DNA from: an uncultured Verrucomicrobiota bacterium
GTDB lineage: Bacteria > Verrucomicrobiota > Verrucomicrobiia > Limisphaerales > Palsa-1400
Assembly: GCA_964558455.1 (NCBI GenBank)
Contig: CAZLEE010000002.1
Location: 1-57,107 of the forward strand
Length of the DNA: 57,107 nucleotides
Reading direction: 5' to 3'
Shown one piece after another: positions 1 through 57,107 of the stretch; position 1 is the first letter of the stretch, and every line of letters begins with the position of its first letter. The translations under genes were made by a program, and so were the position numbers. The notes beneath the pieces are model-generated. The model saw only the letters and a list, made by a program, of their open reading frames with translations. It had not been told where the DNA came from and searched no databases.

Positions 1-74
1 AAACCGATTTTCCCCCTTTTACCCATTAAAAACGTCGAGGAACCAGAAATACTGACTTTTCAAACAGGCTCTAA
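1..74. mobile_element. Probable terminal segment of an IS element (IS1182/IS5-like end) followed by a TAA/CTAA target
   Basis: The sequence ...ACTTTTCAAACAGGCTC|TAA (about 55-74) resembles recalled IS1182/IS5-type ends (reverse complement GAGCCTGTTTGAAAAGT). Glycosidase-like coding (LRQFVVHCKANHQKAGIY) starts exactly here, and the same frame has a stop at 53-55. No transposase is visible in the window. Confidence 0.4.
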
Positions 75-1078
75 GACAATTTGTGGTTCACTGCAAGGCC
101 AACCATCAGAAGGCCGGCATTTATTTCACGCCATTCACTAATTTTCAGGGACGGGAGGATGCCGTGGTCGAAGGCAGCCATTACCGCTACAAGGATATTT
201 ACCTGTATGCCAACGGGGAAAAACAGCGCATCGCCGGAGGAGTGGCGCTTGATCCGACCCATCCCGGAACCAGGGAACGAATCAAGTATATTATCAGGCG
301 GTTCAAGAAATTCGGTTTCCAATACGTCAAGGCGGATTTCATGGTGCAAGGCGCGCTGGAAGGAGATCATTTCCATGATCCCCATGTCACAACCGGCCTG
401 CAAGCCTACAACGCGGGCATGAAATTTCTGGAAGACACTATGGGCGCGAAACTGTATTTGAACCTCGCCATTTCGCCGTTGTTCCCGTCGCAATACGCCG
501 ATTCCAGGCGCATCGCCTGCGATGCCTGGGGGGATATTGGCAAGGTGGAATACACGCTCAACGCGCTGACATACGGCTGGTGGCTCGGCTCTGTCTATGA
601 CTACAACGATCCAGACCATGTGGTGTTGGGGGGGTATAGCGACGGCGAAAATCGGGCGCGTGTCACATCGGCCGTCATAACCGGACTATTTACATCAGGC
701 GATGATTTCAGCAAAGCCGGTGACCCGGAGGGCAAGGAGAAGGCGCGCCGGTATTTGACCAATGCAGACATTGACGCGCTGGGGCGAATCCACAAATCAT
801 TTCGTCCGGTGGAAGGCAACACGGCCAATCGCGCCTCTGACATGTTTGTCTATGAAGACCCCAAATGCTTTTATCTGGCCGTGTTTAACTATTCGCAAAC
901 CGAAGCGAATGTGACCGTGTCCTTTGATCGAATCGGCCTGCGAACAGGCGGCCCGCTCTACGCAAGGGAATTGTGGAGCGGCCAGACTGGGAAGTTTTCT
1001 TCTCCCATGGCAGTCCACCTCCCGCCCGCCGATGTTCTGGTGTATCAATTTTTCAAGGACGGGCAAAAACCAAGGTGA
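71..1078 (+). pseudogene. 5'-truncated glycoside hydrolase, GH27/GH36 (alpha-galactosidase-like) catalytic and C-terminal beta domains
   Basis: YVKADF (KxD nucleophile motif), RRIACD (acid/base), YNDPDH and a C-terminal beta-sandwich (YLAVFN...RELWSG). The ORF begins mid-barrel, with no N-terminal region or signal peptide. Confidence 0.7.
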
Positions 1079-1083
1079 CGGAG

Positions 1084-1971
1084 CTATCCCTTATGCAGCA
1101 GCCGGTATTCGTTGGGGGAAATGCTGTTCAGAGCCTTGAAAATACGCGAAAAATAGAACGGGTCCTCGTAGCCCATGGCAGCCGCAACCTCCTTGACGTT
1201 CAGGTCCGTATTGTCCAGCAACTGGCAGGCCTGATGCATACGGAGACGGATGAAATAGTCAATCGGAGCATAGCCCGTCTGGCGTTTGAACAAGGCGCTG
1301 TAATGAGACGAAGAGAGGTTGGCCAGCACGGCAAGACGGGAAACCTTTAACGGCTGATTCAAGTGCGTCTTCATGAAAGCGATGCTCTGCGCCATTTTCT
1401 GCCTGGGTTCCGGATCACCCTGCCACTTTTGATGCTGATGCCAGATCATCAATCCGGTTAAATGGGTCAAAGTCCCTGAAGCATAAAGCAAATGGGCTGG
1501 CGTGCAGCCATGCTCCAGAATGGTGATCGTCTCTTCGAACAACGCAACCAACTGGGAATCCTGTCCCAAAAAAAGCAATGGCCGCCCACCACCCCCGCCC
1601 AATTCGTCCAGTAACAACTTTACGCTCGTGCCAACGACATGCACCCAAAAGATGGACCAGGGCATCTTCCCGTCCGCACCGTAGGCATGGCCCGCATTGG
1701 GCGGAATGATTAACAGTTCGCCGGGCTTCACCAAATATCTCTGCCCGGCCAAGTCGCACCAGCCAAAGCCACGGATGCAATAAATAAAAATCATCTGGCT
1801 CACTCCGAGGGGGCGTTCGCGCAAATGCCCCGTGGCTTTGGGGAAGTAGCCCGCGTCCGTCGGCAACAGATCGCGCAACAATGGATTTCGTAATGCATTA
1901 ACCACAATCCACTTGGGCAGCACGACGATTCGCTGGCCGGGAAAACCTTCGCCTTTTTGAGACCGGGACAT
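1084..1971 (-). CDS. AraC family transcriptional regulator (cupin sensor plus HTH)
   Basis: N-terminal EGFPGQRIVVLP and cupin segment (LLIIPPNAGHAYGAD...WSIFWVH). C-terminal AraC double HTH (LSSSHYSALFKRQTG...VKEVAAAMGYEDPFYFSRIFK). Confidence 0.95.
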   Translation of the reverse strand: MSRSQKGEGFPGQRIVVLPKWIVVNALRNPLLRDLLPTDAGYFPKATGHLRERPLGVSQMIFIYCIRGFGWCDLAGQRYLVKPGELLIIPPNAGHAYGADGKMPWSIFWVHVVGTSVKLLLDELGGGGGRPLLFLGQDSQLVALFEETITILEHGCTPAHLLYASGTLTHLTGLMIWHQHQKWQGDPEPRQKMAQSIAFMKTHLNQPLKVSRLAVLANLSSSHYSALFKRQTGYAPIDYFIRLRMHQACQLLDNTDLNVKEVAAAMGYEDPFYFSRIFKALNSISPNEYRLLHKG

Positions 1972-2017
1972 GGCGGATATTCAACCATTTTAGCAGGCAA
2001 ACGCCACACAAATCAGA

Positions 2018-2077
2018 GAATTATCCATGCAAATCATTGTATCGTCTATTCCTCAAAACAACGGAGGGCGGTAGTCT
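2018..2077 (+). promoter_or_regulatory. Candidate AraC-activated promoter: two direct-repeat half-sites and a -10 box
   Basis: GAATTATCCAT (2018-2028) and GTATCGTCTAT (2039-2049) start 21 bp apart. The second abuts a poor -35, and TAGTCT lies at 2072-2077, upstream of the 2158 gene. Confidence 0.4.
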
Positions 2078-2157
2078 CGCGAATGAAATCCCAACTATAA
2101 GCGGAAAATTGTGTCGAGTTGGTCAAGAACCAGGAAATCGGTCAACTTTTAAAAAGT

Positions 2158-5100
2158 ATGAAAACTCCGTTTCTCACCCCAATAAGTAAACTTTCACTCG
2201 CCTTGGCTGTTGGGCTGTCAGCAATTTACTCCGCTTCAGCGGCCACCGAACATTGGCTTGGCGCGGGCGCCGACTCAAACTGGACCACTTCCGCCAACTG
2301 GTCCTCCCCGCAACAATCGTATTACAACGATGTGGATTTTACCGATTACGGAGGGAACACCAGCTTGGGCGTCTTCTCAGTGGACAACATATGCAACGCC
2401 TCCACCGGCGTCGCCCAGATGCCCATCTACCAGCTCCGCATGTATCCGACCAACCGCAATTTCACCACTCTCATCAATCCGGGTGTGAAATTATACACCG
2501 GCGCGGGCGCGGGAGACCTTTACGTGGGTGCTGACACAATAACAGCCGCCCGTGGCACTCCTAACATTCAGGAAACCATCACTTTTACGGGAGCGGGAGG
2601 CACACTGGCTCTTAACGGCACCCTGCACGTCGGCCAGGGTTTGGGAACGAGCGCAACAAACACCGTTCCTCCGAGCACCCAATATGTGACGCTGAACATG
2701 TCCGGCCTGGATAATTTTATAATGATGACCAACTACAATGGCGGCAACGCCTCCACTGGCAGCACTGCCGCTTCGCGATTCCTGCTCTGCGGTCAGATTC
2801 AGCACTATAGTCAGGGTGCCATCTACCTGGCCAAAACCAATAACATCCAACTGGGCAACGACATGGAAATTGGCGCGATGAGCGTTTACAGCAACTCCCT
2901 GCCCTGCCCGCTTTACCTTGGCATGCAAAATTCGATCTTGGTGGGTTGTGCAGGGGCGGCCAATGGTTTGGTGACGGTGGGATCGCGAGGCAACACCAAC
3001 GCTTCCCTGACCTTCAACCCCGCGTTCCTTGGCGGAGCCACTCCACCGACCGCCACTTTTGCCAGCCCGGCAAGCGTCAATGGTGGGTTGGTAAACACTT
3101 TTTACGTCTGCCTCGCCACAGGTGGCGTGATTCCGGCCTATGCCTATGCTGATTTTACCGGGGGCAGTGTGTCGATCATGACCTCCACCTTGCAACTGGG
3201 CACCGCCGGCACCAACGGCGTTGGCGCCTTGGGCGTGCTCACGGCCGACAACGGAATTATTAACGCCAACAACGTTCTGGTTGGCGACCAGACGGTCAGC
3301 TTTGCCAGCTCGGGCGCGGTGGGAGTCGGCATTATCAACCTCAACACCAATTCCACTTATGGCACAAACGCGACGCTGCTGGTGAACAACACGTTAACGT
3401 TGGGCGCTGTTACAGGCACCCCCAATGCGGGGACCGCCGGAACAATCAACATCAATGGCGGCGTGCTGGTGGCCAGCACCATCACCAATGGCGGCGCAGG
3501 CAGCACAGTCAACATCACCAACGGAACATGGGGCGGGGTCGCTACTGTCAGCTTGGGTGTGACTAATATGACAGTGACCACATTCAACGCGGGCGGCGTG
3601 ACCAACTTGATCAACATCACCGCAATCACGCCGTTTCTGGGCGGTTCGTACCCGGTGCGTTTCCACCTTATCTCAGCCCAGAATATGACCGGCGCTTCAA
3701 CCCTTGGAATCGCCTCCCTGCCGGCCAGTTTCGATCCCTCTCATCTTTACGCCGGGTATCTCGACTACACCAACACCCCGGGATTGGTTGATTTTGTGCT
3801 CACGGCCGGCCCGTCATCGGCGCGTTCGCTGACGTGGAGCGGCCTGAATGCAGGCAGCCCTGATGGAAATTGGGATGTGGGACAGACGATTGACTGGCTG
3901 ACCAACGGCGTCCCTACGACCTTCAATCAATTGGATCAGGTGACGTTTAACGACGTGTTCTCGCCTGCGCAAACCAACATCACGCTGACGACGATGCTGA
4001 CGCCCTACAGCATCACGGTAAGTAATGTCGCGTCGCTTTACACCATTAGCGGTTCCGGGGGGCTTGGCACGGGCGAGATTGGCGGAACCCCTGGTTTGAT
4101 CAAACAAGGCACAGGCACACTGATTCTTGACAATGCCTCGCCGAATACTTTTACGGGCGGGATCACGATTAGCGGCGGAATGTTGCAAGTGGGCACCAAT
4201 GACACCGGCGGAAGTCTGCCATCCGGGGTATCAATCGTGAACAACTCGGTTCTCGCTTTTGACCGGACGGACAACGTCATAGTTGGCAATGTCATTTCAG
4301 GCGCCGGGACTGTGGTTTCCGCAGGAGGCAGCACACTGCAGCTTGACGCAGCCAATACATTCACAGGCAACGCCCTTGCGACCAACAGCAGCACGCTGCA
4401 AGGCGGTCTGGCCGGCTCGTTTGGCACCGGCGGCGGCACGGTGATTATTGCCAACGGTTCGACATTTGATCCGAACGGGGCCGGCACCACCAAGGCCGTT
4501 ACCGTATCGGGAACCGGCGTGAATGGCAATGGGGCCATCGTCAATAGCGGCGGCGCGATTTATGATTCCTCCGGCGGTCTGACCCCGACACTTACCTTGA
4601 CGGGGAATACGACCTTGAGTTATCCGACGCGGTGGGACTTGGGCGGGAGCGGAAGCACCACGGCAACCTTGAGCACCGGTGGTAATCCTTACAACCTGAC
4701 GCTGAACTCGACTGCGGGCTATCATGAATGGCGCAACGTGGTATGCGACACGAAACTGGGAGACATCTATCTTGCTGCCGGGACGTTGGGTTACGTCGGC
4801 TCGACTTCGGCGGGCAATCCAACCAACTCGCTCGTCATATCCAACGGAACCGTGCTGCAATTTTACGCTGGAACGGTTAATGTGACGGTTAACAAACAAG
4901 TGGTTCTGCAGGATGGAGGAACCTTGGAAAACTCAAGCGGGACCAACACCATATCCGGCCCCATGGTGATTACCAACGTCAACAATACCCAATATTGCAC
5001 CTTTAACATTGGCGGGACTTCCCTGACTCTTTCCAGCAATGTCAGCGGCAACGGCCTTCTCTATTTGGAAGGCGGCAACGGCACGCTGATCGTAAACGGC

Positions 5101-7431
5101 AATGGGTCGGCCTTCACCGGCGGGGTTGCAGCCTACCAGGGAACGCTCGTTCTCAACGGCATCATCGGCTCCGGCATCACCAATCAATCCGGCAACGTCC
5201 TTGAAGGTGCCGGCACAAACTCTGGCACAATGGACGTTTCCGGCGCCCTAACGCCGGGAACAGCGGTTACGGCCGGCACTTTGACTGTCGGAGGATTGGT
5301 CTTGGAAGGCAGCGCCCTGTTGACCAACAATCTGACCTCGGCGACGACGGTCGGCCAGGGCGTCAACTCGTTCATCCAGGTCAACGGCAACCTCACGCTC
5401 AACAACAACACCATTCACATCAATCCGCTCGCGCCTCTGGCCAACAACAGCACCTACACGTTGCTGGCCTGCACCGGCACTGTCACTGGTGCTTTTGCCG
5501 GAGCGGCCACGGTTCAGGCCAGCCAGTACACGCTGACTCTTAACCAAGTCACCACCTCCTCCAACACGCTGATCCAGCTCACCGTCACCGGCGGCACCCC
5601 CTCGCTGTTGGTCTGGAACAATGCCGCCGGCAATAGTGAATGGGATGTGGATCAATCCCAGAACTGGTCGAATGTGACCACCCATGCGGCGGCGGACTAC
5701 TTCTATGCGTTTGACCCGGTGGTTCTGAACGACTCCATCACCAGCTCGGCCAACCCCAGCACCAGCATCGATATTGCCAGCGGCGTCATTGTGATACCGG
5801 CCGTGATGACGAATAGTTCCACCACCAATAATTACGCCATCAGCGGCGCGGGCAAAATCAGCGGTTCGGCGAGCATCGTCAAGTTGGGCAGCAGCACGCT
5901 CACGATCAATACAACCAATGACTTTACCGGCAGCGTTGTGATCGCGGGTGGCACTCTGCTCACCGGTCCCAACGCCTCCCTGGGCGGCTCTTCCGGCACG
6001 GTCTATGTCACCAATGGGGCAACGCTGGATTTGGGCTACAGTCTGGGATCAAAGCCTCTGGTGATTTCCGGCGCGGGCGTCAACGGGGCCGGAGCCTTGG
6101 TCAACTCAATTGGTTCGCCCATCTATGACAGTCCGGGCGGTCTGGTCAACATAACGCTGGAAACCAATGCCACCATCGGCGGTTCAAACCGGGTTGACTT
6201 CGGGCAAATCAGCCCCGCTTCGGGCGTCTTGAACAGCGGCGGCAGCAACTACAGCCTGACCGTTGTTGGCACGGCCTACCGCGAGTGGGACAATGTCACG
6301 TTTGACGCGAATTTTGGCAATATCAACGTGATGACAACCAATGGCGGCGCGGTCGGCATCAAAGGCCTCACCACCTTGGGCAATGCCACCAACACCCTGG
6401 CCGTGTTCAGCAACGCGATTGTTGAACTGTATGAGGATTCCGGCAACACGGCCAACAACGTGATCCTCAACAAGAAGGTCCTGCTCTACGGCGGCTCGGC
6501 CTTCGAGAGCGGCGGCGGCACGAACGTCATTCTTTCGCCAATGACCTTGGGAATCGCCAGCGGAGACAACTGCACCAATAACATCGCCGGCGTTTCTTTG
6601 ACCGTCAGCAACGTCATCAGCGGTCCGGGCAACCTGATCAAGATCGGCTCAAGCCCGCTGATTCTGGCGGGAGCCAATACTTACACCGGCAGCACGGTAG
6701 TCACCACAGGCCCCTTGAACCTCATCGGCACCGGTTCGATTTCCGGCAGCGCCAACATCAGCCTTGCCTCCGGCCAGGTGCTCAGCGTCAGCGGACGAAC
6801 CGACCAGACACTGACTTTGGCGTCGGGTCAGACCTTGCAGGGTACCGGAACGGTTAACGGCGCTTTGCAGGCAACTTCCGGTTCAACTGTGGCTCCGGGT
6901 GTCAATGGCACCGGCACCCTTACCGTGACCAACAATGTGGTTCTGGGAGGCGCCACAACCATGGGAGTCGGCGTCGGGAGCAACAACGTGTTGAGCGGAT
7001 TGCTCATCACCTACGGAGGAACGCTCAATCTCTCGTTCGTGCCGGGATCGCTCGCGGCCGGCAACAGCTTCACGCTATTCAAGACTTCCCCGGCGGCGAA
7101 TAATTTTGCGGGCAGCTTTGCCAGCATCACGCCGGCAACGCCAGGCCCCGGGCTGGCATGGAACACCTCCCAACTCGCCACCAGCGGCATTCTGACCGTG
7201 ACGAACGCCAAAATCTCTTTTGGCAGCTTCTTGGTCGCCGGAACGAATCTGACCCTGACTGGGACAGGCGGGACGCCAAGCGGACCGTATTACATTCTTG
7301 CTTCGACGAATGTTCTCGGACCTTGGATGACGAATGGAACTGGCGCGTTTGACGCCAGCGGTAACTTTGCATTCACCAACGGCATTAATACGAATAACGC
7401 GTCCCTGTTCTATATTCTGGGAGCGCCGTAA
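2158..7431 (+). CDS. Large secreted autotransporter-associated beta-strand repeat (PATR) protein, putative adhesin or surface protein, no beta-barrel
   Basis: Signal peptide (MKTPFL...SASA|A). PATR repeats such as LIKQGTGTLILDNASPNTFTGGITISGGMLQVG, IVKLGSSTLTINTTNDFTGSVVIAGGTL and LIKIGSSPLILAGANTYTGSTVVTTG. Rich in G/T/N/S. Ends in a short beta domain. The ATG at 2158 is preferred over the ORF-track start at 2119. Confidence 0.9.
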   Translation: MKTPFLTPISKLSLALAVGLSAIYSASAATEHWLGAGADSNWTTSANWSSPQQSYYNDVDFTDYGGNTSLGVFSVDNICNASTGVAQMPIYQLRMYPTNRNFTTLINPGVKLYTGAGAGDLYVGADTITAARGTPNIQETITFTGAGGTLALNGTLHVGQGLGTSATNTVPPSTQYVTLNMSGLDNFIMMTNYNGGNASTGSTAASRFLLCGQIQHYSQGAIYLAKTNNIQLGNDMEIGAMSVYSNSLPCPLYLGMQNSILVGCAGAANGLVTVGSRGNTNASLTFNPAFLGGATPPTATFASPASVNGGLVNTFYVCLATGGVIPAYAYADFTGGSVSIMTSTLQLGTAGTNGVGALGVLTADNGIINANNVLVGDQTVSFASSGAVGVGIINLNTNSTYGTNATLLVNNTLTLGAVTGTPNAGTAGTININGGVLVASTITNGGAGSTVNITNGTWGGVATVSLGVTNMTVTTFNAGGVTNLINITAITPFLGGSYPVRFHLISAQNMTGASTLGIASLPASFDPSHLYAGYLDYTNTPGLVDFVLTAGPSSARSLTWSGLNAGSPDGNWDVGQTIDWLTNGVPTTFNQLDQVTFNDVFSPAQTNITLTTMLTPYSITVSNVASLYTISGSGGLGTGEIGGTPGLIKQGTGTLILDNASPNTFTGGITISGGMLQVGTNDTGGSLPSGVSIVNNSVLAFDRTDNVIVGNVISGAGTVVSAGGSTLQLDAANTFTGNALATNSSTLQGGLAGSFGTGGGTVIIANGSTFDPNGAGTTKAVTVSGTGVNGNGAIVNSGGAIYDSSGGLTPTLTLTGNTTLSYPTRWDLGGSGSTTATLSTGGNPYNLTLNSTAGYHEWRNVVCDTKLGDIYLAAGTLGYVGSTSAGNPTNSLVISNGTVLQFYAGTVNVTVNKQVVLQDGGTLENSSGTNTISGPMVITNVNNTQYCTFNIGGTSLTLSSNVSGNGLLYLEGGNGTLIVNGNGSAFTGGVAAYQGTLVLNGIIGSGITNQSGNVLEGAGTNSGTMDVSGALTPGTAVTAGTLTVGGLVLEGSALLTNNLTSATTVGQGVNSFIQVNGNLTLNNNTIHINPLAPLANNSTYTLLACTGTVTGAFAGAATVQASQYTLTLNQVTTSSNTLIQLTVTGGTPSLLVWNNAAGNSEWDVDQSQNWSNVTTHAAADYFYAFDPVVLNDSITSSANPSTSIDIASGVIVIPAVMTNSSTTNNYAISGAGKISGSASIVKLGSSTLTINTTNDFTGSVVIAGGTLLTGPNASLGGSSGTVYVTNGATLDLGYSLGSKPLVISGAGVNGAGALVNSIGSPIYDSPGGLVNITLETNATIGGSNRVDFGQISPASGVLNSGGSNYSLTVVGTAYREWDNVTFDANFGNINVMTTNGGAVGIKGLTTLGNATNTLAVFSNAIVELYEDSGNTANNVILNKKVLLYGGSAFESGGGTNVILSPMTLGIASGDNCTNNIAGVSLTVSNVISGPGNLIKIGSSPLILAGANTYTGSTVVTTGPLNLIGTGSISGSANISLASGQVLSVSGRTDQTLTLASGQTLQGTGTVNGALQATSGSTVAPGVNGTGTLTVTNNVVLGGATTMGVGVGSNNVLSGLLITYGGTLNLSFVPGSLAAGNSFTLFKTSPAANNFAGSFASITPATPGPGLAWNTSQLATSGILTVTNAKISFGSFLVAGTNLTLTGTGGTPSGPYYILASTNVLGPWMTNGTGAFDASGNFAFTNGINTNNASLFYILGAP

Positions 7432-7473
7432 GTCCTGAGAATGAAATTCTCATCGTTCGTCAAAGGGGTTGAC

Positions 7474-7508
7474 AAGTCGCCGGGGCCGGCAGGGTCGCCC
7501 GGCGGCTT
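7474..7508 (+). other. GC-rich intergenic hairpin
   Basis: AAGTCGCCGGG pairs with CCCGGCGGCTT (11 bp including one G-U). There is no clean U-tract, so it may be a weak terminator or an mRNA-stabilising hairpin. Confidence 0.5.
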
Positions 7509-7610
7509 GGGTGTGTTCGTATGACTGCCGGACCCCTTGCCAAGCGATTGATTCGGGTGGATGTTGAGAAACAGAGGAGGAGCGATTGCCGGCAATGCCG
7601 GCGCATAGTT

Positions 7611-8462
7611 ATGAAGATGTCCATGGCAACTTATAGAAAATACAGCCGGCGGCCGGCTGGGTTTACATTGATTGAATTGTTGGTGGTCATTGCCATCATC
7701 GCCATTCTGGCGGCAATGCTTCTCCCCGCGCTGTCCAAGGCCAAGATGCAGGCGCAACAGACCTCCTGCGCCAATAATGTCAAACAGTTGACGACGGGTT
7801 GCCTGATGTACATGAATGAAACCGGCGGCATGGTGGATCATCCCATTGTGGGCGACACCAATTCTGATTGGATGGGGGTTATAAACCCGTACATCGCCGC
7901 CGCGCAAGTTGCTTCCTCCCCGGTGTCCTTTTGTCCGGTGGCCCCGTTGACCAAGCAACTGCCGACAACATTGGATAATCCACCCGGCACCTGTGTCACG
8001 CCGTGGGTGTGGCAGGCGAACACGACCAACATCGCCGGAAGTTACGGGTTTAATGAGTGGCTGTATTCGGATGCCGGCAACGGCGGGGCGGTGGATCCCG
8101 GTCAACCCTGGCAGTTTGGCAAGCAAGCGAATATTAAATACCCCGCGCAGACTCCGGTCTTCGTGGATTGTGTGTGGATCAATCTGTTACCAATGTTTTC
8201 CCCGGAAGACCCGGTACCCACGATCCCGGTGAGCTTGGAGAGCCCTGGGTATGTAAATTTTGCCGGGCTTGGGCGTTGCTGCATTCCTCGTCATGCGTTT
8301 GGCAACCCTGCAAATGCGCCCATGGTAAGCCACGGCCAGGTATTGCCCGGCGCCATCAACATGGGACTCGTCGATGGCCATGTCGAAATGGCGAAACTGC
8401 AAATGCTTTGGGGCTACATGTGGAATATTAATTGGCCGATGAACAATCAGCGTCCGCCGTGA
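7611..8462 (+). CDS. Prepilin-type N-terminal cleavage/methylation protein (DUF1559 / H-X9-DG-like family)
   Basis: RRPAG|[28 protein letters not shown], then [13 protein letters not shown] and C-terminal RH...[13 protein letters not shown]. The start could be 7611 or 7623. Confidence 0.92.
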
Positions 8463-8554
8463 GTTGGCCGCCGGGACTTTTGCCCCTTGCTTTTGTGTTT
8501 GATTCGTGCCTCCTTGTCACCCTTCGATTTGGCCCGCTTTGGATGTGTTGAATC

Positions 8555-9358
8555 ATGAACAAAAGTCGCAACAAACTCATCTTTCTGGTTCCACTTTTTG
8601 TTGCCACCCTCACCCTCACCCTTTTCATTCTGGCGGTGGTGTATGGATGGATGGGTTCTCCGCAAGGAGGAGTGGGAAGGCGTTTTTGCGAAGCCCGCGA
8701 CGGCCTGATCAAGCAACCGGTAAACACATGGAGCAACTTTGGTTTTATCGCCGCCGGTCTGGCGATTGCCTGGCTGATGTGGAAGGGCGCTTTCGCCAAA
8801 AATAAAAATGCCTTCACTCAAACCACGTTTACGCCGATATTTTTTCCCTCGCTGGTGGTGCTGCTCGGGCCGTGTTCCATGGCCATGCATGCCACGCTCA
8901 CCCGCATCGGCGGCGCTTTCGACCTGCTGTCCATGTTTCTGTTGTGCGCTTTTTTGATGGCCTACTCCCTGCAAAGGTTTTTCGGCTGGAAGCCGCTCCA
9001 TTTTCTGATCGTGTTCGCATTGGTCACGGCAGTCTGCGAATGGGCGGGTACTTTCCGCCATCCTTTTCCCGGGATGTCCGGGGACACGGCTTTCATTTTC
9101 TTTATTGTTGTGGCGGTTGTTTTTGAAGCGCTCAACCGTTGCGTCCGAAAATTACATCTTGAAATAAAATGGGGCGGGTATGGTCTGATCTCCTTCCTCA
9201 TCGCGCTGCTTTTTTGGAACTTATGGCTAACCAACTGCCCGCTTTGTCACCCTCATTCGCTGATGCAGGGTCATGCCGTCTGGCATTTGCTCGATGCGCT
9301 TTCCCTGTTTTTTCTCTTCCGGTTTTATGTCAGCGAACGCCAAGCCGGAAGCGCGTGA
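8555..9358 (+). CDS. Ceramidase-domain (CREST superfamily) multi-pass membrane hydrolase
   Basis: FCEARDGLIKQPVNTWSN, SMAMH (SxxxH), DLLSM and GHAVWH (HxxWH), with about 7 hydrophobic segments. Confidence 0.85.
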   Translation: MNKSRNKLIFLVPLFVATLTLTLFILAVVYGWMGSPQGGVGRRFCEARDGLIKQPVNTWSNFGFIAAGLAIAWLMWKGAFAKNKNAFTQTTFTPIFFPSLVVLLGPCSMAMHATLTRIGGAFDLLSMFLLCAFLMAYSLQRFFGWKPLHFLIVFALVTAVCEWAGTFRHPFPGMSGDTAFIFFIVVAVVFEALNRCVRKLHLEIKWGGYGLISFLIALLFWNLWLTNCPLCHPHSLMQGHAVWHLLDALSLFFLFRFYVSERQAGSA

Positions 9359-9385
9359 AAAAGGGCCTGAATCGCCCGTCTCACT

Positions 9386-10879
9386 TCAAGGATTTCGCTT
9401 CAGGTCGTTGAGCATTTTAACAGCGGTTTCAACCATGATTTCGCCGCTGCCTGGCCGCAAGCGCGAATTCATCACTTCATAGGTTCCCTCGTCGAAGGCT
9501 TTGAGGGTGGGGACATACCCGGGACGGTCGTTGCAAATCGTGATGATGAACGTTTGTTTGAACGGGGAGGCTTTTTTGATGGCCAAGCCAAATTCGGTGA
9601 ACATTTCCGCCGGCAGACAGACGATGGCCGTCTCGCCGCCCAGCCGGATCGCTTGAATCTCAATGGGCCAGTTCGTGCCGCGTTGCGCCAGGTCAATCGT
9701 CTTGACGGCATGCACCTTGGCGTAAAAATTCATGCGGTCGTCGTTCAGTCGGTCAAAAATAACGCGTGCCGCCATCACCTGGCGGGCCGTGACGGGTTGT
9801 AGTGGCAGCAGCAGCGTCTTGCTCCGGCTGGCCAGGGCCGGTTGGGCAACGGGCTGCAGGTGCGAAATATCCGTCAGCACAGTGACCCCGATTTCGCCCC
9901 CCAATTCCTCCGCCACGTCAAATCCTTTGACCGGCCCTTTCTTGGAAATATCAATGTGATTGAGATTGCCGCAGGCCCCCGCGCCAAATGCGGAAATGTA
10001 ATTGCTCCCAAAAACCTTACGCAACGTTTGCTGAATATAGAACGGGTAGTCGGCGCTGAATTCCGTGCCGCCAATGGTGTCGGCATGCATGGCGAAAACA
10101 GTCAGGCCCCCGACCGGTTCCGCGCCGTTGGAAGGTTTTACCAGCAACATATCAACATCGGAGTCGGCCGGGCCGGCCGGGCCGGCGACGTTGGTGTTGA
10201 GCTGGCCGGGATTAAAGACGACCGAGCCGTCCTTCATGTAATAGTCGCGGTTGAACGGAAGGCCAGGCTGCCCGGTGATGCCGGCGTCCAGCCCGACTGG
10301 TTGCAAGTTGGCGTGGGCTTCGACAATGACTTTTACCAGTTGGCTGGTAAGAAAAGCCGGGTAATCCATCTTCACCTGCGCATCTTGCCCGGAACGGGCC
10401 ACGGCTTGCTGGTGGAACTGATCGGCGCGCACGTCGTCAAACAGCGGGCCGGTGTGGCTGTGGGTGGCCGCAATGACAATATTGGTGATAGGAATGCCGG
10501 TGGCGCGGCTGGCGGCGGCGCGCGCGGGGCCGGATACGTCGAGCGAAAGTCCCAGCAAATCACAAAACACCAGGGCGACCTCCCGCCCGTCTTGCCGGAG
10601 GACAATCGCCTTTGCTTTTAACGGGTCATGGATGCCCGTTGAAATACGCTCTTCAAAATAGCCCGCCATGCGGAATCCAATGGGCGGCGTGATATTAATC
10701 TCCGCCAGACCGGCCTGCCACGGACCGGCACCGGCTTGGGAGGAATTAGAATTAAGATTAGGTTTAGGATTAGGATTGGGACGAGGATGGATGGCGCACC
10801 CCGAAAAACCGAGGGCGATGATTATCGGCCAAACGGCCATGGCAATCCGGCCTTTGAAAACAGCTCTCATGATTTTCAT
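9386..10879 (-). CDS. Neutral/alkaline non-lysosomal ceramidase-like lipoprotein
   Basis: AGLAEINITPP, GIHDPLKAKAIVL, ATHSHTGP, MHADT, SADYP, GACGNLN and LPAEMFTEFG. Lipobox-like FSGC followed by a Pro/Asn linker. Start chosen at MKIM (10879). Confidence 0.8.
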   Translation of the reverse strand: MKIMRAVFKGRIAMAVWPIIIALGFSGCAIHPRPNPNPKPNLNSNSSQAGAGPWQAGLAEINITPPIGFRMAGYFEERISTGIHDPLKAKAIVLRQDGREVALVFCDLLGLSLDVSGPARAAASRATGIPITNIVIAATHSHTGPLFDDVRADQFHQQAVARSGQDAQVKMDYPAFLTSQLVKVIVEAHANLQPVGLDAGITGQPGLPFNRDYYMKDGSVVFNPGQLNTNVAGPAGPADSDVDMLLVKPSNGAEPVGGLTVFAMHADTIGGTEFSADYPFYIQQTLRKVFGSNYISAFGAGACGNLNHIDISKKGPVKGFDVAEELGGEIGVTVLTDISHLQPVAQPALASRSKTLLLPLQPVTARQVMAARVIFDRLNDDRMNFYAKVHAVKTIDLAQRGTNWPIEIQAIRLGGETAIVCLPAEMFTEFGLAIKKASPFKQTFIITICNDRPGYVPTLKAFDEGTYEVMNSRLRPGSGEIMVETAVKMLNDLKRNP

Positions 10880-10961
10880 TTGACGGTATGTTGCTTTCGT
10901 CTGTGGCGGAGTCAAAGACAATTTCCATTTTAAGAAGATTTGCCCCGGAGAACAATCTGCC

Positions 10962-11011
10962 GGGATTGGACACAAAATCCCAATTTGGGACACTTATTGG
11001 GGGTTGTCCCA
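10962..11011. promoter_or_regulatory. Inverted repeats, candidate enhancer-binding-protein sites
   Basis: GGGATT-N8-AATCCC (10962-10981), TCCCAATTTGGGA (10978-10990) and TGGGACA-N12-TGTCCCA (10986-11011) cluster just upstream of a sigma-54-like motif. Confidence 0.35.
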
Positions 11012-11046
11012 TGGTTCGCCCTCTTTGCGGAAGCTTGAATCCGGGA

Positions 11047-11062
11047 TGGCATACTTGCTGCT
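11047..11062 (+). promoter_or_regulatory. Sigma-54 (-24/-12) promoter candidate
   Basis: TGGCAT-ACTTG-CTGCT has the correct GG-N10-GC spacing and ends about 13 nt before ATG 11075. Confidence 0.55.
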
Positions 11063-11074
11063 AAAACCCATGTC

Positions 11075-11275
11075 ATGATGTTACAAACGATTTTTATTGG
11101 GCTATGGATCGTTATTTTCGCGCTGTTATGCATTGGCGTCAGACGGGCTTTGCGCCAGCGGGCGCATGAGTGTCGCCAGGCCCAACGGCAGACTATGCGC
11201 CGTTTCACCGGCGAGCATTTTGGTCGTCGCCGCAACCGCCGGCGTGGCGTGGCTTACCAGACCGTTGCCGGTTAA
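11075..11275 (+). CDS. Small single-TM membrane protein with an Arg-rich tail
   Basis: Hydrophobic N-terminus (IFIGLWIVIFALLCIGV) followed by a basic tail. Flanked by a sigma-54-like motif and a perfect terminator hairpin. Confidence 0.55.
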   Translation: MMLQTIFIGLWIVIFALLCIGVRRALRQRAHECRQAQRQTMRRFTGEHFGRRRNRRRGVAYQTVAG

Positions 11276-11292
11276 TGTTTTTTCCCAGCCGT

Positions 11293-11320
11293 GGCGCCGG
11301 ATTAAAATCCGGCGCCGTTT
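11293..11320. terminator. Intrinsic terminator between convergent genes
   Basis: Perfect 11-bp stem GGCGCCGGATT-AA-AATCCGGCGCC followed by GTTT. Confidence 0.7.
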
Positions 11321-11345
11321 CCGTGTACAGCTTTTTGTTGGTTTG

Positions 11346-13799
11346 TCACTCGAATGAAATTTCGACCGGATAGTCGCGAACGATGATTCCATTGATGATG
11401 ACGCGCCCGGCGGCATACGACCAAACCGCCGCTTGCGATACGCCCCAATAAACATCGGTCAACTTAACCTTCCTTGGCTTGGACGCCGCCACAAAGCTGA
11501 ACCGGCCCGGATACGACAAGACTTTATCCGTCGCCGTCTGCGCGGACCAGAGAAACACCGCTTTCTCCCTGCTCTTGTCGCGCTGGTAAGCAATCACTTT
11601 CAAGTCCGGCGCGGAGCCTTCGTAAGAATAATCCGGCGCTGAAATCGAAACGGCGTCGCTGGCCACCGAGCAGACATTTTGCAAGGCAAACGAGGGCGGT
11701 CGAAAACCGAAGTTGTCCGGATCAATAATGCCCCAGTCCTGGCTTTTGTTTTCCGTATGCAAAGCCCACCACGCCACAGGGTGGCCAAGCCAGCCGTTGT
11801 AAATATAAAAACGCGTCAGAGCTTTGGCCAACCCATACTCGCCAATGCCCGGATCGTAGGCGTAATCAAGACCGGAAACATTGAGTCCCCATTCGTCCAG
11901 CCATACTTGAACATTGGTATTGCCGTGTTGCGCAAATGGCTTTTTCACTCCGGCAACAATGTCCTCAACACAGTTCCACCCGGTCTGCGCGCGGCTTTGG
12001 CTGAGGTCTTTTCCCCGGCAGGATTCCATTGTGCCCATGCCGCCTTCCGGTTTGTCGATGCCGTAAGGATGAAACGCGCAGGCATCGACGTACGGCGCCG
12101 CGCCTTCGCGCAAGGCGATTTCGGTGGTCAGAGGGGCCGGGGCGGCGGTGCCGCCGAACATGACCTTCATATTCGGGTTGATTGACTTGATCTGTTTTGC
12201 AACCGCGTAAAGCAGTTTGCCGTACAATTCCGGTTCGTGTCCCGGAAACCATCCGTTCTCCTCGTTCCAAAGCTCCCACCATTGGACGCGTTTTTGATAT
12301 TTGCGGACCACAAAATCAACGTAGCGCACAAAGGCCTCCCGTTCCGCTTCAGTCCGCGGCCCCCGGTTGAGGTAAAACGGATGTCCTTCCTGAAAAATCG
12401 GCCCAACGTCCGACCATGGCTTGCCGGACGGATAATACAAGGCATTGCCATAATTCAACCCCCAAAGAATCCCCACCCCGTTGTCAAACAATTTATTAAC
12501 CGCCTTGTCCGTGACGGGATCGACGCTGAATTTCCCCTTTTCGCGCTCCACCGCCGCCCATTCCGTCTGGTCGCCCCATTGTCCGACGCGCACCCATTTC
12601 ACTCCGATGTCCATGATCTTGGGGAAAGCCCGGCGGATGGTTGCGGCCGTGTCCTGCCAGCCGGTGAAAACCTCGTTCGCCTTGATCGTGGCGCCGCGCG
12701 TTTGCAGCGCCAGATTCTCCCCGTGTTCGTCCAGAAGTTCGATGCCGGACAACCGGGCCTTGTATCCTTGCGAAACCTCGGCGTAGTTGCCGCCGGACAA
12801 CGGCAGCCGCTCAAAATCAATTTGCACGTGGCGCGCCATCCGCGCTTCCGGCAGCGGAAAGGTTTGCGCAATCTTGTCGCCGCGTCTCGGGCCGCTTCCA
12901 TCGAAAAGATGATGATTGACCGAAAGCGCGGCGGTCCATTTCTTGCCGTCCCCGCTCACGCGCACCGTAAAGCCCGCTGGAAAATCGGTGTCATGCCAGT
13001 AGGGAACCAGATTCACCTGCGTGAGACTCGCCATGTGTCCGAGATCAATTTCTACCCGCGGCGGATTTCCAGGGTAAGGGGACGGACGTTGCTGGCTGGA
13101 CCAGCATGTGTCGGGGTCGCCGTCGATGAGGTGAACCGGATTGAACGGGTCTTCGTAATCTCTGGCTCGCGGCAGATGCGCGCAGATGCCGTAGGGATTG
13201 TGTTTTATCTCGGAAGATTTTTTATGCCGGATGGCGGCGACCGGCGCGGCATTCATTTCCTGCAAGGTTGACGGCTTGTCCAACAACCTCCAATAACCGC
13301 CCGGACCGGTGCAAAGTTCCTGCCGCGAATAGGCAATATTCTTGTCAATAATCAGTTCTTGGTACGATTTGGATTCCCCTTTTTCTCCTTCCATCCCCTG
13401 CCCGGCTGAAACTTCGATCTGCACCGCGCCAGGTTGTGCGGCGGTCAGGTTCCAGTCCACACGCTCATACGAACCGGCCGGCAGTTGCGCGATTTTCCGC
13501 GCCGGATCATCCAGCCGGATCGCGCCGGAAGAAGCTGTCAATGTGACCGCGATGTCCGGGGCCGTTTCTCCGCCGGTATTTTCGACAAAGGCGCTGAACC
13601 GGATCGCGTCACCGGTGCGCGCCACCGGTTTTTCCGACCAGAGACCCGCCACGGCCAGATGGGCTTTGGCACGGATTCGGTTCGGCGCGTCACCAGGGGC
13701 GGCGGAATTCGTTCGTGATTCGTTTGCCCCAATAATCACCGCCGGAAGCAGAACAAGGATGGCGGCGAAAACAGACCGCGTTCGCAATTCTGAATTCAT
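11346..13799 (-). CDS. Secreted clan GH-A glycoside hydrolase (GH39/GH5-like) with Ig-like and F5/8-type C (discoidin) domains
   Basis: Signal-like VFAAILVLLPAVIIGA, an Ig/CARDB-like segment (FSAFVENTGG...YERVDWNL), discoidin (LIDGDPDTCWSS...VEIDLG), WELWNEENG (acid/base) and VWLDEWG (nucleophile). Confidence 0.8.
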   Translation of the reverse strand: MNSELRTRSVFAAILVLLPAVIIGANESRTNSAAPGDAPNRIRAKAHLAVAGLWSEKPVARTGDAIRFSAFVENTGGETAPDIAVTLTASSGAIRLDDPARKIAQLPAGSYERVDWNLTAAQPGAVQIEVSAGQGMEGEKGESKSYQELIIDKNIAYSRQELCTGPGGYWRLLDKPSTLQEMNAAPVAAIRHKKSSEIKHNPYGICAHLPRARDYEDPFNPVHLIDGDPDTCWSSQQRPSPYPGNPPRVEIDLGHMASLTQVNLVPYWHDTDFPAGFTVRVSGDGKKWTAALSVNHHLFDGSGPRRGDKIAQTFPLPEARMARHVQIDFERLPLSGGNYAEVSQGYKARLSGIELLDEHGENLALQTRGATIKANEVFTGWQDTAATIRRAFPKIMDIGVKWVRVGQWGDQTEWAAVEREKGKFSVDPVTDKAVNKLFDNGVGILWGLNYGNALYYPSGKPWSDVGPIFQEGHPFYLNRGPRTEAEREAFVRYVDFVVRKYQKRVQWWELWNEENGWFPGHEPELYGKLLYAVAKQIKSINPNMKVMFGGTAAPAPLTTEIALREGAAPYVDACAFHPYGIDKPEGGMGTMESCRGKDLSQSRAQTGWNCVEDIVAGVKKPFAQHGNTNVQVWLDEWGLNVSGLDYAYDPGIGEYGLAKALTRFYIYNGWLGHPVAWWALHTENKSQDWGIIDPDNFGFRPPSFALQNVCSVASDAVSISAPDYSYEGSAPDLKVIAYQRDKSREKAVFLWSAQTATDKVLSYPGRFSFVAASKPRKVKLTDVYWGVSQAAVWSYAAGRVIINGIIVRDYPVEISFE

Positions 13800-14140
13800 G
13801 TTCAAACAAAAACGGGTTAAAATCGCGTTCATCGGCGGCAAAGCCGTGCGCTTGGATGGCGAAGCATGTCCATTTCAATCTGCTCCTTCAAGATAATTCA
13901 AAAATCGCCATCGCCGCCTTCCTTTATGCCAACCCCGTCAATTTCCGGGTAAATAACTGAATATTTTATCAATCGCATCGTCGGAATACTTTAATAGGAT
14001 GACCTTTTTTCTGGCGGCACGAACGTACTTCAGATCGCTTCGCGGCCCGGCGGGGCGCAACCTCAAATTTTGGATCGCCCGCCTTGCGGACGACACACGG
14101 AAGCTTGCCGCGCAAAAGAACTTGGGTGTATGAATTTATT

Positions 14141-15457
14141 ATGAAAAGCACTGCAAACAACTTGATCGGCCGCCGGGGGTTTTTACGCAAGACAGGCGCC
14201 GCTTTGGGCGCGGCCGTTGCCATGCCAAACTTTTTCCCCGCTTCGGTTCTGGGCCGGAACGGGGCCATCCCTCCCAGCGAACGCATCACGATGGGATTCA
14301 TCGGCGTCGGCGGTCAGGGCGGCGGACATTTGTTCGGCGGCGCATGGACTTATGTGGCGGGCGGCTATGCCGGACGCAAAGAGGTCCAGGTCCTGGCGGT
14401 CAGCGATACCTGGCGAAACCGGCGCGAAGGTGCCACCGAGCGCGTCAACAAACATTATCGCGAGGTTTACGGCGATCAGTTCACGCCTTGTCAAGCTTAC
14501 GAAGATTTCCGGCAGGTTCTGGAGCGCAAGGACATTGACGCGGTGTTGATCGCCACCCCGCCCCACTGGCACGCCACCATGTCGGCCATGGCCGCGCAGA
14601 CGGGCAAGGATATTTATTGCGAGAAGCCCTCGGCGGTCAGCATTGCCGAAGCCCTGGCCATGCGGTCGGTGGTGCAACGTTACGGACGGGTTTTTCAGGC
14701 AGGCACGCAGCAACGGAGTGAATACGGCGGCAAGTTTCGCCAGGCGTGCGAGCTGGTGCGCAGCGGACGCATCGGCAAATTGCGGGAGATTTACGCCTAT
14801 CGTTCGGGCGGAGCCATTTGCTGGCCCAAACGATTTGGCGCGGGCCAACCTGTGCCGGACGGGTTGGATTGGGACCTCTGGCTGGGACCCATGCCGTGGT
14901 TTCCTTATGACGGCCATCCCGATGCGCACCGGGATGAATTGGGTGAATTGAACTGGGCCCAGCATCACTATGACATCGTTCAGTGGGCGGCAAACGCGGA
15001 CGAAACCGGCCCGGTGGAGTTGTTTATGGAGGGGGAGAGTTCCTGTTATAAATATGCCAGCGGCGTGGTGGTCTATGGCAAGCCGTATCCCGGCGAACCG
15101 GTGGGCGGTGATGGCGGGGCGTGCTTTGTCGGAACGGACGGTCGCATCGCGGTGGATCGCGACAGCCTGGTTTCCTATCCGGCGGATATTGCGCGCGAGC
15201 CGCTTCATGCGGACGATGTGCATCTCTACCATAGCAACAGCCATTCCGGGAACTTTTTGGAATGCATCCGCACCCGGCAGCGCACGATATGTCCCGTGGA
15301 AGTGGCCGCCCGGTCGGCCAGCGCGGTGCTGTTGGGCGGAGTGGTCATGCAATTGAAACGACCGTTGAAGTGGGACCCGGTGGCCGAGCGATTCATCGGA
15401 GACGATGAGGCCAATCGCCTCTGCTCCATCGCCAAACGTTCGCCCTGGAACATCTAG
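14141..15457 (+). CDS. Tat-exported Gfo/Idh/MocA family oxidoreductase
   Basis: GRRGFLRK twin-Arg signal, MGFIGVGGQG, DAVLIATPPHWH, DIYCEKP and LDWDLWLGP. Confidence 0.93.
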   Translation: MKSTANNLIGRRGFLRKTGAALGAAVAMPNFFPASVLGRNGAIPPSERITMGFIGVGGQGGGHLFGGAWTYVAGGYAGRKEVQVLAVSDTWRNRREGATERVNKHYREVYGDQFTPCQAYEDFRQVLERKDIDAVLIATPPHWHATMSAMAAQTGKDIYCEKPSAVSIAEALAMRSVVQRYGRVFQAGTQQRSEYGGKFRQACELVRSGRIGKLREIYAYRSGGAICWPKRFGAGQPVPDGLDWDLWLGPMPWFPYDGHPDAHRDELGELNWAQHHYDIVQWAANADETGPVELFMEGESSCYKYASGVVVYGKPYPGEPVGGDGGACFVGTDGRIAVDRDSLVSYPADIAREPLHADDVHLYHSNSHSGNFLECIRTRQRTICPVEVAARSASAVLLGGVVMQLKRPLKWDPVAERFIGDDEANRLCSIAKRSPWNI

Positions 15458-15470
15458 CCGCTTTTTAAGT

Positions 15471-17894
15471 ATGAAACGATTCCTGTCCCTCACTGTCTCC
15501 CTGTCATTTCTGCTTCTGGCCTCGCAATTTGTGGCGCGGGGCGGAAACGCGAACGAAGAAACGCAATTGATCGGCGTATTGCAATCCAACCATTCATTAC
15601 AAGAGAAGGACGAGACGTGCGCGCGGCTGAAATGGATTGGCACAACGCGCTCCGTGCCCGTTCTGGCGAAATTATTGACAGACGCGCAACTGTCCCATTC
15701 GGCGCGCTACGCTCTGGAATCCATGGCGGGGCCGGAAGCGGGCGGCGCCTTGCGGCAGGCATTGCCTCAAACGTCAGGCTCCAATGAAGTGGGCATCATT
15801 GATTCACTTGGGGCGCGCGGCGAGACGGCGGCGGCGCCTGATCTGGCCAAATTGCTGTCCGACCCGGACTCCGCAGTGGCGGTGGCGGCGGCGGAAGCCT
15901 TGGGACATATGGGCAGCACAGCGGCGCGGCAAGAGTTAAAGAAGGCGTGGGATGAATCCAGCGCGGGCGCGGTGCATGACGCGCAAAGCGACGCGTTGCT
16001 GGCTTGCGCCAATCGGCTCTTGACCGGCGGCAACAAGGGGCAGGCCGCGAAAATCTTTCAAGCCATCCATGACCGCGAAACAAATGGAGCCACCCAGTTG
16101 GCCGCGTTTCGCGGTCTCATACTTTCCTCGGAGAAACACGGGGTCAAACTGATGTTGGACGCCATCGCCGGATCCGACATGCCCGGCCAGGGCGCGGCTT
16201 TGCAACTGGCCGCGAGGATGAAGGGCGGTTCGGCCACGACCAAGGCTTTGGCCGGTTTGCTGCCAAAGGCGCCTTTGCCCGTGCAAATTGCTTTGCTGCA
16301 ATGTTTGCAACAGCGGGGGGATTCCTCCGCCGAGGTGTTCGTCGCGGGTATGATGGACAATTCGAACCTCGACGTGCGCCTGGCCGCGATCACCGCTTTG
16401 GGAGATTTGGGCGACGGCTCGGTCTCGGTATTGCTGGCCGGGAAAGCCGCCTCGACATCCGGCGCGGAAAAAACCGCCGCCCGTGCGGCGTTGCTGCGCC
16501 TGCGCGGAAACGTCACGCAGGTTCTGTTGCAAGCTTTCACCACTGCCACGCCGGAAGTGAAGCCGGAGTTGATCCAGGCGCTGGGCGACCGTGGCGACAC
16601 GTCCGCCGTGCCGCGTCTGCTTGAATTGGCGCACGGTCAGAACCAGGCCATGCGCTCCAGTTCGTTGCAGGCCCTGGCTCTGCTGGCCACCCCGGCCCAA
16701 CTGCCCGATCTTGTGCAACTGGTCGTCCAAGCCCCCAACGACGACGCCCGTTCCAGCGCAGCCGACGCGCTCAGCGCCGCCTGCGAACGCATCCGGGCCC
16801 GCAACGGCCACTATGAGGCGGAGGCGTTGCTCCAAGCCGTGCGAAGCGGGCCGCTGGAGGCGCGGCTGGTTTTGTTGCCGGCGTGTTCGGATATGACCGG
16901 GACATCCGTGCGTGAAGTCTTGCGCGCGGCGTTGGAAGATCCCGAAGCCCGGGTGCGCGAAGCCGCCATGCATGCCCTGTGCGATACGCGCGATGCCGGA
17001 CTTTTGCCGGACTTGCTCAAAGCGGCCACCACCGGCGACGAAAAAACGCGGCTGCTGGCCATTCGCGGCTGCGTCCGGCTGCTCACGCAGGAGGAAAGCG
17101 TGAAAATGTCCAACAACCAAAAGCTTGCCGCCCTCAAAACAATGATGACCCCGCCGTTGGACATTTCGGAAAAACGCCTGATTCTTTCCGGCCTGAGCGC
17201 CATCGCGGACGGCCATGCCATGACCCTGGCCTCGACCCTGCTTGACGACCCCGCCGTGAAAGAGGAAGCGGCGCAGGCGGTCATTCAAATCGCCGATTCC
17301 CTCGTGTCCACCCATCCTGAGGAGGGAGCCGAGGCGATACGAAAAGTTTTGACTGTCGTCACCGATCCGGCCACCGAGGCTTCGGCGCGGGCGGCGCAGA
17401 AAAAAATCTGGAAAGTATCCGGCTATGTGACCTTATGGCGTGTGGCCGGCCCGTATCAACAACAAGGCAAGGATTATTCGGCCTTGTTCGATATTCCGTT
17501 TGCCCCTGAATCCGGGGATTCGGCCCCGGTTCGCTGGCAAAACGTGCCTGCCGGCAACGTAATAGACCTGTTGAACGCGCTGGGAGGCGAGCAGCGGGTG
17601 GCTTACGCCCTCACTTGGATTCATTCGTCGGCGAAACAAAACGTCCGATTGGAAATGGGCAGCGATGACGGCATCAAAGTCTGGCTAAACAACAGCGTCG
17701 TCTTTGCCAAAAACATCGGACGCCCCCTGGAAGCGGACTCGGACGAGGCCGATGTCACCCTGAACCAGGGCTGGAACCGGCTCATGCTCAAAGTGACGCA
17801 GAACACGGGTGGATGGGGATATTGCATCCGGTTCACCGCCCCTGGCGGCGAACCGGCAACGGGCCTGCGCGCTTCGCTCGACCCGAAGCCCTGA
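15471..17894 (+). CDS. Secreted HEAT-repeat protein with a C-terminal beta-sandwich (GSDDG-KVWLN) domain
   Basis: Signal peptide, many HEAT motifs (VRLAAITALGDLG, LIQALGDRGD, VREAAMHALCD) and C-terminal WRVAGPY...MGSDDGIKVWLN...GWNRLMLKV. Starts 13 nt after the oxidoreductase. Confidence 0.85.
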   Translation: MKRFLSLTVSLSFLLLASQFVARGGNANEETQLIGVLQSNHSLQEKDETCARLKWIGTTRSVPVLAKLLTDAQLSHSARYALESMAGPEAGGALRQALPQTSGSNEVGIIDSLGARGETAAAPDLAKLLSDPDSAVAVAAAEALGHMGSTAARQELKKAWDESSAGAVHDAQSDALLACANRLLTGGNKGQAAKIFQAIHDRETNGATQLAAFRGLILSSEKHGVKLMLDAIAGSDMPGQGAALQLAARMKGGSATTKALAGLLPKAPLPVQIALLQCLQQRGDSSAEVFVAGMMDNSNLDVRLAAITALGDLGDGSVSVLLAGKAASTSGAEKTAARAALLRLRGNVTQVLLQAFTTATPEVKPELIQALGDRGDTSAVPRLLELAHGQNQAMRSSSLQALALLATPAQLPDLVQLVVQAPNDDARSSAADALSAACERIRARNGHYEAEALLQAVRSGPLEARLVLLPACSDMTGTSVREVLRAALEDPEARVREAAMHALCDTRDAGLLPDLLKAATTGDEKTRLLAIRGCVRLLTQEESVKMSNNQKLAALKTMMTPPLDISEKRLILSGLSAIADGHAMTLASTLLDDPAVKEEAAQAVIQIADSLVSTHPEEGAEAIRKVLTVVTDPATEASARAAQKKIWKVSGYVTLWRVAGPYQQQGKDYSALFDIPFAPESGDSAPVRWQNVPAGNVIDLLNALGGEQRVAYALTWIHSSAKQNVRLEMGSDDGIKVWLNNSVVFAKNIGRPLEADSDEADVTLNQGWNRLMLKVTQNTGGWGYCIRFTAPGGEPATGLRASLDPKP

Positions 17895-17975
17895 CCTGTA
17901 ATTCTATTGACAGTCCATTACGGAACGGCGGCCACGCGGTGGTGGCGATGGCAGGCAGTAATACGCAGACTGGAA

Positions 17976-19013
17976 TCAGGGATTGGCGGCCAGGAGTGCG
18001 TTCACCGATGAAATCACCGCGAAGGCGTCGGCGACGTATAGAACGTCGGCTTTGCCGCGCGCCCAGCCGCAATTCGGATCAAGACTGATGGCCCGACGTT
18101 CGCCAATGAAACGCCATCCCACCGTGTGTGGTTCTTCGCCGTGACAACAAGTGCTTAAACCTTTTGCGTGCCGGGGAGTCGCCCCGGTCTGGCCGATCTG
18201 GTTCAGATGGGATAGGAACGGCAACACCGCCTGCCCTTCGCCCCCCAAATCCACCAGCGATTTGCTGCTGCCCAGCGAGGCGCGCGTAACATTAAGAAAA
18301 TCCAGAATTAACTTCTCCGCTTCGGGAACGTGCGTCTGACCATCGGCTTGTTTTTTCGTCCAGCCCGCGCCGGTCACGAAAAGCAAGGGCGAGTCGGGAC
18401 GGATCGTTTGCGCGCTGGCTTTCGGCTCGCGAATGCCAACCACGGTCGTGCGCCGGCTGACATCGGCCAGGTTCACCGGAACCAATTCAACCGCCGCCTT
18501 GCCTGCGCCGCAATCACACGCCGGCTGGCTGCCGGGGTCAACCAGCATGAACCATGGACGCTGGGTTCTGCCCAGGACAGCCTCCATGCGCTGGCGATAA
18601 TACCAGCGGTTGACGGTGGGCTTTCCGCCAATCTGGGCAATGCCGGTCACATGGGAATCCACGCGCCCGCCCAGCCGTTGCGCCACGCCGGACAAGACGC
18701 GGTTCCAACGTGAAGTCGCCGGAGCGATAACGAGTGTGGCCTGCGCGGCCTTGCACAAAGCCGTCGCCGCCGCCGCATCAGTGGCGTAGCGCGACTGGCC
18801 AAATTCCGCGCCGGTCGCGCCAAAATATTTTATGGCGGGGCAAGCGGCGATGGAATCCGCCGCCGCCTGCACATTTTCGCCAACCAGCGCAACGAACAAA
18901 TTCGAACCGGGGATGGCTGTGTGCAAAGCGCTGGCGGCAAACAAGGATTCGCGGGCTGATTTGGCCAGCAAACCGTCCGTTTCGACGTGAGCGAGAAGAA
19001 GAATTGTTTCCAT
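17976..19013 (-). CDS. etfA: Electron transfer flavoprotein alpha subunit (FixB-like), divergent
   Basis: Adenine-nucleotide alpha-hydrolase-like N-domain. C-domain has FVTGAGW, LGSSKSLVD, QIGQTG and KADVLYVAD. Confidence 0.85.
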   Translation of the reverse strand: METILLLAHVETDGLLAKSARESLFAASALHTAIPGSNLFVALVGENVQAAADSIAACPAIKYFGATGAEFGQSRYATDAAAATALCKAAQATLVIAPATSRWNRVLSGVAQRLGGRVDSHVTGIAQIGGKPTVNRWYYRQRMEAVLGRTQRPWFMLVDPGSQPACDCGAGKAAVELVPVNLADVSRRTTVVGIREPKASAQTIRPDSPLLFVTGAGWTKKQADGQTHVPEAEKLILDFLNVTRASLGSSKSLVDLGGEGQAVLPFLSHLNQIGQTGATPRHAKGLSTCCHGEEPHTVGWRFIGERRAISLDPNCGWARGKADVLYVADAFAVISSVNALLAANP

Positions 19014-19052
19014 GTTGGTGATTTTCGCGGGTTTAAGGGGTTGCTTGATTTC

Positions 19053-19859
19053 TCACTTCTTGATCCATTGCACGATTTCCTGGGCAATCTCCGCCGGAGA
19101 CTTGTCCTTGACGATTCTGGTGGTGCGTAGTTGTTTCGGCAGCGTCACGCCGGCAAAAGTCAGTCCTTCGCCCGCAAGCTTCACCGGTTTGGCCTTCTGC
19201 AACGACGGCATCACAACGCGCATGTTGGCCATTCCAACCTGCGGATTATTCTTGGGCTCGGGCAAATTTCCCGTGGCCCATCCCAGCAGCGCCGGCGGCC
19301 CGTCGCACTTCGAAACCTGATGTTTGCCACCTTCGATGCGCTCCAGAATTTCCAGCGAACCGTCCGGGTTCACAGTGAGTTGGTCCACGCCTTGGAATTG
19401 ATCAGCGATGCCGAGATGCTCCCCCACCATTTGCATCGTCACGCCCGCGCCGCGCGAGGCCGATTCCCAGCCGCCGAAAACAAGCAGCCTGGATTTGTCG
19501 AGACCGGGGATCGTTTGGATGGCCCCGGCCAAAGCGGCGGCCACCTCAGACGCCTCGGTAAAACCGCTGGCCGGACCGTCGAGCGCCACGAGTTCAAACG
19601 GCACTTTTTGCGCAACCGTCATCATCACCTGCTGAAGCTTTGCCTTCGGGCTAAGGCTGACGAGCCAGACCTTGCTGCCGGGGGCGTTTTTGGCCAGATT
19701 CCCCGCCTCGAAAAGCGCATGGCCCGCCCACGGATCAAGGATGGCGGGCAACATCATTTCATTTTTCAGCGCCGGGCCGGCCGCGCCGGCCACCGGTTCC
19801 AGGGTTTGAAGCGGATCCGGCACGATGCTGCCGCAGACAATAATTTGGTAGGCATTCAT
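19053..19859 (-). CDS. etfB: Electron transfer flavoprotein beta subunit (FixA-like), divergent
   Basis: IIVCGSIVPDP, LDPWAGHALFEA, FGGWESASRGAG, ERIEGG and LPEPK. Adjacent to etfA. Confidence 0.85.
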   Translation of the reverse strand: MNAYQIIVCGSIVPDPLQTLEPVAGAAGPALKNEMMLPAILDPWAGHALFEAGNLAKNAPGSKVWLVSLSPKAKLQQVMMTVAQKVPFELVALDGPASGFTEASEVAAALAGAIQTIPGLDKSRLLVFGGWESASRGAGVTMQMVGEHLGIADQFQGVDQLTVNPDGSLEILERIEGGKHQVSKCDGPPALLGWATGNLPEPKNNPQVGMANMRVVMPSLQKAKPVKLAGEGLTFAGVTLPKQLRTTRIVKDKSPAEIAQEIVQWIKK

Positions 19860-19879
19860 ATATCAACTAAGTTAATAAT

Positions 19880-20485
19880 CTAATGTTTTGGGGCCGCCGG
19901 AAAATGGCGCGCCACCATTTCCCCGGCCTCCTTCAACCATCCGGCGCGCTGCGGCGGCGTGCTGGCGATGACGGGCGTAAAGGTCCGGCGCTGCGCGTCG
20001 CGCACGCCGCAAAGCCCGAACACGCACTTCTTCCACAACCCCTCAAGCGGATCGCCGAAGACCCCGCGTGTGTTCTCCTCGGGGGTGTTGGCGGTGTTGA
20101 AAATAATGGCCGATTTGGCCTTGAGCAGCCCGAACGAAACGATCTCGCCTTTATCGTTGGGACCAAACCGGTAGGCAATTTCCGGGCGCAGCACCCGGTC
20201 GATCCAGCCCTTCAAAATCGCCGGAGGCATGTCCCACCAGTTTGGATGCACGATGATGATGCCGTCGGCGGCGGCTGTTTCCCGGCAATGTTGGGCGATG
20301 ACCGGATCCAGCTTCGCGTCCGTCTCAAACTCGGCGGTGGTAAGGAGCGCGGGGAAATTTTCCTGATAAAGATCATGCAACGCCGGAGTGTGGTTGTTCC
20401 GCGCCAGCGCTTCCATCGCCGCCTGGGCTATGGCGTGGTTGAAACTTTTCGGATTCGGATGGGCCAGGATGATGGAGATGTTCAT
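19880..20485 (-). CDS. Flavodoxin-like NAD(P)H:quinone oxidoreductase (MdaB/KefF family)
   Basis: ILAHPNPKSFNHAI, DLYQENF and IIIVHPNWWDMPPAILKGWIDRV. Confidence 0.92.
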   Translation of the reverse strand: MNISIILAHPNPKSFNHAIAQAAMEALARNNHTPALHDLYQENFPALLTTAEFETDAKLDPVIAQHCRETAAADGIIIVHPNWWDMPPAILKGWIDRVLRPEIAYRFGPNDKGEIVSFGLLKAKSAIIFNTANTPEENTRGVFGDPLEGLWKKCVFGLCGVRDAQRRTFTPVIASTPPQRAGWLKEAGEMVARHFPAAPKH

Positions 20486-20491
20486 TTACTG

Positions 20492-22384
20492 TTAATTTTC
20501 CGCCGAGTGCAATCCGCCCGTGCCGGCATTGAAGGCGACAGCCATGCGTTCGGGGTTTTCCGGCGAGGCGGAAGCGCAGTTCCACAGGCACGCGCCGCAG
20601 TGGACGCATTTCTCGCGGTCAAAATCCGGCACGCCATTCCCGCCGGGAGTAATCGCCTGGCCGGAACAGACTTCGATGCAAAGCTTCGTGCCGCATTGCC
20701 GGCATAGGTTGGGAAAAACAAACGCAACGTGATCGGCGTAGCCCGGCGGCGCCTGCACTTTTCCGCCCATCAATAACGCGTCCTGATGCGAAACAAGCAA
20801 TTGGCCGTCATACGGAATCGCCGGCCAGCCCGCGCGTTCCATCAGGGCGGCATGAGCGGAAACTCCCCGCGCGTAACAATCATCCCGGATACGGCACGCC
20901 TCGTCAGCCGGAATACGGCCCCGAAAATATTCTTCGAGCGAAGGAATGCGTTCCCAAGGGCAAAGCGGTTTGCCGGGAAGCGTCAGACGCCCGCCGCTCA
21001 AACCCGCCAGAGCCATGCCGACCATGCCGGTGACAACGCCCCGTTGGAATCCGTCCCGGGATTTCTCGGCGACGGCGGCTTCACGCCCCACCCAGCTTTC
21101 CTGGCGGCGTTTCACGTAGGTCGCCTCGAGATTTTCTTTTGAGAAAGGCTTTTTCGCCTTGAGCAATTCAATCACCGCCTCCGCCAGTTGCGTTCCCGTG
21201 GCCCAGGCTTCGTCCACTCCTGATCCGGTAAGGACATTGGTGCTGCCGCTGCCTTCACCGATGCGCGCGTAGCCGTCGCCCGCGAGACGCGGCTCGCCCT
21301 GGCGGCCGGATTCGCCCAGCGTCTTCGCGCCCCACGAACGAAGTTTGCCCCCCTTGAGAAACCGCCAGAGATAGGGGTGCATCATCCAATGCTGAAGATA
21401 GCGGTAAGTGGTGCGCATCGGGTTGTCGAACCAGGACGGAACGAATATGCCGAGCGAAGCGACCCGGTCGGGATGCACGTATAAAAAACCGAAAATTTCC
21501 GGCTCGGGATACCCGAAAGTGTGCAGCACGGTGCCCGGTTTAAGCGGCGTGTCCTCTGGCAAATCCACCACAAACTTCATCCCCACCGCCCACTCGCGAA
21601 TGTGGTGGTTTTCCGGCAAACCGAAAAGATCATCCAATTGCCGTCCGATCGGCCCCACCGGACCGTCGCCCACCACGGTCAGCGCGGCGCGAATGTCCAT
21701 GCCCGGCGTGAAGCCGTCAGAGGGCGCGCCTTGTTTGGTCACGCCTTGATCCTGCAACCGGACGCCAACCACTTTTTTATCCTCAACCACCGCCCGCGCG
21801 ACCGGCGTGCCGGGCCAGATTTGAACCGTCCCCGTGTTTTGGATTTGCGCCCCCACCCATTGCATAAACTGTCCCATCGAAAACACCATGCCGCCCTGCT
21901 TGTGGAGAAAGCCCGGCGTCCACGGCAAGCTCAGCGCCTCGTGCTCGACCGGCAGCGCCCATTTGCACGAGCGTATCATTCCGTCGCCCAACCGCAACAG
22001 GGCCGACCGCCGGCTGGCGCCAATCGGATCCAGCAGGTAAAGCACTTTCTCCTCGCCAACCGGCGCGGACATGGGGATGCCCGCCTTTTCAATATCCGGA
22101 ATACTGATGCGCAACGCGCGCGCTTTTGTGACCACGCCGGAAACACCGAAACCGATGTCGTCCGCCCGTTCGTAACAAAGCACCTGTGGCGGCAAACCGG
22201 GCGCCACCGCGCTTTCCACCGCCGGCGTCCCGTCGGCGTTGACCAGTTGTTTGGAGAGCGTGGAAAGAAAGCCCGCCGTGGCCGGCCCAAATCCAACGCA
22301 AACGATATCCGCGTCCATGCGCGGACGTTCAATCGAATCCGGCAAGGGGGCGGTCGTTGCGGAGTTCATGTCAATCACATTCAA
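20492..22384 (-). CDS. ETF:quinone oxidoreductase-like FixC-FixX fusion (FAD plus ferredoxin)
   Basis: DIVCVGFGPA FAD motif, VGDGPVG, WAVGMK, IGEGSG, and C-terminal CRQCGTKLCIEVC and CVHCGACLWNC. Confidence 0.88.
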   Translation of the reverse strand: MNVIDMNSATTAPLPDSIERPRMDADIVCVGFGPATAGFLSTLSKQLVNADGTPAVESAVAPGLPPQVLCYERADDIGFGVSGVVTKARALRISIPDIEKAGIPMSAPVGEEKVLYLLDPIGASRRSALLRLGDGMIRSCKWALPVEHEALSLPWTPGFLHKQGGMVFSMGQFMQWVGAQIQNTGTVQIWPGTPVARAVVEDKKVVGVRLQDQGVTKQGAPSDGFTPGMDIRAALTVVGDGPVGPIGRQLDDLFGLPENHHIREWAVGMKFVVDLPEDTPLKPGTVLHTFGYPEPEIFGFLYVHPDRVASLGIFVPSWFDNPMRTTYRYLQHWMMHPYLWRFLKGGKLRSWGAKTLGESGRQGEPRLAGDGYARIGEGSGSTNVLTGSGVDEAWATGTQLAEAVIELLKAKKPFSKENLEATYVKRRQESWVGREAAVAEKSRDGFQRGVVTGMVGMALAGLSGGRLTLPGKPLCPWERIPSLEEYFRGRIPADEACRIRDDCYARGVSAHAALMERAGWPAIPYDGQLLVSHQDALLMGGKVQAPPGYADHVAFVFPNLCRQCGTKLCIEVCSGQAITPGGNGVPDFDREKCVHCGACLWNCASASPENPERMAVAFNAGTGGLHSAEN

Positions 22385-22390
22385 CGCGCG

Positions 22391-24589
22391 TTATGCCGGG
22401 TAATCCAGCGCCTCGCGCGTCATGACCGTGGTCAGCGCCTCGGCGGCGCGATCCTTGGCCAGACGGCATCCGGTGAGGCAGGTGTCCAGTTTCGCGCGCA
22501 ACGCGACGAACTCTTCCAGTCCGTCGCATTTCACGCACGGCCCCGCTTTGAGCGCATGCGCTTCGCCCGCTTCGGACACGTCGGAAACAGACCGGGCCGA
22601 AGCGTCGATGCCGGGAATAATTCCATCAAGCGAGGTCAGTTCCTCCGCGCCATAACAAGCCTGGCAATTCGCCTCATCCCACGTCGGGTGGCGATTGTAA
22701 CCATGCACGATTTCAGCGGAAATGCGGCCGACTTCGCCTGCGGCGCGGGCCGCTTGAATATGGCAAAGGTCGGTGAAAAACGCCACCGTTCCGGCCAGTC
22801 CTCCGGCCAGCGCCGGATTTTCCGCGCCCTTGGTTTCCAGCTCAATGACGTCAAGAATAAATTGTCTTGAAGCCAGCAGCCAGCACAACGCGTCGGCCAG
22901 TGGGAAGGTCACCCCCTGCCGCGCCTTATGATAAAGCTTCGCGCCATCGGCGTCCGTCGCTGTTTGCGTGTGTTGCAGCGTCCAAAGCCAGAGTTTCATC
23001 GCCGTGGCCAGCGCGCAAGCGCCAGTGCCGGGACGTTCCGACGCCGTACGTTTCATTTCACCAATCCATTGCCTGAATTGGGCCAGGAACAGCTCGTTGG
23101 TCATGGTCATGGAAAGCTGCAACCGCTGCACCGCTTCCGGGCCTTCGTAGGTGGCTTCGAGCTGCGCGTCCATCCATTTCTGGCCCAGGAATCCAGGGCA
23201 ATCCTCCGTCACTCCGTAGCCTCCCATCAGACTGACGGCCTCGCGCATCATGGTCGCGCCGTGGCCGGTGTTCCAAAGTTTGCAGGCCGGGCAAAGTACA
23301 TTGGCCAGCGAATCAAGTTGAACAAACTTTGCCAGCGGACTTTCCATCGGCTGGCGTTTATTGACCAGCAGCAACGCTTCATCCTGCGCCTTGGCCAACT
23401 CCTTGAACGCAGCCCGCCCGGTCAGTTTTTTCCCGGCCAGGATGTTATCTTTCTCCTTCTCCAACGGATCAAGTTCGTCAAACAAACGAGCCGCCGCAAA
23501 GCCCAGCGACGCGCTGGCCTCGCCCGTGGCCCAAATATCCGCCAGGCGATGAAGGGCGTCCTGTTTTTGTTGGATGCCCAGTTCGTAACGCGGCGTGCCG
23601 GGCGCGCCCTGCCCCCCGCGAAAACGCCGGCGTTGATAAAGTATCACCGGCTCGACGGCGGACAGCAGTTTGGCCGCCGTCATCAAACCGACGGTCACAC
23701 GCGTGCGGCGGAACACTGCTTCGATGATTTCGCTGTGGGAATACTTCGGGATAATGACCCCGTCCTTGATTGTGTAGCCGCCGACGATCCGGCTGGCGGG
23801 CACTTTCATGTTGAAAATGGGATCGTTGGTGGACGAAAGTTGATGGACAAGTTTTTTGGTGGGCATGCCCCGATCCCAAAGCCCCGGATCGCTTTCTTCC
23901 AAAATCACCATGCAACTGCCCTTGAGTTTCGGGTCGTCGGATTCGACCGCCACCGTCACCACATTGGCAAAGCCCATGTTCGTGATGAACCGGCCCCGCT
24001 TGTCCACTTGCAGCAACGGTTCCGCACCGTCCTTCCATTCAGCGATTCGCACCCTGCCGGCCAACATGCCGGTCTCGACCCCCACGAACGGAATGGGTTC
24101 GGTCAGGGCGAACGCGGCCCGGACCTGTTTGCGGTTTTCACCGGGTTTGAGCGGCGCGGCATTGACCACATATTTGGCGCGTTGCTCCGGCGTTCCCTTT
24201 TCATGAATCGGGGCCAGCCCAAGATTTCCGGCCAGACTGCATGTGGCGGCGCCCGCGTCCACCCAGGACAATTCAAATGCCATCAACGCCAGCGCGAGAT
24301 TCTTGGGGCCGGCAATGAACCCGCCTTGTTCCGGCTCAAGAAAAGCCGCAGTGATGCCGCTTTCGTCGAAATGCGGCAGGAGGCTGGCTTTGTCCGCCGT
24401 CCACTCGTGCGAATTGCGTCCGCCTTTCGCCACCAACCGCGCCACCGGCCCGCGCGCCACCGCCCGCGCGCCTTGCACCAGCATGTGCAGATCGTATCGG
24501 TCGGCAAAGCGCCACATGACCTGGCGGAGATCATCGGAAGGCAGCGTGGTCAGCGTCGGGGACGGTTTTGCTTCAACAGTGGCATTCAT
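22391..24589 (-). CDS. Large acyl-CoA dehydrogenase family protein with a C-terminal extension
   Basis: AFALTEP, GRFITN, LVHQLSSTNDP, CKLWNTG, AVSLMGGYGVTEDCP and ATYEGPEAVQ. 732 aa. Confidence 0.9.
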   Translation of the reverse strand: MNATVEAKPSPTLTTLPSDDLRQVMWRFADRYDLHMLVQGARAVARGPVARLVAKGGRNSHEWTADKASLLPHFDESGITAAFLEPEQGGFIAGPKNLALALMAFELSWVDAGAATCSLAGNLGLAPIHEKGTPEQRAKYVVNAAPLKPGENRKQVRAAFALTEPIPFVGVETGMLAGRVRIAEWKDGAEPLLQVDKRGRFITNMGFANVVTVAVESDDPKLKGSCMVILEESDPGLWDRGMPTKKLVHQLSSTNDPIFNMKVPASRIVGGYTIKDGVIIPKYSHSEIIEAVFRRTRVTVGLMTAAKLLSAVEPVILYQRRRFRGGQGAPGTPRYELGIQQKQDALHRLADIWATGEASASLGFAAARLFDELDPLEKEKDNILAGKKLTGRAAFKELAKAQDEALLLVNKRQPMESPLAKFVQLDSLANVLCPACKLWNTGHGATMMREAVSLMGGYGVTEDCPGFLGQKWMDAQLEATYEGPEAVQRLQLSMTMTNELFLAQFRQWIGEMKRTASERPGTGACALATAMKLWLWTLQHTQTATDADGAKLYHKARQGVTFPLADALCWLLASRQFILDVIELETKGAENPALAGGLAGTVAFFTDLCHIQAARAAGEVGRISAEIVHGYNRHPTWDEANCQACYGAEELTSLDGIIPGIDASARSVSDVSEAGEAHALKAGPCVKCDGLEEFVALRAKLDTCLTGCRLAKDRAAEALTTVMTREALDYPA

Positions 24590-24601
24590 ATTTTTTTATT
24601 T

Positions 24602-25342
24602 TCACATCTCCGGCAATAAATCGCAAAACCAAAATCCCTTGGTCTGGCGCGCGCCCGGCAACGGAGAGGCGCCGGTCGCGGCGTCTTGCGCCGATTTTTC
24701 AAGCGGACGATAGACTTTTTCACCCACCCTGATTCGCAGGGCCTCCCGGAAAACAGGCCCGGCGAAGGCGAACGAATGATACTCGCCGTTTTCTCCGCAA
24801 GGATCCACGTTGGCAGGCAGCCAGCGGATAAAATCAGCGTCAATCTTCCGGCCCAAGGCCGTTTCATCCAGAAAAGCGTCATTGGCGCAACAGATGATTG
24901 AACCGAAGCCCAGCGCGATAAATTCGCGGATCAATTCCCGCGTATCCGCCTTCCAAATTGGAAAAATGCCCTTCAAATCAAGTTGCGCCAGGTTTTGTTC
25001 GCGCCAGCGCTTGAGGTCTTCCAGAAAAATATCACCGAAGGCCAGGCGCGTCACCCCCTGCGCTTTGTAGGCCAGCAAATGTTCCTTCATTTTTGCCGAG
25101 TATTCGTCGTTGGAACCGTTCTGGCTGACGAACATTTTTTGCAGCGGCAGCCCGATGGCGCGGGCTTGCATCTCAAGCAATTCCACGCGCACACCGTGCA
25201 TGGAGACGCGTTGAAACTGTTCGTTGCAGGTGGTCAGCAGCGATACAATTTCATACTTGTCCTCCGCCATTACCCGGTGCAAGGCCAGCGCGGAATCTTT
25301 TCCGCCACTCCAGCAAAAGACGATCTTTTCTTTTTTCTTCAT
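24602..25342 (-). CDS. PP-loop ATPase, diphthine-ammonia ligase (Dph6/DUF71) family
   Basis: CWSGGKDS, RVSMHG, FGDIFLEDL and DPCGENGEYHSF. Start chosen at MKKKEK. Confidence 0.9.
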   Translation of the reverse strand: MKKKEKIVFCWSGGKDSALALHRVMAEDKYEIVSLLTTCNEQFQRVSMHGVRVELLEMQARAIGLPLQKMFVSQNGSNDEYSAKMKEHLLAYKAQGVTRLAFGDIFLEDLKRWREQNLAQLDLKGIFPIWKADTRELIREFIALGFGSIICCANDAFLDETALGRKIDADFIRWLPANVDPCGENGEYHSFAFAGPVFREALRIRVGEKVYRPLEKSAQDAATGASPLPGARQTKGFWFCDLLPEM

Positions 25343-25494
25343 TTCCTCTTTCGTTTTGCCCGCGACGCCGGGTGCCGGGCCGAAGAGCATGGCGAGGATA
25401 TGTCATGGCGAGCCTCTTTATCAAGTTCGCCGAACCGAAGTTCAAACTGTCGCCAGACAGGCGACAGTTGCCGGTGCGATGCGTGATTGGCTGT

Positions 25495-27330
25495 TCAAGC
25501 CCGTTTCAACCGGACCATCACCACGGTGCATTGCGAGCCGTCCGGACTGATGAATTCGTATTCACCAAAGCTTGCGGGAATAAGGCAGGCTTGCAAAAAT
25601 TCAATGGTGGTCTGGAGGGCGGGATTTGTCTTGGAACGAATGATGACGGACTTGCCCGCCGTGACGGTCGGCACTTGCAGGTAACGCCCCTCCGTGCTGT
25701 GCGTCATCGGCTTGCTGAACACAAATCGTTCGATCTCGAACGGCATCTCGTCCAGCGTTGTGAAACGATCCATGCGCGTGTCGCCGTCGCCGCTCACCAC
25801 TACGGGGCGGGCGCGGAGATGTTCCCGGACGTATTTTTCGCGGCGCCACTTGTTGTTTCGGAACGAGTGTTCAAGATGCACTTTCATGGGGGGCGCGGTC
25901 ATGCTTTTCGCCTTGTCGTCCCAGGTGTGCCGGGCGAAGTCATAGGTGAAAAACGAATATTCCGTGCCGGCCACGCTGGGGCCGGTGTCCATTTCCAGAA
26001 TCATCTGGTTGCCGCCGTGGCCGTGTTCGGTGCCGGGCGGAATCAGGAACAGGTCGCCGACGTTGGTGGGCCAGCGGCAGACGAATTTCTGCCAGTCAAA
26101 GGCTTTCTTGTTGTTGGAGTCGCGGCAAAGGTGCTCGTATTCCTCGAGATTGGCCGTTTCCTTGAATCCCATCATGGTGCCGGCGTCCTTGTAGGCTTCG
26201 ACAATATAATAGGTCTCGTAACGCCCGAACGGCTCGTTGAAATTCCTCCTGACGTAATCAGTGTCGGGGTGGTTGTGGATGGGCATGCTGCCGCGTTCGT
26301 AAGGCACCGGGTCCTTAAAGTAACCGTCATCGAGCCAGACTTGCAGGGGAAGGAGGTCCGGGAATTCCCGATGCACCGTTTCACCGACCAATTGCACGGG
26401 ACGCTGCATGATGTTCTGGCACGGCATGTTCAACGTCGCCCGGCCCACATCGACAAGGATGCCCAGTTCGATGCCGGCCAGTTCGTTCCACGCCATGTTT
26501 TCCAAACCGGGAATCTCATCGTAAATTTCCTTGAACCGGTAGGAACCCCACGGGCCGGGTTGGGTGATCTTGACCTGCTTGATCGGTTGCCGGACCAGTT
26601 CGTCAATGATCGTGTTGTAAGCGGCGGACGGCACAAGCTTGAGCTGCCCCGCGTCCACCGCCTCCAGGTAATAATTCATCCGCGCGAAGGCTTGTTTCTT
26701 CTGCTTGAGCAGCAGATAAAAATCGCAGTAGTAATACTTCTTCCAGGCATAGGCGGCGGAGGGGTCTTCCCGTCCGAAAGTGACCAGCTTGCCGTCCCAC
26801 ATCTGCCACAACAACGGTTGCATGGTGAAATCGGCGTAAAACCGCAAGTCAAACAAATTCTCAAGGGCCGCCAGATCCGCCCCGGGCCCCAGAATGATAA
26901 CCGCCCCGGCCCCGGCCGCAGGCAGGGCGGACAGGCGGGCGCGCAAGGCCTTGATTTTCCCGGCGTCAAGGATGTCCTCCAAACTTCCGGTGCGGTTGAC
27001 GCGGCCGAACGAAGGATCATCCGTCACATAGGGCTGGCGGTAATTCTCAATCTCCGCCTCCGGTTTGTACAATCCCATGGCCGAAATGATTTCCAACGAA
27101 ACGCCTTGGGCCTTGGCGGCGTCGAGGAGGCCGGATTTCAGGCGCGCCCAATCGACGCCATACCAGCCGTCCAGGGCGGCGATGGCGGGTTTGCCCGGTT
27201 TCTTTTTTTCACCAAGCAATTTGACGATGTGGCTGACCACGGTTGAAGTGCCGCACACGACCGATTCCTGGACATGGAGCGGGAGTGCGACATGGTTGGT
27301 GGCGTTCTTTCGGTACTCGTATAAGGGCAT
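25495..27330 (-). CDS. Class I mannose-6-phosphate isomerase-like cupin with a large N-terminal domain
   Basis: QPGPWG, MPIHNHP, ETYYI, LFLIPPGTEHGHGGNQMILE and YDFAR. N-terminal IAALDGWYGVDW segment. Confidence 0.8.
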   Translation of the reverse strand: MPLYEYRKNATNHVALPLHVQESVVCGTSTVVSHIVKLLGEKKKPGKPAIAALDGWYGVDWARLKSGLLDAAKAQGVSLEIISAMGLYKPEAEIENYRQPYVTDDPSFGRVNRTGSLEDILDAGKIKALRARLSALPAAGAGAVIILGPGADLAALENLFDLRFYADFTMQPLLWQMWDGKLVTFGREDPSAAYAWKKYYYCDFYLLLKQKKQAFARMNYYLEAVDAGQLKLVPSAAYNTIIDELVRQPIKQVKITQPGPWGSYRFKEIYDEIPGLENMAWNELAGIELGILVDVGRATLNMPCQNIMQRPVQLVGETVHREFPDLLPLQVWLDDGYFKDPVPYERGSMPIHNHPDTDYVRRNFNEPFGRYETYYIVEAYKDAGTMMGFKETANLEEYEHLCRDSNNKKAFDWQKFVCRWPTNVGDLFLIPPGTEHGHGGNQMILEMDTGPSVAGTEYSFFTYDFARHTWDDKAKSMTAPPMKVHLEHSFRNNKWRREKYVREHLRARPVVVSGDGDTRMDRFTTLDEMPFEIERFVFSKPMTHSTEGRYLQVPTVTAGKSVIIRSKTNPALQTTIEFLQACLIPASFGEYEFISPDGSQCTVVMVRLKRA

Positions 27331-27434
27331 GGGGATGGATATTAGGCGATGGGGGCAGTATCGCGCAATAAATCTGTTTTCAAAAAAAAATTCCCCTGTA
27401 TTTTCGTCCGGATTCGGATATATTCCGGGGATAA

Positions 27435-28634
27435 ATGCTATCCCATGGTTTAATCGCTTACGGCCGACGAGTGACTATCGGCGCCCTGCTTTTCTGTTCA
27501 GCCATGCAGACGGGGAGTTTTAACGCCTCGGCCGGGGATGCCGCCCAATTGATTTCCGTTCTGGTCACGAATGGCACACGAATCATGCCAAGGACGATAT
27601 TCACCCAGACTTGGACCATCCATAATACCGGAACCACCACTTGGACGCCCACCGCAGCCGGTTACACCTTGAATATGGTTGGCACGGACTATCTGGGAGC
27701 CGTGCCGTTTACCGCCAATACTGACGGCTCTTGGTATCAGGTTTGCGCATGGATCAACAGCGGCCAATCCGTCGCGCCAGGGGCGCAAGCCACCTTCAGC
27801 ATGAGTTTCATCGCGCCGGAAACCGCCGGCTCTTATACCGACGCCTTCCAGTTGGTCAGCGCCAGCAGCGTCGCCTTCGGCCCGGATGTCACCGTGCAGA
27901 TCACCGTCCCGGCATACGGCTCAACCAACCAGTATGATCGGGCCAAAGCCGTTTCCTACGCCAACAACTATGCCGGTTACGTATGCAGCGACGGCTATTA
28001 TTGGACGAACGGTTCCAACTTTGGTTACTACGGCCCCCATACGACGGTTCCGAACATCACCGGTGATGATTGCGCGCATTTCGTCTCGTCCTGCATTGGT
28101 CGTCAGTCGAGTCAATGGGGTGGCGGACTTAACATTCCCACCAGGGTATCGCCCACCTATGGCGAACCCGGTGCCTCGCACCTTGTCGTTACCGACCTGA
28201 TCGCGCCGGGTTATGCCGTCGAGGTGTCTTCGTTGAGCAGCCTGTCCCCTGGGGACATCGTCGGCTGGAACTGGTATGGTGACACCAACATCAACGATCT
28301 CAGTCATGTCACCTTCTATCTGGGCAACGGCCTGCTCGCTTCCCACGCCGATTCTGCGCTGGACGTTTCCGCAACCACATACTACGGAAATTACGTGCGT
28401 CATCTGATACACATTTACGACTCCCCAACCCTCACCACGACCGTGTCGGGAACGAATATGGTTCTATCTTGGGGCACCAACTGGGCCGGTTACAATTTGT
28501 ATTCGTCCACCTCGCTTTCCCCTTCGAACACATGGACCAAGGTGTCAAAAACCCCTTTCACCGCTGGAGTGCTGAAAGTGCTGACCAACGCCATGTCCCA
28601 AACCGCCACCTTTTATTGCCTCCGAAATCCCTGA
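27435..28634 (+). CDS. Secreted NBR1-Ig-like plus amidase_6 (NlpC/P60-like) protein with a C-terminal beta domain
   Basis: Signal peptide. FTQTWTIHNTGTTTW...VAPG (NBR1-like Ig). YDRAKAVSYANNYA...GDDCAHFVSSCI...PGDIV...SHVTFY (Cys/His dyad). Confidence 0.8.
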   Translation: MLSHGLIAYGRRVTIGALLFCSAMQTGSFNASAGDAAQLISVLVTNGTRIMPRTIFTQTWTIHNTGTTTWTPTAAGYTLNMVGTDYLGAVPFTANTDGSWYQVCAWINSGQSVAPGAQATFSMSFIAPETAGSYTDAFQLVSASSVAFGPDVTVQITVPAYGSTNQYDRAKAVSYANNYAGYVCSDGYYWTNGSNFGYYGPHTTVPNITGDDCAHFVSSCIGRQSSQWGGGLNIPTRVSPTYGEPGASHLVVTDLIAPGYAVEVSSLSSLSPGDIVGWNWYGDTNINDLSHVTFYLGNGLLASHADSALDVSATTYYGNYVRHLIHIYDSPTLTTTVSGTNMVLSWGTNWAGYNLYSSTSLSPSNTWTKVSKTPFTAGVLKVLTNAMSQTATFYCLRNP

Positions 28635-28698
28635 TTTCGCCTCTTTTCGGCAAATTCGCGCGTGACGGCTCCCAGTCTTGGTGTATTTTTACCGGACT

Positions 28699-29460
28699 GT
28701 GACGACCGCCGACGCCATCAAACTCCTGGAAGATTTTCGCGCAGGCAAAGTGGCCTTGCCCGCCGCGCTCCAAGCCTTTCAAGCCCCGCCCGTCATCGAC
28801 CTCGGCTTTGCCCAGGTCGATACTCATCGCGCCCTGCGCAAAGGTTTTGCCGAGGTCATCTATGGCGCCGGCAAGACCGGCCCGCAAATCGTCAAGATCG
28901 CCGCCGAGATTCTCAAGCGGGAAGACCGGCTCCTCATCACCCGCGTTTCCCCCAACCAGGCGCGTCTGGTGAAAAAAAAGTTCAAAACCGCCGTCGTCCA
29001 TGCTGTCGCCCGTTGCGTCACCATTGAAAAAAAATCCGGTCCCAAACGCCCCGGCACCATTGCCGTCATCTCCGCCGGAACGAGCGACCTGCCCATCGCG
29101 GAGGAAGCCGTGGTCACCGCCGAAATCATGGGGAACCGCGTGGAACGAATTTACGATGTGGGGGTGGCCGGGCTGCACCGGCTGCTGAACAAATTGGACG
29201 CCATCCGCCGCGCCCACGTCATCATTGTGGTCGCCGGGATGGAAGGCGCGTTGCCCAGCGTCGTGGCCGGGTTGGTCAGCCGGCCCGTCATCGCGGTGCC
29301 GACCAGTTCCGGTTATGGGGCCAACCTTGGGGGGTTGACTCCGTTGTTAAGCATGCTCAATAGTTGCGGCAGCGGCGTGACGGTGGTCAATATCGACAAC
29401 GGTTTTGGAGCCGGCTACGCGGCCAGCCAGATCAACGCCCTCAGTTCCGGTGGAATATGA
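28699..29460 (+). CDS. larB: Nickel-pincer cofactor biosynthesis protein LarB
   Basis: VDTHRALRKGFAEVIYGAGKT, SAGTSDLPIAEEA, DVGVAGLHRL, GMEGALPSVV and VVNIDNGFGA. GTG start preferred. Confidence 0.93.
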   Translation: MTTADAIKLLEDFRAGKVALPAALQAFQAPPVIDLGFAQVDTHRALRKGFAEVIYGAGKTGPQIVKIAAEILKREDRLLITRVSPNQARLVKKKFKTAVVHAVARCVTIEKKSGPKRPGTIAVISAGTSDLPIAEEAVVTAEIMGNRVERIYDVGVAGLHRLLNKLDAIRRAHVIIVVAGMEGALPSVVAGLVSRPVIAVPTSSGYGANLGGLTPLLSMLNSCGSGVTVVNIDNGFGAGYAASQINALSSGGI

Positions 29461-30728
29461 AAACACTTTATCTCGACCTTTTCAGCGGCATCAGCGGCGA
29501 CATGATGATGGGCGCCCTCCTGGATGTGGGGCTGGATTTCGACCATCTCACGAGCGAGTTGAACAAGCTGCACCTTGACGACTATCACCTCCATGTTTCC
29601 CGCGCCAAACGCGCCCAAATTGAAGGGGTGAAATTTGACGTCCACCTTGGCCATCATGCCGCCAAGAAAGACCACGAGCACGAACACGGCCATTCCCATC
29701 ATCACGAACATGAACACGAACACGGCGACGGGCACGAGCACGAGCACGGACGAAACCACGCTGAAATAAAACAACTCATCCAGAAAAGCGAACTCTCGGA
29801 ATGGGTGCGCGAAAAAGCGGTGGCCGTGTTCAACCGCGTGGCGGTGGCCGAGGGCAAAATTCACGGGCAATCGCCCGATGAGGTTCATTTTCACGAAGTC
29901 GGCGCGGTTGATTCTATTATTGACATCGTTGGAGCCTGCATCGGTCTGGAGTTTTTGGGCAAACCGCGCGTCCTGGCCAGCCAGCCGACGGAAGGCACCG
30001 GCTGGATTGATTGCGCGCACGGGCGTTTTCCCATTCCCGCCCCGGCCACCCTCGCCATCCTGGCCGCGCGCGGAGTGGCGTTGACCCAATGCGAAGTCCC
30101 CCATGAGCTGATCACCCCCACCGGCGCCGCCTTGCTGGCCGAGTTTGCGGGGGAATTCGGCCCGATGAGAAACTTCCGCCCGGACCGGATCGGCTTCGGA
30201 CTGGGCCTGCGCGACAACCCTACCCGCCCCAATGTCCTCCGCGCCATCCTTGGTCAGACCAGCGCCATCCTGGAACACGATTGGGAAAGCGACACCATCG
30301 CCGTCCTGGAAACAAATCTGGACGACGCCACCCCGGAAATTCTCGGCCAGTTCATGGAATCCGCCCTCGCCGCCGGCGCTCTGGATGTCACTTACGCGCC
30401 CGCGCACATGAAAAAAAACCGGCCCGGATTTCTATTGACAGTGCTTTGCGCGGAAGAGGACGCCGACAAATTCAGCGAAATGATCCTGCGCCACACCACC
30501 GCCTTCGGGGTTCGCCGCCATTTGGCGGAGCGGCGCAAATTGCGGCGCGAATTTCAGGTGGCGCGAACTTCCTTCGGGGATGTCACCATGAAAATCGGAC
30601 GGCTCGACGGCAATATTCTGCAAGCCGCGCCCGAATTTGAATCGTGCCGGAAATTGGCCAAACAAAAAAACCTGCCCTTAAGGCAGGTTTATGAGGCAGC
30701 CATCGCCGCCTGGAACAACGCGGGTTGA
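29457..30728 (+). CDS. larC: Nickel insertion protein LarC
   Basis: YLDLFSGISGDM, His-rich stretch, HFHEVGAVDSIIDI, ELITPTGAA, LETNLDD, MKKNRPG and APEFESC. ATGA overlap with larB. Confidence 0.93.
   Translation: MKTLYLDLFSGISGDMMMGALLDVGLDFDHLTSELNKLHLDDYHLHVSRAKRAQIEGVKFDVHLGHHAAKKDHEHEHGHSHHHEHEHEHGDGHEHEHGRNHAEIKQLIQKSELSEWVREKAVAVFNRVAVAEGKIHGQSPDEVHFHEVGAVDSIIDIVGACIGLEFLGKPRVLASQPTEGTGWIDCAHGRFPIPAPATLAILAARGVALTQCEVPHELITPTGAALLAEFAGEFGPMRNFRPDRIGFGLGLRDNPTRPNVLRAILGQTSAILEHDWESDTIAVLETNLDDATPEILGQFMESALAAGALDVTYAPAHMKKNRPGFLLTVLCAEEDADKFSEMILRHTTAFGVRRHLAERRKLRREFQVARTSFGDVTMKIGRLDGNILQAAPEFESCRKLAKQKNLPLRQVYEAAIAAWNNAG
29671..29750 (+). repeat. Hexamer (CACGAR) tandem repeat encoding the His/Glu tract of LarC
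   Basis: cacgagcacgaacac...cacgaacatgaacacgaacac...cacgagcacgagcac. Confidence 0.8.
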
Positions 30729-30751
30729 TCCGCGCCCGGAACGGCCCGGCG

Positions 30752-32155
30752 TTACGCCGGGGTTCCGCCCATCGGATATTCCGTCTTGGTCACAATGCCG
30801 GGTTGCGGGATCGGGTATTTTCCGTTGGCGTCCGGCATCAGCGGAGCCGGGCCGTCCATCGTCATGGACGCCACGTTCGGCGCGTATTCATGCTCATCAT
30901 TGAGCATCTGGTCAAAGGTGATTTCCTGGCCGGTATGAGCCGCCCATCGGCCCATGGACGACACTACGCTCGCCTCCACTCCCCGCTTCACTTCGTTGTA
31001 AGGCTTGTTATCGCGGATGGCATCGACCAAATCATTCCATTCATTGACATAGGGATTGGCCTCGTCCCCTCCGACTTTGGAAGTCCAAATCAATTGTTTG
31101 TGATCTTCATGCTGGCCACGAAAAGTCGAGGAAGGCATGCCGCAGTCCGCATTTTTAGAGACCACCGCATAACCGTTGCTGCCGTGGGCGTAACTCGCGT
31201 AAAGATCGTTGCACCCGAATATGCAACGTCCTTCCATCAGCATCTTGGTTCCGTCGGCAAATGTGTATTCCGCCGCGTAACTGTCAAAGTTTTGATCAAC
31301 ATCATCCCCCCGGTAATGGCGTCCGCCCAGCGACTGCACCTTCACCGGCCACGCATTTTTCATCCAGCAAAGATGGTCGATAATGTGAATGTTGAAATCG
31401 TTGTAACATCCGCCGCTGGCCCAGATGAAACTGTGAAAACGCTGAATCTGATAGCCGACTTCCGTGATGTTCGCCGGCTTGCGCGGTGAAAAACACGCCG
31501 CCACCGGCTCGCCCACCCGGTAACCCCGCATCAAAACAATTTCGCCGATTTCCCCGCCGTGAATGCGATCCGCCAACTCCTGCATCGCCCGGCTGTGACG
31601 CGACATCAACCCGACCCCGACCTTAAGCCCCTTGGCGCTGGCATCCTCGCCCAACTTGATCATCCGCCGCGAAGTCGGACCGTCCGCCGTCAACGGCTTT
31701 TCCATGAACACATTCAAACCCTTTTCAATGGCGTAGGCAAAATGCACCCAGCGGAAAGCCAGCGGAGTGGTCAAAATCACAATATCGCCCGGCTTCAGGT
31801 AATCCATCGCTTTTTTATAGCCGTCAAACCCGACAAACCTCCGCTCAGGGGGGACGTCCATGCGATCGGTATAATCCCGATTCAACCCCTCATAGCTGCT
31901 CTTGAGCTGGTTCTCAAAAATATCCGCCATCGCCACCAGTTTCACCGGTCCGCGTTTGACCCCCATGGCCTGCCCGGCAGCGCCCGTGCCGCGTCCTCCG
32001 CAACCGACCAGCGCCACTTGCAATGTGTCATCTCCGGCAGCATGGACGTAAGGCACGGCCACGCTGGCCAGGGCGGAAATTGCCGCCACCCGGCCGGTTG
32101 TTTTGATGAATTCACGCCGCGAGGTCAGGGAAAAATTTTGTTCATTCATAATCAT
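30752..32155 (-). CDS. Tat-exported Gfo/Idh/MocA family oxidoreductase
   Basis: TSRREFIK twin-Arg signal, ALVGCGGRGTGA, LTTPLAFR, NVFMEKP and HIID. Confidence 0.93.
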   Translation of the reverse strand: MIMNEQNFSLTSRREFIKTTGRVAAISALASVAVPYVHAAGDDTLQVALVGCGGRGTGAAGQAMGVKRGPVKLVAMADIFENQLKSSYEGLNRDYTDRMDVPPERRFVGFDGYKKAMDYLKPGDIVILTTPLAFRWVHFAYAIEKGLNVFMEKPLTADGPTSRRMIKLGEDASAKGLKVGVGLMSRHSRAMQELADRIHGGEIGEIVLMRGYRVGEPVAACFSPRKPANITEVGYQIQRFHSFIWASGGCYNDFNIHIIDHLCWMKNAWPVKVQSLGGRHYRGDDVDQNFDSYAAEYTFADGTKMLMEGRCIFGCNDLYASYAHGSNGYAVVSKNADCGMPSSTFRGQHEDHKQLIWTSKVGGDEANPYVNEWNDLVDAIRDNKPYNEVKRGVEASVVSSMGRWAAHTGQEITFDQMLNDEHEYAPNVASMTMDGPAPLMPDANGKYPIPQPGIVTKTEYPMGGTPA

Positions 32156-32266
32156 TATTGTATCACTTTGATGCTTGTAACCGGAATGACATTCAAAATA
32201 TCTCAATTTGGCAAGCATTTACGCGCGCCTGAAACCCGCGTCGCCGCGCGCCCCCCTAAAAAAAAT

Positions 32267-32500
32267 TCACGGCGCAATCAGAGTCGTGGCAACGCTTTCC
32301 ACGAGCGGCGCCGGATCGTGCAAACCGCCTTTGACCATCGCTTGGGCCACGGTGAATTTGTCGCCAAACCCCTTGCCCGCTCCCCAGCCGCAGTAAGGAT
32401 TGCCGTAAAGTTGGTACCCTTGTGCCAGCAATTGAGTGACCGTGTTGTCCAATGAAACCCAATCCGACCCGGTGACAGTTTTATATTCGGCAATTTTCAT
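32267..32500 (-). CDS. DUF1737 family small protein
   Basis: YKTVTG...LDNTVTQLLAQGYQLYGNP...VAQAMVK pattern. Confidence 0.75.
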   Translation of the reverse strand: MKIAEYKTVTGSDWVSLDNTVTQLLAQGYQLYGNPYCGWGAGKGFGDKFTVAQAMVKGGLHDPAPLVESVATTLIAP

Positions 32501-32613
32501 GGAAACATAGAGCATCAACCGACCCAAAGAAGGAAAGCCCAAACTTCCAAAACCGCGGATGATGGATGCGGGGGGCGGTGTTGGAATTTTGGCAATCGTT
32601 TCAGGACCGGCCC

Positions 32614-33684
32614 TCACCCGGCGGTTTTATCGAGAGCCGGATAATCGGTGTAGCCTTTGGCGCCCGGCCCGTAAAAGGTGGATGGGTCCGGCTGATTAAG
32701 CGGGGCGTTTTGGCGAAAACGTTCAGGCAGGTCGGGATTGGCCAGAAACAGCACGCCAAACGCAACCGCGTCGGTCTCTCCCGCCGCCAGCACTTGATTG
32801 GCGGTGGCCTGGGTGAATTTTTCATTGGCAATGTAGCTGCCGCCAAAAGCCGCTTTTAACTGCGGGCCGATGCGCTTTTCCCCCAGCGATTCCCGGGCGC
32901 AGATAAAGGCAATGCGCCGTTTGCCCAATTCACCGGCCACATACCCAAACGTGGCCAGCGGATTGGAATCGCCCATGTCATGGGATTCGCCGCGCGGGGC
33001 CAGATGCATTCCCACACGATTTGCATCCCAGACGGACAGGACGGCGTCGGTGACTTCGAGCATGAGCCGGGCGCGGTTTTCAATCGGACCGCCGTAGGCG
33101 TCCGTGCGATGATTGGTCTTGTCCTGAAGAAATTGATCGAGCAGGTAGCCGTTGGCCCCATGAATTTCCACGCCGTCAAATCCGGCCAACTGCGCGTTTT
33201 CCGCCCCTTTGCGATAGGCCTCGACCACGCCGGGAATTTCACTCAATTCCAAGGCGCGAGGCGTGACAAACGGTTTCAACGGACGGACCAGACTGACATG
33301 CCCGGTGGCGGCGATGGCGCTGGGGGCCACCGGCAACGCGCCATTCAAAAACATGGGGTCTGAAATGCGCCCAACATGCCAGAGTTGAAGCAAAATGCGT
33401 CCGCCCGCCTTATGAACCGCCTCGGTAACCCGGCTCCAGCCTTTCACTTGCGCGGAGGACCAGATTCCAGGAGTATCCGCGTAACCCACCCCCATGGGCG
33501 TGATCGAAGTTGCCTCGGAAATCATCAGGCCGGCCGAGGCGCGCTGGGCGTAGTATTCGGCCATCAACTCATTGGGAATGCGTTCGACTCCGGCGCGCGC
33601 GCGGGTCAGAGGAGCCAGGACAATGCGGTTGGGAAGGTTCCAAGCGCCGATGCGAATAGGATCAAATAAGGAAGGCATACTCAT
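32614..33684 (-). CDS. nemA: Old yellow enzyme / alkene reductase (NemA-like)
   Basis: NRIVLAPLTRARA, YYAQRASAGL, QLWHVGR, EIHGANGYLLDQFL and GYTDYP. Confidence 0.92.
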   Translation of the reverse strand: MSMPSLFDPIRIGAWNLPNRIVLAPLTRARAGVERIPNELMAEYYAQRASAGLMISEATSITPMGVGYADTPGIWSSAQVKGWSRVTEAVHKAGGRILLQLWHVGRISDPMFLNGALPVAPSAIAATGHVSLVRPLKPFVTPRALELSEIPGVVEAYRKGAENAQLAGFDGVEIHGANGYLLDQFLQDKTNHRTDAYGGPIENRARLMLEVTDAVLSVWDANRVGMHLAPRGESHDMGDSNPLATFGYVAGELGKRRIAFICARESLGEKRIGPQLKAAFGGSYIANEKFTQATANQVLAAGETDAVAFGVLFLANPDLPERFRQNAPLNQPDPSTFYGPGAKGYTDYPALDKTAG

Positions 33685-33768
33685 TCTTGACAAACCGGTG
33701 GATGAAGTTGTTTTCATTCTCCGTCCGCATCATAGTCTGCCTTGGTTTAAATGAGCCATCTTTTTTCG

Positions 33769-34186
33769 ATGCAATCATGCTATCGGGGCCGGCTGGCCCC
33801 GTCGCCGACCGGCTTGCTCCACCTTGGCCATGCCCGCACTTTTTGGACGGCGCAACAACGCGCGGTTGCCGCCGGAGGAAAAAAGATTTTTGGGGACATT
33901 GTGATCTGGCGCCACGATGGCGCGCCCTCCTATCAATTGGCCGTGGTGGCCGACGATGCCGCCATGCAAATCACCCGAAGTCGTGAGAGGGGCGGACTTG
34001 CTTGTTTCGACCGCCCGGCAGATATTGCTTTATCGCGCCTTGGATTTGAGGCCGCCGGCATTTTATCATTGCCCGCTCCTGACAGGCAAAGACGGCAGGC
34101 ATCTGGCCAAGCGGGATGCCGCTTTGAGCTTGCACACTCTGCGCGATCAGAGTCTTGCCCCGGAAACAATCCGCCAATCTTGGTGA
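33769..34186 (+). pseudogene. gluQ: Glutamyl-queuosine tRNA(Asp) synthetase pseudogene (internal deletion plus frameshift)
   Basis: YRGRLAPSPTGLLHLGHA joins directly to FGDIVIWRHDGAPSYQLAVVADD. The reading then shifts frame at ATCACCCGAAG (about 33974-33976) into EVVRGADLL...HCPLL...LAKR. Only about 139 codons remain. Confidence 0.85.
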
Positions 34187-34198
34187 CCGGACACAGTA

Positions 34199-35374
34199 AT
34201 GGATGAAGAATATAAATGGCTGCCGACCGGCGAAGCCGCCATCACGGAGATGCTGGGCGCGATCAAAAACGCCACGCAATCGATCCGGCTGGAGATGTAT
34301 ATGTTTCGCGCCGGCTCGCTGGCTGACGAATTTCGCGATGCCCTGCGTCAGGCCCGCAAACGGGGCGTCTCCGTGCGTGTGTTGATTGATGCAATCGGCT
34401 CCGCTTACCTGACCGACCACTTCTGGCACACCTGCCGGGAAATCGGGGTGGAAGTCCGCTGGTTCAATCCCATCAGTCTGCACCAGATTTTTATCCGGGA
34501 TCACCGGAAACTGTTCGTCTGCGACGACTCGGTCGCCATGGTCGGCGGCTGCAATATCGCCAACGAATACCGGGGCGACGGGATCAAGGCCGGCTGGCGC
34601 GATCTCGGATTGCTGGTTCGGGGGACCCTGGTGCGGGAATTGGCGGCCGCGTTCGATGAGATGTTTTCCTGCGCCGATTTCAAACACAAACCGTTCACCC
34701 GATTACGAAAATCGCGCCGGCAAAAAACGGTCACGGTGCCGGAGGCCAGGCTTTTGCTGGGCGCGCCGGGACGGAATAACATCATCAAACGATCCTTGCT
34801 GGCCGACCTCCAAAATGCCGGGGAAGTATCAATCATAACGCCCTACTTTGTGCCGCCGTGGAAAATACGAATGCAATTGAGACGTCTGGCCCGCAAGGGC
34901 GCGAAAGTGCGCCTCATCCTGCCGGGCAAGAGCGATCTGACCGTCATGCGCATGGCCGCCCAAAGTTTTTACCGCCGGTTTCTGCGCGCAGGCGTCAGCG
35001 TTTATGAATATCAACCCCAAATCCTGCACGCTAAATTATTCATCATTGATGACGCCGTTTATGCCGGTTCGGCCAACCTCGACGCCCGGAGCCTCAACAT
35101 CAATTATGAACTGCTCATCCGTTCCACCCAGCCCCGTCTCGTGAGCGAAGCGCGGGAGATTTTTGATTCCTTTTTGAACCAATCCAAACAAATAGAAGCG
35201 ACAAGCTGGCGCCGGTCACGGACGTTTCTCAACCGGGTGAAAGCGCGGATCGCCCGTTTTCTGGTCGCGCGGCTGGACTCTTTTTTTGCCCGGCGTCAAT
35301 TGCGCTGGTGGAAAATAAGCCTGAAAAAAGTGAAAGCGGCGGAGAAACACAAAACCGTCGGCAGCCAGCCTTAG
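34199..35374 (+). CDS. cls: Cardiolipin synthase, phospholipase D family (ClsB-like, no N-terminal TM)
   Basis: Two HKD motifs (RDHRKLFVCD...GGCNI and ILHAKLFIIDD...GSANLD), IRLEMY and TPYFVP. Confidence 0.9.
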   Translation: MDEEYKWLPTGEAAITEMLGAIKNATQSIRLEMYMFRAGSLADEFRDALRQARKRGVSVRVLIDAIGSAYLTDHFWHTCREIGVEVRWFNPISLHQIFIRDHRKLFVCDDSVAMVGGCNIANEYRGDGIKAGWRDLGLLVRGTLVRELAAAFDEMFSCADFKHKPFTRLRKSRRQKTVTVPEARLLLGAPGRNNIIKRSLLADLQNAGEVSIITPYFVPPWKIRMQLRRLARKGAKVRLILPGKSDLTVMRMAAQSFYRRFLRAGVSVYEYQPQILHAKLFIIDDAVYAGSANLDARSLNINYELLIRSTQPRLVSEAREIFDSFLNQSKQIEATSWRRSRTFLNRVKARIARFLVARLDSFFARRQLRWWKISLKKVKAAEKHKTVGSQP

Positions 35375-35385
35375 GAGCCGTCAAA
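35371..35385. repeat. Isolated fragment of the MITE terminus
   Basis: TTAGGAGCCGTCAAA is the exact reverse complement of 55054-55068 and contains the cls TAG stop. Confidence 0.6.
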
Positions 35386-35420
35386 CTGCGTCTTAGCCGC
35401 CTTTATTTATTTCCACCGTC

Positions 35421-36290
35421 TTACTTCGCCAGCGCCACCAGATAACGCTGGAGACGCCCCCCCTGCTCCGGCGATTTTTGTTGTGTGTATATCTGGTGCA
35501 GGTTGGCGCAAATACGCAAAAGAATCCGCCGTGAACTGACCGGCGAAAGACAGCTTTCGTCAAAGCGCTGACGCAGTTGCACCATGTGCTTTATGCAATC
35601 GCCCTTCGTCATCAGCCGTCCGCCGCGAAACGGGTCCACATAAATCTCGGCGCGGCTCGATTGGAAGCGGCATAGAAAATAGCCCGGCAACCCGATGCCC
35701 GCCACCGGCAGCCGCAACCGCCGCGCCACCAGCAAATAAACGAGGCTCAAACTGACGGGATTCCCAATGCGCCGATCCAGCACACTGCTGAGATAGCTGT
35801 TGGCCGGATCGTAAAAATTATACTCATCCCCCGTGAATTTTAATTCCCGGAAAAGATAATCATTGATGGTCTTGATGATTTCCACCGGGCTGCCGTTTAA
35901 ATCCAGCCGATCCCGCAACTCGCCCGCGAACTGGTCAAGCCAGGCGCTATAGGCCTCCAGATTGATTTCCGGGTATTGGGTTCGGGAAAGAAGCAGGGTG
36001 CTTTGTTCCAAATCGAAGTCCTCACCCTGATTCAAACAAAAGGCCAGCAATTGCGTGTCCGCGTCCTGCCGCGCAAAATAACTAATGATCTCCCGGACGC
36101 GGCGGCGCAGAACCGGGTCGTCGCTCAAAAGGTGTTCGCGCAGCCAAGGAACGCTGGCCGGGCCGTAAGAGATGATTTTGTCGTGGACAGTGTGATAAAT
36201 ATTCCGGTCGTCATCAGCCAGCAAACTGACCAAAGCACTCCTCTGCTTTGCTTCGAGTTTTCCTGATGATGTTGCGAACGGCAAATTCAT
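35421..36290 (-). CDS. SirB1 / transglutaminase-like (Transglut_core2) protein
   Basis: INDYLFRELKFTGD...YDPANSYLSSVLDRRIGNPVSL...LPGYFL...YVDPF...ILLRICANL. Confidence 0.85.
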   Translation of the reverse strand: MNLPFATSSGKLEAKQRSALVSLLADDDRNIYHTVHDKIISYGPASVPWLREHLLSDDPVLRRRVREIISYFARQDADTQLLAFCLNQGEDFDLEQSTLLLSRTQYPEINLEAYSAWLDQFAGELRDRLDLNGSPVEIIKTINDYLFRELKFTGDEYNFYDPANSYLSSVLDRRIGNPVSLSLVYLLVARRLRLPVAGIGLPGYFLCRFQSSRAEIYVDPFRGGRLMTKGDCIKHMVQLRQRFDESCLSPVSSRRILLRICANLHQIYTQQKSPEQGGRLQRYLVALAK

Positions 36291-36483
36291 AGGACATGCG
36301 CATGGTCGCAGAAAACCCTCCCAACTTCAAGAAAGAAACGAGAAATGGCCGCCTTTTTTTCGTTCCCGGCCAAGGATCGGGCCTGGCTGTCACAAAAATC
36401 CGGCCTTTGGCGGTGGCAAATTTTGCCGGGGCGTGTTATAGTCTTCTGACAAGCAACGTTTCAGGAAAAATCGGTCTAATACT

Positions 36484-36876
36484 ATGCAAATCGCAAAACA
36501 ACTGGCGCTTTTTGTGGAAAATCGGCCTGGCACCCTGGCCCGTATTTGCGCGGCTTTGAGCGCGGCCAAAATTAATATTTACGCCATCTCCACCAGCGAC
36601 ACGGTGGATCATATCGTGGTGCGCATGGTGGTGAGCGATCCGGTCAAAGCGCTTTTCGTGTTTGAGGAACACGGCTCATTGGCGGTGGAAGACGATGTCC
36701 TGATGATAACCGGGGACAATAAACCCGGTTCGCTCGCCACCCTGGCCGGCAAACTGGCGAACGCGAAAATCAACATCGAATACGCCTACTGTGCCACGCC
36801 GCCGGACGCGAAAAAAGGATTGCTCATCATGCGCGTGTCGAATGTGAAGAAGGCGCTCAAGGTTCTGAATACTTGA
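36484..36876 (+). CDS. Tandem ACT-domain protein
   Basis: FVENRPGTLARI...INIYAIS and DNKPGSLA...INIEYAYC. Confidence 0.9.
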   Translation: MQIAKQLALFVENRPGTLARICAALSAAKINIYAISTSDTVDHIVVRMVVSDPVKALFVFEEHGSLAVEDDVLMITGDNKPGSLATLAGKLANAKINIEYAYCATPPDAKKGLLIMRVSNVKKALKVLNT

Positions 36877-36904
36877 CGCCCGATTTCCCGCGCCGGTTTG
36901 CCGC

Positions 36905-38068
36905 CTATCCGCTGCGCAGGAATTCGCCCGCCACCCAGTCGGCGTAACGCAGACCCTGCGGGGTCAATTGAAAACGGATCGCGTCCAGCCTGCCGTAGCC
37001 CAATTCGATCATGCGATGGATTTCGCCCGCCCACTCCTGCTGGAGATCAAAACCGGTTCGCTCCCGGAACAGGGCCAGCGGCCAGCCGGCAGTCATGCGC
37101 AAACCGAAAGCGGCGATTTCCCCGGCGCGAGCCAGCGGTGCCAATTCTTCGGTGGATTCGATGGCGCGCCGGCCTTCTTCCAAAAGGTCGCAATACATCG
37201 CGGTGTTGGACCAGTTTTTGGTCCGGGCGCCGCGCACGTAACCCGACGCGGAAGGTCCCAGGCCGTGAAAGGAGCCGCCCCGCCAGTAGTTGATATTATG
37301 CTGGCAGGCATGATCCGGCGTCTCGGCCGGCGCGGGCGAAAGGTGGCGGGCGAAGTTCGCCACTTCGTATTGTTGGAATCCGGCCCGGGCGGCGGCGGCG
37401 AGCAATTCGTCATACATGGCGCAGGCCAATTCCTCGTCGCGGGCTATCCGCCCGGCTTGCAATTGCTTGAACAAGGGGGTGTCGTCCTCGTAAATCACCT
37501 CGTAAGAGGAAAGATGCTCGCTGCCGAGAGCCACCGCCTCGGCCAATGTCCGGCGCCACATCTCCATGGTCTGGCCGGGAATGGCGAACATCAAATCGAT
37601 GTTCAAATTGTCGAAACCGGCGGCGCGCAAAATATCGAACGATTTGAAAATCATTTCGCGGCTGTGAATCCGCCCCAGCCGCTCCAGCAACGCCGCGTCA
37701 AATGATTGCACCCCCATGGAAACACGGTTGACGCCCCAATCGCGCAACAGCCGCGCCTTGTCGGCGGAAACGGTCGCCGGATTGCACTCCACCGTCCATT
37801 CCGCCGCGCCCAGCAGATGGAGGCGTTCCATGGCGCGGAAAACGCGCTCCCATTGTTGCAGGGTCAGGAGCGATGGCGTGCCGCCGCCGAAGAAAACAGC
37901 GCGCGGGCGCAACTCGGACGCGACCAATTCCATTTCGCGGATCAATCCGCCGACATAACGATTGATCAGGGCGCCGTCACCGGCCTCGGAATAAAAGGCG
38001 CAGTAGCCGCACTTTTTGGCGCAGAACGGCACATGCACATACAAATTGCGGACTGGCGAGTCGTCCAT
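36905..38068 (-). CDS. hemW: Radical SAM heme chaperone HemW
   Basis: YVHVPFCAKKCGYCAF (CxxxCxxC), FFGGGTPS, RVSMGVQSF, YEVANFA and the HemW-type HNINYW motif. Confidence 0.9.
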   Translation of the reverse strand: MDDSPVRNLYVHVPFCAKKCGYCAFYSEAGDGALINRYVGGLIREMELVASELRPRAVFFGGGTPSLLTLQQWERVFRAMERLHLLGAAEWTVECNPATVSADKARLLRDWGVNRVSMGVQSFDAALLERLGRIHSREMIFKSFDILRAAGFDNLNIDLMFAIPGQTMEMWRRTLAEAVALGSEHLSSYEVIYEDDTPLFKQLQAGRIARDEELACAMYDELLAAAARAGFQQYEVANFARHLSPAPAETPDHACQHNINYWRGGSFHGLGPSASGYVRGARTKNWSNTAMYCDLLEEGRRAIESTEELAPLARAGEIAAFGLRMTAGWPLALFRERTGFDLQQEWAGEIHRMIELGYGRLDAIRFQLTPQGLRYADWVAGEFLRSG

Positions 38069-38209
38069 TATTAAATAATTTTACAGGTTCCGAGACCGCG
38101 CGTAAACATAACCGTTGCAACCAAATAATGATACGACAAATCGTTGTGGCTCAAGCCTTGGAAGCGTCGTTCTTGCATTGTGCGCCCGGATTATTCATCT
38201 TAATCGCAT

Positions 38210-39592
38210 ATGAGCAATCAGTTTCGTACCGAATCCGACTCGATGGGTCCCATGCAAGTTCCGTCCACCGCTTATTACGGCGCGCAAACGGCCCGGGCCA
38301 TCGAAAATTTCCCCATCAGCAAACTGCGCTTTCCGCGCCCTTTCATCCGCGCCCTCGGTCTGATTAAAAAGAACGCCGCGCTGACCAACGAGGAGCTGGG
38401 CGGACTCAAACCCGAAATCGCTGCCGCCATTGTCAAGGCGGCCCAGGAAGTGGCCGACGGCAAGTGGGACGGCGAATTCGCCATTGATATTTTCCAAACG
38501 GGTTCGGGCACTTCGACGAACATGAACGCCAACGAGGTCATCGCCAATCGCGCCATCGAATTGCTTGGCGGCAAGATCGGCGAAAAATTGGTTCACCCCA
38601 ACGACCACGTCAATCGCGGACAATCCAGCAACGACGTCATCCCCACCGCCATGCATGTGGCGGCCCTCGACGGGATTGAAAATTCTCTCATCCCGGCCCT
38701 GACGGAATTGCAGGCGGCTTTGGCGGCAAAAGCCAGGGAATTTCACGACGTGCTCAAAATCGGACGCACTCATTTGCAGGATGCGACCCCTATCCGGCTT
38801 GGTCAGGAATTCGGCGGCTACGCCAGCCAGGTCCAACACGGCATCGCCCGGTTGCGCGCCGCGCAAAAAAATCTGGGCGAACTGGCGTTGGGCGGCACCG
38901 CTGTCGGCACCGGCATCAACACCCCCCCCACTTTCGCCAGGCTCACCATCGCGCGCCTGTCCAAGGAAACCGGCCTTGCCATGTGCGAGGCGCCCAACCA
39001 TTTTGAGGCGCAAGGCGGCAAAGACGCCGTGGTGGAAGCATCCGGGGCGCTCAAAACCGTCGCCGTCAGCCTGATAAAAATCGCCAACGACATCCGTTTC
39101 CTCGGCTCCGGTCCGCGCCTCGGCCTGGGCGAGCTGCAATTGCCTGCGACGCAGCCCGGCTCTTCCATCATGCCCGGCAAAGTGAACCCGGTGATGTGCG
39201 AAATGCTTTTGCAGGTTTGCACGCAGGTCTTGGGCAACGACACCTCAATCACGTTTGCGGGGAGTTTCGGGAATTTCGAGTTGAACGTCATGATGCCCGT
39301 CATGACCCACAACCTTCTCGAAGCCATCGAACTGCTGTCCAAAGGCAGTCAGGTATTCGCCCGCCGCTGCGTCAGCGGTCTGGAAGCCAACCGGGAAAAA
39401 TGCAACAGCAACCTGGAATTGAGTCTTTCCAACTGCACCATCCTCGCGCCGGTCATCGGTTACGACAAGGCGGCGAAAATCGCCAAGGTGGCCTTCCAGA
39501 CCAATCGCACCATCCGGCAGGTCGCCCTCGAAACCTCCGGGTTGGACAAAGCCAGGCTGGATGAGTTGCTGGACCCGGCCAAGCAAACCTAA
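38210..39592 (+). CDS. fumC: Class II fumarate hydratase
   Basis: RTESDSMG, FQTGSGTSTNMN, HPNDHVN, GRTHLQDATP and GSSIMPGKVNP. Confidence 0.97.
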   Translation: MSNQFRTESDSMGPMQVPSTAYYGAQTARAIENFPISKLRFPRPFIRALGLIKKNAALTNEELGGLKPEIAAAIVKAAQEVADGKWDGEFAIDIFQTGSGTSTNMNANEVIANRAIELLGGKIGEKLVHPNDHVNRGQSSNDVIPTAMHVAALDGIENSLIPALTELQAALAAKAREFHDVLKIGRTHLQDATPIRLGQEFGGYASQVQHGIARLRAAQKNLGELALGGTAVGTGINTPPTFARLTIARLSKETGLAMCEAPNHFEAQGGKDAVVEASGALKTVAVSLIKIANDIRFLGSGPRLGLGELQLPATQPGSSIMPGKVNPVMCEMLLQVCTQVLGNDTSITFAGSFGNFELNVMMPVMTHNLLEAIELLSKGSQVFARRCVSGLEANREKCNSNLELSLSNCTILAPVIGYDKAAKIAKVAFQTNRTIRQVALETSGLDKARLDELLDPAKQT

Positions 39593-39625
39593 CCGCGCCC
39601 TGGCGCGGATGGATGAAGTCATGGG

Positions 39626-39655
39626 GACAATCCGGCCGGCAGAGGCCGGATTGTC
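39626..39655. terminator. Strong intergenic hairpin between fumC and actA (possible terminator)
   Basis: Perfect 12-bp stem GACAATCCGGCC-ggcaga-GGCCGGATTGTC. A second short stem lies at 39593-39608. Confidence 0.5.
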
Positions 39656-39730
39656 GTGGAGTCCGGGTGGACCCAAAACATTTTGCATTGTTGTCCGGCT
39701 GTACTGATGTGTTGTAATTGACGCGTAGAA

Positions 39731-40384
39731 ATGTCTGACCTATTTCCAAAGTGGACCAATAATCTGCCGCGCAATATCATCATTGGCGCCCTTCTCGCCA
39801 GCACAGCCGTCACCGCCGGGGTCGGTTATTATTTCACGCCCAAATACACCCGGGCCGGTTACCAGCCGATTCAATCCGTCGCTTTCCCCCACGACGCGCA
39901 TGTGACCCAATTGGGACTCGATTGCCGTTACTGCCACAGCGGCGTCGAAAAGTCGTGGTATTCCAACATCCCCGCCACCTCGGTCTGCATGAATTGCCAC
40001 AACCAGGTGTTAAAAGATGACGAGCGACTGGCGGCGGTGCGGGAAAGCGCGGCCACGGGCAAACCGATCCCGTGGGTGCAGATTCATAAATTGCCGGACT
40101 ACGTCTATTTCAACCACGCCGTCCATGTGAACCGCGGCGTCAGTTGCGTCGAATGTCACGGCCAGATCAACCGCATGGATGAATCTTACCATGCCAAACC
40201 GTTGAGCATGTCTTTTTGTCTGGACTGCCATCGCGACCCCGCCCAACACCTGCGGGCGTTGGATAAAATCACCGATCTGGATTGGAAAGCGCCAAACGAG
40301 GACATGCAACGGGCCGGCGGACGGAAGCTCGCCCATGATTGGCATGTTCAATCGCTGCAAAATTGCTCGACCTGCCACCGATGA
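39731..40384 (+). CDS. actA: Alternative complex III pentaheme cytochrome c subunit
   Basis: N-terminal TM, QPIQSVAFPH and five CxxCH motifs (CRYCH, CMNCH, CVECH, CLDCH, CSTCH). Confidence 0.93.
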   Translation: MSDLFPKWTNNLPRNIIIGALLASTAVTAGVGYYFTPKYTRAGYQPIQSVAFPHDAHVTQLGLDCRYCHSGVEKSWYSNIPATSVCMNCHNQVLKDDERLAAVRESAATGKPIPWVQIHKLPDYVYFNHAVHVNRGVSCVECHGQINRMDESYHAKPLSMSFCLDCHRDPAQHLRALDKITDLDWKAPNEDMQRAGGRKLAHDWHVQSLQNCSTCHR

Positions 40385-43300
40385 AAACGATTCCTCCATC
40401 CTGTCCCGGGCCGGAAACAGGCCCGAGGTATTGGCGCAGTTTGGATCAACTGGCCAACACCCCGGAATTCCGCCAATGGGCGGAACGCGAATTTCCGGCC
40501 GGCGCGGATGACTTGAGGGACCCGCTTTCCCGCCGCAGTTTCGTCAAAATCATGTCGGCTTCTTTTCTGCTGGCCGGCTTGGGCGCGACCGGCTGCCGCC
40601 GCCCGGTTGAGAAGATTTATCCCTTTGCCAAAATGCCGGAGAATTACGTTCACGGCGTCCCGCAGTATTTTGCGACCGCCATGCCAACGCGCCGCACGGC
40701 CATCCCCCTGCTGGCAAAGTCCCACGAGGGCCGGCCCGTGAAAGTCGAGGGCAATCCCGATCATCCCGACAGCAACGGCGGCACCGATGCTCTGGCGCAA
40801 GCTTCCATTCTCGGTCTTTACGATCCGGATCGCGCCATGCGTTTCGCCCGCAATGGTTCGGGCGAAAGCCGCCAGGCTGCCTTGGACGCCCTGACCTTCA
40901 TTTCAAAAAACCTGGGGGATGGCGCCGGGCTGGCTTTTCTGCTCGAACAAAGCAGCTCCCCTTCCCGCTCGCGACTGCAACAGGCCATTTCTGAAAAATT
41001 TCCCAAGGCAAGCTGGCATATCTATGAGCCGGTCGATCTCGATTTGCCGCGTCGAGCCGCGTCGCTCAGTCACAACAGCCCGGTCGGGCCTTTTTACAAG
41101 CTGGACGAGGCGTCGGTGATTCTTGCCCTGGACTGCGATTTTATCGGCAGCGAGGAAAATTCTGTCAATAACATCCGCCGCTTCGCCCAAGGCCGTCATT
41201 TGGACGGCAGGAAAAGCCCGATGAGCCGGTTGTACGCGGTGGAAAGTCTTTTCACCCTGACCGGCGCCAACGCCGACCATCGTTTGCGCGTCGCTCCCAG
41301 CCTGCTCGTCCCGCTGCTGGCCCGTCTGGCGCTCAACATTCTGGATCCGTCCGACATGGATTCGCAATTGAATGAGCTGGCCGCCCCGGCCCAGGCCCAT
41401 GACGACTGGATTATTCCCTGCGCCACGGACCTCAAAGCCCATCCCGGCAAAAGCCTGGTCATGGGCGGCTACCGTCTGCCGCCCGCCGCGCATTTGCTGG
41501 TGGCGGCAATGAACGAGGCGCTGGGATCTGTCAATCATACTCTCGAATACCATCCGGTTCAGTCGTCCGCGGAAGGGACGATTGCCGAGTTGGCCGGCGC
41601 GCTCAACGCCGGACAGGTTCAAACCCTGGTCATTCTCGGCGGCAATCCCGCCTACAACGCGCCCGTTGACTTGAACTGGCCGCAAGCGCAAGCCAAAGCG
41701 GGAATGGTTATCCGCCTCGGTAACTACGAAGACGAAACTTCATGGAACGCCGCCTTGCACCCCGACCGTCAATGGGATTTGCCGGCGGCCCATTATCTCG
41801 AAGCCTGGGACGACGCCCGCACCGCAGACGGCTCCGTCGTGCCAATTCAGCCGCTGATTGAACCCTTGTTTGGCGGTTTGACCGAATTGGAGGTGCTCGC
41901 CACCATCGGCGGCCTTTCCCCAACCAGCCCGTATGAAATCGTCCGTCAAACCCATCGCAAAATGAGCGGGGACGACGAAAACAGTTGGCGAAAATTTCTG
42001 CATGACGGTTTTCTGGCCGGCAGCGCGTCGGCAAAAGCGGTGGTGCAATATGATCCGGCGGCGTTGGGGCAGGCATTGGATCAGATCAAATCAGATGGTT
42101 CCGTAGCGACCAGCGCCAGGCTGGATGTGATTTTTTACCGGGATGCGAAGGTGGACGACGGACGCTACAACAACAACGGCTGGTTGCAGGAATTGCCCGA
42201 TCCGGTGACAAAATTGACTTGGGACAACGCCGTTTTGATCAGCCCGAAAACCGCCAGGGACCTGGGTGTTTTCACGGAACGTCTTCGTCAGAGCCAGCAG
42301 TTTTTCAATTGCGTCGTCGAAATCAAACTGGGTGGCCGCTCCATTCGCGGCCCGGTTTGGGTACAGCCCGGCATGGCCGACAACACCGTCGGACTGGCCT
42401 TGGGCTACGGACGACAAAAAACCGGACGGGTCGGCGCCGGCACGGGTTTCAATGCTTATGCCATCCGCGGCAGCAACGCGCTCCATTACGCATCCGGGGC
42501 CGAACTGGTCAAAATCAGCGGCACGAGCTACGAACTGGCCAACACCCAAAGCCACTGGCACATGGAGGGCCGCCCGATCGTGCGCGAAGCCAATCTGGAT
42601 CAGTTCCGGCGGGACCCGGCCTTTGCCAAAAGGATGCGGCCGGAATTGCCGGCCAACTCCGGCTCGCTTTATCCCAATCCGCTGGATGAGACGAAAAAAA
42701 ACGCCCTGCATCAATGGGGCATGTCGATTGATTTAAACCGGTGCGTTGGCTGCTCCGCCTGCATGATCGCCTGCCAAAGCGAAAACAATATCCCGATTGT
42801 GGGCAAGGATATGGTCGGCAAAAGCCGTGAAATGCACTGGATCCGCATTGACCGCTATTACGCCGGACCGGAAAAAAATCCGGACGAGGAACCGCAAGCC
42901 GTTATGCAGCCAATGCTCTGCCAGCACTGCGAAATGGCTCCTTGCGAAAGTGTTTGCCCGGTCAACGCCACCTCGCACGACGACGAGGGTTTGAACGTCA
43001 TGACCTACAACCGGTGCGTCGGCACGCGCTATTGTTCAAACAACTGCCCGTATAAGGTCCGGCGTTTCAATTTTTTCGATTACAACCGCCGCCCGCTCAA
43101 TCATCTTTACCAAAGCCCGCTCGTCATGACCACGGACGGCGAATGGGAACTGTGGCGCTGGCTCAAGAACCCGGACAAAGGCAATCTGCCGGAAGACGAA
43201 TGGCAACTGGCCCGGCTGGTGAAAAACCCGGATGTCACCGTCCGCATGCGCGGCGTCATGGAAAAATGCAGCTTCTGCTTGCAGCGCATCGAGCAGGCCA

Positions 43301-43644
43301 GGATCGCCCAAAAAATCAAGGCGCGCGACAGCGACAATATCCGCCTTTCGGAAAAAGACGGAACCATCCCCCGGACCGCCTGCCAGCAAGCCTGCCCGGC
43401 GGAGGCGATCCTTTTTGGCGACATTTCCGATCCTGAGAGCCAGGTGAGCAAGGCCAAGAAACAGGAACGCGACTACGCCGTCCTGGAATTTCTTCTGACC
43501 AAGCCGCGCACCACTTACCTGGCAAAAGTCCGCAATCCCAACCAGGAAATGCCGGACTACAAACGGCATTCCATGCCTTATACGACCGAAGAATTCAAGA
43601 GAGCGGGCGGCGCTTCTGTTGAAAGCGGGAAAGGCCCTCTCTAA
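40381..43644 (+). CDS. actB: Alternative complex III subunit B (molybdopterin-oxidoreductase-like fold plus Fe-S domain, Tat)
   Basis: [68 protein letters not shown] and MEKCSFC. Confidence 0.95.
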
Positions 43645-45131
43645 TGGATCATTTCCCCGCCAGTTCATTGGTAGTGGATGAGCCGAAATTGCGGGTGCAG
43701 GCGCCGCCGCCGGCGTTGGAGCGCGCGCCGTTGGTAAACAACCTTCGCAGCCCCGGCTGGATTTCCGACCGGATTGCCAGCGTCATTGAGGGCGGGACGC
43801 CGGGTTGGTGGAAAATCAGTTTCGGCATCAGTGTGACCCTTATGACCCTTTGCTTCGCGATGGTTCTCTGGCTCATGTCCACCGGCGTCGGCCTCTGGGG
43901 CAATCAACATCCGATGATGTGGGGCTGGGCGATTATCAACTTCGTCTGGTGGATCGGCATCGGCCACGCCGGGACGTTGATTTCGTCCATCTTGTTTCTG
44001 CTTCGCCAGCGCTGGCGCACGTCCATCAACCGCACGGCCGAGGCCATGACCATTTTTGCCGTGGTGTGCGCAGGCCTGTTCCCGCTCATTCACATCGGGC
44101 GGATTTGGCTGGGTTGGTGGTTGTTGTCCTTTCCCAACTCGAACAATATCTGGCCGCAATTCCGTTCGCCGCTGATGTGGGACGTGTTTGCCGTCTCGAC
44201 CTATTTCACCGTGTCGGTGCTCTTCTGGTACATGGGATTGATCCCCGACCTGGCGGTTATGCGGGACCGGGCCAAAACCAAAATACGGAAATTCGCCTAC
44301 GGACTGTTCTCGTTGGGCTGGACCGGATCCACCCGCCATTGGAGCAATTACGAAAAAGCCTATCTGATTCTGGCCGGCCTTTCCACGGTGTTGGTGCTGT
44401 CGGTTCATTCCATCGTGTCGCTGGACTTCTCCGTTTCGCAGCTTCCGGGCTGGCACACCACCATTTTCCCGCCCTACTTCGTCGCCGGCGCGGTCTATTC
44501 CGGCTTCGGCATGGTGCTGACACTGCTGATTCCCTTGCGCCGGCTGCTCAAACTCGAGGATATCATCACCGTCCGGCATGTGGATTTGATGTGCAAAATC
44601 GCCCTGACCACCGGCTCCATTGTCGGTTACGCCTACTGCATGGAATTTTTCATCGCTTGGTATGGCGGCAATCCTAACGAAAAGTTCATGTTCTTCCACA
44701 ATCGCGCGGCGGACCCGTTCATTTTCGGCCCGCTCCTCGGCATCCAGCCCGCTCCTTATTGGTGGGCTTTCTGGACCATGGTTTTCTGCAACGTCGTCGT
44801 GCCGCAATTTTTCTGGTTCAAAAAAATCCGGTCCGGCCTGTGGTTCGTTTTCGGGTTGGCGATCCTGATTAACGTCGGCATGTGGTTCGAACGTTTTGTC
44901 ATCGTCATCACTTCCTTGCAACGGGATTTTCTCCCGTCCAACTGGAGTGATTACAGCCCGACATTCGTGGACGTCCTGCAATTTCTTGGGACGTTCGGAT
45001 TGTTCTTCACCCTGTTCCTGCTCTTCCTGCGTTTCGTGCCGTTAATCGCCATCGCCGAAGTCAAGGGCGTCACCCCGCAGGCTGATCCTCATCATCCGCT
45101 CGGCGGCGCAAAAATAGGAGGGAAACTCTGA
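43644..45131 (+). CDS. actC: Alternative complex III subunit C (NrfD/PsrC family, quinol-binding)
   Basis: [45 protein letters not shown] and [11 protein letters not shown]. Confidence 0.95.
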
Positions 45132-45661
45132 TGCCGGGGGTTTACGCAATCATGGCGGAATTCGAGACGCCCGCAGCCACGCTGCACGCCGCCGAAAAAG
45201 TGTATGACGCGGGTTTCCGCGACTGGGACGTTTTCACCCCCTATCCCGTTCACGGCATGGACCAGGCCATGGGCATTAAAAATTCCAAGGTCGGATGGTT
45301 TACCTTTATTGGCGGTTGCGCCGGCTACCTGACGGGCATGTTGATGATTTGGTTCATGAACGCGGTGGATTACCGCATTATCATCGGCGGCAAACCGATG
45401 TTCAGCCCGTTCGCCGCCTTCCCGCCGTCTTACGAATTGGCCATCTTGTTTGGCTCCTTTGGCGCCTTGCTTGGCATGCTCTTTTTGAACCGCCTGCCCC
45501 GCCTGCATCATCCGCTGCTCAAAAACGCCCGGTTCGCCCTCGCCACCCACGACCGCTTTTTCCTCGTGATTGAAACCGGCGACGCCAAATTCTCCGATCT
45601 CGAAACCCGCCGTCTGCTCGAATCCCTCGGCAGCCGGCACATCGAATGGGTGGAGGAATAA
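45131..45661 (+). CDS. actD: Alternative complex III subunit D (DUF3341)
   Basis: AEFETP, DVFTPYPVHG, IIGGKP, PPSYELAILF and DRFFLVI. Confidence 0.93.
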   Translation: MPGVYAIMAEFETPAATLHAAEKVYDAGFRDWDVFTPYPVHGMDQAMGIKNSKVGWFTFIGGCAGYLTGMLMIWFMNAVDYRIIIGGKPMFSPFAAFPPSYELAILFGSFGALLGMLFLNRLPRLHHPLLKNARFALATHDRFFLVIETGDAKFSDLETRRLLESLGSRHIEWVEE

Positions 45662-46305
45662 TGCGTTACTTTCTGCTCCTTTTTCTTTTAAGCATTATCA
45701 CCGTGGTGGAGATTTGCGGGTTTCAGGGCAGCCGCAGCCGCCGGCCCCCCATTGAATTATTCCCGGACATGGTTCGACAAAACAAAGTCAGGCCCCAAAC
45801 AGCCGGCGATTTCTTTGCCGACCAGCTTTCCTCGCGCCCGATCCCGGCCGGAACGATCCCGCGCCAGCCGGCCATCGTCATCAACGGCCAGTTGGTTTAT
45901 CCCTATGAGGATTCGCCCGTCAATACCGGCAAAATCCCAGGCACGACCAATTTCATCGCCATCAACCCCCTGCCCCCGACCCGCCAATTGCTTGATCGCG
46001 GCCAGAAGCGGTATCAAATCAATTGTCTGCCCTGCCATGGACCGCTGGGCGACGGTCGGGGGATCACGAGCAAATACAACATGTTTTCCATGGCCAATTT
46101 TCACGACCAACGGCTGGTGGACATGCCGGACGGCGAAATTTTTGACACCATCACCCACGGCAAGAATTTGATGGGATCCTATGGCGCTCACCTGACCATC
46201 GAAGAGCGCTGGGCCATTATTTATTACGTGCGCGCGCTGGAAAGAAGCCAGTTAGGCTCCGTCGGGGACGTGCCGGAACCGGAACGCGCCCAATTCAAAA
46301 AATAA
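45661..46305 (+). CDS. actE: Alternative complex III subunit E (monoheme cytochrome c)
   Basis: PDMVRQ, RGQKRYQINCLPCHG, ITHGKNLMGSY and ERWAII. Confidence 0.92.
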   Translation: MRYFLLLFLLSIITVVEICGFQGSRSRRPPIELFPDMVRQNKVRPQTAGDFFADQLSSRPIPAGTIPRQPAIVINGQLVYPYEDSPVNTGKIPGTTNFIAINPLPPTRQLLDRGQKRYQINCLPCHGPLGDGRGITSKYNMFSMANFHDQRLVDMPDGEIFDTITHGKNLMGSYGAHLTIEERWAIIYYVRALERSQLGSVGDVPEPERAQFKK

Positions 46306-46308
46306 GTT

Positions 46309-47562
46309 ATGAGTTTGGATAAATATACGCCGCAGACCGCGCCGCTGGATGTTTCCAGATGGCGCAATTTGCCGGTGATACTGATCGTCGCGGGGGCGAT
46401 TGGCGTTTTTGGCGGGGTGGCCTTGAGCGGTGACCCTGTCCGGCAATTTGCCTTTTCTTGGCTTCTGGGATTCATGTTTTGTTTGAGTTTTGGGTTGGGC
46501 GGTTTTTTCCTGGTCATGATTCACCATCTGGTGGACGCCAGTTGGTCCGTCCCCATCCGGCGCGTGACTGAAACGCTTGCCTGCCTGTTGTGCCCGGCCA
46601 TGTTGATTTTGTTCCTGCCCGTGGCCTTCCTCGCGCCCAAAATCTATCCGTGGCTTCGCCCGTCCGAACAAATGCATCCGAACCATGCGCTCGCCTCCAA
46701 ATATCCCCTTTTCACTGCTCTGGGATTTTATATCACGGCGGCGGTGCTGTTCGCGGTGTGGTGGATTTTTACCAGCGCCCTGCGCCGTTGGTCGGTGAAA
46801 CAAGACGAAACCGGCGCGGCCGAATGCACGTACAAAATGCGGTTTTATTCGTGCCTCGGCATCGTTTTTTTTGCCTTCACTGTGACGATGGCCTCGGTCA
46901 TGTGGATGAAGGGTTTGATGGATGAATGGTATTCGACCGTGTATGGAGTCTGTTATTTCGCCGCGTCCGTCTGGACGACGCTGCCCACGGTCTATCTGAT
47001 TGTGCTGGTCTTGCAGCGCGCGGGGGTTTTGAGAGGCGTGGTCAGCGGCAAGACGTACTACTTCATGGGTTCTCTGTTCTTCGCCTTCACCGTTTTCTGG
47101 GCCTACGTCAATTTCATCCAGTATTTCGTCATCTGGAACGCCAACATGCCCGAGGAAACCTTCTGGTACCTGGCGCGCGAAACTGGAACATGGAAGCACG
47201 TCGGGCAATACGTGATTATTTTCGGACATTTTTTCATTCCGTTCCTGATGCTGCTGCGCATTGATTTTAAGTTGAAGTTGTCGGTCATGTTCCCGCTCGC
47301 CGTCTGGGCGTGGTTGATGCATTTTGTGGACATTGAGTTCCAAATCATGCCGGTCTTGCACAAACAATCCATTCTCACACCGGGACTTTTGTCCGACGCA
47401 GGATGCGTCTTGTTGATGGCTGGCATTTTGGCCAGGACTTTCGTCGTTTCGTTCAGCCGTCACGCGCCCTATCCGCAGAGGGACCCCCGCATGGCTGAAT
47501 CTCTGGGCATTTACGTTCCCTCTTCCTCTGACCTTTCAACCGCATCGGAGCGCGCCAAATGA
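46309..47562 (+). CDS. actF: Alternative complex III subunit F
   Basis: About 10 TM segments, WSVPIRR, WYSTVYG, FWAYVNFIQYFVIWNANMPEET and HFFIPF. Confidence 0.92.
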   Translation: MSLDKYTPQTAPLDVSRWRNLPVILIVAGAIGVFGGVALSGDPVRQFAFSWLLGFMFCLSFGLGGFFLVMIHHLVDASWSVPIRRVTETLACLLCPAMLILFLPVAFLAPKIYPWLRPSEQMHPNHALASKYPLFTALGFYITAAVLFAVWWIFTSALRRWSVKQDETGAAECTYKMRFYSCLGIVFFAFTVTMASVMWMKGLMDEWYSTVYGVCYFAASVWTTLPTVYLIVLVLQRAGVLRGVVSGKTYYFMGSLFFAFTVFWAYVNFIQYFVIWNANMPEETFWYLARETGTWKHVGQYVIIFGHFFIPFLMLLRIDFKLKLSVMFPLAVWAWLMHFVDIEFQIMPVLHKQSILTPGLLSDAGCVLLMAGILARTFVVSFSRHAPYPQRDPRMAESLGIYVPSSSDLSTASERAK

Positions 47563-47936
47563 GACTGGAATCCCGCCATGCCAATCCGCAAACCGCCGTC
47601 AATGTCGCGGCCATTCTGGCGGCGTTCCTGGTCATGGGTTTTCTGGTCGCCCTGATGCGGCACTACACCGCGACGCCGTCTCTCGCCCAGACGCGCGGGG
47701 CGGAGCGCATGAAAATCCTGGCGGACTTCAAAGCCGCCAACGAACCGTTCCTGGAAAAATACGATTGGCAGGACAAGGATAGGGGCATAATCCACATTCC
47801 GATCACGCGCGCCAAAGATCTGGTTTTGGAGGAGTGGCAGAATCCGGCCGCGGGTCGTTCCAATTTGATTGAACGGGCCGCCAAAGCCTTTGCCCCCCTG
47901 CCCAAGCCGGCCCCGGTGAAGAATGAATATGAATAG
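47559..47936 (+). CDS. actG: ActG-like single-TM subunit
   Basis: One TM followed by YDWQDKDRGIIHIPITRAKDL, matching the recalled ActG Y-W-D...G...IPI-RA motif. Overlaps actF by 4 nt. Confidence 0.75.
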   Translation: MRLESRHANPQTAVNVAAILAAFLVMGFLVALMRHYTATPSLAQTRGAERMKILADFKAANEPFLEKYDWQDKDRGIIHIPITRAKDLVLEEWQNPAAGRSNLIERAAKAFAPLPKPAPVKNEYE

Positions 47937-49353
47937 ACGGTGCCAGCCGATTCCACGGACCGAAATTGATGCGTCGTGCTCCGTTCCGCTGCTCAGTCTT
48001 TTGGGCGGCGGACTTCTCTGGCTTTTGATTGGATGCATTTTCGCCCTCATCGCCTCCCTCAAATTTCACGCCCCCCATTTCCTGGCCAATGACGCCCACT
48101 GGACCTATGGTCGCATCCACGCCGCTCATTTAACCGCCCTGCTCTACGGTTTCGCCCTGCCGTCCGCGCTTGGGGTCGGATTGTGGCTGCTCTGCCGGCT
48201 TGGACGCATGCGGCTGGCCGGTCTGGCGGTGATTTTTATCGGAGCCGTCCTTTGGAATCTTTCCGTGGCCGTCGGCGTGGCCGGTATTCTGTGCGGCGAC
48301 GGCGACGGCTACGAGAGTTTTGAGATGCCGCGCTACGTGACAGCGACTTTATTTGTCTCCTACTTGTTGATCGCAACCTGTGGTGTCCTGACCTTTCACC
48401 GTCGCCGGGAGGACACGCTCTACCCCTCCCAATGGTTTGTCTTAGGCTCGCTGTTTTGGTTTCCATGGATTTTCAGCACCGCGTCCGCCCTGTTGCTCTG
48501 CCATCCGGCGCGCGGGGTCATGCAGGCGTCCATCGCATGGTGGTTCGCCAATAATCTCAGTTACATCGTGCTTGGCTTTACCGGTTTGGCCTCCATTTTT
48601 TACTTTGTGCCAAAGTTGTTGGGCCGCCCTTTGCACAGCACCCGCCTGGCGATTTTCGCCTTTTGGGGACTGGCGCTATTCGGCAGCCTGGGCGGCGTTC
48701 CAGACGGCGCTCCGCTTCCCGCATGGATGGTCAGTCTTTCCATGGTTGGCACCGTTCTGACGGCCATCCCGGTTCTGGCCGTGATCCTCAATCTCTATCA
48801 AACCGCCCGCAACGACACTCGTGCCCTCGATACCGACACCACCCTGCGCTTCACCTACGTGGCGTTGATTTTCTGGCTGATTGCCAACGTGCAACGCATC
48901 GTCGGCGTGTTGCCGGACGTGAGCGGGTTGACCAATTACACCTGGTATCCGGTGGCGCAGTGGGAACTTTTCCATTGCGGCTTTTTCGCCTTTGCCATCT
49001 TCGGCGCGATTTATTTCATCGTGCCGCGCCTGTTGAACGGGTCGGATGATTTGCCTGTCTGGTCGCCCCGTCTGATCCAATGGCATTTCGGGACCATGCT
49101 GGCAGGCGTCTTGATTTCCTATCTGGCGCTGCTTGTGGCCGGCATCGGACAGGGTTATTTTCTGGGCAATCCGGATTATACCTTCACCCAAATCATGACC
49201 GGCACATTGATTCCATTGCGCGCCGGCACAACCGGCGACCTGCTGTTTATCATTGGCGTGATTATTTTTCTCTTGAACTTCGCCTTGCTCCTCAGGCAAT
49301 GCCGCCATGGCCGGACTGAAAAAGCCGTTGCGCAACGAAAGGAGCGCGCATGA
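47923..49353 (+). CDS. cbb3-type oxidase subunit I (CcoN) homologue lacking active-site ligands
   Basis: About 12 TM segments with CcoN landmarks (TYGR..AH, LYPSQWF, AWW, YFVPK..GRPLHS.RL, LPAW, IYFIVPR, WHF). The His ligands are replaced (see findings). Confidence 0.85.
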   Translation: MNMNRRCQPIPRTEIDASCSVPLLSLLGGGLLWLLIGCIFALIASLKFHAPHFLANDAHWTYGRIHAAHLTALLYGFALPSALGVGLWLLCRLGRMRLAGLAVIFIGAVLWNLSVAVGVAGILCGDGDGYESFEMPRYVTATLFVSYLLIATCGVLTFHRRREDTLYPSQWFVLGSLFWFPWIFSTASALLLCHPARGVMQASIAWWFANNLSYIVLGFTGLASIFYFVPKLLGRPLHSTRLAIFAFWGLALFGSLGGVPDGAPLPAWMVSLSMVGTVLTAIPVLAVILNLYQTARNDTRALDTDTTLRFTYVALIFWLIANVQRIVGVLPDVSGLTNYTWYPVAQWELFHCGFFAFAIFGAIYFIVPRLLNGSDDLPVWSPRLIQWHFGTMLAGVLISYLALLVAGIGQGYFLGNPDYTFTQIMTGTLIPLRAGTTGDLLFIIGVIIFLLNFALLLRQCRHGRTEKAVAQRKERA

Positions 49354-50024
49354 ACAACGGACCCGTGGTTTTTCTCGCTCTGTTTGTGGCCATGGCCGGC
49401 TCATGGCTCGCTTTCGTGATGGGGCCGGAATTGCAAATCGGCGCAACCCGCCCGACAACCAGTATTGTGGCCGGCATGACCGACGAAATCTATCCCAACG
49501 CCAAACCCGGCGCGGCCCGCCAGGGCGCCGAGGTCTATCGCGCCAACGGCTGCGTCGCCTGCCATACGCAGCAAGTCCAACCGGCGGCGCTCGGGCCGGA
49601 TATTAATCGCGGTTGGGGCGTGCGCCGCAGCACCGCCTACGATTATCTTTTTGAGTCACCGCTCCAGCTTGGGACGCAACGAATCGGTCCCGATCTGGCC
49701 AATGCGGGCCGGCGCATGGATGCCAACTCCATCCTTGTGCGCCTTTACGAACCGCGCGCCATCACGCCCCGCTCCATCATGCCGCCTTATCCCTATTTGT
49801 TTGAAAATCACAAGATCACAGGGATTCCGTCCCCGGACGCTTTGCAATTGCCCGCCGGCTTTACTCCGCCAACTGGTTGCGAAATCATTCCGTTGCCCGA
49901 GGCGCGCGCTTTGGCCGCGTATGTGACAAGCCTGCATCAGGACGGCTATCTTTACGAAGCGCCGCCGCCGGTCGAAAAAACAAACGGACCGCCACCCACC
50001 GCGAAAATTTCACCCGCGAAATGA
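49350..50024 (+). CDS. ccoO: cbb3-type subunit II (CcoO/FixO) monoheme cytochrome c
   Basis: N-terminal TM, GAEVYRANGCVACHTQQV, GTQRIGPDLAN and PRSIMPPYPYLF. Confidence 0.9.
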   Translation: MNNGPVVFLALFVAMAGSWLAFVMGPELQIGATRPTTSIVAGMTDEIYPNAKPGAARQGAEVYRANGCVACHTQQVQPAALGPDINRGWGVRRSTAYDYLFESPLQLGTQRIGPDLANAGRRMDANSILVRLYEPRAITPRSIMPPYPYLFENHKITGIPSPDALQLPAGFTPPTGCEIIPLPEARALAAYVTSLHQDGYLYEAPPPVEKTNGPPPTAKISPAK

Positions 50025-50638
50025 GCCTGAACCCGAAAAGAAATCCGGTGCCCGGCGAACCGGCCGAGCCGGTCGGCGGCGATGGCGCGATTTCAATCTG
50101 GCTGATTGCGGCCCTTGGCGTCCTGTTTTGTTGGGGACAATTTTATCTGGGCAGACACGCCGGCGGATTTGAACGGGCGGTCTATTATCCCTACCGGAGC
50201 CTGCGCGAGGTGGCTGCGGCCAATCCGCGCAATAAAGGCGACAGGGTCATTGCCATGGGCCGGGATGTCTTCACCAAGACCTGTTCCGTCTGTCATCAAC
50301 CCAACGGTATGGGCAAGCCCGGAACCGCTCCGCCCCTGGCCGGTTCCGAATGGGTGCTCGCTCCCGGCCCGAACCGGATTGCGCATGCCATCTTAAACGG
50401 ATTAACCGGCCCCATAATCGTCCAGGGTAAAGATTGGAATCTGACCATGGTGCCGTGGAAAGATGTCTATGACGACGAGCATCTCGCCGCCACTTTGACC
50501 TACATTCGCAATTCCTGGGGCAACAAAGCCCCGCCCGTGAAACCGGAGGAAATCGCCGCCGCCCGCAAAGACATTCATCCCGGCCCGGAAACCGCGCCTG
50601 AAATAACGTCCATGCCGGAAAAATTGCCCGGCATGTAA
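50021..50638 (+). CDS. Membrane-anchored monoheme cytochrome c
   Basis: TM segment, GRDVFTKTCSVCHQPNGMG, APPLAGSEWV and MVPW. ATGA overlap with ccoO. Confidence 0.9.
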   Translation: MSLNPKRNPVPGEPAEPVGGDGAISIWLIAALGVLFCWGQFYLGRHAGGFERAVYYPYRSLREVAAANPRNKGDRVIAMGRDVFTKTCSVCHQPNGMGKPGTAPPLAGSEWVLAPGPNRIAHAILNGLTGPIIVQGKDWNLTMVPWKDVYDDEHLAATLTYIRNSWGNKAPPVKPEEIAAARKDIHPGPETAPEITSMPEKLPGM

Positions 50639-50653
50639 GGCAGAGTCGACCGG

Positions 50654-52048
50654 TCAGCTTTGAGCCAATTCCGGCCACAACAATGCGCCCATGCGCATTC
50701 CCTTCTCGTAACAATCCAGGCTGAATTTTTCGTTGGACGAGTGCGCATTGTCGTCAGGCAACGCCAAACCGAGCAACAGCGAATCGGCGTGGAGCACATG
50801 CTTGAATTGCGTGACGATGGGAATGGAACCGCCTTCCCGCATGAGAATCGGATCGTAGCCGAATGCCTCCTTCAAGGTGCGCATGGCCGCCTTCGCCATG
50901 GGACTGTTCGGCGACACCAGATAGGCTTCGCCGCCATGCCCGGCCTTGACCTCCATTTTGACCGTTGGCGGACAAAGCGCATCAAGGCGTTTCAGCAAAA
51001 CTTTGCGAACGTGTTCCGGGTCCTGGTTCGGGACCAGCCGGAAAGTGATCTTGGCGGTGGCTTTGGCCGGCACAATGGTCTTGCTCCCCTCCCCCTGGTA
51101 TCCGCTGGTCAGCCCGTTGATCTCGACGGTGGGACGCGCGCTCCGTTGCTCGTTGAAGGTAAAACCGCGTTCCCCGAATAATTTTGGGACGCCGAGAAAT
51201 TTCCGGTATTGCTCCGCGGTTTGGGGCAGGCGCGCCGCCTCTTTTCGCTCGCGCGCGGAAAGTTTCGCCACGCCGTCATAAAATCCCGGAATGTTGACCC
51301 GTCCCTGCGCGTCGCGCAGTTGGGCCACTATTTGACACAATGCCATGGCCGGATTGTCAACCGTTCCGCCATAGATGCCGGAATGTAGATCGCGCGACGG
51401 GCCATGCACGGTGATTTCACAGGTGAGGATGCCGCGCAAGGCATAGGTCAGCGCGGGCAACTTCAGGGAGGGCATCCCCGTGTCGGAAATTATCACCGCC
51501 TTGCAGGATAGTTCCCGGCGGTTTGCCTTGAGAAACGCCTCCAGATTCCGGCTGCCCACCTCTTCTTCGCCTTCGATCACGAAAGTCAAATCGCAGGGCA
51601 ATTCAGTGCCCGTTTTCAGGTAGGCTTCCACCACGTTCAGGTGGGCAAGGTTCTGGCCTTTGTTATCGCTCGCGCCCCGGGCAAAAAGCGAACGGCCTTC
51701 GATGCGCGGGACGAACGGGTCGCTCTTCCAGAGGTTAAACGGCTCGGCGGGCTGCACGTCGTAATGGCCATAGACCATGTAGGACGGCTTTTTTGTTCCG
51801 CGCGCGCGCGGTGTGCCGGCCACAACCACCGGATGCCCGGACGTCGGAACCAGGCGCGCTTCCAGCCCGATCTTGCGGCAACGGGCCACCAGCCACCCGG
51901 CGCAAGCCGTCATGTCGGCGCGATGATTGGCCTGCGCGGAAACGCTGGGAAAACGGACGTATTGACACAGATCGTCGATAAACCGGGATTTGTTTTTATC
52001 CAGATAATCCAAAACCGGCTGTATGGCGTGACGCGTGGTATTCTTCAT
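50654..52048 (-). CDS. M20 family dipeptidase/deacylase
   Basis: FPSVS, YGHYDVQP, ARGASDNKG, EGEEEVGS, DLHSG and AHSSNE. Confidence 0.93.
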   Translation of the reverse strand: MKNTTRHAIQPVLDYLDKNKSRFIDDLCQYVRFPSVSAQANHRADMTACAGWLVARCRKIGLEARLVPTSGHPVVVAGTPRARGTKKPSYMVYGHYDVQPAEPFNLWKSDPFVPRIEGRSLFARGASDNKGQNLAHLNVVEAYLKTGTELPCDLTFVIEGEEEVGSRNLEAFLKANRRELSCKAVIISDTGMPSLKLPALTYALRGILTCEITVHGPSRDLHSGIYGGTVDNPAMALCQIVAQLRDAQGRVNIPGFYDGVAKLSARERKEAARLPQTAEQYRKFLGVPKLFGERGFTFNEQRSARPTVEINGLTSGYQGEGSKTIVPAKATAKITFRLVPNQDPEHVRKVLLKRLDALCPPTVKMEVKAGHGGEAYLVSPNSPMAKAAMRTLKEAFGYDPILMREGGSIPIVTQFKHVLHADSLLLGLALPDDNAHSSNEKFSLDCYEKGMRMGALLWPELAQS

Positions 52049-52136
52049 TAGGACGCGAATATTACAGGGGCTTTTGCGGAAAGAAAATCAATCATTGACC
52101 CGGCAAAAGAAGAAAAAACCGTCCGCCGAAGGGATG

Positions 52137-52673
52137 CTATTCGTTAATGCCCCAGTGCATGGGCTGATCCTCATTCAACTGCTCGTTCAGACCGGGTTGC
52201 AGAAGCGGAAAATCGGACAGGGTTGAGGAATCGACCCGGAGGTAATCCAGCCCCCCCCGCCGGGCAATGGCGCCCAGGCGATTTTCCAGCCCGGAAAAAT
52301 CCGCCGGTTGATGCCGCATGTTCTGCACCAGCACCAGAGCGCCGTCGGTTCTGATCCGGTTCGATACCCAAGTGTCGAACCAGCCTCCAACATAGTCCGG
52401 CAATTGAGGCAAATTCGTGCTGAGAAAAACCATGTCCGCCCGGGCTGCGCTCCGGGCTGCTTCCAGAGCCATGTCCCGGTCGGTGAGGTATTTGAAACGC
52501 CACCAATCGAATTGAAACTCTAATTCGTCCCGGAACTTCATCGCAAGCGAGCGGCAGAAATCCACCAAAAGGTCGCGGTCGCCCAACTGTTCATAAATCG
52601 AAACAACACTGCACCGCCTGATCAACTCATGATCGCCGTTCTCCAAAAGGTCTAAATCCGCTTCCGCGCTCAT
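52137..52673 (-). CDS. Hypothetical alpha/beta protein
   Basis: Clean ORF with globular composition (FDWWRFKYL...AARADMVFLS) between two housekeeping genes. Start chosen at MSAEADL. Confidence 0.6.
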   Translation of the reverse strand: MSAEADLDLLENGDHELIRRCSVVSIYEQLGDRDLLVDFCRSLAMKFRDELEFQFDWWRFKYLTDRDMALEAARSAARADMVFLSTNLPQLPDYVGGWFDTWVSNRIRTDGALVLVQNMRHQPADFSGLENRLGAIARRGGLDYLRVDSSTLSDFPLLQPGLNEQLNEDQPMHWGINE

Positions 52674-52760
52674 AATCACGCCACGTGGGCAAAGTAAGGC
52701 ATGGCCTCGCTCGTCCGTTGGTTGTACCGTTACACAACCACCGAAAACAGCGCCTGTCAA

Positions 52761-52788
52761 AGGATAACTTATCCACAGTTTATTCACA
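52761..52788 (+). promoter_or_regulatory. DnaA box pair
   Basis: TTATCCACA (52769-52777) and TTATTCACA (52780-52788) both fit TTWTNCACA. An inverted partial box, AGGATAA, lies at 52761-52767. Confidence 0.6.
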
Positions 52789-52809
52789 CATTGCTAATAG
52801 AAGTTAAAT

Positions 52810-52838
52810 TTGAACTTCGCGCCTTCTTGCCCTATAAC
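52810..52838 (+). promoter_or_regulatory. Sigma-70 promoter for aroE
   Basis: TTGAAC (52810-52815), 17-nt spacer, TATAAC (52833-52838). Confidence 0.65.
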
Positions 52839-52844
52839 CAACGC

Positions 52845-53768
52845 GTGTCCGTTGCAACAAATGTCTCAATCAATGCCGCTACGCGCCTTTGCGCCGTATA
52901 TGGGCATCCCATTCGCCATTCGGCTTCGCCTGCCATGCAAAATGCCGGCATGGCCGCGATGCGTTTGAATTGGCGCTATCTCGCCTGCGAAGTTCACCCG
53001 GACAATCTGCGCGCGGCCATCGAGGGCGCGAAGGTGATGGGCTTCATCGGCCTCAACCTGACCGTGCCACACAAGTTGCTGGCGGTAAGCATGGTGGATG
53101 CCATCGACGCGCGGGCCAAATCCTGGGGCGCTGTCAATACCATTGTTTTCGAGACGCGCAACCAGGCCGGGGAGTGGGTTCCTCTTTATCAGGTGGCGGA
53201 GGAAGCCGTAAACGAGGTGCGCAGCCACGGTTTCAACACTGACGCCGACGCCATCGTGCAGTCCCTTAAGGAAGATTTTCAATGGCCGGACCTGCGCGGA
53301 GCCGCCGTGCTTCTGCTCGGCGCGGGCGGGGCGGCTCGGGCGGCCGCGTTGCGGCTGGCGGAGGAAGATGTCGGGCGGCTTCATCTGGTCAACCGCACGG
53401 AAAAAAATGCGCGCGCCCTGTCGGACAGCATCAAGGACCGCCATCCGCGGGCCGATGTTGTCCTGGGCTATCCACGCGATCCGGTTGACTTGGTCATCAA
53501 TGCGACATCCCTTGGTCTGAAGCCGGGCGACGCCCTGCCCATTGACCTCGCGTGGCTGCAATCTCGCCGGCCGGCGCGCGTTTACGACATGATTTACCGG
53601 CCAATGGAAACGGCCTTTTTGAAAGCGGCCAGGAGTGCCGGATGCCGCGTGTCCAATGGCACCGGCATGCTGCTTCATCAGGGCGTGGAAGCGCTTAAAT
53701 TGTGGAGCGGACTCCAGCCCCCCGCCGGGATCATGCGCGCCGCCCTGGAGAAAAACATTCATGATTAA
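52845..53768 (+). CDS. aroE: Shikimate dehydrogenase
   Basis: YGHPIRHSASP, NLTVPHK, GAVNT, NTD, GAGGAARA, INATSLG, YDMIY and GMLLHQG. GTG start at 52845. Confidence 0.93.
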   Translation: MSVATNVSINAATRLCAVYGHPIRHSASPAMQNAGMAAMRLNWRYLACEVHPDNLRAAIEGAKVMGFIGLNLTVPHKLLAVSMVDAIDARAKSWGAVNTIVFETRNQAGEWVPLYQVAEEAVNEVRSHGFNTDADAIVQSLKEDFQWPDLRGAAVLLLGAGGAARAAALRLAEEDVGRLHLVNRTEKNARALSDSIKDRHPRADVVLGYPRDPVDLVINATSLGLKPGDALPIDLAWLQSRRPARVYDMIYRPMETAFLKAARSAGCRVSNGTGMLLHQGVEALKLWSGLQPPAGIMRAALEKNIHD

Positions 53769-53785
53769 AACGACAGCCCATTGTT

Positions 53786-54904
53786 ATGTTTGACACAAAA
53801 ATCTGGGCGCAAGTCCCTTTTCCGTTCTGGACTCTTTGCTTCTTTGTCTTCGGCAGCATGGTGGGCAGCTTCCTGAACGTGTGCATCCATCGCATGCCGC
53901 GCGGCGAAAGCATCGTCCGCCCGGCCTCGCACTGTCCGCATTGCGGATACGCCATCCCCTGGTACCTCAACATCCCGCTGCTCACCTGGTGCTGGCTGGG
54001 CGGCCGCTGCGCCAATTGCCATGCGCCGATTTCCCCGCGTTATCTTCTGGTCGAACTGCTGACCGGCCTGGTTTTCGCCGCTTGCTGGATTGAGTTCGGC
54101 CACTTGAGCGTCCTGGTGGCGCTGGTGTTTTGCATGATGATCGCCGGGTTGATCGCGGCGACTTTCATTGATTTTGAGCATTTCATCATCCCGGACGAAA
54201 TCACCCTCGGCGGCATGGCGGCGGGCTTTTGCGCGGCCTTCATCGTCCCGGCGGCGCATCGCAATTTCCCGTATTTCAGGCCGCTGCAAAGCTCCGGGGA
54301 CGCCATGGTTGACAGCGCCATCGGCATGGCGGTGGGAGGGGGCGTCGTCTATGGTATCCTGCGCATGGGCAAACTGCTCTTTGGCCGTTACCGTGTCACC
54401 CTGCCCGCGCCCGCCCGGATTTTTTTCACCGAAACCGCGGTCAAACTGCCCGACCAGGAAATCGCCTACGAGGAACTGTTCTATCGCCATGGCGACGCCG
54501 TCCGCCTGCAAGCCAGCCGGGTGGAATTGATCGACCGCTGTTACTTGAACGTCGCCGTCCGCCTGCAACCGGCTTGTCTGCAAATCGGGGAAGACATCTT
54601 TGACCCGGAAACCGTGCCGCACATGGAGGCGGTCACCGACCAGATTGTCCTGCCGCGCGAGGCGATGGGTATGGGCGACGTGAAATTCATGGCGGCCATC
54701 GGGGCGTTCCTGGGCTGGCCCGGCGTGGTTTTTTCCCTGATGTTGAGCGCAATCATCGGGTCGGTGGTGGGCGTTGGTTTGATTGCGGTCAACAAACGTC
54801 ATTGGTCCAGCCGCATGCCTTACGGACCGTATATCGCGGTCGCGGCCGTGCTCTGGATTTTCGGCGGTTACAAGTGGGCCTTGCGCCTGTTCTTTTCACC
54901 TTAA
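53786..54904 (+). CDS. pilD: Type IV prepilin peptidase (A24, PilD-like)
   Basis: GSFLNVCIHR, CPHC and CANC, IDFEHFIIPD, MGMGDVK and PYGPYI. Confidence 0.9.
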   Translation: MFDTKIWAQVPFPFWTLCFFVFGSMVGSFLNVCIHRMPRGESIVRPASHCPHCGYAIPWYLNIPLLTWCWLGGRCANCHAPISPRYLLVELLTGLVFAACWIEFGHLSVLVALVFCMMIAGLIAATFIDFEHFIIPDEITLGGMAAGFCAAFIVPAAHRNFPYFRPLQSSGDAMVDSAIGMAVGGGVVYGILRMGKLLFGRYRVTLPAPARIFFTETAVKLPDQEIAYEELFYRHGDAVRLQASRVELIDRCYLNVAVRLQPACLQIGEDIFDPETVPHMEAVTDQIVLPREAMGMGDVKFMAAIGAFLGWPGVVFSLMLSAIIGSVVGVGLIAVNKRHWSSRMPYGPYIAVAAVLWIFGGYKWALRLFFSP

Positions 54905-55065
54905 GGAGCCGTCAGGAAATAACATTTACAAATATGACGCCGGGATTTTGGCGGCTGGCGAGGAGCGAGCGAGGAGCATATCCGCATGAATCTGTGACGA
55001 GCGAGCAACGAAGCCAGCCGCCAAAAGACCAAGTCAGATTGTAAATGTTATTTTTTGACGGCTCC
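54905..55065. mobile_element. 161-bp MITE-like palindromic element flanked by TAA direct repeats
   Basis: Terminal inverted repeats GGAGCCGTCA(GG/AA)AAATAACATTTACAA match at 25 of 27 positions. Inner perfect 14-bp IR at 54946-54959 and 55013-55026. TAA at 54902-54904 and 55066-55068. Confidence 0.8.
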
Positions 55066-56144
55066 TAACCGCATTGGGCGCGCTGGCGCAAAGCGTGATC
55101 GGCCAGCACCAAGGCGGTCATGGCTTCGACCACCGGCACCGCGCGCGGCAGGACGCACGGATCATGCCGCCCCCTGCCCTTCAGGGTGGTGTTCTTGAAA
55201 TTCACATCCACCGTCTGCTGCTCATGCATCACCGTCGCCACCGGTTTGAAGGCCACCCGAAAATAAACCGGCTCGCCGTTGGATATGCCGCCCTGGATGC
55301 CTCCGGAACGATTGGTCAGCGTCCGCACCTTCCCCCCAACGTTGCGGAAGGCGTCGTTATGCTGCATTCCTGTCAATAAAATTCCTGCGAACCCGGAGCC
55401 GATTTCAAAGGCCTTGGAAGCGGGCAGACTGAGCATGCCCTTGGCCAGATCCGCCTCCAGCCGGTCAAAAACCGGTTCTCCCCAGCCGGCCGGAACGCCG
55501 CGGGCCACGCACTCGACCACTCCGCCCACGCTATCGCCCGCCCGCCGCATTTTCTCGATCAGCCGGATCATTTTTTGGGCGGCTGCCGCATCCGGGCAGC
55601 GGACCATGTTGGCCTCGACTTCTTTTTGACTGACCGAATCCATATCGACCCTGGCCTCGATGCGTTGCACCGTTTTGACGTAAGCCACGATTTCGACCCC
55701 GAATTGTTCGCGCAGAAGTTTCTTGGCGACAGCGCCGGCAGCGACGCGTCCGATGGTTTCGCGGGCGCTGGCGCGTCCCCCGCCCTGCCAATTGCGGATG
55801 CCATATTTGGCTTGGTAAGTGTAATCGGCGTGCGAAGGGCGGAATTTCGACGCCATTTCGCTGTAAGCTTCAGGGCGGGCATCCTCATTTTTGACCCACA
55901 TCGAAATAGGTGTGCCGAGCGTCTTGCCCTCGAACGTTCCGGAAAGAATCTGCACCCGGTCGGTTTCCTGGCGGGGCGTGACAATGGCCGATTGTCCGGG
56001 CCGGCGGCGATCCAGATCCGGCTGGACATCCGCCTCCGTCAAACCAAGGCGCGGCGGGCAGCCGTCAATGACGACCCCGACTCCGCCGCCATGAGATTCG
56101 CCCCAGGTGGTGATGCAAAACAACTGTCCGAACGAATTTCCCAT
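55065..56144 (-). CDS. aroC: Chorismate synthase
   Basis: [42 protein letters not shown] and GRHDPCV. Confidence 0.97.
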
Positions 56145-56218
56145 GGCCCGATTTTAGGGTTCAACCGCCCTTATTTCAAATAGTATTCATTTCGGTCCGG
56201 TGCCATTATCAAGTTCTT

Positions 56219-56671
56219 ATGCGCGTGGTCGTTCAACGGGTGAGTCAGGCTGGCGTGACAATTGCCGGCGTTGTCAAAGCCACAATTCAACATGGCCTGC
56301 TCGTCCTGCTTGCGATTGAGCAATCGGATTCGGCACAGGACATCGAGTGGCTGAGCGGAAAAATCGTCCGCCTCCGCATTTTCAACGATGAACAGGGCCT
56401 GATGAACCGTTCAGTGCAGGAAACTGGCGGGGCAATATTGCTGATCAGCCAGTTCACCCTCTTCGCCAGCACCCGAAAAGGAAACAGGCCTTCATTCAGC
56501 CGGTCGGCAAAGCCGGAATTTGCAATTCCGATGTATGAGAAATTTATCGCACAAATGGCCAGAGATTTGGGCAAGCCGGTTCAAACCGGGGAATTCGGCG
56601 CAGACATGAAGGTGACCCTGCTCAATGATGGGCCGGTCACCATAATTATTGACACAAAAAGTCGCGAATGA
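56219..56671 (+). CDS. dtd: D-aminoacyl-tRNA deacylase
   Basis: MRVVVQRV, LRIFNDEQG, ISQFTL, GNRPSF, GEFGADM and NDGPVT. Confidence 0.96.
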   Translation: MRVVVQRVSQAGVTIAGVVKATIQHGLLVLLAIEQSDSAQDIEWLSGKIVRLRIFNDEQGLMNRSVQETGGAILLISQFTLFASTRKGNRPSFSRSAKPEFAIPMYEKFIAQMARDLGKPVQTGEFGADMKVTLLNDGPVTIIIDTKSRE

Positions 56672-56709
56672 AAATTAGGGGCAATTACAGTATCGTCCTA
56701 AATTGAAAT

Positions 56710-57030
56710 TCAAATATCCCAAAATGCCAAAAATGTCCACAGTGCAACAATTAGAATAGCCTCCATTGTCCCCATGATTACAATTCTAGAGCGAGTCAAA
56801 TCGGTGTTCCGAGCCTTAACAAGTATAATTGCTGGTGCAAATGCCAAAGTTGTATAGGCCGTTATAAAAAGCACATCCGAGCCGTAGCCAGTTAGATTAC
56901 GGATAAAATGCTCCCAATTCTCAATTACGTCAATAATAAGAATGCTAAAAACCAACATGCCGGGGATGCAGCAAAGAATTGAACCAACGATTAAAACTTT
57001 TCTCATCCTTCTCTTTTTCGCGGCGGTCAT
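56710..57030 (-). CDS. Hypothetical small membrane protein in AT-rich DNA
   Basis: 106 aa with three hydrophobic segments. No family recognised. Confidence 0.55.
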   Translation of the reverse strand: MTAAKKRRMRKVLIVGSILCCIPGMLVFSILIIDVIENWEHFIRNLTGYGSDVLFITAYTTLAFAPAIILVKARNTDLTRSRIVIMGTMEAILIVALWTFLAFWDI

Positions 57031-57107
57031 GATTTATGCTGTCATATTAGGACCAATGCCGTATAGGAATTGGGGAGGGATTTGCGAAGTAACGTGCTGA
57101 TGGCCAG

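Follow-up and report, generated by a model that had tools for sequence, protein, structure and literature searches.

A four-gene module joining a long acyl-CoA dehydrogenase to a divergent ETF and an ETF:quinone-oxidoreductase-like protein in Verrucomicrobiota and Acidobacteriota

Introduction

ETFs are sorted into five groups, and the residues of their flavin sites underlie the way in which electron transfer and bifurcation are at present modelled. The mitochondrial and proteobacterial chain (human MCAD and VLCAD, ETF 1EFV, pig ETF-QO 2GMH) is organized in three tiers, in which an acyl-CoA dehydrogenase (ACAD) is followed by an ETF and by an ETF:quinone oxidoreductase (ETF-QO). In the bifurcating complexes FixABCX of A. 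vinelandii and EtfABCX of T. maritima (7KOE), the partners of the ETF are a quinone-reducing flavoprotein of FixC type and a ferredoxin module with two clusters. An ACAD-family partner is found beside such proteins in E. coli, as CaiA with FixABCX and YdiO with YdiQRST, systems for which a reductive direction has been proposed. Oxidation of acyl-CoA with menaquinone as the acceptor is thermodynamically tight. Among the ACADs, the long dimeric enzymes of T. thermophilus (2Z1Q) and B. anthracis (3OWA) carry an extra C-terminal helical domain after the ACAD core, an architecture shared with mycobacterial FadE5, P. aeruginosa FadE1/FadE2, VLCAD/ACAD9 and DmdC.

The module described here follows the same three-tier logic as the mitochondrial chain and has in common with it the YEG catalytic Glu and FAD motifs of the ACAD and, in the small ETF subunit, the ETF beta fold with a segment resembling the recognition loop; its composition is that of CaiA–FixABCX and YdiO–YdiQRST. 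The literature search found no paper on this four-gene module.

The locus and its conserved core

The locus lies in the uncultured Verrucomicrobiota MAG GCA_964558455.1, which is 91% complete, and the window is the whole stretch that was analysed (CAZLEE010000002.1:1-57107; 57,107 nt). Six minus-strand ORFs, extending from 17976 to 25342 or to 25390, encode in gene order a Dph6-like ATPase, an ACAD of 732 aa, an ETF-QO-like protein whose tail holds 2x[4Fe-4S] (FixCX as a working name), an NAD(P)H:quinone-oxidoreductase-type protein (NQO), EtfB and EtfA. A sequence-only reading of this DNA had described six closely packed genes, and the ORF coordinates bear this out, with intergenic gaps of 12, 6, 6, 20 and 39 nt. 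Its domain calls are likewise upheld by Pfam: PF01902, the ACAD N- and C-terminal domains, ETFQO_UQ-bd with 4Fe-4S, Flavodoxin_2 and PF01012. A search of the window and four loci for a riboswitch or RNA leader gave no Rfam match at the gathering score, and the promoter and terminator scan returned chance level only.

A survey of gene neighbourhoods, proposed in the same reading as a check, was run on 80 related loci, with ORF clustering over 84. Four genes are conserved and the rest is variable, so that the conserved functional core consists of the ACAD, the ETF-QO-like protein, EtfB and EtfA. FixCX adjoins the ACAD in about 68 of the 80 loci and EtfBA lies downstream in about 35; five genomes from a different family of Verrucomicrobiota carry both FixCX and EtfA at sites outside the ACAD locus. 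Co-inheritance is strict: in the order sample, which holds 121 genomes of the same order as the source MAG (29 module carriers and 92 non-carriers), ACAD and EtfA have an identical carrier set of 29 genomes, though the two genes frequently lie on separate contigs or over 100 kb from each other, and such co-occurrence counts overstate independence because the sampled genomes are related. The module is patchy, and its share of carriers is 24% in the order sample and 6% in a sample of the phylum. It also occurs in Acidobacteriota, at about 70% identity, and a search of 185,579 species genomes yielded at least 599 matching stretches from at least two phyla. The carriers are soil and freshwater members of these two phyla, mostly without fatty-acid beta-oxidation.

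Beyond the four core genes, ORF clustering of the 84 loci gave no conserved neighbour; the commonest others are MqnC/CofH-like radical SAM proteins (8 loci), ORF6N insertions (7) and GT2 (7). Neither a CoA ligase, transferase or hydratase nor a gene for ferredoxin or a low-potential flavodoxin is conserved beside the module in the related loci. As nothing but the core is conserved, inferring the substrate from the gene neighbourhood was abandoned.

The two remaining genes of the locus do not belong to this core, and the claim that all six form one functional unit has to be given up. The Dph6-like PP-loop ATP pyrophosphatase (24602..25390, minus strand, with its start at 25390 or 25342; PF01902, 1.6e-39) scores 95.8 on TIGR03679 against a cut-off of 197.3, short of an equivalog-level match to Dph6 (diphthine-ammonia ligase). 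None of the 80 loci has it beside the ACAD, and co-occurrence with the module is lacking: of the 12 order genomes (out of 121) that carry it, only 2 have the module, 27 of the 29 module carriers are without it, and in genome G363 it is on another contig. It is a chance neighbour, and the same counts led to its rejection as a substrate activator. The NQO (19880..20485, minus strand; 201 aa), of flavodoxin-like fold (PF02525, Flavodoxin_2, 1.8e-33), is clustered with the other genes at only 7 of the 80 loci. It is carried by 20 genomes of the order sample, 19 of which have the module, and its 14 unlinked copies show no conserved neighbour. This co-occurrence is confined to the verrucomicrobial order, since the NQO is found in 0 of the 151 genomes of the Acidobacteriaceae-family sample, 21 module carriers included. 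The NQO is a lineage-specific companion, or accessory, of the module in this order.

The long acyl-CoA dehydrogenase

Core gene 1 (22391..24589, minus strand) encodes the 732-aa ACAD. Pfam detects PF02771 (35 bits) and PF00441 (49.5 bits), both above cut-off, with the middle domain PF02770 undetected by sequence and no match to PF21343. The AF2 model (pLDDT 87.9) matches more than 300 ACAD chains; the best PDB folds are 2z1q, 3owa, FadE5, FadE1/2, VLCAD and DmdC, at 15–19% identity, and Foldseek comparison with the long ACADs gives E values of 1e-17 to 1e-13 and TM scores of 0.55–0.62 on the query. E482, in YEGPE (nt 23144-23146), is the candidate for the catalytic Glu and within ATYEGPEAVQ aligns with IYEGTNEVQ of 1buc; FAD-contact motifs are present at TEP163, FITN201 and GGYG456. 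Judged by domains, modelled fold, catalytic-Glu position and FAD motifs, the protein belongs to the acyl-CoA dehydrogenase superfamily. Within it, the ACAD appears to form a small, isolated subfamily, because only 853 proteins match it at E<=0.001 among 1.84 billion representatives, and many of these are fragments of the same family.

Across the ACAD family E482 is conserved, save for one subgroup of shorter proteins (about 580 aa) that have L or M at this position. These Glu-less relatives are from Terracidiphilus; the 151-genome sample of one acidobacterial family contains no such form, only the long one.

The protein had been called a giant. Its architecture is that of the known long VLCAD/FadE5-like type, with lineage-specific insertions added, and it is about 130–190 residues longer than the long dimeric ACADs. 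A helical insert lies near residues 370-420. In the family alignment, a second, Cys-rich insertion (about residues 640-705) proves lineage-specific and is missing from many relatives; a core FeS or Zn site in this tail was considered and discarded on that ground, its cysteines also being variable.

The ETF-QO-like protein

Core gene 2 (20492..22384, minus strand) encodes an ETF-QO-like flavoprotein of about 615–630 aa that ends in a 2x[4Fe-4S] ferredoxin domain. Its start may be the TTG at 22384 or, equally well, the ATG at 22369, 15 nt further in; the 6-nt gap to the ACAD gene depends on the TTG, and sequence conservation starts near residue 17. The best solved relative in phmmer is pig ETF-QO 2gmh (E 3.6e-37), over the FAD and UQ-binding domains, and the UQ-binding domain PF21162 (ETFQO_UQ-bd) is present. 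The Cys motifs occupy residues 561-603 (nt 20576-20704), and all eight Cys, together with the dinucleotide motif VGFGPAxxG, are invariant in 17 sequences. Unlike mitochondrial ETF-QO, which has a single-cluster Fer4_ETF_QO domain, the protein has a two-cluster domain, and PF05187 is absent from it in Pfam. With this two-cluster tail and no PF05187, yet with PF21162 and the match to 2gmh, it would be ETF-QO-like in its working without being a canonical member of that family.

The description of this protein as a FixC-FixX fusion is better replaced by ETF-QO-like, given its nearest solved relative and a C-terminal domain that is a dicluster ferredoxin. The two-cluster feature is shared with FixC plus FixX or EtfC plus EtfX, but here C and X form one polypeptide, whose FixC-like portion resembles ETF-QO more closely than FixC. 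The NCBIfam FixC models score 32 bits (PRK10015, cut-off 466) and 29 bits (PRK10157, cut-off 610), and hhalign against E. coli FixC gives a probability of 96% (E 1e-9).

The divergent EtfBA pair

The small (beta) subunit is encoded by core gene 3 (EtfB, 268 aa; 19053..19859, minus strand). It was examined by fold because its PF01012 score, 24 bits, is under the cut-off. The AF2 model has a pLDDT of 81.6 and its top 20 Foldseek matches in the PDB are all ETF beta subunits (E 6e-14 to 4e-10), while the sole match of the family profile is bifurcating CarD (E 0.003). The family alignment has a mean column identity of 80%. In EtfB the sequence SASRGAGxTxQ replaces the nucleotide 'zipper' loop and the acidic residues are gone; a recognition-loop-like segment, LPEPxNNPQxGMxNM, is carried.

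The large (alpha) subunit, encoded by core gene 4 (EtfA, 345 aa; 17976..19013, minus strand), scores 55 bits on PF01012 and has no Pfam match to PF00766. Among solved chains its family profile finds 5ol2_A (4e-17, over the full length and with the motifs aligned) and 6fah_A (9e-10), and no G1 chain, human or Paracoccus, at E<1. Residues 289-296 (nt 18126-18149) are an invariant CCHGEEPH in place of the GISGAIQH of the mitochondrial ETF, and 24 sequences drawn from two phyla all have C289, C290, H291, H296 and C315. EtfA keeps GQTG, has K251 where the flavin-stacking Arg belongs, and reads GWT instead of GRG. By modelled fold and profile, EtfBA is a genuine member of the ETF superfamily. The usual FAD/AMP complement is nevertheless not assured, because the EtfA loop is rewritten (CCHGEEPH, GWT) and the EtfB loop is without its acidic residues.

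Published signatures place the pair in neither of the two groups compared most closely. The G1 small-subunit nucleotide loop is given as DDDSNQ (PMC8958531), where EtfB, like the rest of its family, has SRGAGxTxQ; EtfA has neither PF00766 nor GISGAIQH. For G2, the signatures listed are RPxFGG in the large subunit and RxGV, GxxSPTxV and DGDTAQ in the small one (PMC10734219, PMC8958531). At the RPxFGG position EtfA has RWYYRQ, keeping only the Arg (R136), and in EtfB the RxGV position is KNEM, no GxxSPTxV is present and DGDTAQ is replaced by (R)GAGxTxQ. The G1–G5 large subunits compared from the PMC10734219 table all have a GxSG-type loop, mostly GISGxxQH with a few variants. When the two supplementary files of that paper, with its G1–G5 representatives, were searched for motif strings, neither CCHGEEPH nor any other family motif came up, and CCHGEEPH did not turn up in the literature search. 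In this comparison, made by signatures and strings, EtfBA is distinct from G1 and G2 and may also stand outside G3–G5, and it is at this signature level that the idea of a distinct ETF class holds.

Proposed function and alternative explanations

On balance, we lean slightly towards the view that the module is a self-contained, dedicated acyl-thioester:quinone electron chain that runs in the oxidative direction. The ACAD, of VLCAD/FadE5 type, would oxidize an acyl-thioester other than a beta-oxidation intermediate at its alpha,beta position and pass the electrons to the ETF heterodimer dedicated to it, in which a flavin, and not another cofactor, would occupy the rewritten EtfA site. From the ETF the electrons would move to the membrane-associated ETF-QO-like flavoprotein, via two [4Fe-4S] clusters, and on to the quinone pool, to be re-oxidized by ACIII and terminal oxidases. 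As no substrate-supplying gene is conserved beside the module, it is the retention of motifs that points to thioester chemistry. The chain from substrate through ETF to quinone claimed in the sequence-only reading thus stands insofar as ACAD, ETF and quinone reductase are present by homology, each of them atypical, but not as a six-gene unit. ACIII components (multihaem cytochrome c, FeS subunit and NrfD-like subunit) are encoded at 39731-45131, about 14 kb from the module; a specific link between the two, as suggested in the sequence-only reading, is conjectural, as any quinone reductase would feed ACIII.

The arrangement ACAD, ETF, ETF-QO is that of the textbooks, and the fold class of the ACAD is that of the broad-range fatty acyl-CoA dehydrogenases FadE5, FadE1 and VLCAD. 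It is nonetheless very improbable that the module serves ordinary catabolism of fatty acids or branched-chain amino acids, with the ACAD acting as FadE, isovaleryl-CoA or glutaryl-CoA dehydrogenase together with a housekeeping ETF and ETF-QO. The absence of beta-oxidation genes noted around the locus extends to the whole MAG, where (at 91% completeness) no crotonase exceeds the Pfam cut-off and no FadB-type 3HCDH is found; its only 3HCDH is RidA-fused and within a sugar-acid cluster, and its only thiolase is beside a CoA transferase and an aminotransferase. Crotonase-family hydratases likewise went undetected in three of five other carriers examined (G197, G257 and G074), so the module is not one of beta-oxidation, and most carriers, unlike organisms with the mitochondrial chain, have no beta-oxidation genes. 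The 732-aa ACAD is the sole PF00441 match in the MAG, as EtfBA is its sole ETF pair, and it is the only PF00441 match in 25 of the 29 order carriers. Relatives that have the canonical FadA-FadB-ACAD operon of the order are mostly without the module: the operon is present in 51 of the 92 non-carriers but only 4 of the 29 carriers. Since 12 of the 29 carriers have a canonical ETF besides, EtfBA is not the housekeeping ETF, and the patchy distribution also speaks against such a role.

Two further explanations keep the electron-transfer partners and change what they do. In the one, which we consider rather unlikely, the flow is reversed: quinol, or NAD(P)H via the NQO, would reduce the ETF-QO-like protein and the ETF, and the ACAD would act as an enoyl-thioester reductase for which an unsaturated acyl-CoA is an electron sink or is detoxified, as proposed for CaiA/FixABCX and YdiO/YdiQRST in E. 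coli. The composition matches caiA plus fixABCX, the ACAD has as its best, though weak, NCBIfam match the clostridial acryloyl-CoA reductase AcrC, no hydratase or thiolase was found that would carry an enoyl product onward, and an NAD(P)H-oxidoreductase-type NQO co-occurs with the module in the order. E. coli FixA, FixB and FixC are homologues of the three electron-transfer proteins (hhalign probabilities 75–96%), but very remote ones, and the ETF-QO-like protein is nearer to the oxidative mitochondrial enzyme. In addition, the NQO is not found in the Acidobacteriaceae-family carriers, no candidate pathway for an enoyl substrate is linked to the module, and the carriers encode aerobic respiratory chains, such as the ACIII in the window. 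Less probable still is a bifurcating complex of the Fix/EtfABCX type, in which EtfB would bear a second FAD for the oxidation of NADH. One electron would reach quinone by way of the ETF flavin and FeS clusters and the other a low-potential acceptor, with the ACAD as an extra high-potential partner. Such a complex could account for the G2 chains being the best profile matches of EtfA, for the CarD match of EtfB and for a dicluster ferredoxin domain like FixX/EtfX. The published G2 signatures, however, are missing from both subunits, which sets the module apart from Fix/EtfABCX, and no gene for a ferredoxin or low-potential flavodoxin is conserved nearby.

Significance

A bolder proposal, advanced tentatively and with less confidence than the oxidative chain itself, is that EtfBA represents a sixth class of ETF with a site chemically unlike those studied so far. 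The CCH...H...C residues and the two Glu at the position of the pyrophosphate-binding GISGA loop could mean that the flavin is covalently tethered or modified in some other way, or that an Fe-S or metal centre replaces the ET-FAD, and the pair would serve one orphan ACAD that oxidizes (or reduces) a thioester outside beta-oxidation in aerobic soil Verrucomicrobiota and Acidobacteriota. A widespread ETF that has the same fold and different, invariant residues at both nucleotide sites would extend the five-group classification and would show, as an experiment made by nature, how the electron-transfer cofactor can be tuned or replaced.

In routine annotation the module appears as 'acyl-CoA dehydrogenase / ETF / FixC', from which reconstructions infer fatty-acid oxidation, and this is probably wrong. 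The strict pairing of an ETF with an orphan ACAD, in bacteria without beta-oxidation, suggests that a redox reaction of acyl-thioesters has gone unrecognised, one that would supply the quinone pool or take electrons from it in abundant heterotrophs of soil, peat and freshwater.

Composition and distribution of the module

Six co-directional ORFs lie on the minus strand at 17976-25390, and their coordinates bear out the tight packing described from the sequence alone, with gaps of 12, 6, 6, 20 and 39 nt. The Pfam/NCBIfam matches identify a Dph6-like PP-loop ATPase (PF01902), a 732-aa ACAD matched only by the ACAD N- and C-terminal domains, a 630-aa ETF-QO-like protein with an ETF-QO ubiquinone-binding domain and 4Fe-4S domains, a quinone-oxidoreductase-type protein (NQO; Flavodoxin_2), the beta-like EtfB (PF01012, score under the cut-off) and the alpha-like EtfA (PF01012, with PF00766 unmatched). 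All six come from a 4.47-Mb Verrucomicrobiota (Limisphaerales-type) MAG that is 91% complete. The next ORF upstream of the Dph6-like gene, also on the minus strand (25495-27330, 611 aa), matched no Pfam family at E<=1e-5.

Among 80 related loci from species-representative genomes, each searched with the six proteins, the ACAD gene adjoins the ETF-QO-like gene in about 68 and EtfB-EtfA come next in about 35. NQO is found in seven and the Dph6-like gene in none, and ORF clustering over 84 loci found no further conserved neighbour. In 121 genomes evenly drawn from the window's order, ACAD and EtfA occur in the identical 29 carriers, frequently more than 100 kb apart or on separate contigs. An NQO-like gene is present in 20 of the 121, 19 of them carriers (Fisher p 5e-14 for co-occurrence, in genomes that are related and hence not independent), and the Dph6-like gene in 12, of which only two are carriers. 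Unlinked NQO copies have no conserved neighbours, and a sample of 151 genomes from one acidobacterial family, 21 carriers among them, yielded no NQO. Five genomes of another verrucomicrobial family have an ACAD locus without the ETF-QO-like gene and EtfBA; EtfA and the ETF-QO-like gene lie elsewhere in all five. From these locus and co-occurrence counts it follows that the core of the module is four genes (ACAD, ETF-QO-like, EtfB and EtfA), that NQO is its lineage-specific companion and that the Dph6-like gene is a chance neighbour. The proposed six-gene unit therefore holds for the core, is restricted for NQO and does not include the Dph6-like gene.

Other neighbours were also observed. In seven related loci (L067:11214-11846 and six others) an ORF6N (KilA-N-like) gene lies between the ACAD and ETF-QO-like genes, apparently as a mobile element inserted repeatedly within the operon. 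A radical SAM gene of the MqnC/CofH type, a family of futalosine-pathway menaquinone synthesis, occurs about 5 kb upstream of ACAD in eight closely related loci (L054:3552-4691 and seven others), probably by inherited synteny and not through a functional link. The Dph6-like ATPase adjoins a paralogue of about 29-31% identity in three genomes (G403:C7:2807-4746, G367:C33:12733-14018 and G304:C18:25851-27784); in the MAG of the window, the paralogue is on a separate contig (G000:C33:14786-15403).

At least 599 stretches match the module family across 185,579 species genomes. It is found in Verrucomicrobiota (Limisphaerales, Chthoniobacter-type MAGs, one Akkermansiaceae MAG and one further family), in Acidobacteriota (Bryobacterales, Solibacter and Acidobacteriaceae, with ACAD identity of about 70%) and in Thermodesulfobacteriota, represented by an Atlas cluster. 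Its occurrence is patchy (17/301 genomes of the phylum sample, 29/121 of the order and 21/151 of the acidobacterial family), as for an accessory module that has probably passed between phyla.

The ACAD and beta-oxidation

In superposition, the ACAD model (pLDDT 87.9) comes closest to the long ACADs 2z1q, 3owa, FadE5, FadE1/2, VLCAD and DmdC, at 15-19% identity, so that the "giant" enzyme, although indeed 732 aa long, has a long-ACAD fold extended by inserts. The ACAD retains E482, the catalytic glutamate of YEG, together with the motifs TEP, FITN and GGYG. A Cys-rich insert at about residues 640-705 is lineage-specific in the family alignment (A1), and it was therefore rejected as a core cofactor site. 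A search of 1.84 billion representative proteins gave only 853 at E<=0.001. A1 also holds a subgroup of about 560-586 aa (P0148, P0152, P0160, P0161, P0188 and P0213; one member named from Terracidiphilus) that shares roughly 45% identity with the ACAD. It is without the 370-420 helical insert and has the catalytic Glu replaced by L or M (YLG/YMG/QMG); these proteins may be paralogues with no catalytic activity or a different one.

The absence of beta-oxidation genes near the operon extends to the whole MAG (91% complete), in which no crotonase over the Pfam cut-off was found and whose single ACAD and single ETF pair are those of the module. Its sole 3-hydroxyacyl-CoA dehydrogenase domain is fused to RidA/YjgF (L117:8146-9570, on G000:C51), and the surrounding D-serine-dehydratase-like, amidohydrolase_2, HpcH aldolase and Gfo/Idh/MocA genes suggest a pathway for sugar acids or amino sugars and not for lipids. 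Its sole thiolase clusters with CoA-transferase A and B subunits and a class-III aminotransferase (L118:4904-10508, on G000:C93), an arrangement reminiscent, by analogy, of beta-amino-acid or lysine-type fermentation routes; a 551-aa protein with a weak radical-SAM match is also encoded there.

Five further carriers, of which three are single-contig genomes, were examined: the module ACAD is the sole PF00441 match in four, and no crotonase was found in three. In the order sample, 25 of the 29 carriers lack a second ACAD, whereas a canonical VLCAD-like ACAD occurs in 51 of the 92 non-carriers and both types in only four genomes (odds ratio 0.13, p 8e-5, again for related and hence not independent genomes). 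A crotonase-type hydratase is required in all textbook ACAD pathways. Beta-oxidation is thus very unlikely as the role of the module, with no crotonase found in the MAG or in those three carriers and the canonical VLCAD-like ACAD mostly in non-carriers. The neighbours of the canonical ACAD recur over five sampled loci (L153-L157); the one scanned with Pfam, L153:1578-10217 (G416), holds a patatin-like phospholipase-FadA-FadB-ACAD operon. Most non-carriers with this ACAD lack any PF00766 ETF, so that its function seems not to depend on a recognisable ETF.

Proposed electron path and the divergent ETF

The closest solved relative of the ETF-QO-like protein is pig ETF-QO (3.6e-37) and not FixC; the FixC-FixX fusion read from the sequence is better called ETF-QO-like. 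Its dinucleotide motif is invariant, as are all eight Cys of its two [4Fe-4S] motifs. The components of a substrate-to-ETF-to-quinone chain are present by homology, and the most likely path would carry electrons from a putative acyl-thioester to the ACAD-FAD, then to the ETF, through the two [4Fe-4S] clusters to the FAD of the ETF-QO-like protein and on to quinone, with ACIII and oxidases downstream. ACIII components do lie about 14 kb from the module within the window (about 15 kb in the sequence-only reading), but the link is generic. A module running reductively, by analogy with CaiA/FixABCX, is a less likely alternative. Electron bifurcation is less likely still, weakened because the group-2 motifs RPxFGG, RxGV and GxxSPTxV are not matched by the module ETF; at the place where EtfB has SASRGAGxTxQ, bifurcating ETFs have DGDTAQ and canonical ETFs DDDSNQ.

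Single-sequence searches of all PDB chains with EtfA and EtfB gave no ETF at E<1, which justifies the term "divergent". With family profiles the relationship emerges: that of EtfA aligns with the whole of C. difficile EtfA (5ol2_A; 4e-17). The 20 best PDB matches of the EtfB AlphaFold model (pLDDT 81.6) are ETF beta chains. EtfB is the most conserved module protein (80% column identity). The C-terminal domain of EtfA is near-invariant across two phyla and retains GQTG and the terminal His, but it has GWT for GRG, SKS for SR(A) and CCHGEEPH for GISGAIQH, and an additional invariant Cys is found in NCGW. An ordinary FAD in this rewritten site, the point of most interest, is putative. In parts 3-4 of the PMC10734219 supplement, which cover G1-G5, the large-subunit sequences compared all have a GxSG-type loop, mostly GISGxxQH, and the module motifs occur in no sequence of either supplementary file; by signature motifs and string comparison, the ETF may stand apart from G1-G5.

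Of the 121 order genomes, 26 encode a canonical EtfA (PF00766), and 12 of these are carriers; one genome, G074, has both a ferredoxin-fused ETF and an ETF-QO of canonical type near its divergent EtfBA. The divergent ETF is therefore no stand-in for a housekeeping ETF. The canonical set of G074 (L119:7798-11428, on C24) comprises EtfB, EtfA with a 2x4Fe-4S N-terminus and ETF-QO (PF05187). It lies downstream of the divergent pair by a few kb, and the two are separated by a GtrA-like gene and an aldose epimerase. In this genome the divergent EtfA is about 70 residues short at its N-terminus.

Follow-up and report, generated by a model that had tools for sequence, protein, structure and literature searches.

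An ACIII operon of Verrucomicrobiota that continues into a cbb3-derived module with a ligand-deficient CcoN*, a putative non-catalytic partner of ACIII

The window (the whole stretch of DNA analysed, 57,107 nt, from an uncultured Verrucomicrobiota bacterium) carries an ACIII operon that runs on into three cbb3-like genes, and the subunit I homologue among them, called CcoN* here, has lost the ligands of the catalytic centre. Judging from sequence comparison, we believe that a functional, non-catalytic partnership of this module with ACIII is the best reading, because translational coupling, invariant synteny, CcoN*-CcoO* fusions and live ACIII-cbb3 operons all point to it. Databases label the module a cbb3 oxidase; these genes, annotated as a high-affinity oxidase, most likely encode a scaffold that holds two c-type cytochromes and has no catalytic role. 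In the following, loci whose CcoN keeps all ligands are called live and those with a degenerate CcoN* dead.

Ten co-directional genes fill positions 39731-50638 of the + strand in the order actABCDEF, ActG-like gene, CcoN*, CcoO* and membrane-anchored monohaem cytochrome c (Table 1), and the open reading frames of this run, actA to cytochrome c, lie exactly where a sequence-only reading of the window had put them. The junctions are, in order, overlaps of 4, 1, 1 and 16 nt, a gap of 3 nt, and overlaps of 4, 14, 4 and 4 nt; the actA/actB junction is an ATGA overlap, the cytochrome c gene, with its ATG at 50021, shares 4 nt with the end of CcoO*, and a start of ActE at 45661 would reduce the actD/actE overlap from 16 nt to 1 nt. 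The same reading had spoken of overlaps or gaps of 3 nt or less, which holds for the gap (3 nt) and fails for two overlaps that are longer. It also named a convergent peptidase at the end of the operon, and an M20 gene indeed lies 15 nt past the cytochrome c stop; in related loci its distance varies or it is absent.

Table 1. Genes of the operon and of its downstream boundary, with positions in the window
Feature	Position	Strand	Evidence
actA, pentahaem cytochrome c with N-terminal transmembrane helix	39731..40384	+	5 CXXCH; Pfam Cytochrome_C7/c3; QrcA-like NCBIfam match
actB, TAT-exported molybdopterin-like domain and 4Fe-4S domain	40381..43644	+	TIGR04519 TAT-variant domain, QrcC/QrcB-like, Fer4
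actC, NrfD-type quinol-binding membrane subunit	43644..45131	+	PF03916, 77 bits
actD	45131..45661	+	PF11821 ActD, 213 bits
actE, monohaem cytochrome c	45646..46305; start possibly ATG at 45661	+	CLPCH motif (1 CXXCH), PF13442
actF, second NrfD-like membrane subunit	46309..47562	+	phmmer vs 6f0k_F (R. marinus ActF), E=4e-61
orf125, ActG-like, single transmembrane helix	47559..47936	+	weak match to PDB ActG 8k9e_G, E=0.014
CcoN*, cofactor-ligand-deficient homologue of cbb3 oxidase subunit I	47923..49353	+	PF00115, 143 bits
CcoO*, monohaem c subunit, N-terminal transmembrane helix	49350..50024	+	FixO, 72 bits
Membrane-anchored monohaem cytochrome c, like single-haem CcoP	50021..50638	+	CSVCH, PF00034/PF13442
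Convergent M20 peptidase gene, operon boundary, outside module	50654..52048	-	PF01546, PF07687

The haem counts, the domains and the match of ActF to 6f0k_F together identify ActABCDEF as one ACIII cluster. In the dead loci that extend far enough upstream, actA occupied the syntenic position in 49 out of 49. Homologues of orf125 were found at the same position in 79/79 dead loci, in the live loci of Telmatocola sphagniphila (L084) and Opitutaceae TAV1 (L090), and in a ligand-deficient Opitutales locus (L085).

CcoN* scored above the PF00115 cut-off of 34.8 bits, while its 126 bits with TIGR00780, the ccoN equivalog model, stay far below the 583 required there. The AF2 model (pLDDT 83, pTM 0.84) has 12 long helices, and Foldseek matched it to 3mk7_A and 9g83_t with a TM-score of 0.84, so that CcoN* is predicted to have the 12-transmembrane-helix COX1 fold of cbb3 subunit I. 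Canonical CcoN has six invariant His, of which those of helices II and X bind haem b, one of helix X binds haem b3, and one of helix VI and two of helix VII bind CuB. CcoN* was aligned with FixN, the Azoarcus/Ralstonia relatives and PDB cbb3 chains, and the columns were read in the order His of helix II, CuB His of helix VI, Tyr and two CuB His of helix VII, and two haem His of helix X. The canonical pattern is H-H-Y-H-H-H-H, whereas the window protein has H-N-G-P-D-Q-E; only the helix II His (1/6) is left, with N, P, D, Q and E in place of the other five. Instead of the cross-linked Tyr, the window protein has Gly, and 197/200 close relatives have either Gly or Ala. The earlier judgement that this subunit is catalytically dead is borne out by these alignments, in which the binuclear-centre ligands are absent; loss of the CuB His, the cross-linked Tyr and the haem b3/b ligands would leave CcoN* unable to reduce O2 or NO.

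The two small subunits, both c-type cytochromes, are intact. CcoO* has the features of CcoO/FixO, i.e., an N-terminal transmembrane helix, one CXXCH, a distal Met and GPDL; its CVACH68, its GPDL and the Met motif IMPPYPYL line up with their counterparts in CcoO chains of the PDB. Its PF02433 score lies above the cut-off of 29.6, and TIGR00781 gave 63 bits against a cut-off of 200, which does not reach the equivalog level. The C-terminal tail of CcoO* is Pro/Ala/Thr-rich and ends in PAK. The claim of two intact monohaem cytochromes agrees with CVACH in CcoO* and CSVCH in the cytochrome c, and CXXCH was found in CcoO* of 71/73 loci and in the cytochrome c of 72/72 loci.

The dead CcoN* with the same ten-gene order was found in 79 of 80 species-representative genomes, as far as the contigs reach, and the order actA-F, ActG-like gene, CcoN*, CcoO* and cytochrome c was also found in distant representatives. 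All six His were kept in 1/80 genome loci, 0/120 close database homologues and 4/150 of the best 50%-identity cluster representatives; the other 146/150 were degenerate at the ligand positions, and 82/150 had none of the six His left. The haem-ligand columns vary extremely within the family, in which no other His, Met or Cys has become conserved in their stead. Conservation of at least 85% is confined to G/P/W/R/Y/F residues, most of which live CcoN has as well. In ten close species pairs, the dN/dS of CcoN* was 0.06-0.29, and ActF, ActE, CcoO* and the cytochrome c were in the same range. CcoN* has diverged more rapidly than ActC and ActD (median identity 46% vs 72-75%, ActC having 72% across dead loci). 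CcoN* and CcoO* also occur naturally fused, in a protein of 706 aa with COX1 and FixO domains. The dead form was found essentially in Verrucomicrobiota (~80 sampled species), the live form also in Planctomycetota, and none was seen in Acidobacteriota in the distribution found. The sequence-only reading would have been given up for an arrangement unique to one decaying genome, and this is not what was found, because the module recurs under purifying selection. The degenerate CcoN* is a family trait, not decay. The cultured Pedosphaera parvula Ellin514 carries the dead module in the same synteny, which opens it to experiment.

Live ACIII-linked loci with the same operon and all ligands occur in T. 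sphagniphila, Opitutaceae TAV1 and the MAG UBA1319 (L067). Each of the four live loci examined (L067, L084, L090 and L091) had CcoS/FixS, for cofactor insertion, and in L067, L084 and L090 this gene lies directly upstream of ccoN. CcoI/FixI, the Cu-ATPase, was present in L067, L084 and L091, and the ACIII-linked L090 had CcoS only. By tblastn, neither CcoS nor CcoI was found in the window or at the 79 dead loci, a loss that refers to the loci and not to whole genomes; no cbb3 biogenesis set is linked to ccoN in the window.

We lean towards the view that the module is a relic of an ancestral ACIII-cbb3 supercomplex, in which CcoN* serves as a non-catalytic scaffold for two c-haems feeding a separate acceptor. 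The last three genes would descend, in degenerate form, from a three-subunit C-family (cbb3-type) oxidase that shared one operon with ACIII, as it still does in Opitutaceae and Telmatocola. In this Verrucomicrobiota lineage, subunit I would have lost its ligands and been kept as a folded 12-helix membrane protein with a structural job remaining, presumably that of anchoring CcoO* and the CcoP-like cytochrome c, with one c-haem each, beside ACIII. Electrons derived from menaquinol would then pass from ActA/ActE over the two c-haems to a terminal acceptor encoded elsewhere, for which another oxidase, a soluble cytochrome c or a periplasmic reductase are candidates; the 57-kb window has no other oxidase genes. 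The earlier proposal that CcoN* itself is an electron wire does not fit its hypervariable haem-ligand columns, and any wire would run via the c-haems of CcoO* and the cytochrome c. Both small cytochromes have a transmembrane helix of their own, for which a 12-helix holder is large, and this counts against a scaffold.

A different and unlikely explanation is that CcoN* still binds at least one haem, e.g., a low-spin haem b on H69/H66 of helix II and H351 of helix X, and works as a redox subunit, i.e., as an electron wire or sink, or as a reductase whose chemistry is unconventional. In the window protein, the helix II His of canonical CcoN is still there as H69, and H351 is a single helical turn away from the place of the canonical helix X ligand, an observation that also counts against a pure scaffold. 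Among 201 close relatives, H66 and H351 co-occurred with an odds ratio of 9.3 and H69 and H351 with 6.9, the helix VI CuB His is kept in 115 of a set of 200 close relatives, and the Opitutales protein P0168, with both haem ligand pairs kept and the helix VII His pair lost, shows that haem-only intermediates can exist. A residual haem b is thus possible in the window subclade, given H69, the nearby H351 and the co-occurrence of H66/H210/H351 in the close family. However, this co-occurrence is confounded by phylogeny, and no His reaches 60% in helices II, VI, VII and X of 124 full-length diverse dead representatives, more than half of the cluster representatives lack all six His, the window protein has no haem b3 proximal His and has lost two CuB His, and CcoS is absent from all dead loci.

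Less probable still, CcoN* might be more than a scaffold, namely an ion-conducting or conformationally coupled membrane module of ACIII that aids proton/sodium translocation. Its fold is that of a proton-pumping oxidase, some of the cytoplasmic-side polar residues common to live CcoN are kept (Y227, S239, K231, R235, Y364 and H388), and proton pumping by ACIII is debated (PMC8498564, PMC5928083). However, the conserved polar residues are few and mostly at helix ends, their conservation in live oxidases means that they may be structural, and it is hard to see what would drive translocation if CcoN* contains no redox centre. That the module is a non-functional remnant (a pseudogene cluster), or the ligand loss an alignment or annotation artefact, is strongly disfavoured and very improbable: the TIGR00780 and TIGR00781 scores far under the cut-offs and the faster evolution of CcoN* would suit it, but the reading frames are intact in 79 species with the low dN/dS given above, the overlaps of start and stop codons fit translational coupling, the family is a large one with 461 clusters at E<=1e-30, phmmer against PDB, MAFFT L-INS-i and MAFFT FFT-NS all gave the same ligand loss, and live relatives show a clean HHYHHHH in the same alignments.

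PMC8498564 and PMC6688271, citing Refojo et al. 2010, describe ACIII-cbb3 (C-type oxidase) clusters in Verrucomicrobia (Opitutaceae, Methylacidiphilum) and Planctomycetota. The sequence-only reading had proposed a previously unappreciated ACIII supercomplex; the gene cluster of ACIII with a C-type oxidase was already known in Verrucomicrobia (PMC8498564), and it is only the dead state that appears undescribed. No prior description of a dead CcoN* module on ACIII was found in the literature. The known cluster has the gene order of the window and homologous proteins. In contrast, its live CcoN (L090, L084, L067) has six His and the Tyr, while the window CcoN* has 1/6 His and no Tyr, and the live loci have CcoS (L084 and L067 also CcoI), both of which the window locus lacks.

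Compared with CcoNOP (P. stutzeri 3MK7, P. aeruginosa 8SMR, R. capsulatus 6XKW), the module shares the 12-helix subunit I fold (TM-score 0.82-0.84), a CcoO partner with CXXCH and Met, and a further membrane-anchored c-type cytochrome. However, the window CcoN* is only 20-21% identical and without binuclear-centre ligands, CcoQ is missing, and the third subunit is monohaem rather than a dihaem CcoP. The core 1/2 proteins of mitochondrial bc1 derive from a processing peptidase, an enzyme fold kept as a structural subunit; this is an analogy only, and fold and complex differ from CcoN*.

Haem-copper-oxidase genes also follow the ACIII operon directly in the ACIII-aa3/caa3 supercomplexes of Flavobacterium johnsoniae (Sun 2018, as cited in PMC8361435) and Rhodothermus marinus (PMC5928083), where electrons from the ActA/ActE haems reach a c-haem domain of the partner with no soluble carrier in between. 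These supercomplexes are the precedent for the reading preferred here. That partner is a working A-family oxidase, whereas the window partner is C-family-derived and has no catalytic centre. Among proteobacterial plasmid records, the closest live relative (36% identity) is the CcoN-CcoO-cytochrome c-SCO cluster of Azoarcus sp. KH32C pAZKH and the Ralstonia solanacearum megaplasmid, which shares the FWFP motif region and the three-gene core but has all ligands, a linked SCO copper chaperone and no ACIII link. Departure from an invariant active-site His is also known in the haem-copper superfamily from the gNOR family, in which one such His is replaced by Asp and catalysis is still proposed (Murali et al. 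2024, PMC11214002). CcoN* goes further than gNOR, with 5/6 His gone in the window protein and commonly 6/6 in the family.

In the window, ten genes run in one direction on the + strand between 39731 and 50638, and the junctions between them are 1-16 nt overlaps or a 3-nt gap throughout. A convergent M20 peptidase gene begins 15 nt past the last stop of the operon. The ORFs and domain matches fit the coordinates of the act-CcoN*-CcoO*-cytochrome c operon that had been proposed in a sequence-only reading (the asterisk marks the CcoN-like and CcoO-like products of a ligand-deficient module). The 138-nt gap before actA is likely the promoter region, with no convincing consensus match within it, and scanning 39300-51000 for promoter and terminator consensus sequences yielded no more matches than shuffled sequence did. 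The small ORFs downstream of the ETF:quinone oxidoreductase-like and acyl-CoA dehydrogenase-like pair could be ETF subunits, and the gene set would supply ACIII as a quinone-reducing input. The 1770-aa ORF probably encodes a large protein of the surface or one resembling autotransporters. No working terminal oxidase was found when the rest of the 57-kb window was scanned.

Table. Coordinates and characteristics of features in the window and in the compared loci (live, CcoN with six His and the Tyr)
Sequence	Feature	Position	Strand	Characteristics
Window	1770-aa ORF	2119-7431		Sole Pfam match PATR (passenger-associated transport repeat)
Window	ETF:quinone oxidoreductase-like gene set	19053-24589	-	
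Window	ETF:quinone oxidoreductase-like gene	20492-22384	-	
Window	Acyl-CoA dehydrogenase-like gene	22391-24589	-	
Window	HemN-like radical SAM gene, then class II fumarase gene	36905-39592	-, then +	Directly upstream of actA
Window	Gap before actA	39593-39730		
Window	actA	39731-40384	+	Five CXXCH
Window	actB	40381-43644	+	TAT-type molybdopterin-like domain and 4Fe-4S domain
Window	actC	43644-45131	+	NrfD
Window	actD	45131-45661	+	PF11821, 213 bits
Window	actE	45646 or 45661-46305	+	One CXXCH
Window	actF	46309-47562	+	R. marinus ActF 6f0k_F, E=4e-61
Window	orf125	47559-47936	+	125 aa, single transmembrane helix; weak ActG match (8k9e_G, E=0.014)
Window	CcoN*	47923-49353	+	PF00115, 143 bits
Window	CcoO*	49350-50024	+	FixO, 72 bits
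Window	CcoO* C-terminal tail	49960-50024	+	
Window	Cytochrome c	50021-50638	+	205 aa, monohaem, membrane-anchored
L084, Telmatocola sphagniphila (Planctomycetota)	Live operon			ActA-B-(C+D fused)-E-F, ActG-like, fully liganded CcoN, FixO, cytochrome c; FixS/CcoS and P-type ATPase (CcoI)
L090, Opitutaceae bacterium TAV1	Live operon			Same operon as L084, full ligands; CcoS-like ORF
L067, MAG UBA1319	Live operon			Same operon as L084, full ligands; sole live locus of 80; CcoS and CcoI
L091, 'Verrucomicrobia subdivision 3' MAG	Live cluster	10001-15654		Stand-alone CcoN-FixO-cytochrome c, no ACIII link; CcoS and CcoI
L085, Opitutales MAG	P0168 CcoN	5791-7251		ACIII-linked
L081, Azoarcus KH32C plasmid	CcoN cluster	10761-14829		
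L082, Ralstonia solanacearum megaplasmid	CcoN cluster	10662-14937		
L092 (ABOX02000007.1), Pedosphaera parvula Ellin514	ActF	8308-9584		Two ORF calls (303 aa and 121 aa)

CcoN* was aligned with the cbb3 chains of the PDB (phmmer) and with Rhizobium FixN and its nearest live relatives on plasmids, those from Azoarcus KH32C and Ralstonia solanacearum (MAFFT; nearest to CcoN*). Canonical CcoN carries H, H, Y, HH, and HxH at the helix II His, helix VI CuB His, helix VII Tyr, helix VII His pair, and helix X positions, respectively, and three independent alignments concordantly gave H, N, G, P, D, Q, and E for the window protein. Because five of the six His and the Tyr are replaced, the haem b3-CuB centre cannot form, and the earlier view that the oxidase-like partner is catalytically dead is supported at the level of sequence (HNGPDQE for the canonical HHYHHHH). 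CcoN* has neither the complete His set nor the Tyr and scores below the TIGR00780 cut-off, which places it outside the catalytic CcoN family, from which it is clearly derived. The top structural matches of its AlphaFold model (mean pLDDT 83, pTM 0.84) were cbb3 CcoN chains, with 20-21% identity, a TM-score of 0.84, and, across the whole length, an rmsd of ~3 Å. The model indicates that CcoN* keeps the cbb3 CcoN fold despite the loss of ligands.

When each GTDB species was scanned through one genome, a relative turned up in 258 genomes, and the best 80 of the 258, nearly all Verrucomicrobiota (Verrucomicrobiia, Limisphaerales, Pedosphaera), were fetched as loci L001-L080. All 80 loci had the order actA-B-C-D-E-F, orf125, CcoN*, CcoO*, and cytochrome c on one strand, within contig reach. 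Only 0-3 of the six His were kept in 79 of the 80 CcoN proteins, and not one of the 120 close homologues from the databases had the full His set. When 1.84 billion cluster representatives were searched exhaustively with HMMER, 461 clusters fell at E<=1e-30, and among the best 150 of these, 146 were degenerate, that is, with an incomplete His set (82 without any of the six His, 51 with one). At a conservation of 85% or more, the columns of the family hold Gly, Pro, Trp, Arg, Tyr, or Phe, for the most part the residues seen in live CcoN too. In ten close species pairs, the dN/dS of CcoN* was 0.06-0.29, indistinguishable from that of ActF, ActE, CcoO*, and cytochrome c there, and these sequence comparisons indicate that CcoN* is under purifying selection. 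Given this range and the synteny of the 80 loci, the arrangement is neither unique to the window genome nor decaying. CcoN*-CcoO* fusions also occur naturally; for example, the cluster representative P0122 has 706 aa with COX1 and FixO domains. Its contig is short and shows only an ActG-sized ORF upstream, and the distant representatives P0250 and P0168 have act genes upstream.

The typical Verrucomicrobial act-ccoN* operon was also seen in L005, L029, L030, L041, L043, L048, L064, and L075, which come from MAGs labelled as Saccharimonadales, Haliangiales, Baltobacteraceae, Acidoferrum, Binatia, Bifidobacterium, or Angelobacter. We consider that such contigs probably reflect mis-binning instead of a true spread of the module.

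Both monohaem cytochromes are intact, as had been claimed: CVACH, GPDL, and the methionine-ligand motif are all retained in CcoO*, and CSVCH is retained in the cytochrome c. The c-haem motif was present in 71 of 73 CcoO* genes and in all 72 cytochrome c genes. In the window and L001-L080, the C-terminus of CcoO* is a Pro/Ala/Thr/Asn-rich tail with TNAP/TNSP repeats and a terminal ...TN[AS]PAK (...TAKISPAK in the window), which may serve as a tether or docking tail. The PAK ending was found in 36 of the 73 complete CcoO* ORFs and in none of the inspected live relatives (Telmatocola, Azoarcus, Ralstonia, Rhizobium). In many more distant loci (L028-L065), CcoO* was ~300 aa instead of ~225 aa, and the HSP offsets place the extra sequence between CXXCH and the GPDL region.

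CcoS or CcoI was linked in 1 of the 80 loci, L067. Since the live loci carry linked CcoS/CcoI and the dead loci do not, the loss of ligands coincides with that of the linked genes for cofactor insertion and copper delivery. The ligand set was complete in 114 of 120 Opitutales-type homologues. The stand-alone live cluster of L091, which adjoins catalase, DsrE/DsrC-like, and ECF sigma factor genes, suggests that, where a lineage carries the dead module, a separate CcoN copy that works may be present as well. P0168 keeps the His of helices II, VI, and X; both His of helix VII and the Tyr are gone, and no CcoS lies in its locus. It may be an intermediate (perhaps haem-only) or an independent partial loss. 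In an approximate NJ tree with the ligand columns removed, the degenerate CcoN formed one cluster apart from live CcoN, with no support values and long branches, and the position of P0168 is at odds with its nearest database neighbours, which are live Opitutales proteins. For these reasons, we do not argue that the ligands were lost in one event.

We believe that the simplest account is most likely, namely that an ancestral ACIII-cbb3 supercomplex lost its oxidase chemistry in the lineage of the window and the three proteins were kept. CcoN* would form a platform in the membrane, one c-haem each from CcoO* and the CcoP-like cytochrome c would lie downstream of the six ACIII haems, and the electrons would exit to an acceptor encoded elsewhere. 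The scaffold role that had been suggested for CcoN* is supported, with its physical association with ACIII presumed. In the subclade of the window, CcoN* may retain a residual low-spin haem b, at a possible site judged by helix depth from the secondary structure of the AF2 model. Helix II H69 is kept, H351 lies one helical turn off the canonical helix X site, and close relatives tend to have H66, H351, and H210 together, although this co-occurrence is confounded by shared ancestry. We think it unlikely that CcoN* is an obligate subunit of Verrucomicrobial ACIII without a redox cofactor, turned into an energy-coupling or gating module that would supply a proton path or conformational link, with the two c-haem partners as the electron exit. 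If it were so, CcoN* would be the first protein derived from a haem-copper oxidase to work free of any redox cofactor, and ACIII here would be a new, larger respiratory machine instead of ACIII with a dead passenger. The electron-wire role suggested earlier found no support, because the former ligand columns are hypervariable across the family and no newly conserved His, Met, or Cys was found. A new metal site from the substitutes Q346/E348/D261/H210 was rejected since these residues vary beyond the close subclade, and a pseudogene was discounted from the dN/dS values.

The platform account is open to experiment, since the module is found in a soil isolate in culture, Pedosphaera parvula Ellin514. 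This strain has none of the six His left in its CcoN*, and its gene order is ActA-F, a 134-aa ORF, CcoN*, FixO, and cytochrome c. The split call of its ActF is either a draft-assembly frameshift or a real split, which matters for the use of Ellin514 as a model strain.

Passages in PMC8498564 (citing Refojo 2010) and PMC6688271 report that ACIII genes adjoin C-type oxidase genes in Verrucomicrobia, and reviews and genome papers have read the ACIII-adjacent ccoNO as a high-affinity oxidase (PMC8498564, PMC6688271, PMC13608581). JGI and NCBI likewise annotate CcoN* proteins as 'cbb3-type cytochrome c oxidase subunit I'. For the large Pedosphaera/Limisphaerales-type clade, the reading as a high-affinity oxidase is probably wrong, and microaerobic respiration would then be predicted too often for bacteria that are very common in soil, peat, and freshwater. 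Murali et al. 2024 stated that the active-site His are fully conserved in every haem-copper family but gNOR (PMC11214002), and in the open-access full texts searched we found no mention of a ligand-less CcoN or of a ligand-less ACIII partner in a large clade. CcoN* is a clear case of a pseudoenzyme within the respiratory chain, in which at least several hundred sequence clusters have shed the His and remained under selection.

The cluster on the Azoarcus and Ralstonia plasmids (CcoN, CcoO, cytochrome c, SCO protein, and a hypothetical protein) is divergent, has all ligands present, and is not ACIII-linked. Its CcoN has a long extension at the N-terminus and ~545 aa in all; 117 Ralstonia records were matched, and the record of L082 annotates subunit I as 'hypothetical protein'. 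Supercomplexes of ACIII are known with A-family oxidases (PMC5928083, PMC8361435), and CcoN*, with live, partly degenerate, and fully degenerate CcoN all on hand for comparison, serves as a natural experiment on the contribution of a supercomplex partner to ACIII beyond catalysis.

What the first reader, a model, noticed from the sequence alone, without database searches (positions are those of the whole stretch)
47923..49353. CcoN-like subunit stripped of its binuclear O2-reduction centre (pseudo-oxidase)
I aligned this protein by eye to the recalled Pseudomonas stutzeri CcoN sequence. WWYGHN becomes WWFANN (CuB His207 to N210), and WAGPHH becomes LGGVPD (His257/258 to P260/D261). The cross-linked Tyr251 becomes G254. 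WTIGHVH becomes YPVAQWE, so the heme b3 ligand His345 becomes Q346 and the heme b ligand His347 becomes E348. The K-channel-equivalent residues T215, Y223, S240 and H243 become G, F, A and A. Despite this, the ORF is full length (476 aa), intact, and overlaps its neighbours on both sides, which suggests it is maintained for a function other than O2 or NO reduction. Automated pipelines would probably label it a cbb3 oxidase. I cannot say whether this family has been described.
Basis: partly seen in the sequence, partly recalled or inferred. Interest (0 to 1): 0.88.

Follow-up and report, generated by a model that had tools for sequence, protein, structure and literature searches.

The report
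Cofactor-less cbb3 oxidase subunit on ACIII
This intact, conserved gene encodes a copy of the catalytic subunit of a cbb3-type oxygen reductase that has lost the residues holding its hemes and copper, so it cannot respire oxygen, yet databases label it a cbb3 oxidase.

Summary
ORF 47923-49353 encodes a 476-aa, 12-helix homologue of CcoN. Formal alignments give His207->N210, Tyr251->G254, His257/258->P260/gap, His345->Q346 and His347->E348. Only the His60 equivalent (H69) survives, and it is not conserved in relatives.

The gene is the eighth of ten co-oriented genes, the last four linked by overlapping start and stop codons: ActABCDEF (alternative complex III), a 125-aa single-helix protein, the CcoN-like protein, a CcoO-like monoheme cytochrome c and a 205-aa monoheme cytochrome c. 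All 78 related Verrucomicrobiota loci show this order as far as each contig reaches, and none keeps the ligand set. dN/dS is about 0.15, similar to ActF and the CcoO-like gene. Both partner cytochromes keep CxxCH almost everywhere.

Ligand-complete relatives exist (Telmatocola, Opitutaceae TAV1, both linked to ACIII). They carry a CcoS-like maturation gene that the ligand-less loci lack. On the ACIII backbone tree the ligand-complete TAV1 operon nests among ligand-less ones, which implies repeated independent losses.

Best reading: a non-catalytic descendant of a cbb3 subunit, kept as the membrane scaffold for the cytochrome c exit module of ACIII. I found no published description. Annotation as "cbb3 oxidase" overstates the predicted high-affinity oxygen respiration of these bacteria.

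The parts
39731..40384 (+). ActA, pentaheme cytochrome c of alternative complex III
   Evidence: It has five CxxCH motifs and one N-terminal hydrophobic helix. It matches the Pfam Cytochrome_C7/c3 families and is QrcA-like.
40339..43644 (+). ActB, a fusion of a molybdopterin-like domain and an Fe-S subunit (the listed ORF starts at TTG; the true start is probably later)
   Evidence: It has 4Fe-4S dicluster domains, is QrcC/QrcB-like, and carries the TAT-variant signal TIGR04519 at residues 29-70.
43644..45131 (+). ActC, NrfD-like quinol-interacting membrane subunit
   Evidence: Pfam NrfD at 3.6e-21. It is the most conserved gene of the operon, with a median dN/dS of 0.05.
45131..45661 (+). ActD
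   Evidence: Pfam ActD PF11821 at 3e-63.
45646..46305 (+). ActE, monoheme cytochrome c
   Evidence: One CxxCH motif and Pfam Cytochrome_CBB3.
46309..47562 (+). ActF, second NrfD-like membrane subunit
   Evidence: It has no Pfam hit. It sits in the conserved position in all loci and shows weak homology to ActC (E 1e-4).
47559..47936 (+). p125, a single-helix membrane protein with an (I/V)(R/H)(I/L)P(I/V) motif
   Evidence: It matches no family. Homologues lie in the same position in 73 loci, including the ligand-complete operon of TAV1 (111 aa). The Telmatocola protein in that position (153 aa) shares the motif but was matched by tblastn only weakly and in few loci.
47923..49353 (+). CcoN-like protein without cofactor ligands (the finding)
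   Evidence: Searches show a 12-helix heme-copper oxidase fold, closest to cbb3 CcoN, with five of six His ligands and the cross-linked Tyr replaced.
48127..48129 (+). Codon H69, equivalent to heme b ligand His60. It is the only canonical ligand kept.
   Evidence: This site is H in only 9 of 75 family members.
48550..48552 (+). Codon N210, at the CuB His207 site
   Evidence: Across the family this site is H21/G16/N13/Q8/A7.
48682..48702 (+). Codons G254 to P260, replacing Tyr251 and His257/His258 (LFGSLGGVP versus canonical FLYIWAGPHH)
   Evidence: In the family the sites are G59/A9/S4 at Tyr251, P57 at His257, and a gap in 63 at His258.
48958..48966 (+). Codons Q346-W347-E348, replacing His345 (heme b3) and His347 (heme b)
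49350..50024 (+). CcoO/FixO-like membrane-anchored monoheme cytochrome c
   Evidence: Pfam FixO at 5.9e-20. It has CVACH at residue 68 and an N-terminal helix. CxxCH is kept in all loci except one truncated ORF.
50021..50638 (+). 205-aa membrane-anchored monoheme cytochrome c, in the place of CcoP
   Evidence: The start comes from the gene calls on the 98.5%-identical contig L079. It has CSVCH and one helix, and CxxCH is kept in every locus where this gene was found.

Best explanation
The gene encodes a cofactor-less, non-catalytic descendant of CcoN, the catalytic subunit of a cbb3-type oxidase. The ancestral oxidase belonged to a Planctomycetota/Verrucomicrobiota-type variant (CcoN + CcoO + one monoheme cytochrome c) that is encoded directly behind alternative complex III.

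Shown:
- The 12-helix fold is kept.
- The ligands for heme b, heme b3 and CuB, the cross-linked Tyr, and the Arg/His residues that I recall as heme-propionate partners are gone.
- The CcoS-like maturation gene is absent from the locus.
- The gene is under purifying selection.
- It is translationally coupled to two cytochromes c that keep their heme-attachment motifs.

Inferred:
- The protein no longer reduces O2 or NO.
- It survives as the membrane scaffold that folds, anchors and positions the CcoO-like and 205-aa cytochromes c next to ACIII. The complex would then work as a menaquinol:cytochrome c oxidoreductase with an extended heme-c exit wire: ActA (5 hemes), then ActE, then CcoO-like and the cytochrome c.
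- That wire would hand electrons to a separate terminal oxidase or reductase encoded elsewhere.

My confidence that the protein is non-catalytic and maintained is about 0.9. My confidence in the scaffold or exit-module role specifically is about 0.5.
For: **Homology and fold**
- Pfam COX1 scores 143 bits.
- The family profile matches cbb3 CcoN at 1.6e-39 and NorB only at 4.6e-4.
- The AlphaFold2 model has pLDDT 88.5 and 12 helices.
- Foldseek gives TM 0.86-0.88 and rmsd 2.2-2.6 A to 9g6b_A, 3mk7_A and 8smr_E.

**Ligand loss**
- See for this protein.
- The loss is family-wide in 78 loci and in 144 of the 150 top representatives.
- Thirty positions are at least 90% conserved in ligand-complete relatives but under 30% kept in the ligand-less group. 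They include all six His, Y251, R57, H337, R437, Y317 and S240. They also include glycines near the ligand histidines that are bulky residues here: G211->Y214, G349->F350, G324->R325 and G441->D439.
- No new conserved His, Met, Cys or Lys appears. The residues conserved in the ligand-less group (H49, FWFxWIF, R197, Q201 and others) are already conserved in the ligand-complete clade.

**Selection**
- dN/dS is 0.14 against a 98.5%-identical contig.
- The median over 27 pairs is 0.145, compared with ActF 0.11, CcoO-like 0.14 and p125 0.20.

**Context**
- The ten-gene order is conserved in every locus with enough flank.
- The junctions are ATGA overlaps.
- CxxCH is retained in both partner cytochromes.

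**Ancestry**
- Telmatocola and Opitutaceae TAV1 have the same operon with a ligand-complete CcoN plus a CcoS/FixS-like gene. Telmatocola also has a CcoI-like ATPase.
- A CcoS-like ORF was found only beside ligand-complete CcoN, never in the 78 ligand-less loci or in the window. No CcoI-like ATPase or SCO1 homologue was found there either.

**Repeated retention**
- On the ActC+ActD+ActF tree, TAV1 (complete) pairs with ligand-less L065 at 100% bootstrap, inside a set of ligand-less operons.
- In that pair ActC is 90% identical but CcoN only 39%.

**From memory, not checked here**
- A Rhodobacter capsulatus ccoS mutant assembles a cbb3 complex that lacks its b hemes and copper (Koch et al. 2000). 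This would show that apo-CcoN can fold and hold CcoO and CcoP.
Against: - There is no direct evidence of complex formation, expression or cofactor content.
- Conservation is not clearly concentrated on the periplasmic face where the cytochromes would dock. Mean conservation is 0.58 in periplasmic loops, 0.57 in helices and 0.49 in cytoplasmic loops.
- I could not show that these genomes carry another terminal oxidase to accept the electrons. The window has none.
- CcoN-like::CcoO-like fusion proteins exist, but each is known from a single contig. A 1-nt error at the ATGA overlap could create them.
- All trees are neighbour-joining trees built on MAG sequences.
Confidence: 0.6

Rival explanations
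1. The protein is still a redox enzyme. It would bind heme or a metal through non-canonical ligands, for example H69 plus another residue, or the conserved H49, and catalyse a reaction other than O2 or NO reduction.
For: - H69, the His60 equivalent, is kept in this protein.
- The Ca-site glutamate E122 is kept as E131, and it is E or D in 60 of 75 members.
- Heme-copper oxidases with altered ligation are known: His/Met in nNOR, His/Lys in some eNOR and Asp for His in gNOR (PMC11214002).
Against: - H69 is not conserved (9 of 75).
- H49 is the only His conserved in the family. It is equally conserved in the ligand-complete relatives, so it is not a replacement ligand.
- No Met, Cys, Lys or Tyr becomes conserved at or near the former sites, which are highly variable.
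- R57, R437 and H337, which I recall as heme-propionate partners, are lost, and neighbouring glycines are replaced by bulky residues.
- No CcoS-like gene is present at the locus.
Confidence: 0.08
2. The protein is a proton- or ion-conducting element, or a conformational coupling element, recruited by ACIII. It would have no redox centre of its own, in the manner of the antiporter-like subunits of complex I.
For: - Whether and how ACIII translocates protons is unresolved (PMC5928083; PMC8498564).
- The protein is a large polytopic membrane protein under purifying selection and is encoded with ACIII.
Against: - The residues of the cbb3 proton pathway that are conserved in ligand-complete relatives (T215, Y223, S240, Y317) are replaced here by G, F, A and W, and they vary across the family.
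- No new conserved chain of polar or charged intramembrane residues appears.
Confidence: 0.1
3. The gene is a relic on its way to being lost, with no function of its own. It would be carried along because it sits in the middle of an essential operon.
For: - The ligand-less proteins evolve faster than the ligand-complete ones. Mean pairwise distance is 1.30 against 0.50, though the sampling is uneven.
- CcoN-like identity falls well below ActC identity in the same operon pairs.
- Sporadic partial losses occur inside the ligand-complete clade.
Against: - dN/dS is about 0.15, like the neighbouring functional genes.
- The reading frame is full length in 74 of 78 loci spanning several orders. The exceptions are contig ends or long-read MAGs whose loci show frameshifts in other operon genes as well.
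- 59 positions are at least 88% conserved.
- The model is a confident 12-helix fold.
- In the parallel losses the gene was kept every time rather than deleted.
Confidence: 0.05
4. The protein is an alternative, inactive isoform that competes with a catalytic CcoN paralogue for the CcoO and cytochrome c subunits. It would act as a regulator of oxidase activity, comparable to the subunit swapping of orphan CcoN subunits in Pseudomonas aeruginosa.
For: - A stand-alone ligand-complete ccoN-ccoO-cytochrome c module, with a CcoS-like ORF and a P-type ATPase, exists in a 'Verrucomicrobia subdivision 3' MAG.
- Orphan CcoN subunits that form heterocomplexes are documented in P. aeruginosa (bioRxiv 10.1101/171538, listed; I did not read it in detail).
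Against: - The ligand-less gene has its own dedicated CcoO-like and cytochrome c genes, translationally coupled to it.
- It is fixed in an ACIII operon rather than being an orphan.
- Co-occurrence of both kinds in one genome was not shown.
Confidence: 0.05

Closest known systems
CcoN, subunit I of cbb3-type (C-family) heme-copper oxidases (P. stutzeri 3MK7/5DJQ; also 9G6B, 8SMR, 6XKW)
   Same: - The 12-helix fold matches at TM 0.87.
- It is the best sequence and profile match.
- The neighbouring gene is a CcoO/FixO-type monoheme subunit.
- Many structural Gly, Pro and Trp positions are shared (28 of the 59 conserved positions).
   Different: - Five of six metal and heme His ligands are absent here, and all six at family level. 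The cross-linked Tyr is also absent.
- The protein scores 126 bits against the 583-bit cutoff of TIGR00780.
- Identity is 20-22%.
- The third subunit is a monoheme cytochrome c rather than diheme CcoP.
- No ccoGHIS genes lie nearby.
ACIII-linked, ligand-complete cbb3 modules of Planctomycetota and Verrucomicrobiota (Telmatocola sphagniphila WP_213498146.1; Opitutaceae bacterium TAV1). The adjacency of ACIII and a C-type oxidase is noted for Opitutaceae and verrucomicrobial methanotrophs in PMC8498564, citing Refojo et al. 2010.
   Same: - The operon order is the same: ActA-F, a small single-helix protein, CcoN, CcoO, a monoheme cytochrome c.
- They fall in the same clade, with 100% bootstrap against proteobacterial CcoN.
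- They share clade signature residues: H49, FWFxW, R197, Q201 and P264.
   Different: - These relatives keep the full HHYHHHH ligand set and have a CcoS/FixS-like gene. Telmatocola also has a CcoI-like ATPase.
- They are 37-40% identical to the window protein.
ACIII-aa3/caa3 supercomplexes (Flavobacterium johnsoniae, Rhodothermus marinus)
   Same: ACIII is encoded next to, and physically associated with, a heme-copper oxidase, and c-type hemes pass electrons directly between the two (PMC5928083).
   Different: In those cases the partner is an active A-family oxidase. Here the partner subunit I has no redox centres, and association with ACIII is inferred only from gene order.
Divergent heme-copper families with altered active sites (gNOR, eNOR, sNOR, nNOR, NOD, the putative N2O reductase; PMC11214002)
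   Same: They are members of the same superfamily that have abandoned O2 reduction and lack the active-site Tyr.
   Different: Those families keep both hemes and a metal site. At most one active-site His is replaced (gNOR), and that was described as the first such case. This family keeps none of the six as a conserved residue.

Membership tests
C-family heme-copper oxidase subunit I (CcoN, cbb3-type cytochrome c oxidase) | 12-transmembrane-helix subunit I fold, with CcoN as the closest relative | tested here: met
   - Pfam COX1 at 1.6e-41.
- Profile against PDB: CcoN at 1.6e-39, NorB at 4.6e-4.
- AlphaFold2 pLDDT 88.5.
- Foldseek TM 0.86-0.88 to CcoN chains.
C-family heme-copper oxidase subunit I (CcoN, cbb3-type cytochrome c oxidase) | Six invariant histidines: heme b His60 and His347, heme b3 His345, and CuB His207, His257 and His258 | tested here: not met
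   - In this protein: H69 kept, then N210, P260, a gap or D261, Q346 and E348.
- None of the six is conserved across 75 family members.
C-family heme-copper oxidase subunit I (CcoN, cbb3-type cytochrome c oxidase) | Cross-linked active-site tyrosine (Tyr251, helix VII) | tested here: not met
   It is G254 here. In the family the site is G59/A9/S4/T2/N1, with no Tyr in any of 75 members.
C-family heme-copper oxidase subunit I (CcoN, cbb3-type cytochrome c oxidase) | Polar residues of the single cytoplasmic proton pathway (T215, Y223, S240, Y317) | tested here: not met
   They are G218, F226, A243 and W318 here. They are conserved in the ligand-complete relatives of the clade but variable in the ligand-less group.
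C-family heme-copper oxidase subunit I (CcoN, cbb3-type cytochrome c oxidase) | Curated equivalog score (NCBIfam TIGR00780 ccoN, cutoff 583 bits) | tested here: not met
   126.3 bits.
C-family heme-copper oxidase subunit I (CcoN, cbb3-type cytochrome c oxidase) | Adjacent CcoO monoheme subunit with an intact heme c site | tested here: met
   - Pfam FixO at 5.9e-20.
- CVACH present.
- CxxCH conserved across loci.
C-family heme-copper oxidase subunit I (CcoN, cbb3-type cytochrome c oxidase) | Cofactor-insertion genes (ccoS/fixS, ccoI/fixI) associated with the locus | tested here: not met
   tblastn found no hit in the 57-kb window or within 10 kb on either side in the 78 ligand-less loci, wherever the contigs reach that far. 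Hits occur only beside ligand-complete CcoN in L082, L087 and L088. The genes could still lie elsewhere in the genome.
C-family heme-copper oxidase subunit I (CcoN, cbb3-type cytochrome c oxidase) | Cytochrome c:O2 oxidoreductase activity; heme b, heme b3 and Cu content | not testable with these tools
   This needs biochemistry on a purified complex.
PVC-type ACIII-linked CcoN-CcoO-monoheme cytochrome c module (no formal name) | Gene order ActABCDEF, small single-helix protein, CcoN, CcoO, monoheme cytochrome c | tested here: met
   The order is present in the window, in all 78 loci as far as the contigs reach, and in Telmatocola and TAV1.
PVC-type ACIII-linked CcoN-CcoO-monoheme cytochrome c module (no formal name) | Clade membership and shared signature residues | tested here: met
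   The clade has 100% bootstrap against proteobacterial CcoN. H49, P51, Y75, G76, W88, FWFxW, A187, R197, Q201, P264 and F354 are shared with ligand-complete members.
Nitric oxide reductase NorB (cNOR/qNOR) | Heme b and b3 ligands, plus three His and a Glu for FeB | tested here: not met
   The same histidine positions are missing. The profile match to NorB is only 4.6e-4.
Alternative complex III (ActABCDEF), as the operon the gene belongs to | Pentaheme ActA, Fe-S/molybdopterin-like ActB, NrfD-like ActC and ActF, ActD, and monoheme ActE in one cluster | tested here: met
   - Pfam and NCBIfam hits.
- Heme motif counts.
- Weak ActC-ActF homology.
Pseudoenzyme (a catalytically dead homologue maintained by selection) | Catalytic and cofactor residues lost, with the fold kept and purifying selection acting | tested here: met
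   loss; fold; dN/dS about 0.15.

The most novel reading that the evidence does not exclude
Verrucomicrobiota have turned the catalytic subunit of a heme-copper oxidase into a cofactor-free structural subunit of an ACIII-cytochrome c megacomplex. They did so repeatedly and independently, at least three times on the operon backbone tree.

This would be the first heme-copper oxidase family with no redox centre. It would also be a natural experiment showing that the subunit I polypeptide is needed for assembly or electron exit even when O2 reduction has been given up.

A stronger version, which my evidence does not exclude, is that the emptied cavities have taken on a new job, such as binding quinone or lipid or gating ACIII.
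Probability: 0.45. Interest if true: 0.85.

Novelty: new variant of a known kind. Interest (0 to 1): 0.75.

Why it matters
**For bioenergetics.** The six histidines of subunit I are treated as the defining invariant of the heme-copper superfamily. A large, selected family that keeps the fold but none of the ligands shows the scaffold has a value apart from catalysis. It offers a natural apo-CcoN for studying the assembly of cbb3-type complexes and their docking to ACIII.

**For evolution.** Loss of the ligands appears to have happened repeatedly in parallel, and the gene was retained each time. That is an unusually clean case of pseudoenzyme formation inside a respiratory supercomplex.

**For microbial ecology.** These genes are named "cbb3-type cytochrome c oxidase subunit I" by JGI and NCBI, and they pass Pfam COX1. 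Genome-based studies often read ccoN as a marker of high-affinity, microaerobic respiration. For many soil, peat, lake and groundwater Verrucomicrobiota that inference would be wrong. A ligand check, or the TIGR00780 cutoff, would correct it.

Tried and rejected
1. **Docking-face test.** I asked whether conservation concentrates on the periplasmic face where the cytochromes would dock. The result was inconclusive: 0.58 in periplasmic loops, 0.57 in helices and 0.49 in cytoplasmic loops. The most conserved parts are TM5 and loop 5-6.

2. **'Family-specific' motifs.** I first took H49, FWFxWIF, R197 and Q201 as signs of a new function. I rejected this because they are equally conserved in the ligand-complete relatives.

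3. **CcoN-only tree.** I used it to decide between one loss and several. Monophyly of the ligand-less group has only 56% bootstrap, and long branches make the tree unreliable. The ACIII backbone tree was more informative.

4. **Fusion proteins.** I considered CcoN-like::CcoO-like fusions as Rosetta-stone evidence of association. They are single-contig clusters, and a 1-nt error at the ATGA overlap could produce them.

5. **P0168 as an evolutionary intermediate.** This Opitutales protein (pattern HHAQYHH) turned out to be a rare degenerate member of an otherwise ligand-complete clade, in which 114 of 120 members have the full set.

6. **Literature.** Nine full-text searches found no description of a ligand-less CcoN. 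Refojo et al. 2010, the source for ACIII/C-type oxidase adjacency, is not held, so I cannot exclude that it mentions this.

7. **Another oxidase or copper-delivery genes in the window.** I found none.

8. **A slow script.** I redid both with lighter code.
Full report
**1. The observation**

ORF 47923-49353 on the + strand is intact and encodes 476 aa. It matches Pfam COX1 at 143 bits. It reaches only 126 bits on the NCBIfam ccoN equivalog TIGR00780, whose cutoff is 583.

phmmer against all PDB chains aligns it end to end with cbb3 CcoN subunits (9g83_t, 6xkw_n, 9g6b_A, 3mk7_A, 8smr_E; E 5e-22 to 2e-16). The printed alignments pair WWYGHN with WWFANN, AGPHHLHY with GGVP--DG, and WTIGHVH with YPVAQWE. 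A profile of 39 family members gives the same pairing at E 1.6e-39. NorB matches only at 4.6e-4.

With P. stutzeri numbering taken from that alignment, MAFFT gives the following:

| P. stutzeri residue | Role | Window residue |
|---|---|---|
| H60 | heme b ligand | H69 |
| H207 | CuB ligand | N210 |
| Y251 | cross-linked Tyr | G254 |
| H257 | CuB ligand | P260 |
| H258 | CuB ligand | gap |
| H345 | heme b3 ligand | Q346 |
| H347 | heme b ligand | E348 |
| T215 | proton pathway | G218 |
| Y223 | proton pathway | F226 |
| S240 | proton pathway | A243 |
| H243 | proton pathway | A246 |

Two of the 'proton-channel losses' (H243, and also E323) are not conserved even in the functional relatives of this clade.

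The gene overlaps its upstream neighbour by 14 nt. It overlaps the downstream gene through an ATGA junction, and the gene after that is joined the same way.

**2. Fold**

An AlphaFold2 model built on the family alignment is confident (mean pLDDT 88.5, pTM 0.89) and has twelve long helices. Foldseek against the PDB returns cbb3 CcoN chains first (TM 0.86-0.88, rmsd 2.2-2.6 A, 20-22% identity). NorB comes next, then the A- and B-family subunits I. The protein is a structurally complete subunit I of the C family.

**3. Context**

The gene is the eighth of ten co-oriented, tightly packed genes:

- ActA, with five CxxCH motifs
- ActB, an Fe-S/molybdopterin-like protein with a TAT-variant signal
- ActC, NrfD-like
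- ActD (PF11821)
- ActE, with one CxxCH motif
- ActF
- a 125-aa single-helix protein (p125)
- the CcoN-like protein
- a CcoO/FixO-like monoheme cytochrome c
- a 205-aa membrane-anchored monoheme cytochrome c

This is an alternative complex III operon followed by what looks like a three-subunit cbb3 module. The operon encodes eight c-type heme sites and the Fe-S clusters of ActB. The CcoN-like protein contributes no recognisable cofactor site.

The rest of the 57-kb window is ordinary chromosome: fumarase, a HemN-like radical SAM protein, ETF/ETF-QO, LarB/LarC, peptidase M20, and shikimate and chorismate enzymes. It has no other oxidase and no copper-handling genes.

**4. The family**

A search of 5.8 billion proteins found at least 369 relatives at 54-99% identity. 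Nearly all come from Verrucomicrobiota MAGs, and those that carry a name are called 'cbb3-type cytochrome c oxidase subunit I'.

A scan of one genome per species returned 78 loci, down to 31% identity. Their record titles place them in Limisphaerales and Pedosphaera, Verrucomicrobiales, Opitutaceae, Roseibacillus, Rubritalea and Chthoniobacteraceae. The ten-gene order is present in every locus, as far as each contig extends.

None of the 78 homologues keeps the ligand set. The Tyr251 site is G, A or S. The His257/258 site is P plus a deletion in most members. The heme sites are Q, L, H, E, D, T and others. The His207 and His60 sites are variable.

An exhaustive HMMER search of 1.84 billion representatives found 460 clusters at E<=1e-30. 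Of the top 150, 144 have two or fewer of the six histidines.

By contrast, the heme-attachment motif CxxCH is kept in the CcoO-like protein in every locus where the gene was found except one truncated ORF. It is also kept in the downstream cytochrome c in every locus where that gene was found.

**5. Selection**

Against a 98.5%-identical metagenome contig, the gene shows 16 synonymous and 7 non-synonymous codon changes (NG86 dN/dS 0.14).

Over 27 locus pairs with dS of about 1 or less, median dN/dS values are as follows:

| Gene | Median dN/dS |
|---|---|
| ActC | 0.05 |
| ActD | 0.06 |
| ActF | 0.11 |
| ActE | 0.14 |
| CcoO-like | 0.14 |
| CcoN-like | 0.145 |
| p125 | 0.20 |

Fifty-nine positions are at least 88% conserved across 75 sequences. 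The gene is maintained, not decaying.

**6. Where it came from**

Four of the top 150 representatives have all six His plus the Tyr. They include the CcoN of Telmatocola sphagniphila (Planctomycetota) and a Burkholderiales group.

The Telmatocola locus reads ActA, ActB, ActCD, ActE, ActF, a 153-aa protein, FixS/CcoS, CcoN, FixO, cytochrome c, then a P-type ATPase.

An Opitutales protein with a partial set (P0168, pattern HHAQYHH) is also ACIII-linked. Of the 120 proteins listed in the search with P0168, 114 are ligand-complete. One of these is from the cultured Opitutaceae bacterium TAV1. Its locus reads ActABCDEF, a 111-aa p125 homologue, an 81-aa CcoS-like protein, CcoN, FixO, cytochrome c.

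A 'subdivision 3' MAG has a stand-alone ligand-complete module with a P-type ATPase and a CcoS-like ORF.

The literature already records that ACIII sits next to a C-type oxidase in Opitutaceae and verrucomicrobial methanotrophs (PMC8498564; PMC6688271).

The ancestral state was therefore a genuine ACIII-cbb3 operon. This PVC-type clade, which uses a monoheme third subunit, separates from proteobacterial CcoN with 100% bootstrap.

**7. What exactly was lost**

I compared 15 ligand-complete members of the clade with 28 ligand-less ones. Thirty positions are at least 90% conserved in the former and under 30% kept in the latter. They are:

- the six His and Y251
- R57, H337 and R437, which I recall as partners of the heme propionates
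- Y317 and S240 of the proton path
- several glycines close to the ligand histidines that are bulky residues in the window protein (G211->Y214, G349->F350, G324->R325, G441->D439), which would fit cavity filling

Conversely, the residues I first took for family-specific novelties are equally conserved in the ligand-complete relatives. These include H49, P51, Y75, G76, W88, FWFxWIF, R197, Q201 and P264. So there is no sign of a new active site. What is conserved is the old scaffold minus its cofactor sites.

The Ca-site glutamate (E122) is still E or D in 60 of 75 members.

At the locus level, a CcoS/FixS-like ORF is found only beside ligand-complete CcoN (L082, L087, L088). It is not found in the window or the 78 ligand-less loci. 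No CcoI-like ATPase or SCO1 homologue lies within 10 kb of the ligand-less loci.

**8. One loss or many**

The CcoN tree nests the ligand-less sequences inside the PVC clade on long branches. Their monophyly has only 56% support. Each ligand-less lineage is as similar to ligand-complete verrucomicrobial CcoN (35-49%) as to ligand-less proteins of other orders (28-42%).

The operon backbone is clearer. In an ActC+ActD+ActF tree of 61 operons rooted on Telmatocola, ligand-complete TAV1 pairs with ligand-less Opitutaceae locus L065 at 100% bootstrap. The partial L083 joins them at 100%. This Opitutales group sits among ligand-less operons.

TAV1 and L065 share 90% identity in ActC and 60% in CcoO, but only 39% in CcoN.

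Regaining seven residues is implausible. The simplest reading is therefore at least three independent losses, each followed by fast divergence and each time with the gene retained. Replacement of CcoN by recombination is the alternative and was not excluded. These are neighbour-joining trees on MAG data and need confirmation.

**9. Mechanism**

Without ligands for heme b, heme b3 and CuB, and without the Tyr, the protein cannot carry out O2 or NO reduction as any known heme-copper enzyme does. I hold this with about 0.9 confidence.

Several facts point to a structural role: retention under purifying selection, translational coupling to two cytochromes c that keep their heme sites, the fixed position behind ACIII, and repeated retention after independent losses. 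The protein would be the membrane platform that folds and positions the CcoO-like and 205-aa cytochromes beside ACIII. This would extend the ActA-ActE heme wire into an exit module that serves a separate terminal enzyme. I hold this with about 0.5 confidence.

From memory, a ccoS mutant of Rhodobacter capsulatus assembles a cbb3 complex devoid of its b hemes and copper. That would be a precedent for a stable apo-CcoN complex. I did not verify it here.

The evidence is indirect. The conservation pattern does not single out a docking face. Fusion proteins may be artefacts. I could not check the rest of these genomes for the presumed electron acceptor.

The rival readings are non-canonical cofactor binding, an ion-conducting or coupling role, a functionless relic, and a regulatory decoy. 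They are listed with their evidence in the Rival explanations section.

**10. Novelty**

Nine full-text searches found no description of a CcoN homologue without ligands. Genome papers on Verrucomicrobiota list ACIII and a cbb3-type oxidase among the respiratory complexes without comment on ligands. I did not check whether the genes those papers refer to belong to the ligand-less family. Refojo et al. 2010 could not be read.

I classify the finding as a new variant of a known kind: a pseudoenzyme branch of the C-family oxidases inside the known ACIII-oxidase gene arrangement.

The practical consequence is that 'ccoN present' should not be read as high-affinity O2 respiration in these lineages.

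Noticed in passing
Loci L005, L025, L032, L035, L039, L042, L046, L047; protein P0403: Public MAG contigs that carry this verrucomicrobial ACIII/CcoN-like operon are labelled Saccharimonadales, Baltobacteraceae, Bifidobacterium, Akkermansia muciniphila and Bordetella. A related ligand-complete CcoN cluster (P0403) is labelled Limnocylindria. These are probably binning or labelling errors.
   Followed up: no
Proteins P0337, P0313, P0322, P0358, P0373, P0168 (relatives of the Opitutales CcoN): Within the otherwise ligand-complete Opitutales clade, 6 of 120 clusters show partial ligand substitutions: HHTHHHH, HHNHHHH, HHSQHHH, HHSTHHH, KNGHHHL and HHAQYHH. This could be ongoing independent decay or sequence errors.
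   Followed up: partly
Proteins P0122, P0125, P0135, P0175, P0252, P0235: These are single polypeptides of 666-842 aa that join a ligand-less CcoN-like part to a CcoO-like part with CxxCH. The three whose clusters I looked up (P0122, P0125, P0135) each come from one contig. They may be real fusions or 1-nt errors at the ATGA gene overlap.
   Followed up: partly
window 47559-47936 (p125); L087 9360-9695; L082 9240-9701; L083 5491-5787: A small single-helix protein with a conserved (I/V)(R/H)(I/L)P(I/V)...A..L motif always precedes CcoN in these ACIII operons, whether ligand-complete or ligand-less. It matches no Pfam or NCBIfam family. It may be an unrecognised subunit of the ACIII-cbb3 assembly.
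   Followed up: partly
L085 (Diaphorobacter limosus CP136921.1) and L086: Ligand-complete members of the same CcoN clade occur outside the PVC group. An example is in Burkholderiales, as CcoN, FixO and a monoheme cytochrome c next to SCO1 and hemCDXY, without ACIII. This cbb3 subtype has a monoheme third subunit instead of diheme CcoP.
   Followed up: no
Loci L011, L016, L057, L072, L078 (long-read MFD MAGs): tblastn matches are split into several frames in several operon genes, not only in the CcoN-like gene. This suggests indel errors in these assemblies rather than pseudogenes.
   Followed up: no
window 28678-30728: Adjacent LarB-like (AIR carboxylase family) and LarC-like (nickel insertion protein, 4e-139) genes suggest synthesis of the nickel-pincer cofactor.
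   Followed up: no
window 17976-24589 (- strand): A cluster of ETF alpha and beta subunits, a flavodoxin-like protein, a 630-aa ETF-QO-like Fe-S protein and a 732-aa acyl-CoA dehydrogenase suggests a route feeding electrons from acyl-CoA oxidation into the quinone pool, upstream of ACIII.
   Followed up: no
window 2119-7431 and 8555-10993: There is a 1770-aa protein with PATR (autotransporter passenger) repeats, and two ceramidase-like ORFs on opposite strands.
   Followed up: no
window 40339-40384: The listed ActB ORF starts at a TTG that overlaps ActA by 46 nt. The TAT-variant signal lies at residues 29-70, so the true start is probably further downstream.
   Followed up: no
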